The notes beneath the pieces were generated by a model that was not told the DNA's origin, did no database searches, and saw only the letters and a program-made list of their open reading frames with translations. A program made the position numbers and the translations under genes. This document shows positions 1 through 64,000 of a stretch of DNA of 64,000 nucleotides, piece by piece. The stretch covers positions 4,384,001-4,448,000 of the forward strand of contig OY970194.1 of the NCBI GenBank assembly GCA_963708075.1, given 5' to 3'. How positions within the stretch are numbered: the stretch's first letter is position 1; each line of letters begins with the position of its first letter. The stretch is from Sedimentisphaerales bacterium. Lineage in GTDB: Bacteria > Planctomycetota > Phycisphaerae > Sedimentisphaerales > Anaerobacaceae.

Positions 1-1
1 C

Positions 2-868
2 GGCGGCAGAACGCTGTCGTGGGTGAAACACGTTGCCTACAGGAACAACTCGCACAGGACCTACCACGTCGAGGCAGGCGATGTCGATGGCGACGCGGAT
101 ATGGACATCGTGTTCACCACCAAGACCGACAGGGGCCTCGGCTGGCTGGAGAATCGGGGCTCCCCAGGCGCCTGGCCGGCGGTGATCGTTGACTCCAACA
201 GTACCCGATGTTTCTCGGCAAGGGTGCATGATTTCGACAGGAACGGCAGGGGCGAGATCATCGCCTCCGAGGACAGTTGGCAGCAGTATGGAAAACTGTG
301 CCTCTATGCGCACGGGGGCAATCCCCAAAGAGCGGAGGATTGGCGCAAGTACCCTATCGCCCGCCTTCCCGCCGGGCACGGGATCAGTGTCTTCAAGATC
401 GTCGATCTTGATGGGGACGGGGCTTTCGACGTTGCCGGAGCCGGCCATCAGGGAGACGTGTGCCTGCTGAGGAATCCGTGGCCGGACGATGTGTTCGGCC
501 AATGGGAGATGTACTTTGTGACCAGAGGCAGTCCTGGTAAGGGCCGTGATTTCCGGGAAATTGACGTCGGGGATATCGACCTCGATGGCGACCAGGATAT
601 TGTCGTGGCGGACGAGGCACAGAACGCGGTGGTCTGGTATGAGAATCCCGGCAGGACTTTCCTGGAGGACTGGCCGGAGCACATCGTGGATCAGTCGAAC
701 GTATACCTGCGATGGTGCCACAGTGTCCGGCTCGCCGACACGGACAAAGACGGCGACCTCGACATTGCCGTGGCGGCCGCCGCCAGCAACGTGTTCCTGC
801 TGTACTTCAACGGAATGGCCCCGAAGGTAAGTGCCCGGATTGCGGACACCCCATCGCCCGGCGAGTAA
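2..868 (+). CDS. FG-GAP/VCBS repeat protein (5' partial)
   Basis: Repeated DxDGDxDxD motifs (GDVDGDADMDIV, DLDGDGAFDVA, GDIDLDGDQDIV, ADTDKDGDLDIA) with WLEN/WYEN; frame is open to the window edge. Confidence 0.8.
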   Translation, partial: GGRTLSWVKHVAYRNNSHRTYHVEAGDVDGDADMDIVFTTKTDRGLGWLENRGSPGAWPAVIVDSNSTRCFSARVHDFDRNGRGEIIASEDSWQQYGKLCLYAHGGNPQRAEDWRKYPIARLPAGHGISVFKIVDLDGDGAFDVAGAGHQGDVCLLRNPWPDDVFGQWEMYFVTRGSPGKGRDFREIDVGDIDLDGDQDIVVADEAQNAVVWYENPGRTFLEDWPEHIVDQSNVYLRWCHSVRLADTDKDGDLDIAVAAAASNVFLLYFNGMAPKVSARIADTPSPGE

Positions 869-877
869 AGGAAGGTG

Positions 878-2872
878 ATGCGAGTTCGAGACCTGTCCAT
901 CCGGCGGAACTGCTCCCGTGTCGCGGCGGCATGCCGACATGGATACGAGCGTCACTACTACCGCTGCATCCAGCGCAGACCGTCCGAGGATTGGCCCGTT
1001 GCACACGAGCAAGGCCTGCTCGGCGCGGGACAAGACCTCCGGCAGGTCGCTGCGGTCTGCCGTGAGCTGTGCCCGGAGGCTGTGGAAACCGGAATCCGCC
1101 AGGCGGACGCCATCTGTGATCACATCTTCGATCTGCTGGGCAGCGGCCCGACGAGGCTGAGTCCCCCCGGCCCCCCCTACCGGCTCATCGACTGGCACCG
1201 CGATTTCAAGAGTGGGTACGGATGGAATCCCCGGGACTTCCATCGGGATATTCAGTACGGCCACGTCCAAGGCGTGGACATCAAAGTCCCCTGGGAGCTC
1301 TCACGCTTCCAGCATCTGAATACGTTGGGGCAGGCATATGTCCTGACCGGCAACCGGGCATATGCGGCGGAATTCGTCAGCCAGATCGAGGATTGGATCC
1401 GCAGCAACCCTGTGGGCTTCGGCGTGAACTGGACGTGCACGATGGACGCCGCGATCCGGGCGGCGAACTGGCTGACGGCCGCGGAGTATTTCCATGCCGA
1501 TAACGCACTCGAGCCCCCCTTCCTGCACAGGCTCTATGCGAGCCTTCACGAGCATGGTCAGTTCATCTGCCATCATCTGGAGCACGGCGGCGGGCTGCGA
1601 ACCAATCACTATCTCTCCGACATCGCCGGCCTGCTCTTCATCGCCGGTTACTGCCCGTTTTTCAGAGAGAGCCGGGAATGGCTCGATTTCTCCATCCGGG
1701 AGCTGGTTGCAGAGATGGCGAACCAGGTATATGCCGATGGGTGCCACTTCGAAGCATCCACCTGCTACCATCGGCTGGCGCTGGAGCTGTTCTTCTTCGC
1801 GACATTGTTGGTGGTGGTCAGGGAACGAAAGTCGGGCGGCGAGAGCTATCGGCAGGCGGCCGAGAGGGTGTTCGGTTCTGACTACCTAGAGCGACTCCAC
1901 AGGATGTTCGTGGCAGTCCTGCACCTGCTGAAGCCCAATGGACGCATGCCGCAGATCGGCGATAATGACTCCGGGAGGTTTCTGGTTCTGGGCACACGTG
2001 ACGTGCTGGACATGCGATATCTGCTCTCCTTCGGTGCGGTGTTCTTTGACGAGCCCCGGTTCAAGGTGGAGGAGTTCGGATTCAGCGAGGACGCACTGTG
2101 GCTCTTCGGGCCAGGGGGATACGACACCTGGAGCGGCTTGACCGGGCGCTCGGTGGAGACGATTGACAGCAGGAGTTTCCCGCAGGCGGGATGGCACGTC
2201 CTGCGGCAGGGGCACAACTACTGCCTGGTATCCTGCGGGCCCAACGGACCCAACGGAAAAGGCGGCCACGCTCACAACGATAAGCTGAGCATCGAACTTG
2301 TCCTCGATGGGCACGACGTGGTCGTGGATCCCGGGACGTATACCTACACCCCCTGGCCCGATCGCAGGAACAGGTTCAGGTCCACAGACTACCACAACAC
2401 GGTGCAGATCGACGGGTGCGAGCAAAACGGACCGTTGAACGGCGATCTATTCAGCCTGCCGGACCGCATGAACATCCGATCCGCCCGGCTGACGGAGACT
2501 CCCGGCCAAACCACTTTCGAGGGGGAGATTGACTATGCCGGCATTGTGCATAAGAGAACGCTCCGCCTCGACAGGCAATCCCGCCAATGCAGGATAGACG
2601 ACCACATCTCATGCTCCAGATCGTTCGGCGCAGAGACGAGATTCCACCTGTCCCCGGATGTGATTGTCCGCGGCACAGGGATTCATGAGAAGGAGACGGG
2701 AAGACGGCTCGCCACCTTCGAGATCGAGGGCGGCGGCACGAAAGTGCAAACCTATGATTACTCACCGCAGTACGGACTCCGCGTGGAGGCTCCGTGCATC
2801 TGCGTTCGAATCCCTGTTGCGGCCCGTGAAGCCGCTGTCACGACAATCTTTTCTGCCGAGACAACACGATGA
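878..2872 (+). CDS. Heparinase II/III-family protein (polysaccharide-cluster type)
   Basis: DIKVPWELSRFQHL, NHYLSD, EASTCYH, PQIGDNDSG, GHAHNDKLS, DPGTYTY, FRSTDYHNT motifs. Confidence 0.85.
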   Translation: MRVRDLSIRRNCSRVAAACRHGYERHYYRCIQRRPSEDWPVAHEQGLLGAGQDLRQVAAVCRELCPEAVETGIRQADAICDHIFDLLGSGPTRLSPPGPPYRLIDWHRDFKSGYGWNPRDFHRDIQYGHVQGVDIKVPWELSRFQHLNTLGQAYVLTGNRAYAAEFVSQIEDWIRSNPVGFGVNWTCTMDAAIRAANWLTAAEYFHADNALEPPFLHRLYASLHEHGQFICHHLEHGGGLRTNHYLSDIAGLLFIAGYCPFFRESREWLDFSIRELVAEMANQVYADGCHFEASTCYHRLALELFFFATLLVVVRERKSGGESYRQAAERVFGSDYLERLHRMFVAVLHLLKPNGRMPQIGDNDSGRFLVLGTRDVLDMRYLLSFGAVFFDEPRFKVEEFGFSEDALWLFGPGGYDTWSGLTGRSVETIDSRSFPQAGWHVLRQGHNYCLVSCGPNGPNGKGGHAHNDKLSIELVLDGHDVVVDPGTYTYTPWPDRRNRFRSTDYHNTVQIDGCEQNGPLNGDLFSLPDRMNIRSARLTETPGQTTFEGEIDYAGIVHKRTLRLDRQSRQCRIDDHISCSRSFGAETRFHLSPDVIVRGTGIHEKETGRRLATFEIEGGGTKVQTYDYSPQYGLRVEAPCICVRIPVAAREAAVTTIFSAETTR

Positions 2873-4284
2873 GAATTCGCACAATCGCCAGGAGACTCCC
2901 TCGAGCTGTCAAGCAGACCCTCAAGACAGCCTATGGAACGATTCCTCCCCGGTTTCGATTCAGCCGGACGTTTTGGGAGACCTACAACTTTCTCCAGGAG
3001 TCCCAGTGGTGGGATGCCGCCAGATTGCGGGAGTACCAGATGCGTGAGTTGGAGCGCCTTCTGGCTCACTGCTATGAGAACGTCCCCCACTACCGCCGGG
3101 TCTTCAACGAGCATGGCCTCAAGCCGAGGAACATCCAGTCCCTGGACGATCTGAGCAAGCTGCCCTGCCTGCACAAGGAGCATATCCGCAAGGAGCCGCA
3201 GGCCTTCATCGCCCGCAATCGGCGGACCGAGCACATGGAACAACGCTTTACCACCGGGACCTCGGGACAGCCGCTGCAGTTTCCCGTCGATGATGACGAG
3301 CTTGACCGGGAGTGGGCGTTCGCCTTTCATCAGTGGAGCCGCGTCGGGTACAAGCCGGGCGACGCAAGAGCGGAGATCCGGGGCCAGCACATTACGGGTC
3401 CAAGGCCGTATGTGTGGGATCCCGTCCTTCGTGCCCTGCGTCTGTCACCCCTGGTGCGGGAACGAGGGACCGTCGCCCTCTACCTGGAGACCATCCGGTC
3501 CTACGGGATCAAGTTCCTCTACGGGTATCCCAGCGCGATCACCAACTTTGCTCTGTTGGTGAAGCGGTACGGGATTCGCGTGGACCTCAAGCTCACCGCG
3601 ATCCTGTTCGCCTCCGAGACACTGTACCCTTGGCAGCGGACACTCGCCCAGGACGTATTCGCGTGTCCCTCGTACAACTTCTACGGGCTGGCCGAGCACG
3701 TGGTGATCGGCGGGGAGTGTGAGCACAGCGTTGCGTTCCACTGCATGCCCCAGTACGGGGTCACCGAGGTGGACCCGCGAACCGGTGAGATCACCGGGAC
3801 CGGCTTTCTGAACTATGTCCATCCGTTCATCCGCTACAGGACCGCCGACGTGGCTTCGGTGCCGGTGGGCAGCGGCTGCGAGCGGTGCGGCAGACAATAC
3901 TATCCGGTCCTGCCGGACGTCCTTGGCCGGCTCCAGGATTTCATCGTCACGCCGGAGGGCACATCCATCGGCCATTGTCTCCTGACGTTTCCCTTCAAGG
4001 AAAGCCACACCATCGGCCGCGTGCAGATCGTCCAGGAGGCGACCGATCGCGTGACTCTCAGGACGGCGCCCGTCGATGATCGCGACATGCGACAATTCAC
4101 GAAAGATCTGACTCATGCAATCGATGTCCTGCAACGGATGCTGGGAGACAGTGTATCGATCAGGAATGAAATGATCCCTCCGGAGGAATGTACAGGCCCT
4201 GGAAAACTGCAATTCATCGTCTCACACCTGCCGGAGCACCTTCGGTGTTACAGTGCGAACGGGACTTCTGAAGCTGTCGCCTGA
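2869..4284 (+). CDS. CapK/phenylacetate-CoA ligase-like adenylate-forming enzyme
   Basis: TTGTSGQP P-loop-like motif, YGYPS, YGLAE, PFIRYRTAD, GR; ATGA overlap with the upstream gene. Confidence 0.8.
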   Translation: MRIRTIARRLPRAVKQTLKTAYGTIPPRFRFSRTFWETYNFLQESQWWDAARLREYQMRELERLLAHCYENVPHYRRVFNEHGLKPRNIQSLDDLSKLPCLHKEHIRKEPQAFIARNRRTEHMEQRFTTGTSGQPLQFPVDDDELDREWAFAFHQWSRVGYKPGDARAEIRGQHITGPRPYVWDPVLRALRLSPLVRERGTVALYLETIRSYGIKFLYGYPSAITNFALLVKRYGIRVDLKLTAILFASETLYPWQRTLAQDVFACPSYNFYGLAEHVVIGGECEHSVAFHCMPQYGVTEVDPRTGEITGTGFLNYVHPFIRYRTADVASVPVGSGCERCGRQYYPVLPDVLGRLQDFIVTPEGTSIGHCLLTFPFKESHTIGRVQIVQEATDRVTLRTAPVDDRDMRQFTKDLTHAIDVLQRMLGDSVSIRNEMIPPEECTGPGKLQFIVSHLPEHLRCYSANGTSEAVA

Positions 4285-4347
4285 GCACCGTGCTCCGCGC
4301 ACTGCGGATACACCAACTCAGGGCGAAAAGAACGGGACGCCAGACAA

Positions 4348-5412
4348 GTGCGAACATTGGAGCTGATTGCCGTTGGGGATGTATCGCTCACGGGTCCGGA
4401 CGGGCAGGACCCGTTCGAATGCGTCGCACGGCTCTTGCACACCGGGGATATCGTGTTCGGGAACCTGGAATGCGCGCTCTGCGATATAGGCCCTGAGGCC
4501 GAGAAGGAGGTCACCCTGCGAGCGGCCCCCGCGAGGGCCGGATACCTGCGTCAGGCCGGCTTCGATATCGTCAGTGTGGCGAACAACCATGTCCTGGACT
4601 TCGGTCCGACGGGTCTCGATCAGACTCTCGCGGCGCTGCGGGAGCAAGGGATTCGCTTCGTCGGCGCCGGCAGCACGGCATCTCAGAGAGGATACGAAAT
4701 CATCGAGCGTGAGGGACTGAGAGTCGGATTCCTCGCCTACCATGAGATGGATCCAGGCAGCCCCCAGGACGAGGCCCTGGTCAATCGCATAGATCGCAGC
4801 ACCATTCTCCGGCAAATCTCCGATCTGAAGCAGCAATGTGACGTTGTCGTCGTTTCTCTTCACTGGGGCATCGAGTACATTCACTATCCTTCTCCCGGGC
4901 AGATCCAACTGGCGCACGATCTCCTTTGCAACGGCGCCGCATTGGTGCTCGGCCATCACCCTCACGTGGTCCAGGGAATCGAGTGGATCGAAAGAGGGCT
5001 GATCGCCTACTCGCTCGGGAGCTTCCAATTCGAACCGAGAAGGGAGGAGGCGAGACATTCATTCATTCTCCAGGCCAGGATCAGTGCCTGTGGCGTGGAG
5101 GACTACAAGGTGATCCCGGCCCACATTGGAGAAGGAGAGCGTCCCCACCGGATCAGGAACCCCCCCCGGCGGGAGATGCTGCGATTCATCAAGCGGATTA
5201 GCGAGCCCATCAGCGACGGCCGCATCACGGACAAATGGTGGTTCGAGCGGGCAGGCGCCACGTATCTGCACAACAATCTGCAGGCATGGGCAGCGAGAAT
5301 CAGAAGGTACGGTCTCAGGCACCTCGTGTCATGCGCGCGATGGCTCGTGTCCCGCTTCACGATCAAATGCTACTTGGGGTGCCTGAGGGCCCTGGTCGGT
5401 CCGCATGAGTGA
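4348..5412 (+). CDS. CapA-family metallophosphoesterase
   Basis: GD, GNLE, ANNHVLDFG, LHWG, GHHPHV, YSLG motifs of the CapA/PGA_cap family. Confidence 0.85.
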   Translation: MRTLELIAVGDVSLTGPDGQDPFECVARLLHTGDIVFGNLECALCDIGPEAEKEVTLRAAPARAGYLRQAGFDIVSVANNHVLDFGPTGLDQTLAALREQGIRFVGAGSTASQRGYEIIEREGLRVGFLAYHEMDPGSPQDEALVNRIDRSTILRQISDLKQQCDVVVVSLHWGIEYIHYPSPGQIQLAHDLLCNGAALVLGHHPHVVQGIEWIERGLIAYSLGSFQFEPRREEARHSFILQARISACGVEDYKVIPAHIGEGERPHRIRNPPRREMLRFIKRISEPISDGRITDKWWFERAGATYLHNNLQAWAARIRRYGLRHLVSCARWLVSRFTIKCYLGCLRALVGPHE

Positions 5413-6901
5413 TGGATTCCTGAAAGACATCGCGAAGTATCTGCCCGCCCAGATCGTGCCGGGGATCGTCGGTTTGGTCAGCATCCCCATTGTGACGCGG
5501 ATCTTCCCTCGGGCGGAATACGGGCACTACAGCCTGGTCATGGCGACGGTGATGGTCCTGAGCACAGTGTTCGGATGGCTGCCGACATCGATCACCCGTT
5601 ACTACCCGGCTTACGCACGCCAGCCACAGCAGTTGGAGATCTTCAAAACCACGGTAACGAGTCTCGGCATGGTCGCACTGATCGCGCTGTTTGTCCCGTA
5701 CTATGCGATTCTGCTTGTGCTGGGGCCCTGGATGTCGACAGAGCTGCAATTCCTCCTGATGATCGGCGGTCTGCTCTTCGCGGTGACCTGTGCATTCAAC
5801 CTGTTCCAGTCGATCCTGCGCTCCAAGCGGTTCGCGGGCCGCTACAGTGCGTTTGCCGTTTGGCAGAGCGTGGCGGGATTCGGCCTGGGGATCGCCATGA
5901 TCCTCCTGCTGGGACTGCGAGTCGAGGGCCTTCTCCTCGGCACCACCCTCAGTATCGTGCCGATCCTGCCGTTGCTGTGGAAGCAGGCGATGGATGCCGG
6001 CCTGCGGATTCGATTCGGCAAGGTCGATCTGAGGATGGCCAAAACGATGTTCCTCTACGGCCTGCCCCTGATGGTGGGCAACCTGGCCGCCTGGGTCCTG
6101 TCGCTGTCCGACCGGTATGTGCTCGGATTGCTCCGGGGCCCCAGCGAGGTCGGCCTGTACTCACTGAGCTACAATATCGCCGATAAGAGCATCATGCTCC
6201 TGGCGACGCTGTTCCTCATGGCCGAGCCTGCCATCGGCGTACGCATCTGGGAGAACCAAGGAGAGCGCGACAGCCAGCGCTTCGTCGCCAACGTGGCCCG
6301 TCTGTACCTCCTGTTGGGCATTCCCGCCGCCGTCGGGCTCAGCGTCGTGTCCAGGCTCGTGGTGAGCCTCCTGGGCGGGGCCGAATATGCGGAAGGGTAC
6401 AGAATCGTCCCGTTCGTGCTCTTTGGGGTCCTGCTGCTGGGGCTGCAACAGCGATTCCACTGGGGGCTTCTCTACCATCAGAAGACGGGCGCCATCACGA
6501 TCGCCCTGGTGATCGCCGGGGCGCTCAAGGTAGTCCTGAATATTCTCTTTGTGCCGAGCTATGGGTATTTTGCCGCCGCCGTGACCACTCTGGTTTGCTA
6601 CGCGGTGTCGATGTGCCTGATCATCTGGCTCTCACGGCGCCTGTTCGTGTGGCGATTCCCCTACCGGTCCCTGTTCAAGGTGGTGGTCGCCTCCGCAATG
6701 ATGGGCGTAGTGGTCTACTGCGTCGAGCATGTCCTGACATTTCCCCCCGTGTTGAGGTTGCTAGCCTGCATGGGCGTGGGCGCTGTCGTGTATGGGGCCG
6801 CTCTGCTGGCGCTGCGGGAGTTCTCGTCGCAGGAGGTGGGAGCGATCCGGCAGGCCATTTCCAGGACATTCACGGGCCAGCAGGCAGGCCGGGCCGCATA
6901 G
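5405..6901 (+). CDS. wzx: Polysaccharide flippase (Wzx/MOP family)
   Basis: About 500 aa, many TM helices; PIVTRIF..EYGHY, YGLPL, DRYVL..EVGLYSLSY. Confidence 0.85.
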   Translation: MSDGFLKDIAKYLPAQIVPGIVGLVSIPIVTRIFPRAEYGHYSLVMATVMVLSTVFGWLPTSITRYYPAYARQPQQLEIFKTTVTSLGMVALIALFVPYYAILLVLGPWMSTELQFLLMIGGLLFAVTCAFNLFQSILRSKRFAGRYSAFAVWQSVAGFGLGIAMILLLGLRVEGLLLGTTLSIVPILPLLWKQAMDAGLRIRFGKVDLRMAKTMFLYGLPLMVGNLAAWVLSLSDRYVLGLLRGPSEVGLYSLSYNIADKSIMLLATLFLMAEPAIGVRIWENQGERDSQRFVANVARLYLLLGIPAAVGLSVVSRLVVSLLGGAEYAEGYRIVPFVLFGVLLLGLQQRFHWGLLYHQKTGAITIALVIAGALKVVLNILFVPSYGYFAAAVTTLVCYAVSMCLIIWLSRRLFVWRFPYRSLFKVVVASAMMGVVVYCVEHVLTFPPVLRLLACMGVGAVVYGAALLALREFSSQEVGAIRQAISRTFTGQQAGRAA

Positions 6902-6920
6902 TTCCGTCAATGGAGGCATC

Positions 6921-8072
6921 ATGACCGACAGGAGACTACTGCTGTTGCTGGGCTTCGCCGAAGACGACACGAAGATGGCGTCGGTGCGGTGGAGCCGGTT
7001 CAAGAGACACCTGTCCGGAGATGCATTCTCCTTTGAATGGGTGCCCGTGCAACTGCCGTACTGCGACGAATCGTCGAGCATGCTGTCCAAAGGGATTCGT
7101 GAATTCAAGGTGCTGCGCCATGCGCGAAGGTTCGCGAAGCAACTGAAGCAGGCGGCGAACCCAAACGACAGAACCACCATCCTGGCAAGCATACCGACGC
7201 TGGATCCTCTGTACGTTGGGGCCATGCTCCGGCGGCTCGGTGGATCGAATACGGAGCTTGTGCTGGAGGTTCGCGACGTGTATGCCAGGCCCGAGTTGTG
7301 CGACTACAACTCCCTCCGCAGACGCCTGGAGATCTTCAAGGAGGCCAGGCTCATCCGATACGTGGACCGCTTCATCTTCCTGACCGACGAGATCAAACGC
7401 AGGTACTGCAGTTACTATCCGCACCTGCCGGCGATTCAGGCCGGCGCGGTGATCACGAATGGATACGATCCGCAGGAGTATGGCCCGAGTCCGGCGACAA
7501 ACGAACAGCCGGAATTGCTCGACATCGGTTATTTCGGGTCGTTCTATACGAGCCGCAATCCCGAGTTGCTGTTCCAGTCTCTCCGCCTGCTTAGACAAGA
7601 CGATGGTCAGGACTTCGGTCTGCTCCGCATCCATATCTGGGGCGCGCCGGGCGACTATCCGCTGGAGGCGAAGATAGCAGAATACGGCCTGCACAGCGCA
7701 GTCGTCTACCACGGGGTCGCAGCCCACGACCAGGTCATCCGGGAATACGCAGGCACCGGTGTGAACCTGATCATCACCCACAAGACGGGAAGCAGTTATG
7801 CCCTGCCCGGCAAGTTGTTCGAGTACATCGGCGCTGGCAGGCCGATCTGGGCCATCACGGACGATCAAATCCTGCGCGACTTCATTACGCGGTACGACTT
7901 GGGATACCTCAGTTCTCATGATGCCGGGAGTATCACAGGGACCCTGAGCACGATCCTTCGCACCCACGCGAGCAGCGGGAGGCTGCCGGACGTGAACCGG
8001 CCGGCGGATTTCGAGATCAGCACTCTGACGCGGCGGCTGGAGAGATTCCTGATGAACACCTCGGTGGAGTGA
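6921..8072 (+). CDS. Glycosyltransferase, GT4-like
   Basis: VITNGYD, GYFGSFY..RNP, LPGKLFEYIGAGRPI; GGAGG RBS before ATG 6921. Confidence 0.8.
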   Translation: MTDRRLLLLLGFAEDDTKMASVRWSRFKRHLSGDAFSFEWVPVQLPYCDESSSMLSKGIREFKVLRHARRFAKQLKQAANPNDRTTILASIPTLDPLYVGAMLRRLGGSNTELVLEVRDVYARPELCDYNSLRRRLEIFKEARLIRYVDRFIFLTDEIKRRYCSYYPHLPAIQAGAVITNGYDPQEYGPSPATNEQPELLDIGYFGSFYTSRNPELLFQSLRLLRQDDGQDFGLLRIHIWGAPGDYPLEAKIAEYGLHSAVVYHGVAAHDQVIREYAGTGVNLIITHKTGSSYALPGKLFEYIGAGRPIWAITDDQILRDFITRYDLGYLSSHDAGSITGTLSTILRTHASSGRLPDVNRPADFEISTLTRRLERFLMNTSVE

Positions 8073-8078
8073 TACAGG

Positions 8079-9545
8079 ATGTTTGATACGAATGCAGCGA
8101 GGATCAATGGAATAGAGCGAACCGCCGTTCCCCGGCTGTTCCTGGTTGCAGGCCTGTTCTTCGCCGTGGTCATTGGGTACCTGGTGGTCTTCAACACGGC
8201 CGTGGGCATCGGGTTCATGACCGCCCTGATGCTGTTGATCCTGATCGTCATCTATCCTGTGGCGCTGGTGCCCGCCATGGTGGTCCTGTCCGTCGTCGTT
8301 GAGAAGGCCCTCCAGCCGCTCAGCATCACCGTGGGCGGCCGCGAACTGCTGAATTTCATCGGCATCGTCAATCTCTGTCTCATCGGCGCAACCATGCTCT
8401 ACACCGCGACGAGCCAGATGCAGCCGTTTCGGTCGCTTATGACGAAGCCCTTTGCCCTCTATCTCACGGTCGTACTGGTGTCCCTCCTCTATTCCGTGGA
8501 CACGATGATGACGGTCAAGAGCTTCGTCCGGATCTCGGCGGGCTTCTGCATCTACCTGCTCATCACCCAGTTTCTCACGGAGAAGCGGCAGATCGACGGG
8601 GTGTTCAAGATCCTCGTCCTTATCAGTGCGATCCCCATCACCGTGGGCCTGTATCAGATCGCATTCAGGAACCACTTCGTCCTGTCGCGCGACCTGCGCA
8701 TCCCCGGGACGTTCAGGAACGGGATGTCGTACGCGATGTATCTGGCCATCATTTTGCCCTACATTCTCGGCCAGGTCGTCTTCTCCAGGAGCAGTTTCCT
8801 CAGGAGAGGTTTCTTCCTCTCCATCTTCCTCGCCGGGCTGGCCAATCTTGTGTATTCCGCCACGCGGATCGGCCTGGGAGTCTTCGCGCTGGCCATGATC
8901 GTGTACGCCGTGCTTTCCAACCCGAGAAAACTCTTCCCAGCGGTCTTGATTCTCCTGTTCCTGTCAGTCATCGTGTTCCTCCCCTGGTTTGCGGCGTCCT
9001 TCGGCGGGTATCTCAAGACCGACTTGAAGACATACATGTCCAACGACGTGTCGTGGGACATGCGATCCAGCGATTACATCGCCGCCAGCTCACTGCATAT
9101 CCGGGTCTTCGTATGGAGGCAAATGCTTCGCAAGCTCGCGGAGACGAATGTCCTTCTGGCGCAGGGAGCGGCACCTGGTTTGAGAACATCGACACGAAGA
9201 CATTGGGCTTTTCCCTTGCCTCTCACAGTGACTACCTCGAGGTGGTCTTTGGCACGGGCCTCGTCGGTTCTCTCCGTCTACCTGCTGTTTCGTATCAGGC
9301 AATTGCTGCTTCTGGCCCGTTTCGCCCGGAGCGGCGCGGAACGCGATGTGAAAGCTATGGTTCTGTACCCGTGTTTGGCCACGCACATCGCCTGCCTGGG
9401 CATGAGTATCACGGAGGTGTGGCAATCGTACACCAGCATCTACTGGCTCTCGTGGATTGCGTGCGGGATCAGCGAATCGTACTACCGGTGGTATTCTTCG
9501 CACGCGGGCGACTCGCAGACAGTCGAGACGCAGGGAAAAGAATGA
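8079..9545 (+). CDS. O-antigen polymerase/ligase (Wzy_C) membrane protein; two compensating frameshifts near 9158 and 9269
   Basis: Multi-TM protein with RIPGTF.N and SATR; the GxGxG...HSDYLE..GLVG motif lies in the adjacent frame between ~9158 and ~9269. Confidence 0.75.
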   Translation: MFDTNAARINGIERTAVPRLFLVAGLFFAVVIGYLVVFNTAVGIGFMTALMLLILIVIYPVALVPAMVVLSVVVEKALQPLSITVGGRELLNFIGIVNLCLIGATMLYTATSQMQPFRSLMTKPFALYLTVVLVSLLYSVDTMMTVKSFVRISAGFCIYLLITQFLTEKRQIDGVFKILVLISAIPITVGLYQIAFRNHFVLSRDLRIPGTFRNGMSYAMYLAIILPYILGQVVFSRSSFLRRGFFLSIFLAGLANLVYSATRIGLGVFALAMIVYAVLSNPRKLFPAVLILLFLSVIVFLPWFAASFGGYLKTDLKTYMSNDVSWDMRSSDYIAASSLHIRVFVWRQMLRKLAETNVLLAQGAAPGLRTSTRRHWAFPLPLTVTTSRWSLARASSVLSVYLLFRIRQLLLLARFARSGAERDVKAMVLYPCLATHIACLGMSITEVWQSYTSIYWLSWIACGISESYYRWYSSHAGDSQTVETQGKE

Positions 9546-10486
9546 GGATGTCGATCGTCATATCGACGCGGAACCGCGCCGAGCAGCTTCGGTCCTGTCT
9601 GGAGGCGCTCGTTCAGCAGGACGGCGTGTCGCCGGATGCATACGAGATCATCGTCATCGATAACGGATCGATGGATGATACGGAGCAGGTCGTCGCCTCG
9701 ATCCGCCAACGGTCCAGCCAGGTCCGCTACTACTACGAAGACCGAATAGGGCTGTCCATCGCGAGAAACGCCGGAGTGCGCCTGGCGAAAGGGGACATCA
9801 TCAGCTTTGGAGATGACGACGCCATCTCCTCGCCGAGCTTCGTGGCGGAGGTCCTCGCCTCCTTTGACGATCCTCAGGTGGACTGCGTCGGAGGCAAGAT
9901 CGTGGCCTCGTGGCCCGACGGCTCCCCGCCGGCTTGGTTTGTCCCGAAGTACGGCAACGTGGTGGGACAAACCTCGTTTGGCGAAAGCGCCAGGTGGATG
10001 GAGAAGAATGAATTCCCCTTTGGCGGCAATATCTCTATCCGCAGAGATGTCTTTGAGACTCTCGGCGGGTTCAACGAGGACCTGGGCAAACGAGGGCAGA
10101 ATAACATCTGGGGGGAGGAGATCGACCTGTGCCATCGGATGCAGGAGCATGGATATCGCTTCTTCTACAACCCCCGGGCGCTCGTCTGGCACGTGGTCGG
10201 CCACCATCGAGCGACGCAAGAGTACTTCGTCGAGAGCGTCTTTGGTAAGGGAGTCACGGAGGGGTATCAGAAGCTCGCACACAAAGGGAAAGCCGTGTTC
10301 ACGTTCTACCTGCTGCTCAAAGCCGCACGCCTTGCCCTGACTTCTGTCTGCTATCTTCTGACGGGCACGCTCCAGTCCGAGACCGCCAGGTTCCAGTCGC
10401 GCTGCGCGATCGCGTGGTACACAGGATACCTGCACTTCCTGGCCGTGAAGGACAACTTCGGGTCTGTACCCGACTCCGCCGAATGA
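9542..10486 (+). CDS. Glycosyltransferase family 2
   Basis: SIVISTRNR, EIIVIDNGS, ARNAG, FGDDDA, GGF.EDLG, GEEIDL; start overlaps the upstream stop (ATGA). Confidence 0.9.
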   Translation: MRMSIVISTRNRAEQLRSCLEALVQQDGVSPDAYEIIVIDNGSMDDTEQVVASIRQRSSQVRYYYEDRIGLSIARNAGVRLAKGDIISFGDDDAISSPSFVAEVLASFDDPQVDCVGGKIVASWPDGSPPAWFVPKYGNVVGQTSFGESARWMEKNEFPFGGNISIRRDVFETLGGFNEDLGKRGQNNIWGEEIDLCHRMQEHGYRFFYNPRALVWHVVGHHRATQEYFVESVFGKGVTEGYQKLAHKGKAVFTFYLLLKAARLALTSVCYLLTGTLQSETARFQSRCAIAWYTGYLHFLAVKDNFGSVPDSAE

Positions 10487-10516
10487 GCCGATAGCCATTC
10501 AAAACGCGATCTACAA

Positions 10517-11752
10517 ATGAAGACGACTGAAATACGCAGGGGAGAATCGGACGGCAGGCTGGATGGGGCCCTCTTGATGATCTCGTACGAGGAGCTTGCA
10601 TCCCACAACGGCTTGAATACACGCATGAAGGGCATCGCACGGGAGCTGTCGGCGGCGGGACGACGCGTCGAGATCGCAGCGCCCTCGTACAGCGGCCGGA
10701 CCTTGGAAACGCCCGATCACTTTGCGGGCATACGCATCCACACGGTGCCCGTGCCCAACGTCTTCTCCAGATGGAGAATCCCCATCGTCACAAGGGTCCT
10801 GTCTGTCGCGCTGCTCACCCTGTGCATGGTGCGACGCCTTCGCCAAACCGCGGGTCCCTTCGCATGGGTCCAGTCGGAGCAGGTATATCCCTTCCCGGCG
10901 GCCTGCCTGCTCGCCCGCAAGTGGAAAGCCAGGACTATTCTCGATGACCCGTCGCTGTTAGGACTCTTCGTGGAAGAGAAACTCAGGCGCGGCCGTCTGC
11001 TGCGTCCCCTGCTCAAGAGGGCCGTCGAGCGCTTCGAGACCAGCCTCTGGCGGCGGGCGGACTGCATCCTGTGCTCCTCACAGCGCACCGCAGGCGCGAT
11101 CGGCAAACGGGTGAAGGGAGCGAAGACGACCGTATTGCGGATGTGCAACGGCGTAGATCTGAACGAGTTCACCCCCGGTCCCGGCGGCGGGCCCGGAAAC
11201 CGGCTCTTCTTCAATTGCAGCGTGCCCTACTATCAGAACATGGCGGCGCTGCGAAACTTCCTGAAGATCGTCGCACGCTTCGAGCAGGAGGCGTTTCGCA
11301 ACTACTCGGCCGTCATCGCCGTCAACGATGCAACGGCTCTGCCGGGCGATGTAACGCAGGAGATCGAGTCGAACCCGAGGGTGCGCCTGTTATCCAACGA
11401 GAAGTCACTGGTCCCGTGGCTGCATGAATCGGACCTGGTCCTGCTGCCCTACGAGAAGGGGCACCTGACGACGGCCGGACCCCGGCTCAAGGCGTTCGAG
11501 GCTTTTGCCTGCGGCAAAATCGTGCTCGGAACACAGGAGGGCCTCGACGAAATCCCCGGCTGCATCGACGGCCGCAACGTGATCCTCTGCTCCGACTGGC
11601 TCGACATGGCAGACAAAACGATGCATCTCATCACGGAAGGCGAGACCCCACGCAAACAGACGATCCGCAGCGAAGCGCGAAGGCTCGCGGAAACCGAGTA
11701 CTCGTGGCAGAGATTGGTGAAGGCGTACGATCCGATCCTCAATGGCAGATAA
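10517..11752 (+). CDS. Glycosyltransferase family 4
   Basis: NGVDL, DLVLLP, GPRLKAFEAFACGKIV, YSW C-terminus. Confidence 0.8.
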   Translation: MKTTEIRRGESDGRLDGALLMISYEELASHNGLNTRMKGIARELSAAGRRVEIAAPSYSGRTLETPDHFAGIRIHTVPVPNVFSRWRIPIVTRVLSVALLTLCMVRRLRQTAGPFAWVQSEQVYPFPAACLLARKWKARTILDDPSLLGLFVEEKLRRGRLLRPLLKRAVERFETSLWRRADCILCSSQRTAGAIGKRVKGAKTTVLRMCNGVDLNEFTPGPGGGPGNRLFFNCSVPYYQNMAALRNFLKIVARFEQEAFRNYSAVIAVNDATALPGDVTQEIESNPRVRLLSNEKSLVPWLHESDLVLLPYEKGHLTTAGPRLKAFEAFACGKIVLGTQEGLDEIPGCIDGRNVILCSDWLDMADKTMHLITEGETPRKQTIRSEARRLAETEYSWQRLVKAYDPILNGR

Positions 11753-11777
11753 TCGCGTCCGCAACAGAGGGGACTTT

Positions 11778-12896
11778 ATGCACATCGTCATGATGGGGTG
11801 CAGGGGAATTCCGGCAACCTACGGAGGCGTGGAGAAGGCGGTAGAGGAGCTTTCGGTCCGGCTGGCCAGGAAGGGCCACCGGGTGACTGTTCTGTGCAGG
11901 AGCCATTATACGCCGAAGATGAGCGAGTATGAGAATGTCCATATTGTCCGGCTCCCCACGATCCGCGAGAAGCACATCGAAATGATCCTCCATACCCTCC
12001 TGTCCACCCTGTACGTGAGCGTGAAATCGTGCGACCTCGTTCACATTCACAGCGTGGACCCGGCCATTGTCACGCCGCTCGTCAGATTGTTCCATCCCGT
12101 GGTCGCCACGTCGCATGGGCAGGCGTACCGAAGAGACAAGTGGGGCAGGATATTCAGAATGTTTTCCCGAATCGCCGAGCGGGTCTTCATTGCCACGCCC
12201 TCCAAGTGTACGGCGGTATCGAGGACCCTCTGCGACTTCTATGCCCGGAGGTACAACAAAACAGCACAGTACGTTCCCAACGGCGTGACGCCCCAGGAGC
12301 CTGTGGGGCCCGAGCCCATCAAGCAGTTCGGCCTCGACAAGGACAGCTACATCCTCTTCGTGGGAAGGCTGCTCGCCACCAAGGGGCCTAAGTTGCTCAT
12401 CGACGCCTATAAGAAGGTCAGGCCCAATCTGAAACTGGTGATCGTCGGCGGCTCGTCGCACACGGATACGTATGAGAAGATGCTCCGGAAAGAGGCGAGT
12501 GAGGACATTCTCTTCCTCGGCTACCAGTACGACGAGTGCCTCAAGGCCTTGTACTCGAATTGCCGGCTGTTCGTGTTTCCGTCGTCCATTGAAGGTCTGC
12601 CGCTGGTGCTGCTGGAGGCGCTGAGCTTCCAACGGCCGGTGTTGTTCAGCGATATCCCGGAGAACCGCGAGATCGCCGATGGGCTGGGGATCTCCTTCAA
12701 GAGCGGCGATGTGGATGATCTGGCTGAGAAACTGAGGTACGCATTATCCGACGCGAACCCGTTCAACACGCTCCTGCCGGCCATACCCGAGAGGTTATCC
12801 CGCGACTACAACTGGGATCGCGTCGTCGAGCAGTATACGAAGGTGTACCGGGACGCGCTGGCCAAGTGTGAAGTCAGTTCCGTGTCCATTGAGTAG
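11778..12896 (+). CDS. Glycosyltransferase family 4
   Basis: GCRGIPATYGGVE, LFVGRL, FVFPSSIEGLPLVLLEA, YNWD. Confidence 0.9.
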   Translation: MHIVMMGCRGIPATYGGVEKAVEELSVRLARKGHRVTVLCRSHYTPKMSEYENVHIVRLPTIREKHIEMILHTLLSTLYVSVKSCDLVHIHSVDPAIVTPLVRLFHPVVATSHGQAYRRDKWGRIFRMFSRIAERVFIATPSKCTAVSRTLCDFYARRYNKTAQYVPNGVTPQEPVGPEPIKQFGLDKDSYILFVGRLLATKGPKLLIDAYKKVRPNLKLVIVGGSSHTDTYEKMLRKEASEDILFLGYQYDECLKALYSNCRLFVFPSSIEGLPLVLLEALSFQRPVLFSDIPENREIADGLGISFKSGDVDDLAEKLRYALSDANPFNTLLPAIPERLSRDYNWDRVVEQYTKVYRDALAKCEVSSVSIE

Positions 12897-12923
12897 CCGG
12901 CAAGTGGATCTCACTTCAAAGGC

Positions 12924-15023
12924 ATGGATGTTATGCTTGCAGCAAGAACGCTTGCACTCTTCTCGATGCTGTGCCTCCTCCCCAGACCATGCGCCTGTCT
13001 CGGGCAAACGCCCCAAGTGCTGTTCATCACTCCCGGCAGTCCTGGCGCCGAGTGGCCGACAATTACCGCTCTTTGCGATCTCTATGGACTGACTTGTGGC
13101 TGGCGCTCCCCAACGCAAGCGGCCGCGGAGCTGAGTCCCTCCAAGACGGACAGACAAGCCACTCTGGCCGCCATTGTAGAGGCTTCCATTCCCGGTCCCA
13201 CGACATCCCGGTCCGATGTCACGGCCCTGTGGAAGTCCCTGCGAGCCGCCCGTATACCTGTTCTCATACTATCCACGCGGCCTTCGATGCTGTCTGTGCC
13301 CGATCCTAATGGATCGAGCGTATTCGCCAGTCTTCAGCTTGTCCGCCTGGAGAAGAAGCTGTCGTCCTGGCAAACCACACAGGCAAACCAGACGCTGATG
13401 CGGGAGCTCACGGCAGTATCAGCCGGGATCCGGCACAACGCACAGTCGAGCACGATCGTCCTCGGTTCGGCCAGCCCCGACAACAGGGTCGTACCCCTCA
13501 TGCTGGTCCGGTCCACGGATGGAACTTCGTATCCCATCTACAGCGAGATCAAAGGCACGGAGGGTCTCGTCTTCTGTGCCGCGTTCAGCCATCCTGTACC
13601 GGACGGCGGGTTCGTATTCGACCCTGAGAAGGATGGGAATCTCATCAGCATCATTCCCCTTCTGACCTTCCTGCGGTTTGCCGGCGGACCGTACTGCTGG
13701 CATCGCGGCTCGGACTGCGCCAATCTGACCATCGACGATCCCTGGCTGACGGAGCCGTACGGATTCCTCAATTACAGGGGTCTGCTGGCGCAGATGCGAA
13801 AGGCCCGCTTCCACACCACGATTGCATTCATCCCGTGGAACTACGACAGGAGCAGCGACAAGGTGGTGGCGCTCTTCCGGGAGCATCCGAAGCACTACTC
13901 CATCTGCATTCATGGAAACAATCACGATCGCTGGGAGTTCTACAAATATCACACGATCCCGGCAGATCCGCTGCCGGCCAAGCCTCTGCCTGTCCAGGAA
14001 GCTAACATCCGGCAGGGCCTTACCCGCATGGAGCAATTCAGGCAACTGACCGGCCTGGACTTCGATCCGGTCATGGTCTTTCCTCAGTACATCGCTCCCC
14101 TGGAGACCTTCGGGCTGCTGAAAAAATACAATTTCCTGATCACCTCAAACGCCACGAACATCCCCCTGAATCTTGATCCGCCGCCGGACCCCGTTTTCCA
14201 CCTTCGGTCGGTCACAGACTACTACGAAGACTTTGCCAGCGTGATAAGGTATCCGCCGGCCGACAGATCTCGGGCCGCCATCGCTCTCGACCTGTTCCTC
14301 GACAACCCGGTCCTGTTCTTCGAGCATCACACATTATTTCGGCGTGGAATAGACGCATTCAATAAGACTGCGGAGATGGTGAACGCCCTTCAGCCCGACA
14401 CGAAATGGACCAGCCTGGGCGATACGGCGCGGCACTCGCATCTGCAGAGAAGTCGTCCCGACGGCAACCTTGATATCCGGGCCTTCTGCCGAAGCATCGA
14501 CCTGGAGAACGACCAGCAACATGAGCTGACCTGTTTTGTGGAGAAAGCGGAGACACTGGACGTACCGATCCGGCATGTGCTTGTCGATGGCGCGCCTCAT
14601 ACGTATACCGTCTCCGATGGGCGACTCCGTCTCACGGTCGAGGTAGCATCGCATCAATCCCGTCGTATCGACATCGAATACGAGGACAACTTCCAGGTTG
14701 CACAGGCGGATATCGCGAAGAACGATCCTCGCGTGAACCGCATTCGCGCTCTCTCGGATTTGAGGGATTGCACCCTGATGCGAAATGTGGTGACGAGGTC
14801 GGTGGTCAGCTTCTACTACGCAAGCATGTTGTACCGGCTCGGTCTCAAAGGGGCCGCGGTCGTGTGTTTCATCGTTGCCGTCGCGGCAGCTATCGGCGGG
14901 TGGAGGCTGCGGAGATGGATGAGCCGGCGAGCTCAGCGAATGGAGATTCGACCCACTCCACCACGCGCGGCAGGAGCTATCCCTGCGAAGCAAGGACTTG
15001 AGCAGGCGCCGAATCGCACCTGA
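12924..15023 (+). CDS. Secreted/membrane-anchored polysaccharide-deacetylase-like (NodB-type) protein
   Basis: N-terminal signal-like segment, LTIDDP, IHGNNH metal motifs, C-terminal TM helix followed by a basic tail. Confidence 0.55.
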   Translation: MDVMLAARTLALFSMLCLLPRPCACLGQTPQVLFITPGSPGAEWPTITALCDLYGLTCGWRSPTQAAAELSPSKTDRQATLAAIVEASIPGPTTSRSDVTALWKSLRAARIPVLILSTRPSMLSVPDPNGSSVFASLQLVRLEKKLSSWQTTQANQTLMRELTAVSAGIRHNAQSSTIVLGSASPDNRVVPLMLVRSTDGTSYPIYSEIKGTEGLVFCAAFSHPVPDGGFVFDPEKDGNLISIIPLLTFLRFAGGPYCWHRGSDCANLTIDDPWLTEPYGFLNYRGLLAQMRKARFHTTIAFIPWNYDRSSDKVVALFREHPKHYSICIHGNNHDRWEFYKYHTIPADPLPAKPLPVQEANIRQGLTRMEQFRQLTGLDFDPVMVFPQYIAPLETFGLLKKYNFLITSNATNIPLNLDPPPDPVFHLRSVTDYYEDFASVIRYPPADRSRAAIALDLFLDNPVLFFEHHTLFRRGIDAFNKTAEMVNALQPDTKWTSLGDTARHSHLQRSRPDGNLDIRAFCRSIDLENDQQHELTCFVEKAETLDVPIRHVLVDGAPHTYTVSDGRLRLTVEVASHQSRRIDIEYEDNFQVAQADIAKNDPRVNRIRALSDLRDCTLMRNVVTRSVVSFYYASMLYRLGLKGAAVVCFIVAVAAAIGGWRLRRWMSRRAQRMEIRPTPPRAAGAIPAKQGLEQAPNRT

Positions 15024-15086
15024 CATCAGGCTGCGTGCTGAGACGCGGCCGTTTGCTGGACCTGAGGAAGACTGTCTGCTGTGGAG

Positions 15087-16181
15087 ATGGCTGGAACGAT
15101 GAGTGATCCATTCCGCCCGGAGTTGTCGCACGAGTTCTACTCTCGGATGTACCTGATCCGAACCGTGGAGAGCTCCCTGCTGGAACTGTTTGGCCGTGGT
15201 GCGATTACGGGAACCGTCCATACCTGTATCGGCCAGGAGGCCTGTGCCGTCGGCGTCGTGGACGCATTGGACAAGCATCGCGACGTCCTGTTCTCGAATC
15301 ATCGCGCTCACGGCCACTACATCGCTTACTGTGACGACGTGGAGGGCCTGATCGCGGAAATCATGGGCAGGAAGTCCGGCGTATGTGGAGGGACCGGCGG
15401 CTCACAGCATCTTCACAAGCACAACCTGTACACGAACGGGATTCAAGGCGGCATCGTTCCCAACGCGGTGGGCGCCGCCCTGGCCGCCAAGAAGCTGGGT
15501 ACCGGGGCGATCTCCGTTGTCTTCGTGGGAGACGGCACGATGGGCCAGGGCGTCGTCTACGAGAGCTTGAACGTGGCGTCGCTGTGGTCTCTGCCTGTTC
15601 TGTTCGTGCTGGAGGACAACGGATACGCGCAGACAACGCCGAAACACCTTGCCCACGCCGGGCATCTGACCGATCGCGCCAGAGCGTTCAACGTGGACGT
15701 ACAGGCAGTGGCCGCTGACGATGTTTTCGTTGTGCACGCAGCAACCGCCGAAGCGGTGAAGCAGGTGCGGGAAGCCCAACGCCCATTCTTCCTTTCGCTG
15801 AGCACGTATCGCTTGTCACCGCACAGCAAAGGCGACGATTTCCGCAGTGAGGCGGAGATCGAGTCGTATCGCGCCAAAGATCCGCTCTCGCGGTTGGCGA
15901 TGCGGATACCGGACGACGGGCGGCTTGTCATTGAGGAGCGGGCACGACAGCGAGTCCGCCGGGCGATTGAGCTGGCGCAGGAATCGGCTCCGGCAGACCC
16001 TCTTACTCCCCTGGACGGAGCATATGATGAAGCCACTGATGTACCTGGAGGCGATTCGAGGCTGTCTGCACACGTTGATGGAGGAAGATTCCGCGATCAT
16101 CCTCCTGGGCGAGGACTTGCTGGATCCGTACGGCGGGGCCTTCAAAGTGACCCAGGGGCTGTCGACGCGCTTCCCCGATAG
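15087..16181 (+). CDS. ThDP-dependent 2-oxoacid dehydrogenase E1 alpha-like subunit
   Basis: GTVHTCIGQEA, HRAHGH, GGSQH, GDG...DNGYA ThDP motif, YRLSPHSKGDD. The 3' end is uncertain (158-nt overlap with the beta gene). Confidence 0.9.
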   Translation: MAGTMSDPFRPELSHEFYSRMYLIRTVESSLLELFGRGAITGTVHTCIGQEACAVGVVDALDKHRDVLFSNHRAHGHYIAYCDDVEGLIAEIMGRKSGVCGGTGGSQHLHKHNLYTNGIQGGIVPNAVGAALAAKKLGTGAISVVFVGDGTMGQGVVYESLNVASLWSLPVLFVLEDNGYAQTTPKHLAHAGHLTDRARAFNVDVQAVAADDVFVVHAATAEAVKQVREAQRPFFLSLSTYRLSPHSKGDDFRSEAEIESYRAKDPLSRLAMRIPDDGRLVIEERARQRVRRAIELAQESAPADPLTPLDGAYDEATDVPGGDSRLSAHVDGGRFRDHPPGRGLAGSVRRGLQSDPGAVDALPR

Positions 16182-17034
16182 GGTCCTCGCAACGCCCATC
16201 TGCGAGGCCACCATCGTAGGGCTGGGGGTCGGGGCGGCTCTCCAGGGTCTGCGGCCCATCGTGGAAGTGATGTTCGGTGATTTCCTGACCCTGGCGTGCG
16301 ACCAGATCGTCAATCACGCGGTCAAGTACCAGCAGATGTATGGCTGCAGGGTCGAGGTCCCGCTGGTCATCCGGACCCCCATGGGAGGCGGGCGCGGCTA
16401 TGGACCCACGCACAGCCAGAGCATCGAGAAGCTTTTCCTTGGAGTCCCGGGACTCAGCGTGGTGTCTCCCTCGCTTTTCCACGATGCAGGCGAGTTACTC
16501 AGACAAGCGGTGGATCGTCGCAGGGTGGTGCTATTCCTCGAACATAAGCTGCTCTACCCCGAGCGGCTGATCCTGGAATCGACGGGCGGTCTGTGGCATG
16601 AAACGACGCCGGAAGCTTCGGGATTTCCCACCGTCGTGATCAGGAATTTTCGAGACTCGACTCCGGATGTGACCTTGATCTGTTATGGCGGGATCAGCCG
16701 CATGATTCCGCAGTTGCTGGCGGACATGGCCCGGGAGGAGATCAGGGTCGAAACGTGTCTGCCGGCCTGTCTTCAACCCCTGCCTGTGGCCACGATGGTC
16801 TCTCTGGTGCGACGGAGCAAGAGAGCGGTGGTGATTGAGGAAGGCACGACAGGGTACGACTGGGGGGCGGAAGTGAGCAGTCAGTTGCACAAGTACCTGT
16901 GGGGCGTCCTGGAGCGCCCCGTCGCACGGGTGGGCTCGCTGCCTACCGTGATCCCGACATCGAGGGAAGCCGAGGAGCGTATGCTGGTTTCTCAGGAGAC
17001 AATCAGTACTGCCATATTGGAGGTGTTGCAGTGA
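16024..17034 (+). CDS. 2-oxoacid dehydrogenase E1 beta-like subunit
   Basis: GED...GGAFKVT.GL, TPICE, RPIVEVMFGDF, DQIVN, GPTHSQ, EHKLLY. Confidence 0.9.
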   Translation: MMKPLMYLEAIRGCLHTLMEEDSAIILLGEDLLDPYGGAFKVTQGLSTRFPDRVLATPICEATIVGLGVGAALQGLRPIVEVMFGDFLTLACDQIVNHAVKYQQMYGCRVEVPLVIRTPMGGGRGYGPTHSQSIEKLFLGVPGLSVVSPSLFHDAGELLRQAVDRRRVVLFLEHKLLYPERLILESTGGLWHETTPEASGFPTVVIRNFRDSTPDVTLICYGGISRMIPQLLADMAREEIRVETCLPACLQPLPVATMVSLVRRSKRAVVIEEGTTGYDWGAEVSSQLHKYLWGVLERPVARVGSLPTVIPTSREAEERMLVSQETISTAILEVLQ

Positions 17035-18209
17035 TGAATCGATCCATCGTGCTTCTTCCTCGTATTAGCCCGAACGAGGATGCGGCGATCATCATCGAAT
17101 GGACCAAATCCGAGGGGGATCACGTACGCGCGGGGGAAGTGGTCTGCGCGGCGGAGACGACGAAGTCCCTCTTCGATGTGGAGGCGGATGCGGAAGGCTA
17201 TCTGTTCATCCTGATGCAGGCGGGGGCTGAGGCCGCCGTCGGACAACCACTGGCCGTCATTTCCAGCGACCAGCATGACACGCCGGAGGCAATCCACGCA
17301 TGGATCGCCAGTACGGCATCCCCATCGGCTTCGCCGTCCGATACGAGAGCGGAGCGGACCTGGACACAGAAGGCGGAGCTCCTTGCGCACCGTCACGGGA
17401 TCGATCTGGCCCAGGTGCCATCAAGCGGAGGAAGAATCGGCGAGTCGGATGTCCTGGCCTACCTGGAAAGCCGAGCGGGCCGACCCGCCGCGGCCGCACA
17501 GGAACATCGGGACATCGTGGATGGCACGTACCAAACCGGACGAGTGGATCGCCTGCTCATTGTCGGCGGCGGGGATGGCGCGGTGCAGCTCCTGGATGCC
17601 ATTTTCAAATCAGGCAAGCAACGTGCAGTGGCTATCCTGGACGACAACGCGAGCTTGCACGGCAAGACCATCATGGGGGTGCCTGTCGTCGGGCCGATTC
17701 AGGAAGACCTGGTGGCCGGCATGCTGGAGAAGGACGAATTCGATCACGCCGTGATTTCCATCAGTACGCTCATCCCGCTTCGCCGACGGATTTTCGAGCA
17801 ATTGACGCGCAGAGGCGTGCCCTTTGCAAATGTGATTCACCCCACCGCCTGCATCGGCGCCAATGTGAGCATTGGCCGCGGGAACGTCATCCTCGGCTTC
17901 TGCCATATCGGGGCCTGCGCCACCATCGGCGACAACAACTTCCTCAGCGCATACGTGAGCATCGAGCATCACAACGAGATTGCCAACCACTGCAGCTACG
18001 GACCTGCGGTGGTGGCGTCGAGCCGGGTCAAGGTGGGCGACTGCACCCGTTTCGGAACGGGCGTATTCATGGAGCCCAAGATCAGCATCGGAGCCAATTC
18101 GGTGATCGGCTCCGGCTGCATCCTGCGAGGCAACGTCCCCGCCGATTCGGTGGTCCGGACCCAATTGAACTACGTGACACGACCATTAAGACCAATCGAG
18201 CAACCATAG
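17034..18209 (+). CDS. Fusion: lipoyl domain + E3/peripheral-subunit-binding domain + PglD/NeuD-type hexapeptide acyltransferase
   Basis: EGDHVRAGEVVCAAETTKS (lipoyl Lys); AELLAHRHGIDLAQVPSSGGRIGESDV (PSBD-like); LLIVGGGDGA..ILDDN..GVPVVG (PglD N-domain); NVIHPTA and hexapeptide repeats with SIEHH. GGAGG RBS. Confidence 0.8.
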   Translation: MNRSIVLLPRISPNEDAAIIIEWTKSEGDHVRAGEVVCAAETTKSLFDVEADAEGYLFILMQAGAEAAVGQPLAVISSDQHDTPEAIHAWIASTASPSASPSDTRAERTWTQKAELLAHRHGIDLAQVPSSGGRIGESDVLAYLESRAGRPAAAAQEHRDIVDGTYQTGRVDRLLIVGGGDGAVQLLDAIFKSGKQRAVAILDDNASLHGKTIMGVPVVGPIQEDLVAGMLEKDEFDHAVISISTLIPLRRRIFEQLTRRGVPFANVIHPTACIGANVSIGRGNVILGFCHIGACATIGDNNFLSAYVSIEHHNEIANHCSYGPAVVASSRVKVGDCTRFGTGVFMEPKISIGANSVIGSGCILRGNVPADSVVRTQLNYVTRPLRPIEQP

Positions 18210-18231
18210 GAGACCGCAAAGGAGGAGTCAT

Positions 18232-19378
18232 ATGATGCATGTACCGCTTCTTGACCTCGGTGCACAGTACAGGTCGATTCGTGACGAGCTTACCCCGGCC
18301 CTGCAAAGTGTGCTGGAGAGCACAGCGTTTGCGGGCGGGCCGTTTGTGGCCACGTTCGAGAAGGAGTTCGCCGCCTACTGCGGGTGCGAGCAGGCCCTCG
18401 GGGTCAGCAGCGGCACGTCCGCGCTCTGGCTTGCCCTTGTCGGACTCGGCGTAGGGGCCGGCGACGAGGTCATCACGACCCCGAATACATTCATCGCCAC
18501 AGCCGAAGCCATCAGCTTCTGCGGCGCTACCCCGGTGTTCGTCGATGTGGACCCTGAGAACCTGTACGATGGACCCGGACCTTCTGGAGCCCGCGATCAC
18601 TTACCGCACAAAAGCTATCATTCCCGTTCATCTGTACGGTCAACCAGCGGACATGGACCCGATCCTCGCCGTGGCCAGGCGCCACGGGCTGCTCGTCATC
18701 GAGGATGCCTGCCAGGCACACGGGGCCGAGTACAAGGGCCGAAAGGCCGGCACACTCGGCGACGCAGGCTGCTTCAGTTTCTACCCGGGCAAGAACTTGG
18801 GAGCCTACGGCGAGGCGGGCGCGGTGGTCACGAACGATGCCGAACTGGCCCAGAAGATCCGCATGCTTCGCGACCACGGCCAGAGCGAGAAATACAAGCA
18901 CGCCGTGATCGGCTGGAATGACCGCATGGACGGCCTGCAGGGCGCGGTCCTGAGCGTCAAACTCAGGCATCTCGACGAGTGGAACGATGCCCGACGGGAG
19001 CGCGCCGGTTTCTACGACGAGCTCCTGGAGGATTTGCCGCACATCGTGCTTCCCCGCGAGGCCCCCTATGCCCGGCACGTCTACCATATCTTCGCCGTCC
19101 GCGTGCCGAATCGGGACAAATTCCTTGCAGCACTGAATAATTGGGGCATCGGATGCGCGATTCATTATCCCGTGCCCATCCACCTCCAAAAGGCCTACGA
19201 ATTCCTCGGCTATCGAAAGGGCAGCTTCCCCGTAGCGGAGAGAATCGCCCAGGAGGTCCTCTCCCTCCCCATGTACCCCGAGATGACGATACGACAACTG
19301 GAGACGGTCGCCGATGCGCTCGCATCTCTGCTGAGAACGCGGGAGTTCTCCGCCCCGACCCCGGCTCATGCCATATAG
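18232..19378 (+). CDS. DegT/DnrJ/EryC1/StrS PLP-dependent sugar aminotransferase (frameshift ~18559)
   Basis: N-terminus in ORF 18232 (SGTSAL, GDEVIT.PNTFIAT); C-terminus in ORF 18545 (PVHLYGQ, IEDACQAHG, SFYPGKNLG). One extra base near 18559. Confidence 0.9.
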
Positions 19379-19384
19379 CCGCGC

Positions 19385-21112
19385 TTAGCGGGCGGGGAAA
19401 CGCAGCAGGGTGATGCTCAGCGGGGCCACCTGCAATGAAGGGTCGTGGCGCACCGGCTGTTCCACAATCTTCACCTGTTCGCCGCCATTGTCGTTGGTCC
19501 ACGAGGGATCGACCTTCCACATCGCCTCGGCCACCTGATTATGCTTGAGCGTGTACTGGCTCAATTGCATGAAGCCCAATTGCCAGGGGCCCCACATCTC
19601 ATTTCCCACGCACCAGTACTTCACGCTATACGGCTTGGCATGGCCATTCTTCGCGCGCCAACTTCCGCCGACCGTATCGGCCGACCCGTTACAGTATTCG
19701 ACCTCTTGAGCGGCCGAATAGGCATCGCCGAAGCCGGTATTCACTGCGATCACAGGCTCGGTCCCCACCTCGCGGCAGAAATCGATGAACTCATCCAGCC
19801 CGAAATCGTTGTGCTCGACGCCGGTCCATGCGGGGTTCTTGCGAGGCGGCCGACGGTCGCGGTCGCCGATGCCGTCACGCCAGTCGTAACCGCTGACGAA
19901 ATTACCGCCGGGCCAGCGATACATCGTCCCGCCGAGTTGCCGGAGCCGCTTGAGCGTGTCGGCCCGCATGCCACGGATGTTGTCGGCGAGCATGAGGGAG
20001 GCTGTGCCGATCAGCACCTCGCCTCGTGTGACACGGATCTCCAGCATCGCCTTGTCCGCATCTGCACCGGCGGTGAATTTCAATGGATGCTTGCGGTACT
20101 TGCGATTGAGGCCGTCGATGCGAATGGTCTTACGGGCATTGGCCCCCTCGCCCCAGACCAGCGTGACATCCACCGAGGCCGTGGACCTCGGCGCAGCCAG
20201 CCAGATATAGCCAACGTAGTCTTTGCCCTTCACAACGCCCAGGTCGCGCTGTCGAAGGCCAGCGCCGGAGCGGACCTGGGGCGTGTGCTTGCCCACAAAC
20301 GGGTCCTTCTCCACCATGGTCACCGCCTCCGCCGGCCCGATGATCTCCCATGGCGACGCACCGACGACCGGGAACGGCGTATCCGTCAACTCGCGGTAGG
20401 GCTTGTACTCGGCGGTGATCGGGAAGTAGAACTTGCGGTCTTCGAGCATCTCGGCCCAGATGCCGCCGTAGATGCACCGGCCCAGGTGCTCGATGAATTG
20501 GCCGTAGATGAACGGGTTGATCGGCGAGCCTGAACGATCCGTACGAAGCGTCACAACAGGCACAAAGCCCGTCAGGTCGAGCTTCTCCAGACTGACATCA
20601 TCGAACCACGCCTGTCCCGTGGATTGGCCCCAGCCGCCGAGGAGGCAGTGGACGCTGATCTGACGCTGGTCGCCGGTGCGCACCAGGCTCTCAACACGAG
20701 TCCACCCTGCGGAGCCTGTGACGGCGGTTGTACGGGCACTCCCCTGCAACTCATGGACATTCAGCAGCGCTCCACGTCCGGACCCACTCTTGAGGCCCTC
20801 GGTTCGAATCCAACCCGAGAGTCGATACGTGCTGTTCGGCTCCACCTCGATCCTGGCCACCCAACACACGTCTCCGCCTTTGTCGGACCGAATCGTGACA
20901 CACTTGCCGCCCGTTCTGCCGCCATCGACGCAGCGGAACCGGCCCTCGCCGCCCCATGTGTGCGGGGTCCACCCGATCGGCTGATCACCACCCTGCTCGA
21001 ACGAGGGGTTGGGCAGGAGATTCGGCCCTTGCGCGGAAACGGACACGGTGGGCACACTCTGCGATAGCAGCATTGTGACGAGCCATCCGATGGTACAGCA
21101 CATCTGTCTCAT
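19385..21112 (-). pseudogene. Secreted CBM-like + GH51 alpha-L-arabinofuranosidase with a large in-frame internal deletion
   Basis: AGGAGG RBS and signal peptide; NLLPNPSFE CBM4/9-like domain; IYGQFIEHLGRCIYGG, RWPGGNF, WCVGNE. Jumps from KVDPS straight to a C-terminal strand (VAPLSITLLRF); no nucleophile (DEW-type) region. Confidence 0.7.
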
Positions 21113-21293
21113 TGAGCGACCTCCTGTGCCATGAAAGGAAGTGTAATCCCGAAACGAGTATGTCCCTGCTCTCACAATGAAACGAGCGTTCGACCGGACC
21201 TTTATAACGCAAAGGCGGGGCTTGTGCCAGTTGTCTGGCACAGGCCCCGCCAGGAATCCAAGTCATGGGGGAGACCGTGTGAGCTTACCGCCC

Positions 21294-24200
21294 TTACGGA
21301 GCAACCGCGGCGGAGCGGCCGAATCCGATATCATCGATGAAGAGTGTGCCGGTGCCAGTTGCCGAGGTTTTCTTGCGGTCGCCCACGCCGATGTACATTG
21401 TCTTAATTGCCGTGACATTGACTCCGCCGCTGCGGAGATCAGCCAGCGGAATGTTCCATGCCTGCCACGCATTCTGTAGCACCGCATCCGCATCCGGGTG
21501 ATTCACAACCATGGTGTGACCGGCGCTATCCTTCAGAGCAAGGTAGAGATTGTCGCGGTCGTTCAACTTGTGGTCGATGCCGATCTCGGCAAACTGCCAT
21601 GCCCCGGTTGCCCCGACACTTGTTGAGGCATTCGAGAACACGCCGGTGGTTCCCCTGCTGACATTGTGGCTGGTCACCGCGAGGCCGACATAGATGGTCC
21701 CCGCCATGCTGATCGTCTGGGGATTCCACGACATCGCCGTCCACTTGGAGCCATCTGTCGAGTAGTAGGCGCTAAACGCGCTGCCGACGCGTTCCATCTT
21801 CACCCACACGGGAGCCTGCAACGCGATCTGCTCTGCCGTCGCCACGCTCGTGTCGCTCGTCGCCGAGGCGGCGGCCGTCAATCTCGCCTGGAATCGCACG
21901 CCGTTTCCAGGCGTTGCGTATACACCGGCAAACTGCGCGTCCGGCGACAGGCTCTGGCGAATCATCACGCCGGCCTTGGCCCAGGGATCGGTATTCTCAA
22001 TGCTGTCCACCCGGGCGATGATCGAGCCGTCGCCGTTGAGCGACTTGTAGGCGAAGGTGAATTGATCGGCGGTGCCGAAGATGTCCGACCCGCCCGCACC
22101 CATGGTGATACTGCCGGATGGGCTCTGGATGAACCCGACCGGATTGCCCTGGAACCATACCTGGAGAGTGTCGGCGCCGTTGAGCGTCCAGTTCTGAGGC
22201 GTCTCCCAGATCCGCTCGATTTCCGAGTAGTACGGTGAATTGACGTTGTTGTACTCCACGGGCATCGACTGCTTGCCACCGTGGATGATCACAGTCTCCA
22301 TAATGGAGCCGACCTCGGGATTATAGCCGATCATCGAGCCGGTTGAGTTGCCCGGGTTACCCGTCGGGAAGAACTCGTCCTCGGAGAAGCCCCAGCCGTC
22401 GATCCAGGTCTGGAAGACCCGGTTCGGCGACTCATTCGTGTAGCTCTCGAAGTCGTCGATGGGGAAGTACTCCAGCGTGGAGAAACTCCACACGTCGCCT
22501 TCCCATGCACTGGGGGTCACCGCCTGGTTGACCTCCACGACCTTCCAGTAGTAGGTCTTTCCCACCTCAAGGTTGAGCGAGGCCGGATCATAGCTGTTCG
22601 GGCTCACTGTACCCACCAGGGCTGTACTATCCACCACCGCCTGCCTGTCGGCACTGAAGTATACCTCGTGTGATGCGGCGTCCCTTCCCCCTCGCCAGCT
22701 CAGGACCGCATTGGGGTTCACGCCGGTTCCGCCCGAGGCGGGTACCGGCTCGGTGGCGTGGGCCGGGATGTAGAAGAACTTCACTTCGCTCAGACCATAT
22801 TGCTTCGTGACATCGGCCCAGTTGCTCGTGGGAGTCAGCTTAACGTACATGGCCGCTACACCGCGGAAATCCAGGGTCGTATTCTGAGCGTAGCCTTCCG
22901 CAGATGTGCCCTGGGCAAATTCGAAATCGCCCAGCGGCAGCCAATCCGTGCCGTTGACGGAGTACTCTACCGTGACGGCCTTGAAGCCCGCGCCGAGAAC
23001 GGACTCGATGCCTATGTTATAGTTCCAAATCCGCATCTCGTGGAGCTTATAGACTCTGTCGAACTGGTACTCAATCCAGGTGGGCTGTGGACCGCCCTTG
23101 GCGCTGAGCCACATGGTCTTATCCACCGTCGAGTGCAGGCCGTTGTCATCCAGTCCCGAGCCATTGACCGTATTCTCCGGCCCTCCCGACGCGCTGGAGC
23201 TCGATGCCGTGGCAACGATGTTCTTGACTTCGCGGGCGAAGGGCTCGACCGTGAAGCTCCAGACAGCGCCCGTGTGCACCATAGAATCAGGCGGGCCATT
23301 GACCTCATCGACGCGCCAGTAGTACGTCCGGCCATACTCAAGGTGGCCGGGCGGGTCGTAGCTGTTGGCATCCTGATGTAAGCTCATCAGCACCGTCGGT
23401 GAGCCACCGGCACCGGCGGCGCTGACGCTCTCCAGGGAGGTCCCGAAGTACACGTCGTGCGCCACAGCGACGCTCGCCGGACTCCAGCCCAGGACCACAT
23501 CGCGACAGACATCCGTCGCCTCGTCCGCCGGATTCGGGTCACGAGCCTGCGCCGGCGCGGCTCCGACCTCGCCCTCCAGCTTCGCTCCTCCCTGGCCGGT
23601 GTTCCAGTCCACTTCGCGAATCATGGCGCTCTGACCCACCGGAGCAGACAACAGCAGGACGATGATCCCATCCGTATCGGTATTGACGAAATCCGCAAGG
23701 GCCTGACTCGTCGGGCTTGACGCCCTTACGTCCACCGCCGGCGTGCGAAAGCTCAGCAGCGGGCCGACGAGGTCGGCCATATCAAGCTCCACGGGGGCGC
23801 TGAGAGCCGGAGCCGGATCATTCTTGACTCCGGGTGCCGTGTTCCACGTGAGATTCTGAAAATCTGCGACCGTGTGATCCTGACTCTCAATGACCCCGTA
23901 TACATCCACGTCGCCGGCGCCATACCCGTACACGCTGATGCTCACGTTGGAGACGACGCCCCCGCTGCTTCGAATCGAGGAGATGTCGAACTTGAGAAAT
24001 CCCACCCGCCGCCTGGGTGCGTCGATGTTCCGGATATGGATCGCGGGCGTATTGTAGACGGTGCTGGGCCCATACTGGGAATCATTGCACACGTGCCCAT
24101 CATCGACCACCAACAGACTGAAGGGCGTGGCTCCCCAAAGACCACTGCCCAGGCTCAGCAACGTAACAAGGCAGACTGCGAATACACGCGGTTTCGACAT
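21294..24200 (-). CDS. Secreted modular protein (variable N-domain + Ig-like + discoidin/F5-8-like + Ig-like + CBM-like), paralog A
   Basis: Signal peptide; GFLKFDIS N-domain (DNRLRE/CBM96-like); HDVYFGT..TYYWRVDEVN; ATASS..WIEYQFD..GLSEV; DDFESY..FQTWIDG. Confidence 0.8.
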   Translation of the reverse strand: MSKPRVFAVCLVTLLSLGSGLWGATPFSLLVVDDGHVCNDSQYGPSTVYNTPAIHIRNIDAPRRRVGFLKFDISSIRSSGGVVSNVSISVYGYGAGDVDVYGVIESQDHTVADFQNLTWNTAPGVKNDPAPALSAPVELDMADLVGPLLSFRTPAVDVRASSPTSQALADFVNTDTDGIIVLLLSAPVGQSAMIREVDWNTGQGGAKLEGEVGAAPAQARDPNPADEATDVCRDVVLGWSPASVAVAHDVYFGTSLESVSAAGAGGSPTVLMSLHQDANSYDPPGHLEYGRTYYWRVDEVNGPPDSMVHTGAVWSFTVEPFAREVKNIVATASSSSASGGPENTVNGSGLDDNGLHSTVDKTMWLSAKGGPQPTWIEYQFDRVYKLHEMRIWNYNIGIESVLGAGFKAVTVEYSVNGTDWLPLGDFEFAQGTSAEGYAQNTTLDFRGVAAMYVKLTPTSNWADVTKQYGLSEVKFFYIPAHATEPVPASGGTGVNPNAVLSWRGGRDAASHEVYFSADRQAVVDSTALVGTVSPNSYDPASLNLEVGKTYYWKVVEVNQAVTPSAWEGDVWSFSTLEYFPIDDFESYTNESPNRVFQTWIDGWGFSEDEFFPTGNPGNSTGSMIGYNPEVGSIMETVIIHGGKQSMPVEYNNVNSPYYSEIERIWETPQNWTLNGADTLQVWFQGNPVGFIQSPSGSITMGAGGSDIFGTADQFTFAYKSLNGDGSIIARVDSIENTDPWAKAGVMIRQSLSPDAQFAGVYATPGNGVRFQARLTAAASATSDTSVATAEQIALQAPVWVKMERVGSAFSAYYSTDGSKWTAMSWNPQTISMAGTIYVGLAVTSHNVSRGTTGVFSNASTSVGATGAWQFAEIGIDHKLNDRDNLYLALKDSAGHTMVVNHPDADAVLQNAWQAWNIPLADLRSGGVNVTAIKTMYIGVGDRKKTSATGTGTLFIDDIGFGRSAAVAP

Positions 24201-24245
24201 ACCACAATCCTCCGAAAATACAAGACCTTTCACACGTCTTCCACC

Positions 24246-27101
24246 CTACGGGGCAGTCGCGGGCCGACCGAACCCGATATCGTCAATGAACAACAATCCC
24301 GCCCCGCCGGCGGATGCGTTCTTGCGATCGCCGACGCCGATGAACATCTTCTTGATCCCCTTGGTATCGACGCCCGATTTGCGGAAATCAGCCAGCGGGA
24401 TATTCCACTCCTGCCAGGTGTCCAGCAGCACGGCATCCGGATTCGGATGAGTCACGACGCCGGTGTGTCCGGCGCTGTCCTGCAGAACGACATACAGGCT
24501 GCCCCGGTCGTTGAGCAGATGGTCCACCCCAATCTCGGCGAATTTCCACGCGCCGCTGACACCGCCGCTTGTGGCGGCATTGGAGAACTGGGCCGTGCAG
24601 CCGACTCCGGCCGCATGGCTGGTCAACGCCAGACCGACGAATACGTTCGCGGTCATTGGAATCGACAGAGATGACGGCGACGCCGGATCCGTCGGCTCGA
24701 CCATGGGCTCCCACTTGACTCCGTCGCTCGAATGAGCGGCCGTGATCGTGTCGCCGTCACGGGTGATTCGGAGCCAGTGCGGCAAGGTGATCGCGCCGGG
24801 GTCGCTGCGCGTGCTGTCGGAGGTGCCCATGAGCTGCTGGCGGTACTGCCAGCCGACACGGCCGTCGGGCGTAACATAGGCCATCCCGTTCTTGGAATCG
24901 GCGCCAAGGTTGTCGCGAATCATCACGCCGGCCTTGGCCCACACATCGGTCTGCTCCACGCTATCGACGCGGACGGTGATCGAGCCATTGCCGTTGAGCG
25001 GCTTGTAGGCATAGGTGAATTCGTCGGCGACGTCGAAGATGTCCGCCCCGGCGGCACTCATGGTGATGGTTCCCGCCTTCTCTTCGAAGCCGATCGGATT
25101 GCCCCGGAAGAAGACCTGCAGCGTGTCGGAGCCGTAGACTGTCCAATCCTGGGGCGTGTCAAAGGTCCGCTCGGCCTCGGAATAGTACGGCTGATTGACG
25201 TTGTTGTATTCCAGCGGCATGGCCTGCCTGCCGCCATGGATAATGGTCTTCTCCAGGGTCGCGCCTGCCTCAGGATCATAGCCGACCATGGAGCCCGTGT
25301 TGTTGCCGGGATTGCCCTTGGGGAAGTACGGGTCCTCCGAGAAGCCCCAGCCGTCAATCCAGGTCTGGAAGACCCGGTTCGGCGAGTCATCCGTGTAGCC
25401 CTCGAAATCATCCACGAGGAAGAAGCTCAGCGTGGAGAAGCTCCAGACGCTGCCCGGCCATGCGCCGGGGCTGGCAGCCTCGTTCACCTCGACCACTTTC
25501 CAGTAATAGGTCTTGCTCAGCTCGATGGCCGAAGGCGTGTAGCGTGCCTCAGTCGGTTTGCCGGCCAGAGCCACCCCGTCTGCCACGGCCTGGCTATCCG
25601 TGCTGAGGTACACCTCGTGCACGGCAGCTTCTCGTCCCGGCCGCCAGCTCAGGACGACATCCGGATTCACACCCGTCGCTCCGGAAGCCGGATTCGGCTG
25701 CCGGGGCTGGGCCGCGATGTAGTAGAATCGCACCTCGCTCAGGCCGTACTGGATGATCCCTCTGTCACCCCAGTTGCTCTTGATCGTCAGCCGAACATGC
25801 TTGGCCGCCACGCCGTCAAAGCTCACGGTCGTGTTGAACGCATATCCCTCCTCGCCCGGGGCTTGGGCGAACTGCCTGTCGCCAAGCGACATCCAGTCCG
25901 TGCCGTTGACGGAGTACTCCACGGTGACATCCTTGACGCCGAAACCGGCGATGGACTCGACCGAGATGTTATAGTTCCACACGCGCATCTCGTGCAGCTT
26001 GTAGATCCCGTCGAACTCGTACTGAATCCAGGTCGGCGCCGGAGCGTCCTTCACGCTGAGCCACATCGTGGTATCGACCATCGAATGCTGCTCACTGGCG
26101 TTCATCCCGGACCCGTTGACCGTGTTCTGAGGCGTCAAGCCCTCTTTGGTGGTGGAGGCTGTGGCGGTGATGTTCGCCATCAGGTACATGAACGGCTCGA
26201 CGGTGAAGCTCCACACGCCGCCTCTGTGAATCGTGGAATCCGGGGGTGCATTGACCTCATCGATCCGCCAGTAATAGGTCTTGTCGAGTTCGAGCCGTCC
26301 GGGCGGGTCATAGGTGTTGGCGTCTTGTCCCTGGCTCACCAGTACGCCCAGAGGATTCGCCCTGCTGGCGTTGGTCACGTCGGCGAGGACCGTCCCGAAA
26401 TAGACGTCGTGCGTCACGGCAAAAGGCCCGGGCTTCCAGCCAAGGATTACCTCCCTCGGCACATCCGTTGCACCACCGGCCGGACTGGGGACCAGGGCGC
26501 TGGCCGGCACGCCGCGAGGGCTTTCCGCCGGACCGTCGCCCTCGGGCGTGAAGTCCGGATTCGTCGTCACGACAATCTTGTCGACGATCAGACCATCCTC
26601 ACGCACCCAGAGATTCAGGGTATGCGTACCGGGGGTGGTAATGTCAAGCGTAGCCCGCCCGCCGGAGCGATTGTTGGACCACGCGTAGACAACGTTCCAG
26701 CCGCTCATCCACTCAGCGGTCAGGGTCTCCTTGCCGTCCAGGCCCACGTGGCAGGAATCGTCGTTGCCCGTGGCGCCGAAGGCCCGCACCCACACATAGT
26801 GCGTCCCGGTCGTGACGAAATTGATCTGATAGCCCAGGCTCGGGGATGACGCGGCATACCCCGTCTTGATGACGCCTGCGCCATTGCATTGCATGCCTTT
26901 GACGCCGGTGAAACCGCCCGTCGGCCCGACCTCCACCCATTTCACCGTGCCCTTGGCGATGTTCTCATCGAAGTGCTCTGCCTCCATGGACACCATGCCA
27001 CCGGCCCCCCCATCCTGCTGGAATGGCTTGGCGGCTTGCACCCTTGTGCCCACGACGAACAACAAAGCCAGACAGGTAAGATAGAACGACGGCTTACACA
27101 T
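24246..27101 (-). CDS. Secreted modular protein, paralog B
   Basis: GAGGAGG RBS; signal peptide; MEAEHF..REDGLIVDKIV beta-sandwich N-domain; same conserved core as paralog A. Confidence 0.8.
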   Translation of the reverse strand: MCKPSFYLTCLALLFVVGTRVQAAKPFQQDGGAGGMVSMEAEHFDENIAKGTVKWVEVGPTGGFTGVKGMQCNGAGVIKTGYAASSPSLGYQINFVTTGTHYVWVRAFGATGNDDSCHVGLDGKETLTAEWMSGWNVVYAWSNNRSGGRATLDITTPGTHTLNLWVREDGLIVDKIVVTTNPDFTPEGDGPAESPRGVPASALVPSPAGGATDVPREVILGWKPGPFAVTHDVYFGTVLADVTNASRANPLGVLVSQGQDANTYDPPGRLELDKTYYWRIDEVNAPPDSTIHRGGVWSFTVEPFMYLMANITATASTTKEGLTPQNTVNGSGMNASEQHSMVDTTMWLSVKDAPAPTWIQYEFDGIYKLHEMRVWNYNISVESIAGFGVKDVTVEYSVNGTDWMSLGDRQFAQAPGEEGYAFNTTVSFDGVAAKHVRLTIKSNWGDRGIIQYGLSEVRFYYIAAQPRQPNPASGATGVNPDVVLSWRPGREAAVHEVYLSTDSQAVADGVALAGKPTEARYTPSAIELSKTYYWKVVEVNEAASPGAWPGSVWSFSTLSFFLVDDFEGYTDDSPNRVFQTWIDGWGFSEDPYFPKGNPGNNTGSMVGYDPEAGATLEKTIIHGGRQAMPLEYNNVNQPYYSEAERTFDTPQDWTVYGSDTLQVFFRGNPIGFEEKAGTITMSAAGADIFDVADEFTYAYKPLNGNGSITVRVDSVEQTDVWAKAGVMIRDNLGADSKNGMAYVTPDGRVGWQYRQQLMGTSDSTRSDPGAITLPHWLRITRDGDTITAAHSSDGVKWEPMVEPTDPASPSSLSIPMTANVFVGLALTSHAAGVGCTAQFSNAATSGGVSGAWKFAEIGVDHLLNDRGSLYVVLQDSAGHTGVVTHPNPDAVLLDTWQEWNIPLADFRKSGVDTKGIKKMFIGVGDRKNASAGGAGLLFIDDIGFGRPATAP

Positions 27102-27392
27102 GGCAGTCCTCCTCTGGTTCAAGATTGCATCACCAACGCCCGTAGCCCGACGCAGCGCGCCGGCATCAGATCATACGGCCTTCATTGTACAGAATGCCCC
27201 CCCTGGCGTCAATCCACGGGGAGGCATTGCATGAGATGGGGCCTGTCCCGGAAGGAGGGCTCGGTCCAGGCCCCGTGCCGATACGCGACTGTACTTATCC
27301 ACCGAAACCTGCCGCCCTGAAACGTCACTGTGCTGTGTCCTCCGGATGTCACTGCTCTTTGCGAATAGGGCCGACTTGGTAGCACCATCTCC

Positions 27393-27421
27393 ATTATCGG
27401 GATTCCATGGCACCCGGGCAA
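27393..27421 (-). promoter_or_regulatory. Candidate sigma70 promoter for paralog B
   Basis: TTGCCC-17nt-GATAAT on the minus strand, ~290 nt upstream of ATG 27101. Confidence 0.3.
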
Positions 27422-27454
27422 CGCAGGATTGCGTTTTTCTTTCACCAATTTGCG

Positions 27455-28351
27455 TCACTCGAGCCAGTCAATGTGCATCCTGTACGTGAGGGGCTGGTAC
27501 TCTCTGTGCCATCGGAGTTGCCAGAGGTCCGTGAGCATGACCTTGCCGGCAGATCCATCCATGAAGGTCACGTTGATGCCTCTGCTGTGCCTGTTGATCG
27601 TCAGTCTCGCCATGTCCCAGTTCCAATCGCCGGGCTCGTCGGGGTTCTTCCGCTCCCACCAGTCCTCGGTGGGCGTAGGGTCGCCGCCATTGGCCCAGGA
27701 GTTGTCCTGAGGGCTGATGGGATTCGTGCCGAACCAGGTGCAGTCGCTGACCATCGGGATTTCCGCCGTCTGCCTGGCCTGGGTGGTCTTCCACTGGCGT
27801 TTCGGCTGGCTCCTCCAGCCCATCGTGGACGGCGGGTCCACCGAGCAGATCCAGAAATTGATCCCGTAGCTGCCGTAATTCTTTTCCGCGTCGGGGCCGA
27901 ACTTGTGGTTGAGCATGATCTGCCCGGGACCCCACTGGCAGAACGTCGTGCCGATGCCGCCGTTGATGCCGTTGCGCCTGCTGGCGCTGGGACAGACGCG
28001 AAACTCATCGATATCGCCGTAGAGGCGGCTCAGGTTGGGCATCCATCCGCCCTGGGCAACGCCGGTCTGCCAGACGTTGTGCTCCGTCCAGAATTTGTCG
28101 CTGTTGTCGGTCGTGTACATGAGAAAGATGGTTCCCCACTGGCGCAGGTGCGCGATGCACACAGCAGATTGGCCGAGCTTCCTCGCCTTGCTCAACGCCG
28201 GCATCAGGATGCCCATCAGCAGCGCGATGACGGCAATCACCACCAGCAGCTCGATGAGAGTGAACGCGGCACTCGCCGGGCCGCGCGCCGGGCAGTGGAC
28301 GACGCGGCTTCTATGCCTTTCGGTCCGTTGTGTCCGCCTTCTCTCCGGCAT
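27455..28351 (-). CDS. Prepilin-type N-terminal cleavage/methylation protein (DUF1559/H-X9-DG type)
   Basis: [29 protein letters not shown]...C..HLRQWG; HSRGINVTFMDG. Confidence 0.9.
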   Translation of the reverse strand: MPERRRTQRTERHRSRVVHCPARGPASAAFTLIELLVVIAVIALLMGILMPALSKARKLGQSAVCIAHLRQWGTIFLMYTTDNSDKFWTEHNVWQTGVAQGGWMPNLSRLYGDIDEFRVCPSASRRNGINGGIGTTFCQWGPGQIMLNHKFGPDAEKNYGSYGINFWICSVDPPSTMGWRSQPKRQWKTTQARQTAEIPMVSDCTWFGTNPISPQDNSWANGGDPTPTEDWWERKNPDEPGDWNWDMARLTINRHSRGINVTFMDGSAGKVMLTDLWQLRWHREYQPLTYRMHIDWLE

Positions 28352-28393
28352 GATTGCACATTCGACCGATCCTACGCCTTGTGAGGCGCGCTC

Positions 28394-29191
28394 TCAGTTG
28401 CGGGTCGGCGTGTAGCCCAACTCGCCGAAGACGCCCCGCTGGACACGATGCAGATCCTCATTGCCCGCCTGCGTCGATTCACCCGAGAGACGCGGACCAT
28501 TCTGCCAGGCACCGATCTCCATCTTGGCGACATCGAGCGTGCGAGGGTCCTTCCACTTCCAGTATTCGCTGTGCGCATCGGCGAAGGAGAAGTTCGTGCC
28601 GTCACCGTGCCGAGCGGTGATCTGATCCCACCAGCGCTCCTGATCAAACCAGATCGTCCAACTGGAGGGACTGAGCCGGCCCTCATCCAGGAAGATGATC
28701 TGCTCGCTCAGACTGCGGATCTGAGTCTTCAGGGTCTTGATGTGCGGCTTAATTGACTCCGTGATGAACCAGTGGCCGTTCATGGAATCGGGAATGGCGT
28801 AGGTGACGACCTCGCCGCGAACGCCCGTCGGGCACTTGTACAACCTGTCGTTGGGGCAGTACCGGTAGATCAGTCCCCGTCGAAGTCCGTCAATCTTCTC
28901 CTGCTGCGTTGCGGTAGCGCTGTTCACGAAGTAAACCCAACACACGCCATCCCGGTTAGAGGCCCCGGTGGATGTGCTTCCACTCATGATCTTGGCGTCG
29001 TAGTCGTCGGCGTAGAGATTCCACGCCAGCGCCATCTGCTTGGTATTACCCATGCAGGCGGCTCGCTTGCCCTGCTCCCTCGCCCGGCTGAGGGCCGGCA
29101 TGAGGATCGACATGAGCAAAGCGATAATGGCGATGACGACCAGCAACTCGATGAGTGTAAACGCACGTGAGGTTCTCTGCTGCCTGTTCAT
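28394..29191 (-). CDS. Prepilin-type N-terminal cleavage/methylation protein (DUF1559/H-X9-DG type)
   Basis: [29 protein letters not shown]...[19 protein letters not shown]. Confidence 0.9.
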
Positions 29192-29227
29192 AGTCTTTTC
29201 ACCTATATCGCATCATGAAGTACATCG

Positions 29228-30388
29228 TTACTCCGTGTCCCTCGTCCACCCGTATTCATACGCGGCATCGAACAGTGCCACGATATTCTCCGGCGGCACG
29301 TCCGCCTGGATATTGTGGATACTGTTGAACACGTATCCACCTCCCGGCTTGAACGTCTCCATGTTGCGGCGGACCTGCTCGCGAACCTGCTCGGGCGTCG
29401 CGGAGGGCAGGACATGCTGGCTGTCGCAGCCCCCGCCCCAGAACACCATGTCGCGGCCGTACCGCTGCTTCAGCAGCGCCGGGTCCATCCCGGCGGCACT
29501 CGTCTGCACCGGGTTGAGAATATCGATCCCATTGTCGAGCAAATCCGGTATATATTCAACGCAACTGCCACACGTATGATACCAGATTTTTGCCTGTGTG
29601 AGCGATTTTATTCGCTGCACGAGCGTTTTTTGGCGGGGCTTGACGACCCGGCGATAGAAGGCCGGCGAGAACAGCGGTCCGCTCTGGCCGGCCAGGTCGT
29701 CGCCGATCATCACCACGTCAACGAGGTCGCCGACCTCCCGCATGAAGCCCGTCAGGTAATCCAGCCAGAACGCCAGGGTGCGGTCCAGCAGGGCGGCACA
29801 GAACTCCGGCTGCTCGATCATATCCATGAACCACCGCTCCAGGCCCCGCAAGTACCAGCAGTACTCATACACGACGCCGCTGATCCCGGTGGCCAGGGCG
29901 TAAGGAGTTTCCTTACGAAGGGTCTGCGCGTGCTTGCGGACGCCGGTAAACCGCGTCGGGTCGGCGCCGTTTGGCCAGGGATAGGCTGCAAGGTCCTTGA
30001 TGCCGGCCGACGCCAGCGGGTGGTGTGAGATGTCCATATACAGGCCGTGGTCGGCGGGCATGGACCAAATAACGCCGAACTCGTCCTTCAGGTCGTGCCA
30101 CAGCCGGCCGTTGCGCTCGACCTTGCGAATCGTGCCGTCGAAACCATCCGGCCCGTGGGCCAGGACGTAGCGGGTGTCCACGTGGAATCGCTGCAGCAGC
30201 TCCTCGCACGGCCGGGCCAGTTGCTGCACAGGGTCCAGGATCGTCACCTCATCCCTGATACCCATGTGATCGATCAGCCGGCGATAGGCATTCCTGTGAA
30301 TCCCCGTCTGGAACCCGCCGAAATCGATGGGGACCCGGTCGGGCGATTCATGGTTCAGCGCCTTGCGAACACGTTCTCTCGAAGTCAT
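29228..30388 (-). CDS. Uroporphyrinogen decarboxylase/MtaA-CmuA family protein
   Basis: MTSRERV..ALNH..PDRVPID, DEFG, GDDLAGQ, YHTCG, ILNPVQ, FWGGG, PGGGYVF..HNIQ..PPEN. Confidence 0.85.
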   Translation of the reverse strand: MTSRERVRKALNHESPDRVPIDFGGFQTGIHRNAYRRLIDHMGIRDEVTILDPVQQLARPCEELLQRFHVDTRYVLAHGPDGFDGTIRKVERNGRLWHDLKDEFGVIWSMPADHGLYMDISHHPLASAGIKDLAAYPWPNGADPTRFTGVRKHAQTLRKETPYALATGISGVVYEYCWYLRGLERWFMDMIEQPEFCAALLDRTLAFWLDYLTGFMREVGDLVDVVMIGDDLAGQSGPLFSPAFYRRVVKPRQKTLVQRIKSLTQAKIWYHTCGSCVEYIPDLLDNGIDILNPVQTSAAGMDPALLKQRYGRDMVFWGGGCDSQHVLPSATPEQVREQVRRNMETFKPGGGYVFNSIHNIQADVPPENIVALFDAAYEYGWTRDTE

Positions 30389-30703
30389 CTTTCCCTCAAG
30401 CACTACCTGGCCAACTCTGTTTCGATCCATGGGCATCCCCAGGATCATACACTGTCACGAACGCAAAGGGAAGAGAACCGGGCAACGTCGAAAAGACGGA
30501 ACATTTTTTGGGTGACGCCGCCACGTTCGTCTATAATGAGTGTTCCAGGAGCAGGGTAGTCATGGAGGCATCGGCGCCGGGCGGGCCCGCGACAGGGTTC
30601 GCAGGGGCTCCCGGCACACGTTCAACGGAGGAACAGGGCACCCGTGCGATCAGCAGCGTCCCGGCTACGAAGGGCTTGAGCTTGTCTTTTGGAGGTCATG
30701 GTA

Positions 30704-33700
30704 ATGAACAAGACGAGAGTGTTCCTGATGGCGTGTCTGGTCGGATTGGCCGCACAGGCGACGTTCGCCGTGCCATACACGGTGGATTCCCATACGCTTC
30801 ACCTGTATCACTTCGATGGCAACACCAATGACAGTGTGACCACCAACCCGATCCACCTCGTTCTGGATTCAGGGGCAACGACGATAGACGCGAAGCTCCC
30901 GGGGCTGGGGCAGGCGCTTTACACCTATGAAGGCACGGCCACGACAAACCAGAACCTGCCCTCCGCCATGGCGACCCCGGAGGTGGCCATCCGCAACTTC
31001 GTCGGCTCGGACGGGGCGTTCACGTTCGAGGCCCTTGTCTGCCCCGCGTTCGGCCTGGGGGCGATGCCCAACAACATGCAGATCATCTCCGGCGAGCACA
31101 ATTCGAGCCGCGGGTGGCAGTTCCGGGTGGAATCCGCGGGCAACCTGACTTTCATCAAACTGACGGGAACCGTTCAGACGATCGCGACCCCCCTTCCGAA
31201 GGACGGAGCTCATGCCTTCGTCGCAAACAAATGGTTCCACGTCGCGGTCACCTACAATGGCCAGGCAGATACGGACGGGAACATGAAATTCTACTGGACC
31301 GCGATGGATTCGAAGGTACCTGCACCCGTCCTGCTGGGCTCATTTCGAATGACCACCGACCTGGACCCGGCGGTCGCTCCCTTCTTCGTGGTTGGCAACG
31401 AGGGACGCGACAGTAACGGCAGAACAGAGAACTGGGAGGGCTGGATCGACGAGGTGCGCATCAGCGACATTGCCCGCAACATAGATGATATGTCCCCGTT
31501 CGTCGATACAGGCGCCGCCGCCGCCCCCGCCCCGGCCAATGGCGCCACCGACGTGCCTCGCAACGTGGTGCTGAGCTGGACACCCGGCGAGTCGGCCGTC
31601 ACCAGCGACGTGTATTTCGGCGCGTCAGCCGACGACGTCGCCGGCGCCAGCGTGAGCAATCCGCTGGGCGTGCTGGTCAGCCAGGGCCAGGATGCGAATA
31701 CCTGTGATGCCGGGCGGCTTGAATTCGGACAAAACTACTACTGGCGCATCGACGGCGTCGGTGCAGCCCCCGACTTGGCGACCTCCAAAGGGAAAGTGTG
31801 GAGCTTCACGGTCGAGCCGTATTCCTATCCGATCACCAAGATAACGGCCACCGCTTCCAGCTCGAGCAAAAATGCCGGGCCGGAGAAGACCGTCGATGGC
31901 TCAGGTCTCAATGCGAACGGCCAACACTCGGTCATGATGACAGACATGTGGCTCAGCGCCAACGAACCCACCCAGACGGCTTGGATTCAGTACGCCTTCG
32001 ACAAGGCCCGCAAGCTCGACAAGATGCTCGTCTGGAACTCCAATCTGATAATGGAATCGAGCGCGGGCGTGGGCGCCAAGGACGTCACGGCGGAATACTC
32101 CATGGATGCCACTACGTGGACAGCTCTGGGTGATTTCGAATTCGCCCAGGCCCCGGGCGAGAGCACCTATGCCGCCGGCATGAGCATAGATTTTCGCGGC
32201 GTGGCGGCCAAATATGTGAAGCTGACGATCAAGAGCAACTGGGGCGGTTTGATGAAACAGTACGGCTTGAGCGAGGTTCGCTTTTACGCGATCCCGGTCG
32301 CAGCCACAGAGCCCAGCCCCGCTGCTGGGGCAACCGCTGTCCCTCCGCAAGTGACGCTGAGCTGGCGGGCCGGTCGCGAGGCCGCTTCCCACAAGGTATA
32401 CCTCAGCGACGATCAGCAGGCCGTGATCGATGGCACCGCCCAGGCGGCCACGGTTACTGAGCCCAGGTATGATGCAGCGGTGAATCTGGGAAAGACCTGC
32501 TACTGGAAAGTGGTCGAGGTCAACAATGCCGAGCCGCTGGGCACATGGGAAAGCGACATCTGGAGCTTCTCCGCCGCGGAGTCCATCGTCATTGACGACT
32601 TCGAGAGCTACACGAATGATTCCCCCAAGCGAGTCTTCCAAACCTGGATCGACGGCATCGGCTTCTCCGAGGATGAGTTCTTCCCGAACGGCAACACCGG
32701 CAACGGCTCTGGGGCCCTGGTCGGCTACGACCCTGCCGCAGGCAATATCATGGAGACCGCCCTGATTCACAGCGGCAGGCAGTCCATGCCTCTGTACTAC
32801 GACAACTCCGGCGGCACGCACTACGCCGAGACCCAGCGTACATTCGCGACATCGCAGGACTGGAGCAAGTACGGCATCACAACGCTGGTGCTGTACTTCC
32901 ACGGCGATCCGAACAACGCCGCCGCCCCGCTCTATATCAAGATCAACGGCACGAAGGTGCTCTACAACAATGGCGCCGCCGGCACAGCTTTTTCCGTCTG
33001 GAAGCAGTGGAATATCGACCTTTCCGGCGTGGCCGGCGTGAACCTCAAGAGCGTGAAGACTCTTGCGATGGGTGTGGGTGACGGGTCTGGTGGTGGGGCC
33101 GGGACCCTCTACATCGATGATATCCTGCTGTATGCAGCAGCCCCGCAAGTGGTGACTCCGGTCGATCCGGGCGCCAACAGCCTGGCGGCGCTGTACGCGA
33201 TGGAAGACAACGTGCAGGACACCTCCGGCAAGGGCAACAACGGCACAGCTTCCGGCGACCCGGTGTACGTGCAGGGGCCGGCCGGCTATGGCAAGGCGCT
33301 GAGCTTTGACGGATTGAACGATTACGTCGATTTGCCCATTGGCACGCTTGTGGGCACCCTGAGCGACATCACGATTGCGACACAGGTGAAATTCGGCAAT
33401 ACCGGCGGCTCCTGGCAGCGGATCTTTGACTTTGGCACGGGCACGACGAACTATATGTTCCTGACGCCTCGCACGGGCACAACCGGTCCCGTGCGATTCG
33501 CCATGCGGACCGCGGCCGTCAGCACCGAACAGTTCGCCATGAATGCGGCCACCCTGCCTTCGGGCTGGCACCATGTGGCTGTTGCGATCGATAGTGCGAG
33601 CATGCAGATACGGCTGTACGTGGATGGCTCTCCGGCGGCCACCGGCACAACTGCGCTGCTGCCCAGGGATTTGGGCAATACCAACCAGAACTGGCTGGGC

Positions 33701-33811
33701 CGCTCCCAGTGGACGGCGGATGCGTTTTTTACCGGCGCGCTGGACGACTTCCGGATTTACAGCCGTGCGTTGTCGGAATCCGAGGTGCGTTACCTCGCCG
33801 GAGATCGGTGA
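30704..33811 (+). CDS. Secreted modular protein, paralog C (N- and C-terminal LamG-like domains)
   Basis: GGAGG RBS; LYHFDG..WFHVAVTY..IDEVRISD LamG; shared core; C-terminal WQRIFDFG..WHHVAV..LDDFRIYSRALS LamG. Confidence 0.85.
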   Translation: MNKTRVFLMACLVGLAAQATFAVPYTVDSHTLHLYHFDGNTNDSVTTNPIHLVLDSGATTIDAKLPGLGQALYTYEGTATTNQNLPSAMATPEVAIRNFVGSDGAFTFEALVCPAFGLGAMPNNMQIISGEHNSSRGWQFRVESAGNLTFIKLTGTVQTIATPLPKDGAHAFVANKWFHVAVTYNGQADTDGNMKFYWTAMDSKVPAPVLLGSFRMTTDLDPAVAPFFVVGNEGRDSNGRTENWEGWIDEVRISDIARNIDDMSPFVDTGAAAAPAPANGATDVPRNVVLSWTPGESAVTSDVYFGASADDVAGASVSNPLGVLVSQGQDANTCDAGRLEFGQNYYWRIDGVGAAPDLATSKGKVWSFTVEPYSYPITKITATASSSSKNAGPEKTVDGSGLNANGQHSVMMTDMWLSANEPTQTAWIQYAFDKARKLDKMLVWNSNLIMESSAGVGAKDVTAEYSMDATTWTALGDFEFAQAPGESTYAAGMSIDFRGVAAKYVKLTIKSNWGGLMKQYGLSEVRFYAIPVAATEPSPAAGATAVPPQVTLSWRAGREAASHKVYLSDDQQAVIDGTAQAATVTEPRYDAAVNLGKTCYWKVVEVNNAEPLGTWESDIWSFSAAESIVIDDFESYTNDSPKRVFQTWIDGIGFSEDEFFPNGNTGNGSGALVGYDPAAGNIMETALIHSGRQSMPLYYDNSGGTHYAETQRTFATSQDWSKYGITTLVLYFHGDPNNAAAPLYIKINGTKVLYNNGAAGTAFSVWKQWNIDLSGVAGVNLKSVKTLAMGVGDGSGGGAGTLYIDDILLYAAAPQVVTPVDPGANSLAALYAMEDNVQDTSGKGNNGTASGDPVYVQGPAGYGKALSFDGLNDYVDLPIGTLVGTLSDITIATQVKFGNTGGSWQRIFDFGTGTTNYMFLTPRTGTTGPVRFAMRTAAVSTEQFAMNAATLPSGWHHVAVAIDSASMQIRLYVDGSPAATGTTALLPRDLGNTNQNWLGRSQWTADAFFTGALDDFRIYSRALSESEVRYLAGDR

Positions 33812-33813
33812 TT

Positions 33814-33891
33814 CGATTGCGGATTTGGGATTTCGGATTGCGGATTAAGGCTGCGAGTCGAATCCGCAATCCGCAATCATCAATCCGCAAT
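33814..33891. repeat. Inverted heptamer tandem repeat (GGATTGC)n/(AATCCGC)n hairpin between convergent genes
   Basis: Five GGATTNN-type units at 33814-33848 and four AATCCGC-type units at 33861-33888. Confidence 0.85.
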
Positions 33892-33895
33892 GGGT

Positions 33896-35164
33896 CTAGC
33901 GGGCTACCATTTCCACGGGAGCCAGGATGGTCTGCGGTGATGTCCCGGGGCCTGCGGTCAGTCCGCACACGCGTGACACCTCCTCGACCGAGGTGACTCC
34001 GGCGGCGACCTTTTTCAGGCCATCATGGACCATGGACTGCACGCCTCTCCGGCGCAGGCAATCCAGGAGTTCGCGGTGATGCGTGCCCGAGCTGATGAAC
34101 GTCCCGATTTCATCATCTATGGGCACCACTTCGAAGATGCCCGTGCGTCCTTTGTAGCCGTACGAGCTGCACTCTGTGCAGCCGTCCGCCTGCAGGAGGC
34201 TCTCGGGAGGTTCCATCTTGAATCGTGCGAACAGCTCCCGGTCCTCCGCGCTCAAATCTCTGGGCCGGGCACAGCAGCCGCAAGTCCGTCGGGCCAGACT
34301 CTGCGCGATGACCAGCCGCAGTGAGCTTCCGATGATGTGGTGCGGCACGCCAAGGTAGTGCAAGGCATCGACCGCGCCGGCCGCATCCTGGGCGTGGATG
34401 GTCGCCAGGACCAGCCTGCCGGACAGCGCCGCACGCGACGCCACGATCGCCGAGTCCTGGTCCCGGATCTCGCCGACCAGGATCAGGTCCGGGTCCATCC
34501 GCAAGATGGTCCGCAGGCCCTCGTGCATGGTGAGGCCGTGCTGCTCATCGACCTCGATCTGCTGAGCATACGGCAGCCGGAACTCGACAGGGTCCTCGAT
34601 GGAATAGGTCGTCATGGCCCGCAGGTCCAACTGCGAGGCCAGGGAGTACATGGTGGTGGTCTTGCCCGAGCCGGTGGCCCCGGTGATCAGGACCAGGCCG
34701 CTGAGAGCACGCATGCTCGCGGAGACCCGCTCCTGGTCCTCCATGGAGACTCCCAGGCCGGACATGTCCCACTCGTCCCGGGGCACGTTCAGGAATCTCA
34801 GGTGCGCCGATTCGCGACCCCGCACGGGCGTAAGCGTGACACGGATTTCCCACTTCACATCTTCATCCGGCCAGACAAGCTGGCCTTCCAGAGGCGCGAA
34901 ACACCGCGTGACGGTCAGGCCTGACGCGCTCTTCAACTGGTTCAGCAGCCGTCGTCCTTCGGCCGGCGACAGCAGGAGCCTGGGTTGGATGGTCCCATCG
35001 ACGCGATGCAGGACCCGGACACCCTCCTCCACGCAATGTACGTGCACGTCCGTGGCCCGCTCCATGATCGCGTTCCAGATGAGCGTGTTGAGGAGGTCTG
35101 GGTAAGGGGTGATTGTCGCGTCGCTGCTATCCTGTCCATGGCTGTCTTGAGCAGCTTTGGGCAT
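33896..35164 (-). CDS. GspE/PulE/PilB-family secretion/pilus ATPase
   Basis: ATDVH, Walker A GATGSGKTT, IEDPVE, LRMDPDLILVGEIRD, ATIHA, tetracysteine C..C..GCTEC.SYGYKGR. Confidence 0.9.
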   Translation of the reverse strand: MPKAAQDSHGQDSSDATITPYPDLLNTLIWNAIMERATDVHVHCVEEGVRVLHRVDGTIQPRLLLSPAEGRRLLNQLKSASGLTVTRCFAPLEGQLVWPDEDVKWEIRVTLTPVRGRESAHLRFLNVPRDEWDMSGLGVSMEDQERVSASMRALSGLVLITGATGSGKTTTMYSLASQLDLRAMTTYSIEDPVEFRLPYAQQIEVDEQHGLTMHEGLRTILRMDPDLILVGEIRDQDSAIVASRAALSGRLVLATIHAQDAAGAVDALHYLGVPHHIIGSSLRLVIAQSLARRTCGCCARPRDLSAEDRELFARFKMEPPESLLQADGCTECSSYGYKGRTGIFEVVPIDDEIGTFISSGTHHRELLDCLRRRGVQSMVHDGLKKVAAGVTSVEEVSRVCGLTAGPGTSPQTILAPVEMVAR

Positions 35165-35349
35165 AACTGTACTCCTGCAGTTGGGCCCGGGTCGCCAACG
35201 ATCCCTCGGCCGATAATCTTGGGGCCGGAACTACACAGGGTATCCGTCCCTCAGGCCGTATCTCGGCACGAGAACGTCCCATCTTGACCCGTGTTTTCCC
35301 CCAATTCTTCTAATCGGCCCTGGCATACCGGCAAAGGCTGTTTGAGAGC

Positions 35350-35365
35350 TTGGCATATCGTCTGC
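35350..35365 (+). promoter_or_regulatory. Possible sigma54 -24/-12 site
   Basis: TTGGCATATCGTCTGC has GG-N10-GC spacing, ~230 nt upstream of the GH51 gene. Confidence 0.25.
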
Positions 35366-35506
35366 GGAGAAGGAACGTCCCATAGTCAGGGGGTGACTCG
35401 GATGATTGTTCGCAAAATGGCGGATGCCTTGCGGAAAGTGGTGTTCATCTGCCATCGCCAGCCGGTATGATACGCGGGAATGCCCTGTCCATGGGTCAGT
35501 CAACAT

Positions 35507-35580
35507 GTAGGGTGGGTCCTTGACCCACGCGTCAAGAACGTTTCGCTTGGGTAACCGCGTGGGTCAAGGACCCACCCTAC
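35507..35580. repeat. GTAG-type REP doublet (REPIN-like)
   Basis: Perfect 25-bp inverted arms GTAGGGTGGGTCCTTGACCCACGCG with a 24-nt spacer. Confidence 0.9.
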
Positions 35581-35597
35581 GAGATCAGGAGAATACC

Positions 35598-37667
35598 ATG
35601 AAAGCAGTCTGCCACCGTGGTTCTCGTTGTCGCACTCATCACCGCAGTGTGCTCCATCGGCCTCAGTGCTGAAAACACGGTCCACTTGGTCGTCCGGGCC
35701 GATCAGCCGGCGCGCGGATCAGTCCCACCATGTATGGCATCTTCTTCGAGGACATCAACTTCGGGGCCGACGGCGGTTTGTACGCCGAGCTGGTCAAGAA
35801 CCGCTCGTTCGAGTTCCCCGAGCCCTTGATGGGCTGGCGCGAGGACGCCGCGGGCACAGCCGTCGGCTCCCTCCGGGTCCTGGACAAAGAGCCGCTCAAC
35901 CCTGCAAATCGACATTATCTGCGCATCAGCACAACGGATGCAGAGAGTGGTTACGGCATCGCGAACGATGGCTTCGCAGGAATTGGCGTTCGCAAGGGCG
36001 AGGAGTATTCGTTTTCCGTGTTGGCCCGTGGCGACAAGAACGCGGTCCTGCGTGTCGAGTTGGTGACGAAAGATACGATGCGCGTTCTGGCCAAGGCGAA
36101 GATCAGCGGATTCCGCACCGGCTGGACGAGGAAATCGGCGACGCTGCGTCCCAGGGCCACCGATGCCCACGCCCGGCTGCGAGTGCTCCTGCAAACATGG
36201 AATACGGCGGTGGACCTCGACATGGTGTCGCTGTTCCCGAAGAAGACCTGGAAGGATCGGCCGAATGGTTTGCGGGCCGACGTGGTGCAGTGGCTGGCGG
36301 ATATGAAGCCCGGGTTCCTGCGGTTCCCCGGCGGGTGCATTGTCGAGGGGCGATACCTGAGCACACGGTACCAGTGGAAGAACACGATCGGCAAACCGGA
36401 GGAGCGACGGCTGATCATCAACCGCTGGAACGACGAATTCAAGCACCGCCCCGCGCCCGATTACTTCCAGACGTTCGGGCTCGGCTTTTATGAGTACTTC
36501 CTGCTGTGCGAGGACATCGGGGCCGAGCCGCTGCCGATCCTCAACTGCGGCATGGCGTGCCAGTTCAATTCCAAGGAACTCGTGCCGCTCGATCAGCTCG
36601 ACCCGTACATCCGGGACGCCCTGGACCTGATCGAGTTCGCCAATGGCCCCGCGACGAGTACCTGGGGCGCCAAGCGGGCCGCGATGGGCCATCCCAAGCC
36701 CTTCAATATGAAGATGCTGGGCGTCGGCAACGAGCAGTGGGGACCGCAGTACATCGAACGGTATGTCCCCTTTGTCAAGGCCATCAAGGACAGGTATCCG
36801 GACATTCAACTGATCGGCGCGACCGGGTCCGATCCTGAGATCTTTCCCAACGGTCCCAAAGAAGTGGAATTCCTGTGGGATCAGATGCGCAAACTCAATG
36901 CCGAGATTGTCGATGAGCATTTCTACCGCAGCCCGGACTGGTTCCTGGACAGCGCCGGTCTCTACGACAAGTTCGAGCGCACAGGTCCGAAGGTGTTCGT
37001 GGGCGAGTATGGAGCCCAGAGCGTCGGCGTCGCCAGTCCGGACAACCGCAACAATTGGAAATGCGCCCTGGCCGAGGCGGCGTTCATGACCGGCCTGGAG
37101 CGCAACGCGGACGTGGTCGTGATGAGCTGTTACGCCCCGCTGTTCGGCCACGAGGACCGCTGGCAGTGGCGGCCGGACCTGATCTGGTTCGACAATCTCA
37201 CCTCCTACGGCACCGCCAACTACTACGTCCAGCAGTTGTTCAGCCGCAATCGCGGCGACGTGGTCCTGCCGGTCGAGGTTCGTAGTATGCCCGAGACTGT
37301 AGGGGCGGGTTTCAAACCCTCGAAAGAAACGCCTGGCGGCGTCACTACAAGCGCGTCGAGCAAGCAGCCGGGCCTGTACGTAGCCGCCAGCCGGGACGAG
37401 AACGCCGGCGAGGTCATTCTGAAAGTGGTCAATAGCGCAGAAAAGCCCATGGCTGCCGACGTGCAGATCAAGGGTGCCGGACGCGTGGCATCGCAGGGCA
37501 CGATGATCCTTCTGGCCGGCGGGAAACTCACGGACGAGAACTCCATCACCGAGCCGAGGAAGATCGCGCCCGTGACATCATCGTTGAAAGGCCTGGGCGG
37601 CGAATTCAAACACACGTTCCCGCCCTACTCGTTCACCGTGCTGCGTCTGAAGACCAGGAGCCCCTGA
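35598..37667 (+). CDS. GH51 alpha-L-arabinofuranosidase (5' frameshifts ~35603 and ~35710)
   Basis: AGGAG RBS; signal peptide recovered across frames; MYGIFFEDINFGADGGLYAE, RFPGGC, GNEQWG, VDEHFY, FVGEYGA, YAPLF, PDLIWFD. Confidence 0.9.
37278..37352. repeat. REP-derived segment in frame inside the GH51 CDS
   Basis: GTTCGTAGTATGCCC...GGCGTCACTACAAGC arms resembling the element at 56601-56743, enclosing GTAGGGGCGGGTTTCAAACCC. Confidence 0.6.
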
Positions 37668-37694
37668 CAGAATAAGCCTCACTATGATGAGAGA

Positions 37695-37725
37695 GGCATG
37701 CTTACGCTTGCGTAAGCATGGCACC
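37695..37725. repeat. REP-like palindrome GGCATGCTTACGCTTGCGTAAGCATGGCACC(C), interrupted by the IS
   Basis: Near-identical to the intact copy at 43897-43928. Confidence 0.85.
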
Positions 37726-39210
37726 CAACGCCGTGAACTTAAGCGGCCTTGGTCTTTTCGTAAATCCTTTTGGCACAGCGTTTTTCCTTCTCATTGGCGG
37801 GGCGGATTCTCGGTAGGCCCGCGGGAGGATCGTTCTTCTTGTGCGGCCAATGCCGAGCCTGTTTCGGTCCGCTTCGGACGTAGGCGTCTTTGACTGCCTT
37901 TTGCAGTTGAGCCCGAAGACCGGCTCTTCGAGCAGACCGCCCGAGAGGATGCATGATGCGCCGGACCACCCGCAGCGATTCGCATACGCTCCAGCATAGC
38001 GGATCCCGCTTGGCCCCGATCAATGCCTCCACGCTCCACAGACCGACTACCAGATACGCCAGCATCGCCCAGTCCAGTTCCCGCCGGGCCTCCTGCGGAC
38101 AGCCGCTTCGCATCTTGTGCTGCTCCAGCGTCCGTTTGAACGAGCGATAGAAGACCTCGTGGCCCCACCGCATCCGATAGAACTGACCGATCTGCCGATC
38201 CGTCAGGGCCTGCTCCTCCATCACGCTGGTCACCAGGTACACCGGTGAATGATGCGCCTGCTCGATCCGGATCAGCCGCAGTTGCAACGGCGGACACTTC
38301 GATTGTTTTCGCGTCGGCCACAGCCACACCAACTCGCCCTTGATCTTGACGTGCACATCCGTCAGACCCGTCAGCAGCGTACGGTTCGAACCCATCCGCA
38401 CCAGAACCTGCACTCCACGATCTACCAGCGATCGCAGAAGATCAAAACCCGTAAAGCCGGCGTCCGCCACCAGCAAAGACCTGCTCGGCAGCAATCCCGC
38501 CATCGAGTGCAGGTGCGTCTGCTCCGACTGAATCCCCGCTCCGATCCGCCACGCCCACGGCAGTCCTGTGCCCAGGTGGTACAGACTGGTCAACGACAAC
38601 TGCGGCCCCGTCTTCTTGCGACCTGCACAACCGAAGCTCTTTTGGTTCCTGGCGGTCCGGGGGACTTCGATCCGTGTGCCATCGGCCGAAAAGGCCAACC
38701 AGCCGTCCCGCCGCCAGAACGCACCGGCGATGCGACGATGGTGACGCCGAAGGTGGTGTTTGATGGCTTGGCGTTGTTTGCCATTGATCCTGCGGCGGGC
38801 CTTGATGTATCCCTGGTAGGTCCCGCCGGGACGTTTGCGGCCTCGATACATCTCGATCAGCCCCTGGCGGGCGTGAGTGAACCGATCCTTCAGTGTCCGC
38901 GACGGCTCCAACGCCATCAGCACAGACAGGTAGATCACATACTCCAGCGTCCATCGGCCCACACGACAACCGCTCGTGGACCCCAGAGCCGCCAGAGCCG
39001 AAAAAAGGGGGCCATGAAAATCTGACTCATGGCCGAACGCAACGGCTGCCGATGAAAATGCGTAGAGCCTCTGCTCTCGATCTTTCGAGTGTTCATTGGA
39101 CACCTCCTTGCTTTGTTGTCCGGACAAATACAACATCGGCAAGGAGGCTCTATTCTCTTGCGTTTCCTTCACTTGCGTCTTCTATAATCCCTGAAGAGTT
39201 CACGGCGTTG
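37726..39210 (-). mobile_element. IS4-family insertion sequence, 1485 bp, 14-bp TIR, 9-bp TSD
   Basis: TIR CAACGCCGTGAACT (37726-37739) / AGTTCACGGCGTTG (39197-39210); direct repeat CATGGCACC at 37717-37725 and 39211-39219. Confidence 0.92.
37739..39096 (-). CDS. IS4-family DDE transposase (probable -1 frameshift near 39005)
   Basis: ADGT, ADAGF and the YRMRWGHEVFYRSFK (Y-2-R-3-E-6-K) IS4 signature. The AAGGAGG-ATG start at 39096 is in a different frame from the main ORF. Confidence 0.85.
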
Positions 39211-39230
39211 CATGGCACCCCGCTTATCAT

Positions 39231-42200
39231 CTATGGTTTGGCGGATGTGCCGCCGATGGTGGCGTCGAGCGTGAGGCCGAACACGATGTCGCTGCTGGTT
39301 GAGCTATTCTGATGCACCTCTACGGCAATCACGTTGTCGCCCTGGCGAAGAGCATCCGCTGGAATTTCAAATGGTCCCTCCAGGACCGCGTCTCCGACAC
39401 CTCGACTGGCCCGTGTGTCATATTTGGCCGCGCCGGCGGGCATGCCCAGGCGATAGACCTCCTGGCCGTTGAGGTAAACGATGGCACCGTCGTCGATCAG
39501 CAGAGTCACAGCAAGCGACGTGACTTTCGATGGCGCAGCGTCCAGGGGGAAATGCGTCCGGAAGTAGTACGTGGCAGGACCAAGCGTGAGCTTTGTATTC
39601 TTGGGACCCGGCAGGGTCGCACTCTCGACGTAGAGCACGCCGGGGCCCGTCGGCCACGCGGAATCGTCAAAGGCCGGCTGGCACCAGGAGGCATCCAGAA
39701 CCGTGCCGCTCTGCTCGTACGACCAAACGCTGTCCATGGCGATCAGGGTCTTGTCCACGGGAGCAGTGAAAGGATTCGGGGCTCCCGGTGTCGGCAATGC
39801 AAAGGACTCGATGGTGTCCGATGCATCGGGCGACCTGCCCTGCGACACGCCGACAGCTTGCGGGCCGTACACGATCTTGTCGATCTCGCGAGACTCCGCA
39901 TCGAGCAGGATGATGGTCCCGCCGTCCATCGGAAGCGGCGCAGCCTTCTGCCCCACAAGGCCTGGGTCGTCAGGCGTGGATACCGGGAAGCTACGATCTG
40001 CAAAGAAAGTCAAAGGTGCGAAGCCTCCTCCTTGCGATGTGGCAGGATCGTCTGTCAAAGAACAGCCGCCCAAGTCCACGGGCGAGGACTGCGGATTGAA
40101 CAATTCGACGAAGCCATCGGTAAACGGAGCGTCGCCTTTGGCCAGCCACTCGTTGATTCTCACGGCCGCCGGATCGCCGACCGGATGCGCGACATTTTCC
40201 TTTCCGAGCGTGGGCGTCGTCAGGTGCCATTCGCTCGTAGTACCGACTCGGCCTATAGACAAGTCGGGCAACTGCAAGCCGTACTCGACGGAATCGATGA
40301 GCAAGCCCGAGCGGTCGTACAGGAGAACGGTCCCGCCGCTCTCGTCCAGCTCAAAGCCCAGATGGTTCGCGTCGGCGTAGAGCACTAGATGGTGGCCGGA
40401 TTCTATGGCTGCACCCTGCGGGAAGACGAATTTGGCAGGTTCGCCTGCATCGTTCGTCAAGCTCATGCCGGCCAGGTCCAGCGGCGCGGGCCCGTCATAG
40501 TGCAACTCAATCAGATCAGGATGCGTGCCCTCGCGCTCCACGGCGGACACGTTCCACGCGAGCAGCTCATCGATGACCAGTCGGCTGTAGGAAGTATCCA
40601 CTTGCCACGGCCGGGAGGCGTTGGGGATGGTCTGCCAGACAGCGGCGGAGTTTTTGCCGAGGACGTAGACCTGGTAGGCCCCGCCATCAAGCAAGTCCGC
40701 CAGCTCGATGGGTGTACCCACAGGCCGCTCTTCACTCCATGGGCCGTTCGGATCGTTCAGGCTGTACCTGTAATGCGTGATCCCGGCGCCGGACACGGTG
40801 AGCGTCGCGGCGGTCCGCCAGGTGATCTCGCCGGGCTCGCCGAAGATTGAGGCGCCGGCAGAGACATAAGCTCCCATATCCAGGCCGTTGGCCCCCGTGC
40901 CGATGGCGGGCGACATGGGCTTGAGATGGAAATCCGTCGGCGGGGCAACGAACAGTGGATCGGCGTCCATGTTCCCCACGCCATAACTCTGCCACGCGGC
41001 GGCAACGATCGAGTGGTGGACCTCCATCTGGGTCGTGCCGTACTTCGGGTCATTGGTGTAGAAGTCGGCGAAGAGGGTCGGGGCGTTGCGGAAGATGCAG
41101 GAGTCCACGTAGACGCCTTTGCCTGGCGTGCCCCCCAGCTCAGGAATCCCGAAGAAGAATGTCGAATCCGTCATATCCATGACCGTGTTGTTGACGAAGG
41201 TCATGAACGAGCCATCCTTGACTTGGGCGACGTGCCCGCAGTTGTAGAAGACGTTGCGGACGACGACGTAGTATCTGCCCCTGCCGGCGGAGATCACGTT
41301 GGATTCGCGGGCCGCCGTGTTGTAGCGGTCCTTGCGGAAGTTCGTGAACGTGTTGCCCTCGACATGGGCATCACCCTCGAGATCGAGAGCATCGTCGCCG
41401 CCGCCCAGGAACAGGTTATTGAGGATTTGCAGCGGCGGTTTCGGCCGGGCAGGCCCGTCCACATCGACGGCGTCGTTGTGACCCTTGTTCTTGCCGAAGA
41501 CGCAGTTCTCAACGATGAGTTGCCCGTCGTTCACGACAGCACCCCAAATGTGCTCGCTCATGTTGTCCGTGGTGGGCGCCTGCTCGGGACCGAAGATGTC
41601 GGTGAAGGTGCAACTGCGCACGGTCAGCCACGAATCAGAGACACGAATGCGGCGAAGGTCCGTGTGATCGAACGTGACCTGTTCAAGAAGGAGGCGCGAT
41701 TTCTCGACGCCGATCATGCCGTCGTTGGTGCGCCCGTACTCGATCAGGGCGTAAGCAATGCGGTTTTCGGCGGTGGAGCCATTGAATTGCAGCCCGCCCC
41801 AGGTGCCCTGGCTGCCCGGCGTGCGTGTGAATCGGATCAGGGCATTCTCGCTGCCCTCGGCGACAAGACGGCCTCGAATGACCATCCGTGCACTCGGCTC
41901 GAAGTACACCAACGTGCCCGGCTGGATCGTCAGCGAGAGGCCCGCCGGGACCGTGAACTCGCCTGTGATGAGATATGGACTGCCGCGGACCGTCCAGATC
42001 GTATCTTGCGTCAACGCGCCCTGGACCGGCGTCGGCACATCCGCCTCGAAATAGCCCAGGTCGCCGCCGTCGCCGGCTTTGCCGACGCACGGCGAGTTAG
42101 ACTGGAGACGGTAATCGTGGTTCTGCACATCGACAAAGAGCGGGTCGGCGCGAAGATTGCCTCTTCCCGGCCAAGCTTCGCTGGTGACATCCGAATAGTC

Positions 42201-43601
42201 GATGTGAATGTCCGATTCAAGGTACGGCGACTGGACATCCACAGCGTCGGTGGCGTCAATGATGGAATTGGTCACGTAGTAGACGATAGTCCCACTCTTC
42301 ACACCGTACTTGTTGTGCGACTGAATCCCGATGTCCGTATATCCAGCCACTCTGGAAGCGACAATCGTCGAGTGATCGATGTTCACAATGGTGGTCGCGC
42401 CCTCCGTGGCTTTGGCGGCGATTGTAGCCACCGTGGGGTCCTCCGGGGCCGTGTTGTTTTCCACAATCAGGCAGTGATCGAGGGTGGTCTCGCCATTATA
42501 GACACTGACGCCCTTGTCCCGGCATCCGCGGATAATGAAGTCCTGGACCATGACCTTCGAGCCGAGTGTATCGATCCCGTCATCGTGCGTGTCCGCGATG
42601 ACGCCCCGCGACAGGATGCACTTCTGTCCGGCCTGCTGGCTGTGGATGTAGATGGCGTCGGCGTCGTCGTTGGCGTGCATTTCCGTGATCCAGCCGTCCT
42701 CGAAGAGCAGGCCGGTGGATGCAATCTCCGGGCCCATGACCGACCGGGCCAGCAGACAGTGCTGAAAGACCAGGTCGCAGCCGGAGGTGGCGTGCATGAC
42801 CTTGCCCGCATTGTCGGTGAATGAGACGTGGTCGAAGGTGATCTGCGAGCCCTGGGCGCGGATCGCCGGGCCGGAGTTCGAGTGCCCGACCCGTGGCGAG
42901 TGCCCCGCCTGCGCGATATTCGTATAACTGAAGGTGGACGGCTCGGCATCGACGAATCGCAGCTCGCCCCAGTTCTCACCGGGGACGAACGCGGTGATCG
43001 TGATGGGCGAGGCGGCTGTGCCCAGCGCCTGGATCGAGCCATCGATCTGAATATCCGTCCCGTCGGTTCCCGATTTCACGCCGTCGATCAGGACCATTGT
43101 CCCGGGTTCGAGCGTCAGCGTGACGCCGTCCTTAATCGTGAAATCGCCGCCCGCGACATGATAGATGCCGCTCCAAGTTGCCGAGCTATCGAGCGTACCC
43201 GAGACAGCGGTAATTGGCCGGCTGCTCCAGTCCGTCAATAAGGCGGTCGCTTTCAAGTCGTCAACACCTGCCGTCAGTGTGAAATCGCCACTGCCTGTGA
43301 ACGTGACCAGGGCACTTCCCAGACCGTTGTACACAGACACGCGATCCGGCGAGAGACGGACGCCGGGATTGTCCGCGGAGAGTGTCGCGACGGCATCCCA
43401 CTGATCCCGCTGGATCGCCCCGGTGTTATCCCGAAGTTCGACCCGGACCAGGACGGGGACTCCCGGCAGATAGCTGTCGCGAACGACGAGATTGACGCCC
43501 GGATGTTCGGGCCCGGAAGATGCAAGGGTCCAGGCGGGGTCAACGGTATGGATCAGCGCCAGCGCCCACAGGATCGAGCCGATTCTTGCGAGGTATATCA
43601 T
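39231..43601 (-). CDS. Large secreted protein: two parallel beta-helix units + two lamin-tail domains + C-terminal beta-sandwich
   Basis: Signal peptide; duplicated LTLEPGT..G.L.A.G...I.FT..WG modules ending ADPLFV..DY/FHL...SP; LVIDELLA/VRINEWLA LTD starts, PTPGAPN; FDDSAW..DDGAIVYLNG..NVIAVEVHQ. Confidence 0.75.
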   Translation of the reverse strand: MIYLARIGSILWALALIHTVDPAWTLASSGPEHPGVNLVVRDSYLPGVPVLVRVELRDNTGAIQRDQWDAVATLSADNPGVRLSPDRVSVYNGLGSALVTFTGSGDFTLTAGVDDLKATALLTDWSSRPITAVSGTLDSSATWSGIYHVAGGDFTIKDGVTLTLEPGTMVLIDGVKSGTDGTDIQIDGSIQALGTAASPITITAFVPGENWGELRFVDAEPSTFSYTNIAQAGHSPRVGHSNSGPAIRAQGSQITFDHVSFTDNAGKVMHATSGCDLVFQHCLLARSVMGPEIASTGLLFEDGWITEMHANDDADAIYIHSQQAGQKCILSRGVIADTHDDGIDTLGSKVMVQDFIIRGCRDKGVSVYNGETTLDHCLIVENNTAPEDPTVATIAAKATEGATTIVNIDHSTIVASRVAGYTDIGIQSHNKYGVKSGTIVYYVTNSIIDATDAVDVQSPYLESDIHIDYSDVTSEAWPGRGNLRADPLFVDVQNHDYRLQSNSPCVGKAGDGGDLGYFEADVPTPVQGALTQDTIWTVRGSPYLITGEFTVPAGLSLTIQPGTLVYFEPSARMVIRGRLVAEGSENALIRFTRTPGSQGTWGGLQFNGSTAENRIAYALIEYGRTNDGMIGVEKSRLLLEQVTFDHTDLRRIRVSDSWLTVRSCTFTDIFGPEQAPTTDNMSEHIWGAVVNDGQLIVENCVFGKNKGHNDAVDVDGPARPKPPLQILNNLFLGGGDDALDLEGDAHVEGNTFTNFRKDRYNTAARESNVISAGRGRYYVVVRNVFYNCGHVAQVKDGSFMTFVNNTVMDMTDSTFFFGIPELGGTPGKGVYVDSCIFRNAPTLFADFYTNDPKYGTTQMEVHHSIVAAAWQSYGVGNMDADPLFVAPPTDFHLKPMSPAIGTGANGLDMGAYVSAGASIFGEPGEITWRTAATLTVSGAGITHYRYSLNDPNGPWSEERPVGTPIELADLLDGGAYQVYVLGKNSAAVWQTIPNASRPWQVDTSYSRLVIDELLAWNVSAVEREGTHPDLIELHYDGPAPLDLAGMSLTNDAGEPAKFVFPQGAAIESGHHLVLYADANHLGFELDESGGTVLLYDRSGLLIDSVEYGLQLPDLSIGRVGTTSEWHLTTPTLGKENVAHPVGDPAAVRINEWLAKGDAPFTDGFVELFNPQSSPVDLGGCSLTDDPATSQGGGFAPLTFFADRSFPVSTPDDPGLVGQKAAPLPMDGGTIILLDAESREIDKIVYGPQAVGVSQGRSPDASDTIESFALPTPGAPNPFTAPVDKTLIAMDSVWSYEQSGTVLDASWCQPAFDDSAWPTGPGVLYVESATLPGPKNTKLTLGPATYYFRTHFPLDAAPSKVTSLAVTLLIDDGAIVYLNGQEVYRLGMPAGAAKYDTRASRGVGDAVLEGPFEIPADALRQGDNVIAVEVHQNSSTSSDIVFGLTLDATIGGTSAKP

Positions 43602-43682
43602 CCCTTGCTCCGTTCTACAGTCAGCGACATGCTCAAGTCACGCCTCCGCCCATCCATTGCCGGCGGCAACACAGCTTTACCT

Positions 43683-43711
43683 ATTTTACCATTTTATCGG
43701 GGCATACTCAA
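43683..43711 (-). promoter_or_regulatory. Candidate sigma70 promoter
   Basis: TTGAGT-17nt-TAAAAT with TG extended -10, ~80 nt upstream of ATG 43601. Confidence 0.45.
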
Positions 43712-43762
43712 TGCCCTTCAAGCAACAGGACAGACCGAAGGTTGCTGGGAGGATCACGGTCC

Positions 43763-43987
43763 TGTCATTGCGAGGAGTGGGGCGACGAAGCAATCTCAAC
43801 CCTCAGCGTGGGAGATTGCTTCGCTTCGCTCCTAAGAAACCGGCTAGTTGGGTGCCACGTCTACGCTTGCGTAGACATGTTCCACTCGATGGGTAAGGCA
43901 TGCTTACGCGAGCGTAAGCATGGCACCCAAACCATCTCGTTTCTTCCCGACACCAGCCGCGTAGCGGCGCAGGGACTCGCAATGACA
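43763..43987. repeat. Nested palindromic elements
   Basis: Outer TGTCATTGCGAG...CTCGCAATGACA with GAAGCAATCTC/GAGATTGCTTC; inner TTGGGTGCCA...TGGCACCCAA doublet at 43848-43930. Confidence 0.85.
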
Positions 43988-44029
43988 TATCGGGCACTGC
44001 TACGGAACGGCTTTGTGCTTGCTCTGGCG

Positions 44030-45226
44030 TCACTTCTGCATCACAGAAGGCAGGATTCTCAGGTTTCGCTCGATCAGGTCGATGCGCTGCCGGACGCACG
44101 CGGCGGAACGCAGCGGGTCGCGCGGGGTGTTCTTGCAGTAATCGATCAGCTTCTCAACCGTCGTGGAGGCGACGTGGCAACGGGTGTCGCTGGAAGCGTA
44201 GTAGATGAAGACCTGGCCGTTGCCGCGAGCCACCCAGCCGTTGGAGAACGTGACGTTGGAGACATCACCGATTCGCTCTTCACCCTGGGGGGCGAGCAGG
44301 TAACCGCCCGGCTCGTGGATGATCCGGCTGGGGTCGTCGAGGGCCGTCATGAACGCATAGAGGACGTAGCGCAGCCCGGCCGCCGTGTTGCGCACGCCGT
44401 GCGCCAACTGGAGCCAGCCTTCGGCTGTCTTGATCGGCGCGGGGCCGAGGCCATTCTTGACCTCGTTGATCGTGTGGTACTTGCGGTCGTGGACGATCTG
44501 CTCCTCCCCCAGGACGGCGTGCTCGATGTTGTCCGCGAGGGCCCAGCCAATGCCGCCGCCGGAGCCGGTCTCAATGAACCCATCCTGCGGGCGGGTGTAG
44601 AAGGCGTACTTGCCGCCGATGAACTCCGGATGCAGGACGACGTTTCGCTGCTGGGGCGAGCGGGTTTTCAGGTCATCCAGTCGCTGCCAGACTTTGAGGT
44701 CCTTCGTGCGTGCGATGCCGCATTGTGCGACGGCCGAGGACAGGTCGCCGCGCGGGGCCTTGGGGTCCTTGCGTTCCGTACAGAACAGGCCGTAGATCCA
44801 GCCGTCCTGGTGCTGCACGAGACGCATGTCGTACACGTTGATGTCCGGGTCGCTGGTCTCGGGCAGGACCACCGGGTAATCCCAGAAGCGGAATCGGTCG
44901 ACACCGCTCTTGCTTTCGGCGATGGCGAAGAAGCTCTTGCGGTCGACGCCTTCCACGCGGACCGCCAGAAGGATCTTCCCATTGAACTCCATGGCGCCAG
45001 GGTTGAAGGTGGCATTGATGCCCAGCCGCTCCATCAGGTGCGGATTGCTCTCATAGTTCAGGTCGTAGCGCCAGAAGACAGGCGTGTGCTCGGCCGTCAG
45101 CACGGGGTTCTTGTAGCGATCGAATACGCCATTGCCTCCGCCGCTGATCCGGTTGGGCCGGTCGATGAGTGCTTCATACTCCGCGAAAAGCTTTCGCAGC
45201 CGCTCGTTGAATTGCTCATGTGTCAT
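44030..45226 (-). CDS. GH130 4-O-beta-D-mannosyl-D-glucose phosphorylase
   Basis: [82 protein letters not shown]. Confidence 0.92.
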
Positions 45227-45292
45227 ACAAGGTTCTCCTGGGCCGTTGGGGCCGTGTGCTTCGCATCATGGGACGAATAGGACCTATGGGAC

Positions 45293-46510
45293 TTATGTGA
45301 CTTCGCTCTTGACGCCTCCCGCGCGATAAATGACCTCCAGACAGCAGCGGCCGTTATGATACGGGCATTTCCATTGGGACACTTTGGGTTGCGCCGGCTC
45401 GGGCGTGCCGTCCGGCCGGATGCACCAGAACCATTCGCCGTGCACGTGGTCCACGACTCGATCCTCAATGAACTGCCAGGACCGTACGGCCGCATCGCGG
45501 AACGTCTCATCGCCCGTGAGTTGCCAGGCATTGTAGAAGCCGACGACCGCCTCGGCCTGCGGCCACCACTCCTTGTTCGGGTTGATGATTCTGCCATCGC
45601 GGCCTTCGTAGAACAGGCCGCCGTCGCTATCGAGGCCTTCCTCCAGCACGGCACGGGCCATTCGCACCGCCACGTCGCGCACGTCTGTGAGAAGCAGCTC
45701 GTCGTCCAGCACCTCGGCTGCCTCGCACAGCAGCCAACTGCACTCGACGTCGTGACCAAAGGTGTAGCTGTCCGATTGCGGGGTCCAAGCTCCATCGAAG
45801 AAGTGCTGCAGATGGGTCTGTTCGGCATTGAGGATATGCCACCGGAACAGGTCGATCAGCTCGCGCAGACGCTCCATCAACTGCGGCTGCCGCCACACGC
45901 GCATGAGGTTGGTGTAAGCCTCAAGGATATGCAGGTGGTTGTTCATGGATTTGGTCGCGTTCATGTCTTTGTCGCTCAGCCGCATGTCCTCGCAGGGCTG
46001 CCAATCGCGGGACATGACCTCCAGGTAGCCGCCGTGCTGGGGCTCGCGAGCGTGGGCCTCGATGCGCATGAAAACATCGATGGCTTGCTCCAGAGCCTGC
46101 GGCTCCTTAAACGCGAGGTAGTATTCCACCAGTGCATAGACGCAGAACGCCTGGCCGTAGATCTTCTTCTTGTCGTCGAGCACGGCCCCGCTCGGATCGA
46201 GCTCCCAGAAGTAGCCGCCCTCCTCATCATCGAGGAAATAGTCCGTCAGGTACTCATACGCCCGGCGGGCCAGGGCACGATCCTCTTCGGCTTGCGTGTA
46301 GCACCACGCGGCGGAAAACGTCCAGAGGATGCGGGCGTTGAGGATCAGCCCCTTGGGTGCATCTTCCTGCACGCGGAGGTCATTGGACATTTGGCCGATG
46401 AAGCCGCCGCGGCGCTCGTCCAGCGTGCGCATCCGCCAGAACGGCAGAATATCTTCAAGCAGTTCCCGCCGCACACGAGCGGCGAGTTGGCTGTCACTCA
46501 GCAACGTCAT
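45293..46510 (-). CDS. Cellobiose 2-epimerase (AGE family)
   Basis: KGLILNARILWTFSAA, YGQAF, SMNNHLHILEAYTNL, FGHDVECSWLL, WWPQAE, WKCPYHNGR. Confidence 0.9.
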   Translation of the reverse strand: MTLLSDSQLAARVRRELLEDILPFWRMRTLDERRGGFIGQMSNDLRVQEDAPKGLILNARILWTFSAAWCYTQAEEDRALARRAYEYLTDYFLDDEEGGYFWELDPSGAVLDDKKKIYGQAFCVYALVEYYLAFKEPQALEQAIDVFMRIEAHAREPQHGGYLEVMSRDWQPCEDMRLSDKDMNATKSMNNHLHILEAYTNLMRVWRQPQLMERLRELIDLFRWHILNAEQTHLQHFFDGAWTPQSDSYTFGHDVECSWLLCEAAEVLDDELLLTDVRDVAVRMARAVLEEGLDSDGGLFYEGRDGRIINPNKEWWPQAEAVVGFYNAWQLTGDETFRDAAVRSWQFIEDRVVDHVHGEWFWCIRPDGTPEPAQPKVSQWKCPYHNGRCCLEVIYRAGGVKSEVT

Positions 46511-48362
46511 GATCGATTTCAATCCTCGATAGCTGCGATTCGGACTGGAATTCGACTCTCACGTAGTCGCAGACCGATTTGACCGGGCTTGCGGAACAGA
46601 GCAAGGCTTTCCAGAAGCCGTAGGCATCCTCGCCATAAGTCACCGTGCGGGCCACTGTCATCTCCACAGGTTCGAACATCCGGCCATCCTTCGAGAAAGC
46701 GACGCGGATGCCGGGCTGATCGGAAGGGCTGAACAGGAAGAGTCGCACCATTTGGACGCCGCCCGGTGCGTAGTAGATGACCGCACTCTTGGTCTCGCCG
46801 GACAAGCGGTGGCAATCCTCCTTGACCTTGCGGGCCTGGTTGTCTACGAACTGCAGTTTGCCCTCTTTCGCGAGCATCCGCGAGTCATTCCAGAATTCGT
46901 CCACCAGCGTGCGATGCGTCACGCGCACAGGACCCACCGCGTTCGAGGGTTTGGAGGAGCCGGCGGGACTGTTTGCAGCCACGCGATAGTAATATGTCCT
47001 GCCCGGCCGGGCGGATTCATCGACGAACAGTGGACGATACTGGACCTGCGCTTCCGACACGCCCGTGCCGACGGTTACCCAGGGGCCTTTCGCCGCTTCG
47101 GCTCGCTGCACGTCGTAACAGACGGCTCCCACAGTGCCTTGCCAGGTCATCTGGCCGCCGCCGGTGACGGTGAGTAAGTGCGGCGGTTCCGGCTCCTTGA
47201 GCGGCGGCAGCTTCATGCTCCGAATCGCAAAGGCATTCTCTCGCACGAGTCGCATCAGCCCTCGCTCGTCGTACTGCTCGCCGATCTCAAAGCCGGGCCA
47301 GTGATAGGCCTTGAAGTAGTCGCCGCCGGCGGGCTCGTGGTGCCAGTAGAAGCCGCCGTCGCGGGTCCGGTACCTAAGGCTCCAGAGCAGCGCGCCCGAG
47401 AGCTTTTGATCGCGGACAGTGTCCATGACAGCAGACAGGGCCGCCGTGCTGAGGAAGCCGAATTCGCCGAGGTGATAGGGCTTCTTGCCCTTCGCCATTT
47501 TGGCGCTTTCGACGATGTGGGCGATCATCTGGCGCGCATCCTTTTCATAATGGTGCGTCTGGACAAAGTCGATGCTGGGATCCTCCAGCGAAGACGGCAA
47601 CAGCACCTCGCGATGCGTGCCGTCGAGGACCAGGTGCTGGGAATCGAGGCCCTTGATATATGCGGCGACCTGTTTTGTCCATTCGGGCGGACAGTGCAAC
47701 TCGTTGCCGGTCTCCCAAGCTAAGATCGCCTTATCATCGCGATATCGCACGCCTGTGACGGTGTTCAGCCGATTGACGACGAAGGCAACGATACCTTTGT
47801 AATCCTCGATCACCTGCGGATCGGTCCAGAATTCCTCCGGCTTCTTGCCGCGAAATCCGGCTAACTCGGTCATGCCGCCCCACCAGCTCCACTGGTCGAT
47901 GAATGGGATAATCACGCGCACGTGATGGCGATGGGCCGCCGCGATGACCTGGTCGAGCACGACGAACGCCTCCTCGTTGAACCGGCCCGGCCCCAGGATA
48001 TGCCGCGGCAAGTCCGCCGGGTCGCCCGGCTTCTTCACAGACAGCGCGTACATGCGCACGACCTGCCCGCCCATCTGCTCGATACTCCCGAGGGCGTCGT
48101 CGATCTCGAAGGCATCCGGCAGGCGAAACGGCATGCCCTGCTCGAAACGCATGTCGTCCTCAACGTAGTGCAGGTTGGGGATATTGAACGAGAGGAACCG
48201 GAACTCGCGGTCGCCATCCCTGAGCATATCACCATCGCGGCGCACGAAGTTCTCGAAGCCCTGGCGCGCTGCCTTCGGTTTCGCCCCCGCCACCGCACAT
48301 GTTACGCACACCAGGAGAGCGACACTCGCTACAAACCAAATCGATACGTGATGACGAGACAT
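46494..48362 (-). CDS. GH5-like beta-mannanase with FN3-like C-terminal domain
   Basis: Signal peptide; FNIPNL, ILAWETGNEL (acid/base), HHY, LGEFG (nucleophile), LWSLR; mannan-operon context. Confidence 0.75.
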   Translation of the reverse strand: MSRHHVSIWFVASVALLVCVTCAVAGAKPKAARQGFENFVRRDGDMLRDGDREFRFLSFNIPNLHYVEDDMRFEQGMPFRLPDAFEIDDALGSIEQMGGQVVRMYALSVKKPGDPADLPRHILGPGRFNEEAFVVLDQVIAAAHRHHVRVIIPFIDQWSWWGGMTELAGFRGKKPEEFWTDPQVIEDYKGIVAFVVNRLNTVTGVRYRDDKAILAWETGNELHCPPEWTKQVAAYIKGLDSQHLVLDGTHREVLLPSSLEDPSIDFVQTHHYEKDARQMIAHIVESAKMAKGKKPYHLGEFGFLSTAALSAVMDTVRDQKLSGALLWSLRYRTRDGGFYWHHEPAGGDYFKAYHWPGFEIGEQYDERGLMRLVRENAFAIRSMKLPPLKEPEPPHLLTVTGGGQMTWQGTVGAVCYDVQRAEAAKGPWVTVGTGVSEAQVQYRPLFVDESARPGRTYYYRVAANSPAGSSKPSNAVGPVRVTHRTLVDEFWNDSRMLAKEGKLQFVDNQARKVKEDCHRLSGETKSAVIYYAPGGVQMVRLFLFSPSDQPGIRVAFSKDGRMFEPVEMTVARTVTYGEDAYGFWKALLCSASPVKSVCDYVRVEFQSESQLSRIEIDHDVAE

Positions 48363-48391
48363 AATCCACTCCTATGAAGACCTGGCGTCCA

Positions 48392-48468
48392 CGTAGGGTG
48401 GGTTCTCAACCCACGCGGTCACCCAATGGAAACGGTCTTTAACACGTGGGTTGAGAACCCACCCTACG
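48392..48468. repeat. GTAG-type REP doublet (REPIN-like)
   Basis: Perfect 24-bp inverted arms CGTAGGGTGGGTTCTCAACCCACG; same family as 35507-35580. Confidence 0.9.
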
Positions 48469-48482
48469 ACTACCGCCTGGTA

Positions 48483-50377
48483 TCACTCGGCCACGGCCCT
48501 CAACGTCTTGGGCGAGGGCTCCGGGCTGATCGGCACGACGGCCGGCTCCTTGTCCAGCAGATCGTACCAGTTCTTCTTGAGAATCCAGGAGGTCAGCACG
48601 ATCAGACCGACGACAATCGCCGCCCGCGACCATTTTAAGAGCACGACGAACATCGGCAGCAGGACAAGGCACGTTTGCCAGATCGTGCCGATGACGACGT
48701 TGAACATATCCCGGCTGAAGTTACGGTTCTCCTGGAAATCGGGATACAGGGCGACGACCTTCCTGTGCACGGGTCCCCAGAAGCCCCACGGCCGGACATT
48801 GCGGTAGAAAGCGATCAGCGTCTTTTCATCCGTCGGCTTCGTCGCGTAGGTGCCGATGATACAGCCGGCGAGCGACAACGCGAACAGCAACGGGAAATAG
48901 TGCAGCGGCAGGGTCTGAGGGAACACCTTCGGGAAGATCAGTGCGGGGACTATGCCGGCGACCATGCCCCAGAAATACCCGTGGCCGTTGAATCGCCACC
49001 AGTACCACTTGAGCATGTTGGCGGCCACGTACCCGCCGTAGAGACCCGAGACGATCCACTGCAGGAGCTTGTCCACCGTCTTGGCGTCCTTGGCGAACAT
49101 CCCGAGCAAGATCGATGCGATTACAATGACTATCCCCGCGGCGTAGCTCATGAATCTCACTTCGTCGTGGCCGGCGCGGGGCCGAAGGTACTTGATGTAG
49201 AAGTCGTTCATGATGTACGCCTGCGCGGCATTCAGCGTGCCGGCGAATGTGCCCAGGAACGCCGCCAGCAGTCCGGCCAGAAGGCAGCCCATCACTCCCA
49301 CGGGCACAAACTGGTTCATCGCCGCAGGCAGGACCTGCTCGAAATCGATCTTGCCCGCCACCGTCAGGTCGAGCTGCTTGTAGTACAGGATGCCCAGGAC
49401 GGCAAACCCTGTCACCATCAGGTAGCGGACGGGCATGAGCACGATGGAGACAAAGCCGCTCATCAGGGCCGCCTCCCGCGGATTGCGGGTCGCCAGGATC
49501 TTTTGCATGTCGTAGTTGGGCGCCGGTCCTGCGGCGCTGGCCATCACCCCCTTGAAGAGCATCAGCATCATGATGATGCTGAACCATGAGAACTGGTCTT
49601 CCGTGATCTTGCTGTTGACCTCCGCAATGACGCTGGTCCAGTCTATGCCCAGTTTCCAGCCGAAGAACGGGCTGAACCACCCATCGGGCACGTTCAGGGC
49701 ATGGCTCGAAATGTTGGACATGGCGATGCCCGCCACCACGATCGCGGAGATGGTCATGATCGCGTACTGAAGGATATCGGCCAGCACGAGGCTGGTCATG
49801 CCGCCCAGAACCGTGTAGATGATCGCCGCCAGCGTGAATACAATGCCGTAGAGATGAGGGACATACTTGGCGGGCACCTCGAAGGGCACGTAGGGTGAGA
49901 CGACCTCCCAGGGAATGAATACTTCCATGAACTTGCCCAGGCCGACAAAGCCGTAGACCATGAATCCCAGGCAGCCGATAATCGCGAAGATCACGACGAT
50001 GGCATGGGACAATTGCGCCCGGCCCCTTGGCCGAACCGGGTGCCGATCCACTGGGCGCCGGTGGTGACGTTCGACCGGCGCAGCCAGGCGGACAGGAAGA
50101 TCATCAGGAAGATCTGGTTGAACGTCGGCCACAGCCACGGCAGCCAGACGCTCTTGAGGCCGTAGACGAACATGATCGTCACCAGCCACATGGTGCCGGA
50201 GATGTCGAACATGCCCGAGGCGTTCGACAGGCCCAGCAGGTACCAGGGCAGCTCCTTGCCGCCGAGCAGATACGAGTTCAGGTTCTTCGACGCCCGCCGG
50301 CTCAGGAACACGCCGATCAGGCTGACGCTCAGCAGGTACCCCAGGACAATGATGATGTCGACGGCATGCAGTTTCAT
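48483..50377 (-). CDS. Sodium:solute symporter family transporter (frameshift ~50020)
   Basis: DIIIVLGYL..YLLGGKELPW..GLSNASGMFDISG, TRFG, YTVLGG...DILQY, GLLAAF; split across ORFs 49991..50383 and 48483..50189. Confidence 0.85.
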
Positions 50378-50536
50378 GCGCAAATCCTCAAGGATAGTTG
50401 GTTCTCAGTCCGTTAGCGACAACCGTCCTTCTTACCAACGACTGATCCGTAAGGGATACCCGTTTTATCCCCCGCCGTCAATGACTCCACCAAACCGAAA
50501 CGCGAGCCTCATTCGAAACTGGATGACACTCCTGGC

Positions 50537-50790
50537 GGGTGGCACCGCCAGACTCGTTGGCAACGTCCCGAATTATCAAATTTCGGGTGGCAGCGTCAAG
50601 CGCAGCTTGGCGATGGTTTGCCCATTCGCCATCGCCAAGGCCTTCGGCCTTGACGCTGCCACCCGTTTGCGCAGCACGTCTCCGCCCAATCTCAACAACT
50701 TGGGACTGAGCCAACTCGTTTGACGGTGCTGTTTGGATTGGGCCGGTCCATCCGAGGCGCCACGGGCAAACGAGTTTGCCCGTGCCACCC
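50537..50790. repeat. Nested GGGTGGCA...TGCCACCC palindromic elements
   Basis: Outer GGGTGGCAC/GTGCCACCC; inner perfect 17-bp arms CGGGTGGCAGCGTCAAG (50584-50600) and 50649-50665. Confidence 0.8.
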
Positions 50791-50842
50791 AGACACTTGG
50801 GGCCTGCAAAAGACTCAGGCATGAACGCTGTGAGGGACAATG

Positions 50843-50875
50843 AAAAGGGGCCCGGCTCTTTGGGAGACGGGCCCC
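50843..50875 (-). terminator. Rho-independent terminator of paralog D
   Basis: GGGGCCCG..CGGGCCCC hairpin followed by TTTT, ~30 nt after the stop at 50904. Confidence 0.65.
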
Positions 50876-50903
50876 GAGATCTGCGGTAGTGAATGAGCTG
50901 GGA

Positions 50904-53900
50904 TTACGGCTGCGAAGCCGCCGGGGCGGGTCGGCCGTAGGCGATGTCATCGATGTAGATCAGCCCCGTGGCCTTGGAGGCGGGCTTCGCACTGTCGCCC
51001 ACGCCGATGGTCATCTTCTTGATGCTGTTGGTCTTGACGCCGCCCGAGGCAAAGGTGCTCAACGGAATACTCCACGGCGTCCAGACGCCTGCCGCGACCG
51101 CATACGGATCGGTATTGACCACCGTTGCCTTGCGGCCGCCGCTGTCTTCGAGCGTCACGTAGAGCGTATCCGGCGCGTTTCCGGCCGGCTGCTCAATGCC
51201 GAGGGATGCCGACTGCCACTGCCCGGTCACATTCCCCGTGGTCGCCACATTCGAGAACTCCGCCTGGGTAACCACCCCGGTCGCATGGCTCGTGACCGCC
51301 AGGCCGATATAGACGGTGGCGCCCATGATGATCGTCTGGGGGTTCCAGACCATCGGCGTCCACGTGGTGACCGTCTCGCCCGCCGCATAGTAGCCGGTGA
51401 ACTGATCGCCTTTACGCTCGACCTTGACCCAGGCAGGCGTACGTACGGCCTTTTGGTCATCGGTCGCTACAGGCGTGTCGCTGGTGGCGCCGCCGCCCAG
51501 AGTCAGCCGGGCCCGGAAGCGGGCGCCGTTCTGACCGGCCCAGACCACGTAGGCCCAGGTGGCGGATGCGTCCAGGGTCCCCCGGATCATTACACCCGCG
51601 TTGGCCCAGACATTCGTATTATCGAGACGATCGACTCTGGCGATGATGGTGCCGTCGCCGGTCAGTTGTTTGTAGACGAACCGGCCCTCGTCGGCGGTGT
51701 TGTAGATGTCCGTGCCCATGCCGTTCATCAGAAAATGGTCAGAGGACAGCTCCAGATAACCAATCGGCTCGCCGCGCAGGTACAGGACCAGCGTATCGGC
51801 GGCATTGGTGGCCCAGTTCTGAGCCGTCGGCCACGTCCGCTGCGCCTCCGAGGAGGCGATGCTGCTGTTGTCGTAGTACACGGGCATGGATTGCTTGCCG
51901 CCGTGCATGATGGCGGTCTCCGCGATCGTTTTACCGTAGTGCGGTCCGCCCGTGGTCCAGATATCGTGTCCTACGGCTGAGCCCGTGCCATTGCCCGGGT
52001 TGCCCGTCGGGAAGAACTCGTCCTCCGAGAAGCCGTACCCATCGATCCACGTCTGGAAGAGCCGCGTAGGAGACTCGTTGGTGTAGCTCTCAAAGTCTTC
52101 AATGGCCAGATACTCGGCCGTGGAGAAGCTCCAGATGTCGCTTTCCCAGGCGGCGGGGCTGGCGGCGTCGTTGACCTCGACCACCTTCCAGTAGTAGGTC
52201 ACCCCAAATTCCAGCGAGGAAGGAGCATAGCTTGCCTGGCCCGGGGTAGCGGCGGGAACCGTGCCATCTGCGACCGCCTGCCGATCCGTGCCCAGGTAGA
52301 GCTTATGCGAGACGGCCTCCCGCCCTGCTCGCCAGCTCAGCGTGACATCCGGATTCACGCTCGTGGCTCCGGAGGCCGGGATGGGCTCCCGCGCATGCGA
52401 GGGAATGTAGAGGAATCGCACCTCGCTCAAGCCGAATTGCTGCGAGGACCCCCAATTGCTCTTGACGGTGAGCCGGACGTACCTGGCCGCCACACCGGCG
52501 AAATCGACGGTCGTGTTGTGGTCGTAGCCATTCGCGGCCGGCGCCTGGGCAAATTGGAGATCACCGAGGCTCGCCCAATCCGTGCCGTTCACCGAGTACT
52601 CCACGCTGACGTCCTTGAACCCGAGGCCGAGGATCGGCTCGAAAAATGTATTGTAGTTCCAGACCCACATCTCATCGAGTTTGTAGACTCTGTCGAACTC
52701 GTACTGTATCCACGCGGGCAAGGCCGCGCCCGTGGCAGTGAGCCACGCGGCTGTGTCGGCCATCGAATGACGGTCATTCTCATCCAATCCGGAGCCATTG
52801 ATCGTGTTCTCAGGGCCAAACGACGCGTGGACACTGGACGCCGAGGCGGTAATCTTCGTCACAGGATACGTGACTGGCTCGGCGGTGAAACTCCAGACGG
52901 GACCTTTGACGATTGTCGTATCCGGCGGTGCATTGACCTCATCGATGCGCCAGTAGTAAGTCTGACCGAACTCGAACAAGCCTGCGGGGTCGTACGTGTT
53001 CGCATCCTGGCCCTGGCTCACAAGCACGCCCAGCGGAAGAGCCCTGCCGGCGCCGGCAACGTCATCGGGATTTGTGCCGAAGTAGACATCCTCGGTGGCG
53101 GCAAACTTGCCGGAGGTCCAGGTCAGCACGGCATCGCGGCGGACATCGACCGCACCGTCTCCCGGGATGGGCCCCGAGGCGGCTCGCTCCTCCATGATCC
53201 CGAGCAGATACTTGATCGCGTTGGCCATGATCTTCTTGCCATTCTCGGTGAGGTTGAAGCCGCCCTGAACCGTGGCCCCGGACTCCTGCGTGCAGCAGGC
53301 GAACAATAATCGCTTACCTCCAGGTGTCCCGGGCGAACCCGCGTAGTAGGGCGTTCCGGGCTCCCACTCCACGATCCAGGCATTGGTCCCTGTGGCCGTC
53401 TTGGCGAGCAGCTTGCCGCTGCCAACGTCAACTGTGCCGTTAAACGATGTCTGGCCCGTGCCGGTGGTCCCATCGACCGCATCGACCTGGTTGCTCGCAT
53501 TCAGCGAAACCCCCTTGAAGATGCGGTGCGTGGGTTCCACAACCTGCATCATGGGAGCGGTGAGGTTGTTGATGGCGGCGGAATTGAGCCAGTACCATCG
53601 ATAGTTGCTGGTGGTCCCGCGAGCCATGTACGAATGCACCAGAATCATAGGCGGTTTCAGGCCGTTCCAATCGGCGATCTCCGCGGTGCTGTCATCATAG
53701 TTGCCGCTGCTGACGGAACGACTGAAGACGATCAGATCCGCCGCATTGAGTTCCGCGATCTTGGCGGCGTCGAGGGCGGTCCAATTGCCTCGCCGGACGT
53801 CCACCTGGTGCCCCTGAGCCTGGAGAAACTCCTCGAGGCCAAGGTCGTCCTGGATACCGTCTGCATTCGTATCGCGCGTCTCAGTCACCAGGATCACGTT

Positions 53901-53969
53901 GGCGGCCGGAGCCGTCAAGCCCATACATAGACCCAGAACAGCAAAAAGAACGATGGCTCTTTTACACAT
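50904..53969 (-). CDS. Secreted modular protein, paralog D
   Basis: AGGAGG RBS; signal peptide; distinct alpha/beta N-domain; same Ig/discoidin/FQTWIDG core. Confidence 0.8.
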   Translation of the reverse strand: MCKRAIVLFAVLGLCMGLTAPAANVILVTETRDTNADGIQDDLGLEEFLQAQGHQVDVRRGNWTALDAAKIAELNAADLIVFSRSVSSGNYDDSTAEIADWNGLKPPMILVHSYMARGTTSNYRWYWLNSAAINNLTAPMMQVVEPTHRIFKGVSLNASNQVDAVDGTTGTGQTSFNGTVDVGSGKLLAKTATGTNAWIVEWEPGTPYYAGSPGTPGGKRLLFACCTQESGATVQGGFNLTENGKKIMANAIKYLLGIMEERAASGPIPGDGAVDVRRDAVLTWTSGKFAATEDVYFGTNPDDVAGAGRALPLGVLVSQGQDANTYDPAGLFEFGQTYYWRIDEVNAPPDTTIVKGPVWSFTAEPVTYPVTKITASASSVHASFGPENTINGSGLDENDRHSMADTAAWLTATGAALPAWIQYEFDRVYKLDEMWVWNYNTFFEPILGLGFKDVSVEYSVNGTDWASLGDLQFAQAPAANGYDHNTTVDFAGVAARYVRLTVKSNWGSSQQFGLSEVRFLYIPSHAREPIPASGATSVNPDVTLSWRAGREAVSHKLYLGTDRQAVADGTVPAATPGQASYAPSSLEFGVTYYWKVVEVNDAASPAAWESDIWSFSTAEYLAIEDFESYTNESPTRLFQTWIDGYGFSEDEFFPTGNPGNGTGSAVGHDIWTTGGPHYGKTIAETAIMHGGKQSMPVYYDNSSIASSEAQRTWPTAQNWATNAADTLVLYLRGEPIGYLELSSDHFLMNGMGTDIYNTADEGRFVYKQLTGDGTIIARVDRLDNTNVWANAGVMIRGTLDASATWAYVVWAGQNGARFRARLTLGGGATSDTPVATDDQKAVRTPAWVKVERKGDQFTGYYAAGETVTTWTPMVWNPQTIIMGATVYIGLAVTSHATGVVTQAEFSNVATTGNVTGQWQSASLGIEQPAGNAPDTLYVTLEDSGGRKATVVNTDPYAVAAGVWTPWSIPLSTFASGGVKTNSIKKMTIGVGDSAKPASKATGLIYIDDIAYGRPAPAASQP

Positions 53970-54120
53970 GGCAGTCCTCCTGCGGGAACGTCAAGACAGG
54001 TCTTCTTCCAGACGAAGTATCATTGGAAATGAAGTCAAAGACCACACCTCACCTCACAACCCTCTCTTCCAACCTCAACTCAGCGTATCAGGGGCAGCGA
54101 TGCTCAACCCTGGTATCGAT

Positions 54121-54149
54121 ATTATGACCGCACCCGCTCGAAAAAGCAA
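54121..54149 (-). promoter_or_regulatory. Candidate sigma70 promoter for paralog D
   Basis: TTGCTT-17nt-CATAAT. Confidence 0.35.
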
Positions 54150-54306
54150 GCCCAAAGAGGGCAACCCTGTGAGTTGAAGGGCCCTGGGAATTCGTGATTT
54201 CCCTACTGGGAATCAGACATTTTCCTGTGTGCCGGTGGCAGAACTCCGCGCCATCATCCAGGGTAGTGCTTAATGGACAGAGTGTCTAGACAAAAGGAGA
54301 AGAACG

Positions 54307-54789
54307 ATGAAACGACTTGGTGCATTGATATTGCCGGTGGCGATGATTGGGCTGTTTGCGACGACTGCGAAATCAGCAGATGACTATCCCTATACCTATC
54401 CGCAGCCCGGCTACTACTACTATTCGGACATCGATCTGATCAGCAGGGAGGCCGATGCGATCAGCGAGGTCCTGAGCAAGATCAGCAGCCCCGAGCGGAG
54501 GAGCCTGCTGGCCGAGCAATGGATCCAGTTCTCCAGGCAGAGAATCGCCAAGACCGACGACTTCCGCGAGGAGTGGCTGAATCTCCAGAAGCAGCAGACG
54601 GCGAATCAGCAGGATGCGCAGCAGGCTCGCGTCGAGATGCTGAAGATGGAGGGGGAGATCGAGAAACTGCGAGCGCAGAACCTGAAGCTGCAGAACGAGA
54701 ATCTCCAATTGCAATTGCAGTTGAAGCAGCAGACGGGCGGACAACCCCCAACCCAGACCACGCGGGTACAGACTCCGCCGGCAAAGTAG
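54307..54789 (+). CDS. Secreted Gln-rich coiled-coil hypothetical protein
   Basis: AAGGAG RBS, signal peptide, heptad-like LKLQNENLQLQLQL. Confidence 0.7.
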   Translation: MKRLGALILPVAMIGLFATTAKSADDYPYTYPQPGYYYYSDIDLISREADAISEVLSKISSPERRSLLAEQWIQFSRQRIAKTDDFREEWLNLQKQQTANQQDAQQARVEMLKMEGEIEKLRAQNLKLQNENLQLQLQLKQQTGGQPPTQTTRVQTPPAK

Positions 54790-54825
54790 TATCCAGGCCT
54801 GAGGATATTGCCGGCTGGGAGCCGC

Positions 54826-56430
54826 TTACTCCTGCACGAGGACGGAAGCAGGGAGCGCGTCTTCCATTTTGAAGGCCGATGATGCCTTGCGCAAATCATT
54901 CCCCTGCAACAGAACGTCCCGGCTCTTCTCGCCGCGCACTTGAAGGAATGTCTGCGTTCCGGGCACCGCCCGGCAGCCGTGGATAAAGGCATCTGAGACA
55001 TTCTTAAGATCGACCACGGCGCCGTCGTCGTGCGGTGCGAGCGTCTGGAAGCCCTCGATCTCCAGGCCCACAATATTCTCGCAAATCAGGGCCGGGCCCT
55101 TCTTCGTGTTGATTCGCATGTCGTGGAAAGTAATGTTCTTGCCGTCCGTGCACGAGAAGCCCTTCTCCGCGTCGATGTTGATGTTCGTGAACGTGACGTT
55201 CTCGATGGGCATTTCCTCCAGGCCGAGCATGTAACCGGCGGCGGGCGCGCCTCGGACGATGACGTCGCTGAAGTGCATGTTCCGCAAGGCCGGCGTTCGC
55301 TCCGAGACCGGTTCCGGGGGCACTCTCTCGTAGAACATGTTTAGATCGAACGGGCTCCTCCGGATATTGCTCATCACGATGTTGCTGACGCGGATGTCCT
55401 CGACCGCCCCGCCGCGGCCGCGCGTAGTCTTGATGCGAATGCCGCGCTCCGTCCCGTCGAAGATGCAATTACTGATGGTAACCTTCCGCACGCCACCGGA
55501 CATTTCGCTGCCGATGACCACCCCGCCGTGCCCGTCGAGCATGGTGCAGTTGGTGACGGTGATATTCTCGCAGGGCCGCCCGACGCGCCGGCCGTCCGCG
55601 TCCCGGCCGGACTTGATCGTAATGCAGTCGTCGCCCACGCTGATGTGGCAATCGGAGATATGCACGTTCCGGCAGGAGTCGGGATTGATCCCGTCGGTGT
55701 TCGGCGAATCGTCCGGGTTCTTGATCGAAATGCCCGTGACGGTCACGTTGTCGCAGTACACCGGGTTGATCGTCCAGAACGGCGGGTTCTGCAGCGAGAC
55801 GCCCTCGATCCGCACGTTGCGGCACTCGAACGGCTGAATCATCGGCGGACGCAGAAAATTGCCCATCTGCTCCCACCGGGCTTTGGTGGGCGAATCAGGA
55901 TTCTTCTCCGCAAACATCTTCGCCCACTTGGAAGGCTCACCCTTCTTGTCCGCCGCCTCGGCCCTGGCCTTGCGCATGTAGTCCCACCAGGCCTTCCCCT
56001 GCCCGTCAATCCGCCCCCGCCCGACGATAGCAATATTCTCGGCCCGATACGCATAAATGCACGGCGAGAAATTGACGCACTCGGTCCCCTCCCATCGCGA
56101 CTTGACCATAGGCAGATAGTCATCGAAATCCTCGCTGAACTTGATCACCGCCCCGGCGTCCAGGTACAGCGTGATATTGCTCTTAAGCTGAATCGCCCCG
56201 GTCAAATACTGCCCCGCCGGAAAGTAGACGGTCCCGCCCCCCGCCTGCACCGCCGCATCGATAGCCTTGCGAATCGCCTCCGTATCCTTCGCCTGCCCGC
56301 TCCCCCCCGCCCCATACTCCCTGACATCATAAAACCCCCCCTTCCGTTCCGCCCCCACGCACCCAGCGCTGCCCGCCAGCACAACAACCGCCACCAACAG
56401 CCCCAACACGCACGAATGTCCAGCCTTCAT
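54826..56430 (-). CDS. GH28 polygalacturonase-family glycoside hydrolase (probable lipoprotein)
   Basis: NTDG, GDD, GHG, RIK catalytic motifs; GGGTVYFPAG; SAGC lipobox-like signal. Confidence 0.92.
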   Translation of the reverse strand: MKAGHSCVLGLLVAVVVLAGSAGCVGAERKGGFYDVREYGAGGSGQAKDTEAIRKAIDAAVQAGGGTVYFPAGQYLTGAIQLKSNITLYLDAGAVIKFSEDFDDYLPMVKSRWEGTECVNFSPCIYAYRAENIAIVGRGRIDGQGKAWWDYMRKARAEAADKKGEPSKWAKMFAEKNPDSPTKARWEQMGNFLRPPMIQPFECRNVRIEGVSLQNPPFWTINPVYCDNVTVTGISIKNPDDSPNTDGINPDSCRNVHISDCHISVGDDCITIKSGRDADGRRVGRPCENITVTNCTMLDGHGGVVIGSEMSGGVRKVTISNCIFDGTERGIRIKTTRGRGGAVEDIRVSNIVMSNIRRSPFDLNMFYERVPPEPVSERTPALRNMHFSDVIVRGAPAAGYMLGLEEMPIENVTFTNINIDAEKGFSCTDGKNITFHDMRINTKKGPALICENIVGLEIEGFQTLAPHDDGAVVDLKNVSDAFIHGCRAVPGTQTFLQVRGEKSRDVLLQGNDLRKASSAFKMEDALPASVLVQE

Positions 56431-56482
56431 ATCTCTGCTCCCCTTAATAGGTCCCACCATCTCCATCACACCGGCACTTCAA

Positions 56483-56873
56483 GGGTGGCAGCGGCAAGCA
56501 GAGCCTGCGCAGCTTGCCGATGGCTTCTCGGCGCCACCCAGCATCACTGGAGAATAGAGTATAGCCGCAGATCATGTCCCCCGCCAGTGTCCGGCCCGCC
56601 CGTTCGTAGTGTGCCCGTGAGGGCGGAAGAGAGTTCACAGTTGCCAGTTGTCGGTTGTCGGCAAGGTCCAGATGGCCATTCTGAGAACTGGGAACTGAGA
56701 ACTGCCAACTACAACCAACCGCCTCCCGGCGTCACCACGAACGACGCCGCCCCATTCCGCACTCCGAACTCCACATTCCGCATTCGAGCCGCCCCTCCCG
56801 CCCGCGCACCCCTCGTTCCCTCTACGCCATCCTCACTTCACAACCGAAATAAGTAAACTGTACCCGGAATTCC
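56483..56873. repeat. Mosaic of four repeat families
   Basis: GGGTGGCAGCGGCAAG element (~56483-56539); CGTTCGTAGT..ACCACGAACG doublet (56601-56743) enclosing inverted heptamers; (CATTCCG)-type run 56753-56787; degenerate GGGGAC-family element to 56873. Confidence 0.75.
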
Positions 56874-56912
56874 AGAGGTCTTCTCTGGCTCCGACATCCG
56901 CGTTCTGAGCCA

Positions 56913-58052
56913 TTACACCTGGCGCAAGTGAATCTTCTTTTCTGCCATGTCAATTGTACCTGCTGGGACACCAAGCTTGATCAGGTATGGCTTGGCCTCA
57001 AGCAATATCTTTAGGTCATGTGCGGTTCTCGCAAACTCGCCAAGGGTGAACGTGTTGAGACGCAGAAGGTTGTGCGGGCGAGTCAGAAGTAACGATGCGC
57101 GGAGTTCATTCAGCGCCCCGGCTTCGCCGCCATAGTATAGACAGTGAAATTCACGGTTTATCTTTCGTTGAACGCGCCATTCAGGTGTTTTCTCAGTCTC
57201 CAGCGCATCCATGTACGGCTCCATCAGAGCATCGTCAGAAGAGTAAGAGAGCGCGATGTGGAATCCGCGATACAGAAATGGTTCATCGTACTCGGGAAAA
57301 CGCTTGGTTAACGACTTTATCAGACTCGTATCTCGCTTTGCCATTTTGCCGAGAACGAACACGGCATTTTGCCGAGCGACGACACAGTCAGAATCCCCAG
57401 CCAAGAAGATATCCTGCAACTTCTCAATAACAAGATCGCGAGCATTTTTCTTCTGTGCCTTCAGTATCTCTACTATCCGGCTCATCTCGTAGTATCGAAA
57501 GGGGGAATTGAGTAGGAGTTGGGCACGATTTCGTGAACCATGCAACAGTTCGTATATGATAGCATCCACATCGCGCACAACATATACTGTGTGATCACCG
57601 CTGCGAACCGGTTTCATTCTCGCATCACGAATTAACCGTGCCTCGACCCTCTGTGCTATACGTTCCGCATCGGCCGAGCGCGATCGCCAATGGAATACGT
57701 CAAAGAGGAATTCTGAGTATTCACGTGGCAGCCTGAAGTCGCCAAGAACAACGATGCCAAGTGGGATAGCTTCGCGAATGTTAAGAATATCAGCGAGAGC
57801 CAGTTCGCTCTTGGCCACCGATGTGGGCGAGAGTGACAGTTCAGAAGCCAGGAAGAGGATGAAATTCGAGTCCACTAGCTGCCGACGTGGGAGTATGGGG
57901 TCGCCGATCTTCAGAGCACCGCCACATGAGTACCAAACACGGAAACGAGTCTGGAGTTTCCTAAATAAGTATTCTGATGCTGCATGGTCTGCGCAGCGAT
58001 GAGAGAGGAACACTGTCGCAGCCTTGAAGGGCGAGTCGAACATGTGAAGCAT
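56913..58052 (-). CDS. TIR-domain protein with helical (HEAT-like) C-terminus
   Basis: VFLSH..D...VWY...IGD..FILFLAS..S..VAKSELALA (TIR_2-like, with putative catalytic Glu); ARQNAVFVLGK helical repeat; AT-richer than its flanks. Confidence 0.7.
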   Translation of the reverse strand: MLHMFDSPFKAATVFLSHRCADHAASEYLFRKLQTRFRVWYSCGGALKIGDPILPRRQLVDSNFILFLASELSLSPTSVAKSELALADILNIREAIPLGIVVLGDFRLPREYSEFLFDVFHWRSRSADAERIAQRVEARLIRDARMKPVRSGDHTVYVVRDVDAIIYELLHGSRNRAQLLLNSPFRYYEMSRIVEILKAQKKNARDLVIEKLQDIFLAGDSDCVVARQNAVFVLGKMAKRDTSLIKSLTKRFPEYDEPFLYRGFHIALSYSSDDALMEPYMDALETEKTPEWRVQRKINREFHCLYYGGEAGALNELRASLLLTRPHNLLRLNTFTLGEFARTAHDLKILLEAKPYLIKLGVPAGTIDMAEKKIHLRQV

Positions 58053-58117
58053 ATTTGCACCTCGCAGAACTATTGGTCCGAGGGACAAGACCTATTCTCC
58101 AATCATGCATAGGACCG

Positions 58118-59125
58118 TCATGCGCGCAACGCTGATATCAGGTTGAATAGAAACATGTAGAGGCACACTAAACCTTGTTTGGCCTCCAATGCAGTCACAT
58201 CTGTATGAACGCCCTTAGATGCAGCAGAATTCAGTTTCCTTGCGACCGCCATTAGATGTTCACATTCAGCGAGTAGCAAGCCACTGGACGATGACTTCGC
58301 GAAGGTACTTGAAAGGAACTCCTGCAGGCGGTTCAGGTACTGCTCATCTCCCATACAACGCCCTTTGCCATCTGAGCACACAACGGTGTTAGATGACGGG
58401 GGATAAAAGTAGTCAGCGGCTGACTTTATGGCTTTGCGCACGAGCGTCAGGAGTAAGGCCATATCCTCGGGATCATGCGAATCAACCAGTTGGGTTGCTT
58501 TCTCAAGCTTTGTATAGACGTCCTCAGAGTGCGCCTTAAAATAATTGTTGACATCGTTTTGAAGCGATTGCAGAAAGGCCTCAGATTTGCTTTGAGTTTC
58601 CATCTGCCTTTCCAACTGAATCAAGTAGTTCAAGCACCTTGTCTTGATGCGGTCTTTGATGGCTTGAACTGCCGCTATTTGAAGCCTGAGAGAAGCCTTC
58701 CGTGCGTTATAACGGTCGGCAAAAGCAGCCGTGTCAAACGCCCCCATGCCGCCTGGGACGACCATATCCTGGATGGATTTCTCTATCTGATCGATTTCTG
58801 GATCTAATTCCCCCACTCCGAGCACAAAGACATTCTTCGACGGGTCATCGAGATTCACGTTCAAATCAAGCGTACGTTCTGCGATCCAAAGCTCTTGTGT
58901 CCTCTCCCACAAGGAAATCCGTTCTTTCTCTGTGAGTTTGTTAGTATCTTCACGGAAAGCTCGCTTCAACTGGGATACATCCGGGTAAAGCTCACGAAGG
59001 AATAGTGCGGCATTGAAGTAGTCTTTCAGATTTCTTGACACCCTAAGACAAACCATCACGCCTTTGGCTACATCGTCGCGGTCTATGTGGTCATAGGCAC
59101 TCTTTATTAATACAGGATAGTCCAT
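58118..59125 (-). CDS. AbiTii-like/HEPN-like helical protein
   Basis: CLRVSR.L.D...FLREL N-terminus; EDMALLLTLVRKAIKSAADYFYPP..GDEQYLNRL..ASKGVH..EA C-terminus. Family call is from recalled motif similarity only. Confidence 0.5.
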   Translation of the reverse strand: MDYPVLIKSAYDHIDRDDVAKGVMVCLRVSRNLKDYFNAALFLRELYPDVSQLKRAFREDTNKLTEKERISLWERTQELWIAERTLDLNVNLDDPSKNVFVLGVGELDPEIDQIEKSIQDMVVPGGMGAFDTAAFADRYNARKASLRLQIAAVQAIKDRIKTRCLNYLIQLERQMETQSKSEAFLQSLQNDVNNYFKAHSEDVYTKLEKATQLVDSHDPEDMALLLTLVRKAIKSAADYFYPPSSNTVVCSDGKGRCMGDEQYLNRLQEFLSSTFAKSSSSGLLLAECEHLMAVARKLNSAASKGVHTDVTALEAKQGLVCLYMFLFNLISALRA

Positions 59126-59287
59126 GCATATTCCCTAACCGGTGGTTCCGGGATAACGAAGTGGTGGCGCCACATACATTCGCACGCACCACACCTGCCG
59201 CAGAGCCAACCCACAGTCTGCACACCACAAGGCGTCAAGCATAGCTTTTCTCCCCGTGACAGCGCACATCGATCTGTGAATCCACAA

Positions 59288-60172
59288 TTACACAATAGAA
59301 CCAACTCGGCGCAAAGGCAAGGGACAAATGGGGAACGAAGCCGCATGGGTCAATTCCGGGGACAGGATAGAATGGCTCCGGGGAAGGTTCCGGGAGGGTC
59401 CCGGGGACACAATACCAATTTCCGGAGTGGATACCGGAGGGTTGGCCGGCAACTGGGGCTTTGCCCGGGTGATCTTGACGTTGTCAAATACGGTTCGGCC
59501 GCCCTTCCGGGGCCAGGCCGCCAGACAAATGTAGACCTTCGCATCCTCTTCCAGATCGGAAAAGAGCCAGGTCTGCGGTTCGCCGATGAGGACCATGTTG
59601 CTGTCGTATACACTGCAGACGCACCGGTACTCGGTGACACGCTGGATTTGCAGGGTCAGGGGTTGGCCCGGCAGAGGAGGCTGCGTCGAGCGCCCGAAGT
59701 TCTTTGCGATGCCGCTCTTGTTATTTCCGCTGCCGGCGCTGAATCCGTAATCCTTCCATACATAGTTGTAGTTGTACTCGAGGAACACGTAAGGGCTCTC
59801 GTAACCGACGATAAAAGGACTCTGCCTGGTCCTGGTCGTCAGATAAAGGCTGGACGTCGAATTACGCGTCGGGTGCTCCAGCAACTGGACGCTGACGGTG
59901 TCCCCCACGCCCACAGTGACATCGGCCGTCATGCATTGAGCCATGTCGTTGAAGATCAGGCAGTCCTGTTGACTGATGGGGGTGGGATTCGACGTATAGG
60001 AATGCAGCTCCCAGGTGGCCGTATCGACCTGATTTCCGTCGAAGGTCTCTATTTCCTGGATCACGAAGCCGGCCCGGACGTTGGAAGGCACCGCCGCCAC
60101 GGACAACAAGGTCAACGCCACGATTCCGGGCAGACTCCGACACGATCTCTTCATGGCTCTTGATGCGCTCAT
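59288..60172 (-). CDS. Secreted hypothetical protein (lectin-like beta domain); 3' end runs through repeat elements
   Basis: GGAGGTG RBS, signal peptide, ETFDG..W...FDNVKIT; the tail after STPE is encoded by GGGGAC-family repeat sequence. Confidence 0.55.
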   Translation of the reverse strand: MSASRAMKRSCRSLPGIVALTLLSVAAVPSNVRAGFVIQEIETFDGNQVDTATWELHSYTSNPTPISQQDCLIFNDMAQCMTADVTVGVGDTVSVQLLEHPTRNSTSSLYLTTRTRQSPFIVGYESPYVFLEYNYNYVWKDYGFSAGSGNNKSGIAKNFGRSTQPPLPGQPLTLQIQRVTEYRCVCSVYDSNMVLIGEPQTWLFSDLEEDAKVYICLAAWPRKGGRTVFDNVKITRAKPQLPANPPVSTPEIGIVSPGPSRNLPRSHSILSPELTHAASFPICPLPLRRVGSIV

Positions 60173-60295
60173 TTCGCCACCTCCACAAGAACAGATGTCC
60201 ATTCCGCACTCCATTCGCAGCCACGCGCCAGCCGGGTCGTCCACTCAATTCCCGGCTTTGCTGATCTCCACGTACTATTGTACCGTTGGCCGGGA

Positions 60296-60350
60296 ATCTG
60301 GGGACGCGATACTCAATTCAGAACCGAGATTAGTAAGCTGTCCTCGGAAT
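60296..60350 (+). repeat. GGGGAC-family imperfect palindrome
   Basis: ATCTGGGGACGCGATACTCAATT...GTAAGCTGTCCTCGGAAT; inverted copy at 61361-61418. Confidence 0.75.
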
Positions 60351-60423
60351 GATTCTCCACCAATCCCCCGGTGGTCTCATGCGAGTACGGCTTCCGGGGG
60401 CTGTAGAAATGATTCACCTATCG

Positions 60424-60930
60424 CTATCGGATGATGGGGGCCTTGTACCCCCGCGGAGCTGCGGCAGGGGTCGTCTGCGGGGCCTCTGTGGCCGGTGTCG
60501 GTTCTGTGTGCCCGGGATCAGGCAGCAGCGTCACGTTCACATCATGGATGTTCCACATGCCACCCGTGAGCGGGTCCACCACCAAGTATCCGATCAAGCC
60601 GCCAAAGATGAAATTGCCGACGAGATACCAGCCAGTTTCAAGGCCCTGCGGGACGGGTGCGACCTGCTCCTGGTATCCGTCCTTGCGGAATGTCACGGCA
60701 TAATCCCCGGCAGCAAAATAACCACCACCCCGCTTGAGGCTCACGTTCGTAGGTGTGACGCCATTCACAACCGGCTTTCCCCGCTTGTTGATCACCTCGA
60801 ACGATGCCCCCGGCGGCTCACTGGCGATATTCACCGTCTTGTGGCTGCCGCAGAAGATCGACGCGCAGCCAGATAGGAGTTGCACCGAAATAATCAACAC
60901 TAACACCCGCACGATACTCGCCTTTCCCAT
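60424..60930 (-). CDS. Lipoprotein with PEGA-like domain
   Basis: AGGAG RBS; LLSGC lipobox; IASEPPGA..GVTPT.V.LKRG..VTFRKDGY; GNFIFGGLIG..VDPLTGGMW. Confidence 0.8.
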   Translation of the reverse strand: MGKASIVRVLVLIISVQLLSGCASIFCGSHKTVNIASEPPGASFEVINKRGKPVVNGVTPTNVSLKRGGGYFAAGDYAVTFRKDGYQEQVAPVPQGLETGWYLVGNFIFGGLIGYLVVDPLTGGMWNIHDVNVTLLPDPGHTEPTPATEAPQTTPAAAPRGYKAPIIR

Positions 60931-61075
60931 ACAAGACCGCTCCTTTCTCTAATCTCGCAACGCAACAGAATGAAGTGTCCGCCCATGGAATTCTGAACTC
61001 CAAAGACGGTTGACGTTCCGCGGCCACAAGGGAGTCTCATCAAAGGTGCTGCATCAGGCCGTCCAACAAATGACC

Positions 61076-61104
61076 ATTCTACAAGAATCACTGCGGTGCG
61101 TCAA
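61076..61104 (-). promoter_or_regulatory. Candidate sigma70 promoter for the PEGA lipoprotein
   Basis: TTGACG-17nt-TAGAAT, directly adjacent to the ~255-bp repeat. Confidence 0.55.
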
Positions 61105-61106
61105 TA

Positions 61107-61362
61107 GGGTGAGGGGGCCGTGTCTTCATTGTTCATTATTCGGGAGCGGCGTAGGGCTCGTGGCACAACCGCCGGCACCGGCAAAGCGGGCACCTGTTCC
61201 AGGGACGCGGCTCATCCTCCGTGCCGGGTCAACGCCATCGGCAAGCTCCGAGGACTCCGCTTGCCGCTGCCACCCGGCATAAGTCTTGACTGTATAAGAG
61301 CGTACATCCACCTTCTGCTTATGCGTAAACACTCAGGGCCGTAAGTCCACGAACTACAAGGG
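61107..61362. repeat. ~255-bp direct repeat, copy 1
   Basis: Highly similar to 62227-62475 (shared GCCGTGTCTTCATTGTTCATTATTCGGGAGCGGCGTA...CTACAAGGG). Confidence 0.95.
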
Positions 61363-61418
61363 AATTCCGGCAATATCTTACTTATTTGGGTCTTAAATTG
61401 AGTATGGCGTCCCCAGAT
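61361..61418 (-). repeat. GGGGAC-family imperfect palindrome
   Basis: Minus strand ATCTGGGGACGCCATACTCAATT...GTAAGATATTGCCGGAATTCC aligns with 60296-60350. Confidence 0.75.
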
Positions 61419-61438
61419 ACCAACGCCTAACATGCGCC

Positions 61439-62060
61439 TTAAGGCCTTCCGTCCTCCGGCACTCGGAACTTGCGGTTGGGGTCCTTCATCGCGTCCTCTC
61501 GCGTCACTTGAATGCGCTCCGTCCATTTGGGATTGCCCGTCACATCTTCAATCCAGAACTGGACCGGAGCATACGGGTAGCTTGCCCCGAGGCCATACTT
61601 GAGAGCATAAGAATGACCGGCCGCGAACTCGTAAGCAAGGCGCACAGGCTCCTTCGTAAAGGTCATAGCGATACTGGGCTCACCACTGAAATACAGCACC
61701 TCAAGCACGTGCCGGCCGGGCAGCAACTCGACGAGCCCCACAGCCAGTCGGATGTCGGACACTATCTGCGGCATCCCATTGATTATCTTGGGGTGTGTGT
61801 GCGCTCCGAGAACCACCGTGAGGGTACGCCTCCTTGCGCGGGACCGGAGGCCTGAATCCTGGATGACCCTCAATAGAAACCAGCACGTTCCTCTGAACGA
61901 CCAGGTAGGAGATCTCAGAGAGAGGTTTTGGCGAGCCGCTGTAGCTTTGGTTGACTTCGTGATCGTTGAAGGCGCACCCGCTTGCCAACAGGACCAGGAG
62001 CAGCCAACCCCATAAGCTCAGAGTGCATCGACCGGCAGAGATGCGATTTGTCATATCCAT
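61439..62060 (-). CDS. Lipoprotein, hypothetical (frameshift between ~61760 and 61870)
   Basis: AGGAG RBS; LASGC lipobox and YSG.PKP in ORF 61701..62078; VELLPGRHVLEV..F.AGHSY C-terminus in ORF 61439..61873. Confidence 0.65.
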
Positions 62061-62162
62061 CGGGCTCCTAAGAGACACTGACGGGGAACTGAGCGTCTAA
62101 GCCACATTTGTTATAGTCATTTCCCGGCCCCCAAAGCTGTCACGCTCGGCTTGGCCAGCAGT

Positions 62163-62191
62163 ATTGTAGTCAAGATTCGGGCTTTGGACAA
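62163..62191 (-). promoter_or_regulatory. Candidate sigma70 promoter
   Basis: TTGTCC-17nt-TACAAT, ~100 nt upstream of ATG 62060. Confidence 0.4.
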
Positions 62192-62226
62192 GGCGAAAAA
62201 GTGAATAGTGCGTGAGGGGGCCGCGG

Positions 62227-62475
62227 GGGTGAGGGAGCCGTGTCTTCATTGTTCATTATTCGGGAGCGGCGTACGGCTCGTGGCACAACCGCCGGCAAAG
62301 CGGGCGTCTGTTCCAGGGACGCGGCTCATCCTGCGTGTCGGGGCAACGCCATCGGCAAGCCCGAGGACTCCGCTTGCCGCTGCTACCCGGCATAAGTCGT
62401 GACCATATAAGCGCTTACATCCACCTTCTGCTTATGCGCAAACACTCAGGGCCGTAAGTCCCCGATCTACAAGGG
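62227..62475. repeat. ~250-bp direct repeat, copy 2
   Basis: See 61107-61362. Confidence 0.95.
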
Positions 62476-62565
62476 CTTTCAGGTATTTTCACCGTCTAAC
62501 TTAAATCCATGCAACAATCGGGTCCGGCGAGCGTCTCTAGTATATGGTCTGTAGACCAGCTCTCA

Positions 62566-62672
62566 AATCAAGAATCAAACATCACAAATCAAACGTCAGA
62601 AATCGAAAATCGAAGCCCATAAATCCGGGAGAAGGCGGCAGGCTGGAGGCCGGAGACCGCAGGCGGGAGGCA
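62566..62672 (+). repeat. Two heptamer tandem runs: (AATCAAA)-type x7 and (GGAGGCC)-type x6
   Basis: 62566-62614 and 62631-62672, strict 7-bp period with degenerate units. Confidence 0.8.
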
Positions 62673-62687
62673 ACTACCAACATGGCG

Positions 62688-63459
62688 TGCAAAACAAAGC
62701 CAATTGGGCAGGCCGGGGCCCTGGGAGTGCGGAATACGGAATGCGGAGTGCGGAATCGAGGCGAGGAGCGGGTGAGCGAGTCTGCGAAACAAACCCAATC
62801 TGGTGGGGACCGGCGAATGCGGATTAGAGAATCATGCAAAACAAAGCCAATCCGGTGGCAGGCCAGGGCCCTGGGAGTGCGGAATACGGAATGCGGAGTG
62901 CGGAATGAAGGCGGGGAGCGATAGATGAGTTTGCGGAACAAAGCCAATGGCCGGGGACGGGCCCCGGACAACAGGCCGGGCGAGTGTTGGGCACAGCGCA
63001 TCCTACACGAGGACCGACGTATGAAACAAAGCCAAACTTGGGCGGGATGGGGCACTTGGGGGAGGGGACATTGCGTGCGGGGTGGTTCGGCGACGCGGCG
63101 GAATCCGCGAAACAAAGCCAATTTGGCGGGCGGGGCCCTGGGAATGCGGAGTGCGGAATGCGGAATGAGAGGCAGGGGTCGGGGACCAGGGACCAGGCGG
63201 TGGCGACGTTCGGTGGAGGGCGGATGGATGAGTTTGCGAAACAAAGCCAATGTGCCGGGGACCAGCCGCCGGGTCAGGGGAGCCACACGGCAGATCGCGA
63301 AACAAAGCCAATTTCGACAATCCAGCAGTCACAGGCGGAGGGTCAGGTCTGCGAAACAAAGCCAATGTGCCGGGGGGGCGGAATAACTGTAACCACTTAT
63401 GCAGAAAAGAGTTATGAGCGAACCGCATCGGTCCTGTCTGGAGAGAAACAAAGCCAATT
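62688..63459 (+). repeat. Array of 10 GCRAAACAAAGCCAAT repeats with variable G-rich spacers (non-CRISPR)
   Basis: Copies start at ~62688, 62783, 62835, 62932, 63020, 63106, 63235, 63296, 63350 and 63442. Confidence 0.95.
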
Positions 63460-63546
63460 TGGGGCGTGGGCCTGTCTGCCCGGCCTGTGCGGCGGGGCGG
63501 AGGATGCCACGGGGCTGTCGCGGGGAGGAATTCGGCGCGGGATGCA

Positions 63547-63574
63547 TTGACAAGCCTTGCGGCGTGGTTACCAT
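63547..63574 (+). promoter_or_regulatory. Candidate sigma70 promoter
   Basis: TTGACA-16nt-TACCAT upstream of ATG 63635. Confidence 0.4.
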
Positions 63575-63634
63575 GGGTGGATGGGAACGTAAGCTCTGTC
63601 ATCATTCTTTTTCAAGTACTGGAGGTACAAGACC

Positions 63635-64000
63635 ATGAGAGCTGTATGTGCAGGTATGTTGCTGATGGCGATGGCTGTTGCGGGTTGTGCGTCGAGCAGC
63701 GGCGAGAGCTATGCCGCCGTCGGCTACAACTTCGGTGGCCTCGACAAAGTGGCGATCATCGAGGTCACCGGCCGCGTCTATGGCGACGCCGCCAAGAACC
63801 AGATCGCCAACATGTTCGTGATGGAGCTGATGAAAAAGGGCTACACCGTCGTCGAGCGCTCCCAGGTGAAGGCCCTTCTGAAGGAGCAGGAATTCCAGGC
63901 GTCGGATCTCGCCAGCGACCAGGGCGCCGCCAAAGCAGGCCAGATCCTCAACGTGCCCGCCGTCGTGATGATCGACATCCCCAAGTACGATAGTCAGAAG
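63635..64000 (+). CDS. CsgG/HfaB-family lipoprotein (3' partial; not in the ORF track)
   Basis: GGAGG RBS; MRAVCAGMLLMAMAVAGC lipobox; KVAII, GYTVVERSQVKALLKEQEF, AAKAGQILNV. Confidence 0.75.
   Translation, partial: MRAVCAGMLLMAMAVAGCASSSGESYAAVGYNFGGLDKVAIIEVTGRVYGDAAKNQIANMFVMELMKKGYTVVERSQVKALLKEQEFQASDLASDQGAAKAGQILNVPAVVMIDIPKYDSQK

Follow-up and report, generated by a model that had tools for sequence, protein, structure and literature searches.

The genes of interest lie in a 64,000-nucleotide stretch of a Sedimentisphaerales bacterium genome (nucleotides 4384001-4448000, hereafter the window), and all are encoded on the plus strand. The first, at 15081..16181, encodes an E1alpha subunit (PF00676, E 1.2e-58); position 15087, given as the start in the initial annotation, is an in-frame ATG inside this open reading frame. 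About 158 nt at its 3' end overlap, in a different frame, the start of an E1beta gene (16024..17034, likely start at 16024, MMKPL) whose product has pyrimidine-binding and C-terminal domains (PF02779, 6.1e-31; PF02780, 2e-13). The E1beta stop codon overlaps the ATG of a third gene as TGATG, with a GGAGG located 11 nt upstream of this ATG. The third gene (17034..18209) encodes a 391-aa fusion protein that combines a lipoyl domain and a peripheral-subunit-binding domain (PSBD) with a PglD/PerB-type acyltransferase, and it is followed at 18232..19378 by a DegT/DnrJ/EryC1 aminotransferase gene. This is the gene order described in the initial annotation, which had also placed the genes inside a polysaccharide operon. 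Indeed, the upstream genes on the same strand (875..15023) are glycan genes, encoding heparinase II/III-like, PGA_cap, Wzx, Wzy-like, GT2 and two GT4 proteins, together with 471-aa and 699-aa proteins that have no assigned family. No dihydrolipoyl dehydrogenase (E3) gene is found in the window, as had been claimed; the only match in the genome above the TIGR01350 cut-off is at 1552626-1553972, outside the window. The window also holds no gene for a keto-sugar-forming enzyme. The aminotransferase assignment is upheld by PF01041 (N-terminal part 1.2e-31, C-terminal part 4.1e-89), but the gene is frameshifted as assembled, with the match split over two frames by one extra base at ~18559. A near-identical contig (from run X2) is one base shorter at 18559 and encodes an intact DegT; run X1, also near-identical, has no coverage of this position. 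DegT is in a single frame in relatives L095 and L096 (an ORF of 381 aa in L096). The extra base is probably an assembly error.

A domain search and a survey of architectures and neighbourhoods, both proposed in the initial annotation, were carried out. The lipoyl domain of the fusion (residues 1-80, 17034..17273) matches Biotin_lipoyl (PF00364) over residues 8-76 with an E of 2.2e-10 and carries the previously noted ETTK motif at residues 41-44, with the predicted lipoyl-lysine K44 encoded at 17163-17165. In a structure model this domain has a pLDDT > 90, and Foldseek matches it to E2 lipoyl domains with TM 0.75-0.86. The presence of a PSBD (residues 108-148, 17355..17477), also part of the original description, is supported by profile-profile comparison; E3_binding matches with an E of only 0.012, under the Pfam cut-off. 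Comparison with canonical E2s by hhalign covers residues 3-148, including the PSBD, with a probability of 99.6% (E 1.5e-23); two helices are modelled at 112-120 and 137-147, and T111, K113 and A114 are invariant.

The rest of the protein (17547..18206) consists of a PglD_N-like Rossmann domain (residues 172-260) and a left-handed beta-helix (265-391). PglD_N (PF17836) matches residues 173-257, Hexapep (PF00132) matches with an E of 1e-9, and the SIEHH motif is at residues 309-313. The similarity to PerB is clear by phmmer (4ea7, E 1.2e-17) and by Foldseek (TM 0.83-0.84, rmsd 2.5 A), and H312 (codon 17967-17969) aligns to the PerB histidine replaced by N in entry 4eaa, whose title names H141N. 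PerB, PglB-ATD, VioB and PglD, all of which use CoA, can be aligned with the whole of the C-terminal half; the alignment to PerB spans most of the beta-helix and shows no evident deletion or loss of a CoA site, so the fusion may use acetyl-CoA. The nearest solved relatives of this half are all NDP-amino-sugar N-acetyltransferases. TIGR03570 (NeuD family) matches the fusion with an E of 3.5e-39, its 134.5 bits being below the cut-off of 160.8. With a limit of E 10, the model of the E2 catalytic domain (2-oxoacid_dh, PF00198) gave no match in the fusion; it does find two canonical E2s at other places in the genome. The fusion lacks the canonical E2 catalytic domain and has a sugar-acyltransferase-type domain instead, as the initial annotation had proposed.

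The E1 pair contains E1_dh, Transket_pyr and Transketolase_C domains and keeps His residues that align with those of solved PDH E1s. For E1alpha, human PDH E1alpha is the closest solved structure (E 4e-45), the GDG...N ThDP motif is kept and the His of ...YRLSPHS... aligns with the human GHS motif; for E1beta, ...PICE... and ...THSQS... are kept in the alignment to Geobacillus E1beta. Both subunits score below their family cut-offs (242.6 bits versus 393.85 for E1alpha with TIGR03182, and 192.6 versus 321 for E1beta with NF006667). Phylogenetic analysis separated the cassette E1alpha clade (SH-aLRT 100) from 12 housekeeping paralogues in one tree and from 25 in another, and the genomes that carry the cassette also encode a genuine PDH E1alpha that scores above the family cut-off. 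The cassette E1 is a kind separate from the housekeeping PDH E1. We also modelled the E1beta dimer with fusion residues 100-160 in three runs. The model scored 0.64, against 0.00 for the best control, and passed a mark reached by 116 of 157 solved complexes versus 2 of 215 mismatched pairs, a pass that may mirror likeness only, because solved E1-PSBD complexes exist. The runs share at least 94% of contacts, with a partner pLDDT of at least 72, and the predicted contacts involve the invariant PSBD residues T111, K113 and A114 and the C-terminal residues 215, 237-240, 332 and 335-336 of E1beta.

Among the findings that, according to the initial annotation, would count against it were a fusion created by assembly and a fusion with no link to E1 and DegT elsewhere. 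The fusion is real and conserved: its family comprises 292 clusters at 50% identity from at least 12 phyla, with K44 kept in all 64 copies that have an intact N-terminus and H312 in 72 out of 72 copies. The link to E1 also holds. Among the 61 loci with at least 2200 nt upstream, E1alpha/E1beta lie directly upstream of the fusion in 56; in a fifth exception (L060) E1 is 3.5 kb upstream, and all four genomes tested without an adjacent E1 encode a cassette-type E1alpha elsewhere (61-64% identity, versus at most 40% for housekeeping copies). The link to DegT is partial, with a DegT gene detected in only 35 out of 72 loci. None of the 72 loci (992 kb in all) contains a canonical E2 catalytic domain, E3, LipB or LipA, which leaves the fusion as the sole lipoyl partner in the vicinity of the cassette E1. 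LipB and LipA are present elsewhere in the genome that holds the window. For turnover the module would need an E3 supplied in trans, which we assume.

Sugar or glycan genes are present in 42 of the 72 loci. Of 44 loci whose flanks extend 5 kb in each direction, 13 have DegT no more than 1.5 kb away and 30 have it no more than 8 kb away. The neighbours fall into several sets: a GFO-type oxidoreductase with DegT; three FdtA with DegT; a 4,6-dehydratase and a C-methyltransferase with DegT; and radical-SAM enzymes with a cytidylyltransferase. In 12 of 13 sugar-context loci scanned, the fusion is the sole Hexapep or GNAT-type (soluble acyltransferase) protein. The gene neighbourhoods support the idea that the fusion stands in for the N-acetyltransferase of several kinds of amino-sugar pathway. 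A different setting is seen in 11 Caldilineae-type loci, where the neighbours of the module include an aldo/keto reductase and a Fumble-type kinase, as well as TetR, MFS or thioesterase genes, and no sugar gene lies within 8 kb. In three loci the fusion is found beside DAO, enoyl-CoA hydratase and amidase genes.

The module shares features with two well-known kinds of enzyme. As in the 2-oxoacid dehydrogenase complexes (PDH/BCKDH), which consist of an alpha2beta2 E1, a lipoylated E2 and E3, there are E1 folds with their catalytic motifs, a lipoyl domain and a PSBD, and E3, LipB and LipA are encoded in the genome. In contrast to these complexes, the E1 scores below the PDH equivalog cut-offs and forms its own clade, E3 is unlinked, and the fusion lacks the 2-oxoacid_dh catalytic domain, so that a 24- or 60-mer core is not expected. 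With PglD, PerB, VioB and PglB-ATD the fusion has in common a Rossmann-like N-domain, a left-handed beta-helix, the aligned catalytic His and a neighbouring DegT; it differs from them in ~170 extra N-terminal residues (lipoyl and PSBD), a dedicated upstream E1 and the sub-cut-off TIGR03570 score. Known PglD/PerB-type members use acetyl-CoA, according to PMC8040287 and to PDB titles.

A closer relation is found with the cassettes NapB/NapD/NapC, QncN/QncL/QncM, SclQ1-4 and DinU/DinS/DinT, in which an E1-like ThDP enzyme and a lipoyl arm act outside central metabolism to load an acyl unit destined for a biosynthetic acceptor. The Nap, Qnc, Scl and Din cassettes belong to tetrahydroisoquinoline and scleric-acid pathways. 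The initial annotation had drawn the comparison with Qnc and Nap, and the relation proved closer than analogy: the cassette E1alpha forms one clade (SH-aLRT 100) with E1alpha from actinomycete loci of Nap/Qnc architecture, these loci being picked by architecture and including no authentic QncN or NapB sequence. A separate cassette clade apart from the Nap/Qnc-type loci is compatible with the data (AU p 0.54). T48, Q109, Y160 and F203 are common to cassette and Nap/Qnc-type E1alpha and differ in housekeeping E1alpha. The actinomycete loci encode E1alpha, a 779-860-aa pyrimidine-binding/TK_C/lipoyl/2-oxoacid_dh protein, an ACP, KASIII and NRPS genes. Nap/Qnc-type systems thus retain a canonical E2 catalytic domain and pass the unit to an ACP for NRPS, whereas the module described here has a PglD/PerB-type sugar acyltransferase instead and lies in a glycan cluster. 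The genes fill 15081-19378 so closely that no ACP gene would fit between them, and Pfam scans of the cassette loci (ORFs of at least 100 aa) revealed no PP-binding protein. In PMC6335953 and PMC7570522, Nap/Qnc-type systems are described as making a glycolic or hydroxyethyl unit from a ketose phosphate, e.g. xylulose 5-phosphate. Because the cassette E1 groups with the E1s of these systems, the unit transferred may be glycolyl and not acetyl.

We favour, with a probability of roughly 55%, the reading that the three genes E1alpha, E1beta and fusion specify a small acyl-transfer machine, self-contained and of 2-oxoacid dehydrogenase origin, that acylates an amino sugar without CoA. The chemistry that we infer, including every step, the donor, the acceptor and the acyl group, would run as follows. 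An E1 alpha/beta heterotetramer with ThDP would form the acyl group, which may be acetyl derived from pyruvate or, as in the nearest relatives of this E1, glycolyl derived from a ketose phosphate. The E1, kept on the fusion by the PSBD, would load this group by reductive acylation of the lipoyl group carried by K44. The fusion would probably be a trimer, as are other beta-helix acyltransferases, and the lipoyl arm would swing into the PglD/PerB-type active site, where H312 would serve as base. There the amino group of the NDP-amino sugar made by DegT would receive the acyl group of the dihydrolipoyl thioester, with no CoA intermediate, and the housekeeping E3 would re-oxidise the reduced arm. 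A precedent exists in LpxA and LpxD, beta-helix acyltransferases whose thioester donors are bound to a carrier protein. The hybrid with its own E1 points to an undescribed, probably CoA-free route for acyl groups onto amino sugars; our literature search found no paper.

An unlikely alternative is that the beta-helix is an ordinary acetyl-CoA-dependent sugar N-acetyltransferase and that the E1, lipoyl domain and PSBD do something else, for instance acetylate CoA bound in the transferase site as a bound shuttle, regulate the enzyme or act as a scaffold. The full-length alignment of the C-terminal half with CoA-using enzymes, the retained catalytic His and the lack of an evident deletion in the PerB-aligned region would all fit such an enzyme. 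Acetyl-CoA is, however, present in every cell, and an ordinary N-acetyltransferase leaves unexplained why the lipoyl lysine is conserved (64/64) and a dedicated E1 clade is maintained (56/61, and 4/4 of the exceptions tested) across at least 12 phyla. Still less credible to us is that the beta-helix is a non-homologous replacement of the E2 core that hands the acyl group carried by the lipoyl arm over to CoA, making the module a catabolic or supply dehydrogenase that produces acyl-CoA and modifies no sugar. AcoC of the acetoin dehydrogenase system sets a precedent, as a lipoyl-bearing E2 whose catalytic part is of other than the usual fold and whose acceptor is CoA; when the fusion is compared with NF011457, only the lipoyl part matches (residues 4-114). 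The Rossmann part of one family member (L072) matches Pfam CoA_binding_3, and the 11 Caldilineae-type loci without sugar genes would suit a supply role, but these loci nest inside sugar-context Chloroflexota loci on the E1alpha tree. A supply role is also at odds with the canonical PDH already present in the carrier genomes, with the kinship of the acyltransferase half to solved NDP-amino-sugar N-acetyltransferases, and with the 12 of 13 sugar-context loci in which no other Hexapep or GNAT-type protein is there to use the acyl-CoA.

The proposed CoA-free transfer could also be right as to the donor and wrong as to the acceptor. The acyl group would then come from the lipoyl arm and be passed not to the DegT product but to a sugar hydroxyl (as annotated for NeuD), a lipid-linked glycan or a small molecule, which we regard as the least probable of these alternatives. 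In favour of another acceptor, the best NCBIfam match of the fusion, TIGR03570, is to the NeuD/PglB/VioB family, which includes O-acetyltransferases, and scores below its cut-off; the roughly half of loci without DegT and the keto-sugar-forming enzyme missing from the window point the same way. Transfer to the DegT product is nevertheless favoured by the proximity of DegT where both flanks are available, by the closest solved structures, which act on 4-amino sugars, and by Bacteroides cutis, in which the gene order is three FdtA, E1, fusion and DegT.

At this point in the window the initial annotation had described a repurposed 2-oxoacid-dehydrogenase gene set, with an E2-like protein bearing a sugar N-acyltransferase in place of its catalytic domain. 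We confirmed the E1/lipoyl-acyltransferase/DegT architecture by Pfam, profile alignment and predicted structure. Four tightly packed genes close the 3' end of a plus-strand run of glycan genes; those upstream of the four are heparinase II/III-like, PGA_cap, Wzx, Wzy-like, GT2 and two GT4 genes. They encode E1alpha (15081-16181; PF00676, 1.2e-58), E1beta (16024-17034; PF02779 and PF02780), a 391-aa fusion protein (17034-18209; lipoyl, PglD_N and hexapeptide repeats) and a DegT aminotransferase identified by Pfam (18232-19378; frame broken near 18559), all on the plus strand. The fusion start and the E1beta stop overlap as TGATG, preceded by GGAGG, and DegT begins 22 nt past the fusion, preceded by AGGAGG. 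At the start of E1beta the E1alpha frame meets no stop and continues for about 158 nt into it in another frame (16024-16181), the third frame reading TGATGA exactly at the E1beta ATGATG. This overlap, with its 50-residue E1alpha tail, is probably genuine, since the related locus L097 (2-250), from an independent metagenome, has it as well. Directly 5' of E1alpha is a gene for a 699-aa protein (12924-15023) that, like a 471-aa protein of the operon (2869-4284), matches no Pfam/NCBIfam family. It had no relative among the 72 loci at which we found the fusion in species genomes, and neither it nor the glycosyltransferases of the window are conserved beside the module of E1alpha, E1beta and fusion, tblastn returning scattered glycosyltransferase matches only. 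The window holds no gene for a keto-sugar-forming enzyme, which counts against the sugar-acylation reading.

The frame shift divides the assembled DegT into ORFs 18232-18921 and 18545-19378, with an extra base at about 18559, within GAGAACC (window 18545-18580). Two loci with 82-83% nucleotide identity to the window (L095 and L096) have DegT in a single frame, as a 381-aa ORF in L096, and deleting that base from the window likewise yields 381 residues. A near-identical contig from a freshwater-sediment run (337 nt, one other difference from the window) has exactly one base fewer at 18559. Read from these sequences, the break is most simply an error in the assembly of this 7.5-Mb single-contig genome. 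It may instead be a real strain difference, as the closest run, also near-identical and perhaps the sample of origin itself, does not span 18559 (it lacks coverage of 18322-18623).

In the fusion itself, Pfam places the lipoyl domain at residues 8-76 (2.2e-10), followed by PglD_N and hexapeptide repeats. The E2 catalytic domain model PF00198 found nothing in the protein, while the same model detects two canonical E2s elsewhere in the genome. The peripheral-subunit-binding domain (PSBD) scores weakly in Pfam (E 0.012); with a profile of 89 family members, residues 3-148, PSBD included, align to canonical E2s at a probability of 99.6%. In an AlphaFold model (mean pLDDT 79) a disordered linker joins the lipoyl domain to a two-helix PSBD, and a second linker leads to a Rossmann domain with beta-helix. 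The C-terminal half of the model superposes on the perosamine N-acetyltransferase PerB (TM 0.83-0.84, rmsd 2.5 A), and structure search also matched this half to PglB-ATD, VioB and PglD and the N-terminus to E2 lipoyl domains. H312 of the SIEHH motif aligns with the PerB position that is N in entry 4eaa, whose title names an H141N mutant. Every one of the 64 copies whose N-terminus is intact keeps the lysine of E-[TS]-x-K, H312 is present in 72 of 72, and the PSBD residues T111, K113 and A114 are invariant. Modelling of an E1beta dimer with fusion residues 100-160 gave a score of 0.64, against 0.00 for the best of three controls; 116 of 157 solved complexes attain that mark, as do 2 of 215 mismatches. 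At least 94% of contacts are common to the three runs (partner pLDDT at least 72), and the modelled E1beta contacts fall on fusion residues 111-114, 116, 119 and 136-137. As E1-PSBD complexes have already been solved, the model shows likeness to them, not binding.

The initial annotation had allowed that the fusion might be an assembly artefact, a possibility ruled out by its spread. A word-indexed search returned 390 relatives, and of the best 120 almost every one is full length. Searched exhaustively, 1.84 billion representatives yielded 292 clusters with an E value of 1e-30 or lower; among the top 150, most align across residues about 5-385. No fused form longer than 685 aa was found, which is weak evidence. 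Source annotations are generic ('biotin/lipoyl-containing protein', 'NeuD family O-acyltransferase', even GlmU). The 72 loci are spread over Chloroflexota, Acidobacteriota, Planctomycetota, Armatimonadota, Verrucomicrobiota, Bacteroidota, Actinomycetota, Bacillota, Thermodesulfobacteriota, Pseudomonadota and Bdellovibrionota, among others. A full-length fusion is missing from all 30 relatives of this genome that were examined (18 congeners and 12 from the same order), and the window E1alpha shares most identity (68%) with a Ktedonobacterales copy and not with Planctomycetaceae copies; the module thus belongs to the accessory genes here and was probably gained by transfer.

The proposed link between the fusion and E1 held in other genomes. 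E1alpha and E1beta lie directly 5' of the fusion in 56 of the 61 loci with at least 2200 nt upstream, and in several loci they form one fused protein. Among the five exceptions, one has the E1 pair 3.5 kb away (L060) and the other four genomes each encode elsewhere an E1alpha of the type found in these loci (hereafter cassette E1alpha), at 61-64% identity, housekeeping copies being at 40% or less. E3, LipB, LipA and a canonical E2 catalytic domain are absent from all 72 loci; in the window's genome a single true E3, with LipB and LipA following it, and a housekeeping PDH operon lie well away from the window.

Cassette E1alpha proteins score below PDH cut-offs; aligned with solved PDH E1s, they retain the ThDP motif and the His residues. 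Their clade (support 100, long branch of 0.72) excludes 12 housekeeping paralogues from six genomes, three of which also have a PDH E1alpha above the family cut-off. An E1alpha match at E 1e-55 or better was present in 22 of 401 Actinomycetes genomes; the 15 matches outside Actinoplanes' own cassette have 44-48% identity, compared with 38-42% for housekeeping copies. We fetched 14 of these places and scanned 8 with Pfam, calling ORFs at the high-GC loci with a third-codon-position GC filter. The scanned loci have E1 followed by a lipoyl protein with a canonical E2 domain, which adjoins ACP, KASIII, NRPS modules and ABC transporters and in two loci (L163 and L165) is fused to E1beta (779 and 860 aa). 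By gene set they match the NapB/NapD/NapC/NapE and DinU/S/T/Q sets listed in PMC7570522, and by domain order the QncN/L/M proteins described in PMC6335953; this typing as Nap/Qnc is by gene set and domain order. Three E1s of the Nap/Qnc-like clade that occur with a canonical lipoyl-E2 (L164, L170 and L173, in genomes G310, G420 and G278) have a GH1 glycosidase and an IS605 OrfB-type transposase as neighbours, not NRPS genes. In a 101-row tree, the 14 actinomycete E1alpha group with the 62 cassette rows in a single clade (support 100, branch 0.68) separate from 25 housekeeping rows; one of the latter, L156, comes from an unpublished genome, and no conclusion depends on it. The actinomycete and cassette groups may be sisters, or one may be nested in the other, as the AU test does not separate these arrangements (p 0.54). 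T48, Q109 (in GGS-Q-H), Y160 and F203 are common to both, the housekeeping E1alpha having L, M, H and Y. According to PMC7570522 and PMC6335953, the Nap/Din and Qnc enzymes make a C2 unit, hydroxyethyl or glycolic, out of a ketose phosphate. Given the joint clade, the shared residues and this published chemistry, glycolyl is a serious candidate for the acyl group, with the Nap/Qnc types assigned by gene architecture; the default alternative is acetyl derived from pyruvate.

The putative acceptor is read from gene context, in which the module is portable. At least one sugar or glycan gene is present in 42 of the 72 loci. The initial annotation had also tied the fusion to DegT, which was detected in 35 of the 72 loci. 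In L002, L029, L041 and L066 the module accompanies a GFO-type oxidoreductase and DegT (L066 adding a UDP-sugar 6-dehydrogenase). The module's neighbours in Bacteroides cutis are DegT and three FdtA-type isomerases; in L050 they are DegT, a C-methyltransferase, a 4,6-dehydratase and an epimerase-like gene, and in L045 and L063 radical-SAM enzymes with a cytidylyltransferase. The N-acetyltransferases of such amino-sugar pathways are WbpD, FdtC and PglD. Pfam scans of 13 sugar-context loci showed the fusion as the sole Hexapep/GNAT-type protein in 12, so that it takes the position that the N-acetyltransferase has in such pathways. The beta-helix domain may instead hand the acyl group to CoA or another acceptor, a reading kept alive by two sets of loci in other settings. 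In eleven Caldilineae-type loci (L005, L009, L010, L011, L013, L014, L016, L022, L023, L025 and L038) the module adjoins an aldo/keto reductase and, in most cases, a gene for a Fumble-type (pantothenate-kinase-like) kinase, with no sugar gene within 8 kb. In three more (L017, 3874-9212; L030, 315-4090; L037) no E1 adjoins the fusion, which follows genes for an enoyl-CoA hydratase, an amidase and a DAO-type FAD oxidoreductase; each of these genomes has a cassette-type E1alpha elsewhere. On the E1alpha tree, however, these loci are nested inside sugar-context Chloroflexota copies, which suggests that their setting is derived. A direct, CoA-free transfer is opposed by the fusion-PerB alignment, in which the CoA-binding region shows no evident loss.

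Transfer from a lipoyl arm to a sugar is supported by sequence, structure prediction, phylogeny and gene context as far as these reach; we infer the CoA-free hand-over and the identity of the acyl group. On this reading a sugar acyltransferase would serve as the acceptor module of an acyl loader of the 2-oxoacid-dehydrogenase or Nap/Qnc type. In its most specific form, which we consider possible but doubtful (probability roughly 0.3), the module would be a widespread route, in at least 12 phyla, for N-glycolylation of surface amino sugars without oxygen or CoA, unrelated to hydroxylase routes. The E1, like its Nap/Qnc-type relatives, would cleave a C2 unit off a ketose phosphate, the unit would be oxidised onto the lipoyl arm as glycolyl, and the fused PglD-type domain would move it directly onto an NDP-amino sugar. 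Lipoyl swinging-arm chemistry belongs to central metabolism and a few antibiotic pathways; if the proposal is true, it also tailors bacterial surface glycans, feeding an acyl group straight into a sugar acyltransferase. Left-handed beta-helix acyltransferases would then draw on a third type of thioester donor, lipoyl-protein, besides CoA and ACP, and a gene triad bearing only generic annotation names would be accounted for. Because the E1 is akin to the Nap/Qnc E1s, unusual N-acyl groups, possibly N-glycolyl, would be expected on the polysaccharides of many bacteria not yet cultured and of some that are. In the literature covered, which excludes subscription journals, we found nothing on a lipoyl-PglD/NeuD-type fusion, and no sugar version of the module in work on PDH E1 in O-antigen clusters or on C2-unit cassettes. 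One candidate source, PMC4875605, was set aside as not relevant, its 'lipoylation' meaning fatty acylation. Pcryo_0637 was dropped as a member of a 3-amino pathway, the abstract of PMC8040287 giving a 4,6-dehydratase and a 4-amino sugar.

A few further features were seen. In L066 (Chryseobacterium hispalense) a DAO-type FAD oxidoreductase gene (3723-4910) lies between the UDP-sugar dehydrogenase and DegT. GFO-type 3-dehydrogenases yield 2-hydroxyglutarate, which this oxidase could recycle. TetR, MFS or thioesterase genes occur occasionally in the Caldilineae-type Chloroflexota loci. Elsewhere in the window, the minus strand at 19385-27122, together with 30689-33811 and 35730-37667, is dense in large secreted-looking proteins with F5/8 type C, DUF1349, GH115_C, LamG and arabinofuranosidase domains, a set that suggests polysaccharide degradation. 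A DUF1559/N-methyl protein is encoded at 28394-29191 and a DDE_Tnp_1 transposase at 37739-39172 on the minus strand, and GC content falls to 0.52-0.55 at 56-60 kb (56001-60000) from about 0.61 elsewhere.

Follow-up and report, generated by a model that had tools for sequence, protein, structure and literature searches.

In layout, the repeat array described here is nearest to the NIME arrays of Neisseria, and in its core it is nearest to the R3-I1-R2 portion of phage lambda cosB. NIME arrays are described, in the part of the source used here, as dRS3 repeats and RS elements with fillers of 20–200 bp which belong to many families, the number of units being dynamic (PMC1797815). The same part of that paper reports other repeats inserted within the arrays, which are syntenic between genomes and are not recorded there outside Neisseria, and proposes that they act as recombinase sites raising the exchange of neighbouring genes (PMC1797815). 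The present arrays, built on a repeat termed box A, also have many filler families (145 clusters among 244 fillers), and strain contigs show units both lost and gained. However, dRS3, as given in that part, is a palindrome (ATTCCC-N8-GGGAAT), whereas box A is non-palindromic, unrelated and one-way. Box-A arrays are also non-syntenic (present at 0/11 orthologous loci, in relatives only ~75% identical) and, unlike NIME arrays, box A has a gene family and a promoter of its own linked to it in cis, is accompanied by an IHF-like site at a fixed distance and occurs in at least three phyla.

The lambda cosB site (R3-I1-R2-R1) resembles the arrays, according to the parts of the two sources used here, in the geometry of its repeated protein boxes (putative protein sites in the arrays) and of the IHF-like site lying between two of them (PMC4856287, PMC9611059). 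In addition, the candidate cognate protein of box A has its N-terminus in common with one group of small terminases. The arrays differ from cosB in having no cosN-like cut site and no terminase-large or capsid genes, and in being present as 38 chromosomal copies, while the homology, which does not extend to gpNu1, is with an HGGxSTG-like TerS group over ~45 residues. A small terminase encoded beside a large terminase was rejected as a description of the protein, there being no PHROG match, a likeness limited to residues 2–46, and TerL or DUF5681 in only 1/22 long loci. A precedent for non-phage proteins which redirect or block packaging via the terminase is provided by PICI Rpp and TerI, in the parts of the reports used here (PMC6739421, 10.1101/2025.02.27.640495), but no sequence or fold link to these was found and the present elements lack the island integrase and replication genes.

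The arrays also resemble REP/BIME-RAYT systems and MITEs in being multi-copy intergenic mosaics, with gene-less and gene-bearing copies numbering 29 to 9. As for REP/BIME in particular, REP pieces occur as fillers and the genome has 13 matches to Y1 (HUH) transposases. This assignment was rejected, as the conserved unit forms no hairpin, its copies are direct (41/41 clusters one-stranded) and the REP-like pieces are fillers only; moreover, the element's protein is neither an HUH nor a DDE enzyme. The array is, as in a MITE, an internal-deletion derivative of a gene-bearing element, but terminal repeats, inverted or otherwise, and target duplications were not seen (by eye, in the flanks of nine near-identical copies, with no close empty site). 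With CRISPR it has in common a conserved repeat, variable spacers and an upstream promoter and leader; this too was rejected, given units of 32–375 bp, spacers that are host repeats common to several arrays, no Cas1 and no phage or plasmid match. The reverse strand of box A does not fit a sigma-54 promoter, in which GG and GC stand 10 bases apart, since here the distance is 9. No account of the element was found in a search of mostly openly available papers. A directional protein-DNA recombination platform is its best reading, one to which we give slightly less than an even chance.

The window, that is, the whole stretch of 64,000 nucleotides that was analysed, contains the following features around the array (window coordinates):

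56913..61873, minus strand: variable stretch upstream of the element, with five ORFs
62227..62490, plus strand: repeat R2, a ~270-bp direct duplicate (88–97%) of 61107–61377
62455..62479, no strand: palindrome B, upstream copy at the element's common 5' edge
62510..62547, plus strand: promoter-like element TGCAAC-N16-CGTCT-N4-TATATGG
62566..62613, plus strand: heptamer leader, AAATCAA/AAATCGA runs
62688..63459, plus strand: array of ten box-A copies, consensus TGCGAAACAAAGCCAATT, with nine variable fillers between them
62692, 62787, 62839, 62936, 63024, 63110, 63239, 63300, 63354 and 63446, plus strand: positions of the box-A cores
62707..62770, plus strand: filler module GGGCCCTGGGA(GTGCGGA)n, again at 62857–62920 and 63124–63187
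62984..63006, plus strand: hairpin piece in filler 4, which we take to be REP-like
63390..63414, no strand: palindrome B in the last filler, TAA-N4-TT-N7-AA-N4-TTA
63547..63574, plus strand: sigma-70-type promoter of the conserved downstream gene
63635..64000, plus strand: conserved CsgG-domain lipoprotein gene

The ten cores lie on one strand at the spacings originally predicted (95, 52, 97, 88, 86, 129, 61, 54 and 92), and they make up 10 of the 11 matches to box A at one mismatch in the window, where the chance mean is 0.12 and 11 matches were reached in 0/100 shuffles. A conserved, non-palindromic core of ~16 nt had been proposed; the conservation was confirmed, but the conserved box is ~18 bp long. 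Twelve core positions are 95–100% conserved over 282 genomic copies, and flanks more than about 5 bases from the box are not conserved, which agrees with the claim that the core is far better conserved than the spacers. Fillers 1, 3 and 6, earlier read as variants of one module, do have GGGCCCTGGGA(GTGCGGA)n in common (family D5, 94% and 67%); this module accounts for 26 fillers in 16 arrays, more than any other class, and has matches outside arrays too. Also found were the REP-like half expected in filler 4, the two heptamer runs ahead of the array and the higher A+T of the last filler, which contains the 25-bp palindrome B. Stops are present in all three frames through the array, and the NKAN/KQSQ peptides suspected of being spurious are such, KQSQ, NKAN and TKPI being three readings of one box. 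A tRNA scan of the window gave nothing, and the suggested search of the spacers against phage and plasmid records returned no match for this array.

The upstream B stands about 30 bp before the promoter-like site, which is presumably of the ECF-sigma type. This B lies within R2, which carries a REP-like hairpin and two B-like sites and, together with R1 (61107–61377), flanks one small cargo gene. The variable stretch further upstream encodes two lipoprotein-like proteins (by eye), one of 318 aa, one weakly AbiTii-like and one of 391 aa, the last two from GC-poor ORFs (0.48 and 0.51 vs. 0.60 for the genome). At the orthologous loci of the csgG-like gene in relatives, a nifU-like gene lies directly upstream in 10/11 cases and box A is present in 0/11. 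The array at this locus is lineage-specific.

The planctomycete genome of this array (G000; 7.5 Mb, 60% GC, 93% complete) was found to contain 263 exact box-A cores in 50 clusters, all 41 multi-copy clusters being on one strand, and, with one mismatch allowed, 282 boxes and 38 arrays of three or more boxes. Copies were detected in 24/24 genomes of the genus, at 3 to 640 per genome (control 0), and so the motif is by no means restricted to this locus. Elsewhere in the phylum it was found in 10/120 sampled genomes at 1–3 copies (control level 6 genomes), and the gene described below in 7/120, a phylum-wide profile which is informative on patchiness only; the tandem pattern was seen in no viral contig. 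Start-to-start unit length ranges from 32 to 375 bp (244 units), with no 10.5-bp phasing of array spacings as a whole (Rayleigh p = 0.14). Different arrays have filler classes in common, with a single orientation (295 forward links against 3 reverse matches), and 104/244 fillers match repeats elsewhere in the genome, low-copy matches appearing on inspection to be short hairpin-type pieces rather than gene fragments. Codon-level selection is not indicated in gene-less arrays, which have no clear codon-phase bias (spacings modulo 3 of 81/57/67). No integrase was found adjoining any array in G000, no dif-like site was found there with one pattern, and a search of its 93% complete sequence for Cas1 found none, in keeping with the predicted lack of cas genes.

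Nine copies of a gene whose product begins MxSxAQVxANRRNAxKSTGPRTxxGK (the STGPRT family) are present in G000; eight are intact, and each lies just upstream of an array. Thus 9 of the 38 arrays are preceded by the gene, and 29, including this one, are gene-less. The nine copies, when aligned, have a common layout of palindrome B, promoter-like site, heptamer leader and gene, with the leader continuing into the gene's ribosome-binding site; at the present array the gene is deleted. The promoter-like site also stands upstream of 18/38 arrays, this one included, and several gene-less leaders retain a decayed start codon or N-terminal codons. Next to the same S46 peptidase gene, a second genome of the genus (G013) has gene and array and G000 has the array alone. 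On these three grounds, this array is an internal-deletion, gene-less derivative of a multi-copy gene-bearing element. A tree of the leaders gave little resolution on whether gene-less copies multiply as such, with one gene-less trio at 88/91 support.

The STGPRT gene has dN/dS of 0.18–0.55 in all 28 pairs compared (first 95 codons) and is under purifying selection. It was identified in 23/24 genomes of the genus, and the family comprises 39,148 clusters at 50% identity (E up to 0.001), with no name for the full protein in Pfam, PHROG, NCBIfam or PADLOC and no transposase family match. A PDB sequence search gave only MazF (E 0.37). The predicted structure (pLDDT 86) is all-helical, with long helices after a short N-terminal motif; fold searches with it found nothing at E up to 0.001, the highest Z being 8.0, for generic coiled coils, and matches among Atlas fold clusters were to unnamed clusters only. 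By tblastn the protein matched no GenBank phage and, weakly, three plasmids, and a second homologue matched no plasmid.

Seventy three of 80 genomic loci of the gene were surveyed (7 on short contigs were dropped), from Planctomycetota, Acidobacteriota and Alphaproteobacteria; many of these loci are kin and some may repeat genomes searched otherwise, so that the counts are not independent. Box A lies downstream of the gene on the same strand in 57/73 loci, is inverted in 12/73 and lies upstream in 1/57. The first box is inside the ORF in 37 loci (frames 23/7/7) and past the stop in 20. Gene and box A travel together in three phyla. A homologue that lacks the N-terminal motif, single-copy in one family, has no box A nearby in 6/6 loci, which counts as one lineage's worth of support for this coupling.

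Palindrome B of the last filler begins 24 bp after box 9, and box 9 to box 10 measures 92 bp. In G000, B begins 22–24 bp after A in 17/18 units (17 arrays), and from B to the following A there are 26–27 bp in 11 units and 17–18 bp in 7; the A-to-A length is 90–92 bp in the former and mostly 81–82 bp in the latter, about one helical turn apart. A matrix trained on these 18 units placed B 23–25 bp after A in 16/19 arrays of G013 (1.18 Mb), and A-N22-25-B was found in 5/5 further genomes of the genus (168, 42, 62, 9 and 5 matches; control 0). The spacing of 22–25 bp is therefore held in seven genomes, the linker keeping its length with its sequence free. A-B-A is ancestral and forms the core of the tail of the element. 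Under the filter used, 20/38 arrays in G000 have no internal B, and in other lineages the offset is ~7 rather than 23 (by eye).

Genome-wide, 79 B sites score above 16 bits in G000 (18 training sites included; shuffle 6), mostly intergenic, often just upstream of promoters and in one case at the GC-skew minimum. B is enriched in three genomes for which the search for the gene was negative (10 v 4, 13 v 0 and 17 v 2); among the other genomes tested it is absent in five and below control in one. These locations, upstream of promoters, at the skew minimum and in genomes without the gene, suggest that B is likely a host-factor site. The IHF consensus is given as WATCAAnnnnTTR in the part of the source used here (PMC10380432). 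The arms of B resemble the IHF core CAA-N4-TTR, and the array copies in G000 fit the consensus only at the TAA/TTA ends and the A-run. With one mismatch allowed, the consensus is found at 13/65 loci in the 52 bp that follow the first A (2.7 expected), and the core CAA-N4-TT after the first A at 20 of 65 (3.2 expected). Three HU/IHF-family genes are present in G000. The 11-7-11 outline of B also fits a tyrosine-recombinase crossover site, a candidate that was set aside as less likely, given the free variation of its 7 central bases and the lack of an integrase close to any array.

The first alternative to a recombination platform is a regulatory RNA, in which single-stranded A boxes in the array transcript would titrate the STGPRT protein or another RNA-binding protein and, in gene-bearing copies, A would be a translational or 3'-end operator. 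This is unlikely, despite a same-strand promoter-like site ahead of 18/38 arrays, the single orientation of all 41 multi-copy clusters, the basic N-terminal motif of the protein, inverted copies which could pair with A in a transcript and, in the YqaJ-ERF operons considered below, a box A just ahead of the start codon, as would suit an RNA operator. Against it, symmetric positions of B pair no better than shuffled partners (39 distinct copies), that is, without stem covariation; together with the linker of fixed length and free sequence and the location of B upstream of promoters, this is the signature of a DNA site. The transcript is also less well folded than any of 20 shuffles (z +2.1), the window has no Rfam match and no terminator-like site was found on the plus strand between the array and the downstream gene. 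A structured multi-unit small RNA was rejected on the same folding, covariation and Rfam results, which disfavour the processed multi-unit ncRNA offered in the original prediction.

To return to a DNA platform, its candidate binding protein shares its N-terminal motif with phage proteins. The family profile identified 52 viral loci, most matching over the first ~40 residues only, and many of the viral motif genes directly precede an ORF of 460–680 aa. Terminase-large profiles matched 6/10 downstream ORFs scanned (one weakly), the small-terminase PHROG was matched by 3/5 motif-bearing phage proteins and the NCBIfam HGGxSTG cut-off was passed by 2/4. The profile alignment to phage small terminases is limited to about residues 2–46, and the match is partly circular, as the phage matches were chosen by the same motif. 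Small terminases have their DNA-binding domain at the N-terminus, according to the part of the source used here (PMC9611059). Since the N-terminal motif is in common with these, we infer that the first ~45 residues of the STGPRT protein may be a DNA-binding arm.

A box-A search of the viral database gave 61 single-box matches, most of which look like chance; 10 were inspected closely, and 7 of these sit with the family gene, YqaJ, ERF, DUF5681 or TerL. In the part of the source used here, no function is given for DUF5681 (PMC8954984). The metagenomic set was 80 of 120 loci that had been picked for a box A immediately ahead of the start of the gene. In 35/37 of these soil loci with enough flank, A and the gene directly follow ERF, box A preceding the start codon closely, and in the long soil loci YqaJ precedes ERF. 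YqaJ and ERF are a phage-type exonuclease and annealing pair. Neither was found in G000, and they were detected in 3/24 and 1/24 genomes of the genus, respectively. The soil contigs with YqaJ-ERF are alphaproteobacterial by reading.

The terminase likeness could alternatively mean that a small-terminase-like factor was domesticated to give the protein, with A-B-A as a cosB/pac-like site, through which the terminase of a helper phage or gene-transfer agent would be recruited to move the element with its upstream DNA, or which would be an anti-packaging decoy. Such a packaging signal is improbable. It would suit the phage genes with the same motif directly before terminase-large genes and the PHROG matches given above, some islands in the viral database in which TerL and DUF5681 neighbour the gene or A, the likeness of A-B-A to lambda R3-I1(IHF)-R2 (PMC4856287, in part) and, in the part of the source used, the P22 pac site lying inside its TerS gene (PMC9611059). 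However, phage TerS loci have no A downstream, TerL or DUF5681 occurs in only 1/22 long metagenomic loci and the homology ends at about residue 45. In G000, the GTA-like cluster has no STGP-motif gene or array, and tblastn with one TerL reference gave no match. Transduction alone would also not account for insertion at new loci.

With regard to a platform at which units are exchanged, a contig from run X2 covers 62618–62779, skips 567 bp (box 2 to box 9), resumes at 63347 and continues into the csgG-like gene; it is a single contig at depth 3.3. Fourteen bases, GTCTGCGAAACAAA, are common at the joint, and thus seven units are missing box-to-box. A contig from run X3, 94% identical, is longer at box 7 by ~57 bases. 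In 16/19 arrays of G013, the stretch of non-orthologous DNA on the upstream side exceeds that on the downstream side (p = 0.004; medians 4.4 v 1.3 kb, the element's own leader subtracted), and an array is present in 17/73 gaps of at least 3 kb vs. 2/396 shorter gaps (totals of 430 v 261 kb), 15 of the 17 lying in the downstream half of the gap; these polarity counts are weakened by crude gene calls, which include frameshifted genes and so inflate non-orthologous stretches. In G000, GC is lower upstream in 30/38 arrays (p = 0.0005). Three of the 19 arrays in G013 adjoin a gene that adjoins an array in G000 too. Variable DNA has the arrays at its downstream edge, a polarity which could also come from elements inserting into already variable sites.

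A further alternative is a passive selfish repeat, inert now, in which A was amplified among host repeats at tolerant intergenic sites by slippage and recombination and kept uniform via gene conversion. The variation in copy number within the genus (3 to 640), the 41% of filler bases which match host repeats outside arrays, the absence of the array from 11/11 orthologous loci and the lack of replichore bias in G000 (16/38 leading-strand) are all in keeping with this. It is nevertheless quite improbable, as the core is 95–100% conserved next to variable bases, the A-B distance is held over a free linker, the gene is under purifying selection and the conservation of A extends to three phyla. As regards a polar motif of the Chi/KOPS type, oriented with the replichores, the 16/38 of G000 contrast with one G013 contig, where 17/19 arrays are lagging-strand. 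Very improbable, finally, is an insulator or centromere-like platform (pSK1 Par-like being a model for the latter), in which a coiled-coil protein would coat the arrays and either protect the promoter of the downstream core gene against foreign DNA or help an excised element to segregate: the arrays do have variable DNA on one side and the promoter of a conserved gene on the other, and the modelled protein is predicted to have long helices, but the downstream gene has the same direction in 26 and the opposite in 12 of the 38 arrays (crude gene calls), orthologues manage without the array and 38 dispersed chromosomal sites fit a centromere poorly.

The directional recombination platform would operate as follows. 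The element consists of palindrome B, promoter, STGPRT gene and a tail in which box A is accompanied by a second B. The STGPRT protein would bind box A as double-stranded DNA, a prediction we hold a little above even, and a host IHF-type protein would bend the DNA at B, B being probably bound by such a protein. The resulting A-B complex would be a one-way platform at which A-bounded units are gained, lost and swapped and neighbouring host repeats are taken up as fillers, with incoming foreign DNA accumulating upstream and the array marking its edge; that the predicted complex promotes recombination or gene capture is put forward tentatively. The idea of a DNA platform or recombination array was the best fit of the three guesses in the original prediction, which was right about an undescribed repeat system with a recognised core and had overlooked the parent gene family, B and the promoter. 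Capture of foreign spacers in the manner of CRISPR is not supported, as the spacers are host repeats found in several arrays.

A broader form of the platform is integrase-free capture across phyla, in which a terminase-derived arm would bind A by the IHF bend and direct one-sided recombination, with the help of YqaJ-ERF in the soil relatives and, in Phycisphaerae, of enzymes of the host. Upstream, variable genes for defence and for lipoproteins would then pile up, and gene-less arrays would be amplified non-autonomous docking sites. We consider this form rather unlikely; no enzyme cutting or annealing DNA at the arrays was found in G000.

The finding would also explain the many spurious KQSQ/NKAN/NEPN 'hypothetical proteins' read from such DNA. 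If the platform reading is true, island growth and gene exchange would proceed here without an integrase, a transposase or a Cas protein. The STGPRT family, huge and nameless, gains a candidate cognate site, a partner site in fixed geometry and two functional neighbourhoods, recombination and packaging, and through these its function becomes testable.

The studied array (window 62688..63459, plus strand), a one-way series of ~18-bp A boxes, is preceded by a direct duplication which brackets a lipoprotein-like gene and contains sites resembling palindrome B, the 25-bp site that follows box A:

Window 61107-61377 and 62227-62490: direct duplication of ~270 bp, 88-97% identity, B-like sites inside
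Window 61439-61873, minus strand: lipoprotein-like gene
Window 61423-61429, minus strand: word GTTAGGC, after the stop codon of that gene

Parts of the same ~270-bp repeat were also found ahead of three other arrays in the host genome (G000), and the duplication together with the gene that it brackets looks like a cassette-style insertion. The GTTAGGC word resembles an integron core site, and none of the four tyrosine recombinases of the genome lies near it. Further features were identified in and beside the left part of the variable stretch:

Window 54826-56469, minus strand: glycoside hydrolase family 28 gene (polygalacturonase-type), left of the variable stretch
Window 56913-59125, minus strand: two GC-poor ORFs (G+C content 0.51 and 0.48)

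One of these ORFs gave a weak AbiTii match below the cut-off, while the other, of 391 aa, has a TIR-like N-terminus as judged by eye and had no match in Pfam or PADLOC; the two are possibly a defence pair.

The nifU-like and csgG-like genes are neighbours in 10 of 11 relatives and are separated by 770 kb in G000. An array is found at most 2.4 kb from the break on either side (single case), with both arrays pointing outward. At one intergenic site, from a ketopantoate reductase-like to a mutS2-like gene (names assigned by eye), a copy of the array-bearing element is present in both G000 and its congener G013, in opposite orientations.

G000:C1 3674454-3677475 and window 63635: two sides of the nifU-like/csgG-like break
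G000:C1 1332264-1338623 and G013:C35 1121034-1122946: shared intergenic site

Lagging-strand orientation was observed for 17 of the 19 arrays on G013:C35 1-1180000 (L156-L214), compared with 22 of 38 in G000.

Palindrome B also occurs upstream of a second multi-copy gene family in G000 (MAxQATCHTCVYAH...W.RSLGSGW; G000:C1 near 4008386, 5611178, 6887496, 515011 and 5968568). A further B site, at G000:C1:5191652, is 65 bp from the minimum of the cumulative GC skew, which is likely to be the replication origin.

Divergent A boxes flank the YqaJ-ERF-gene modules of four soil-metagenome loci (L370, L346, L319 and L328), whose chromosomal surroundings are unrelated; in L370 the module is followed downstream by two ORFs judged TIR-like by eye, and this locus also has another gene of the family, in the opposite orientation. 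Divergent pairs were also seen within gene tails, an inverted A being followed after 118-265 bp by a forward A:

L092, L094, L098, L099, L101, L106, L109, L111, L114: divergent A pair in gene tail

A single-copy homologue of the family gene without the N-terminal motif is kept in one planctomycete family (L216-L221), and in five of these six loci it is directly upstream of a fabZ/fabF-like cluster (names by eye), which resembles the anammox ladderane-candidate cluster.
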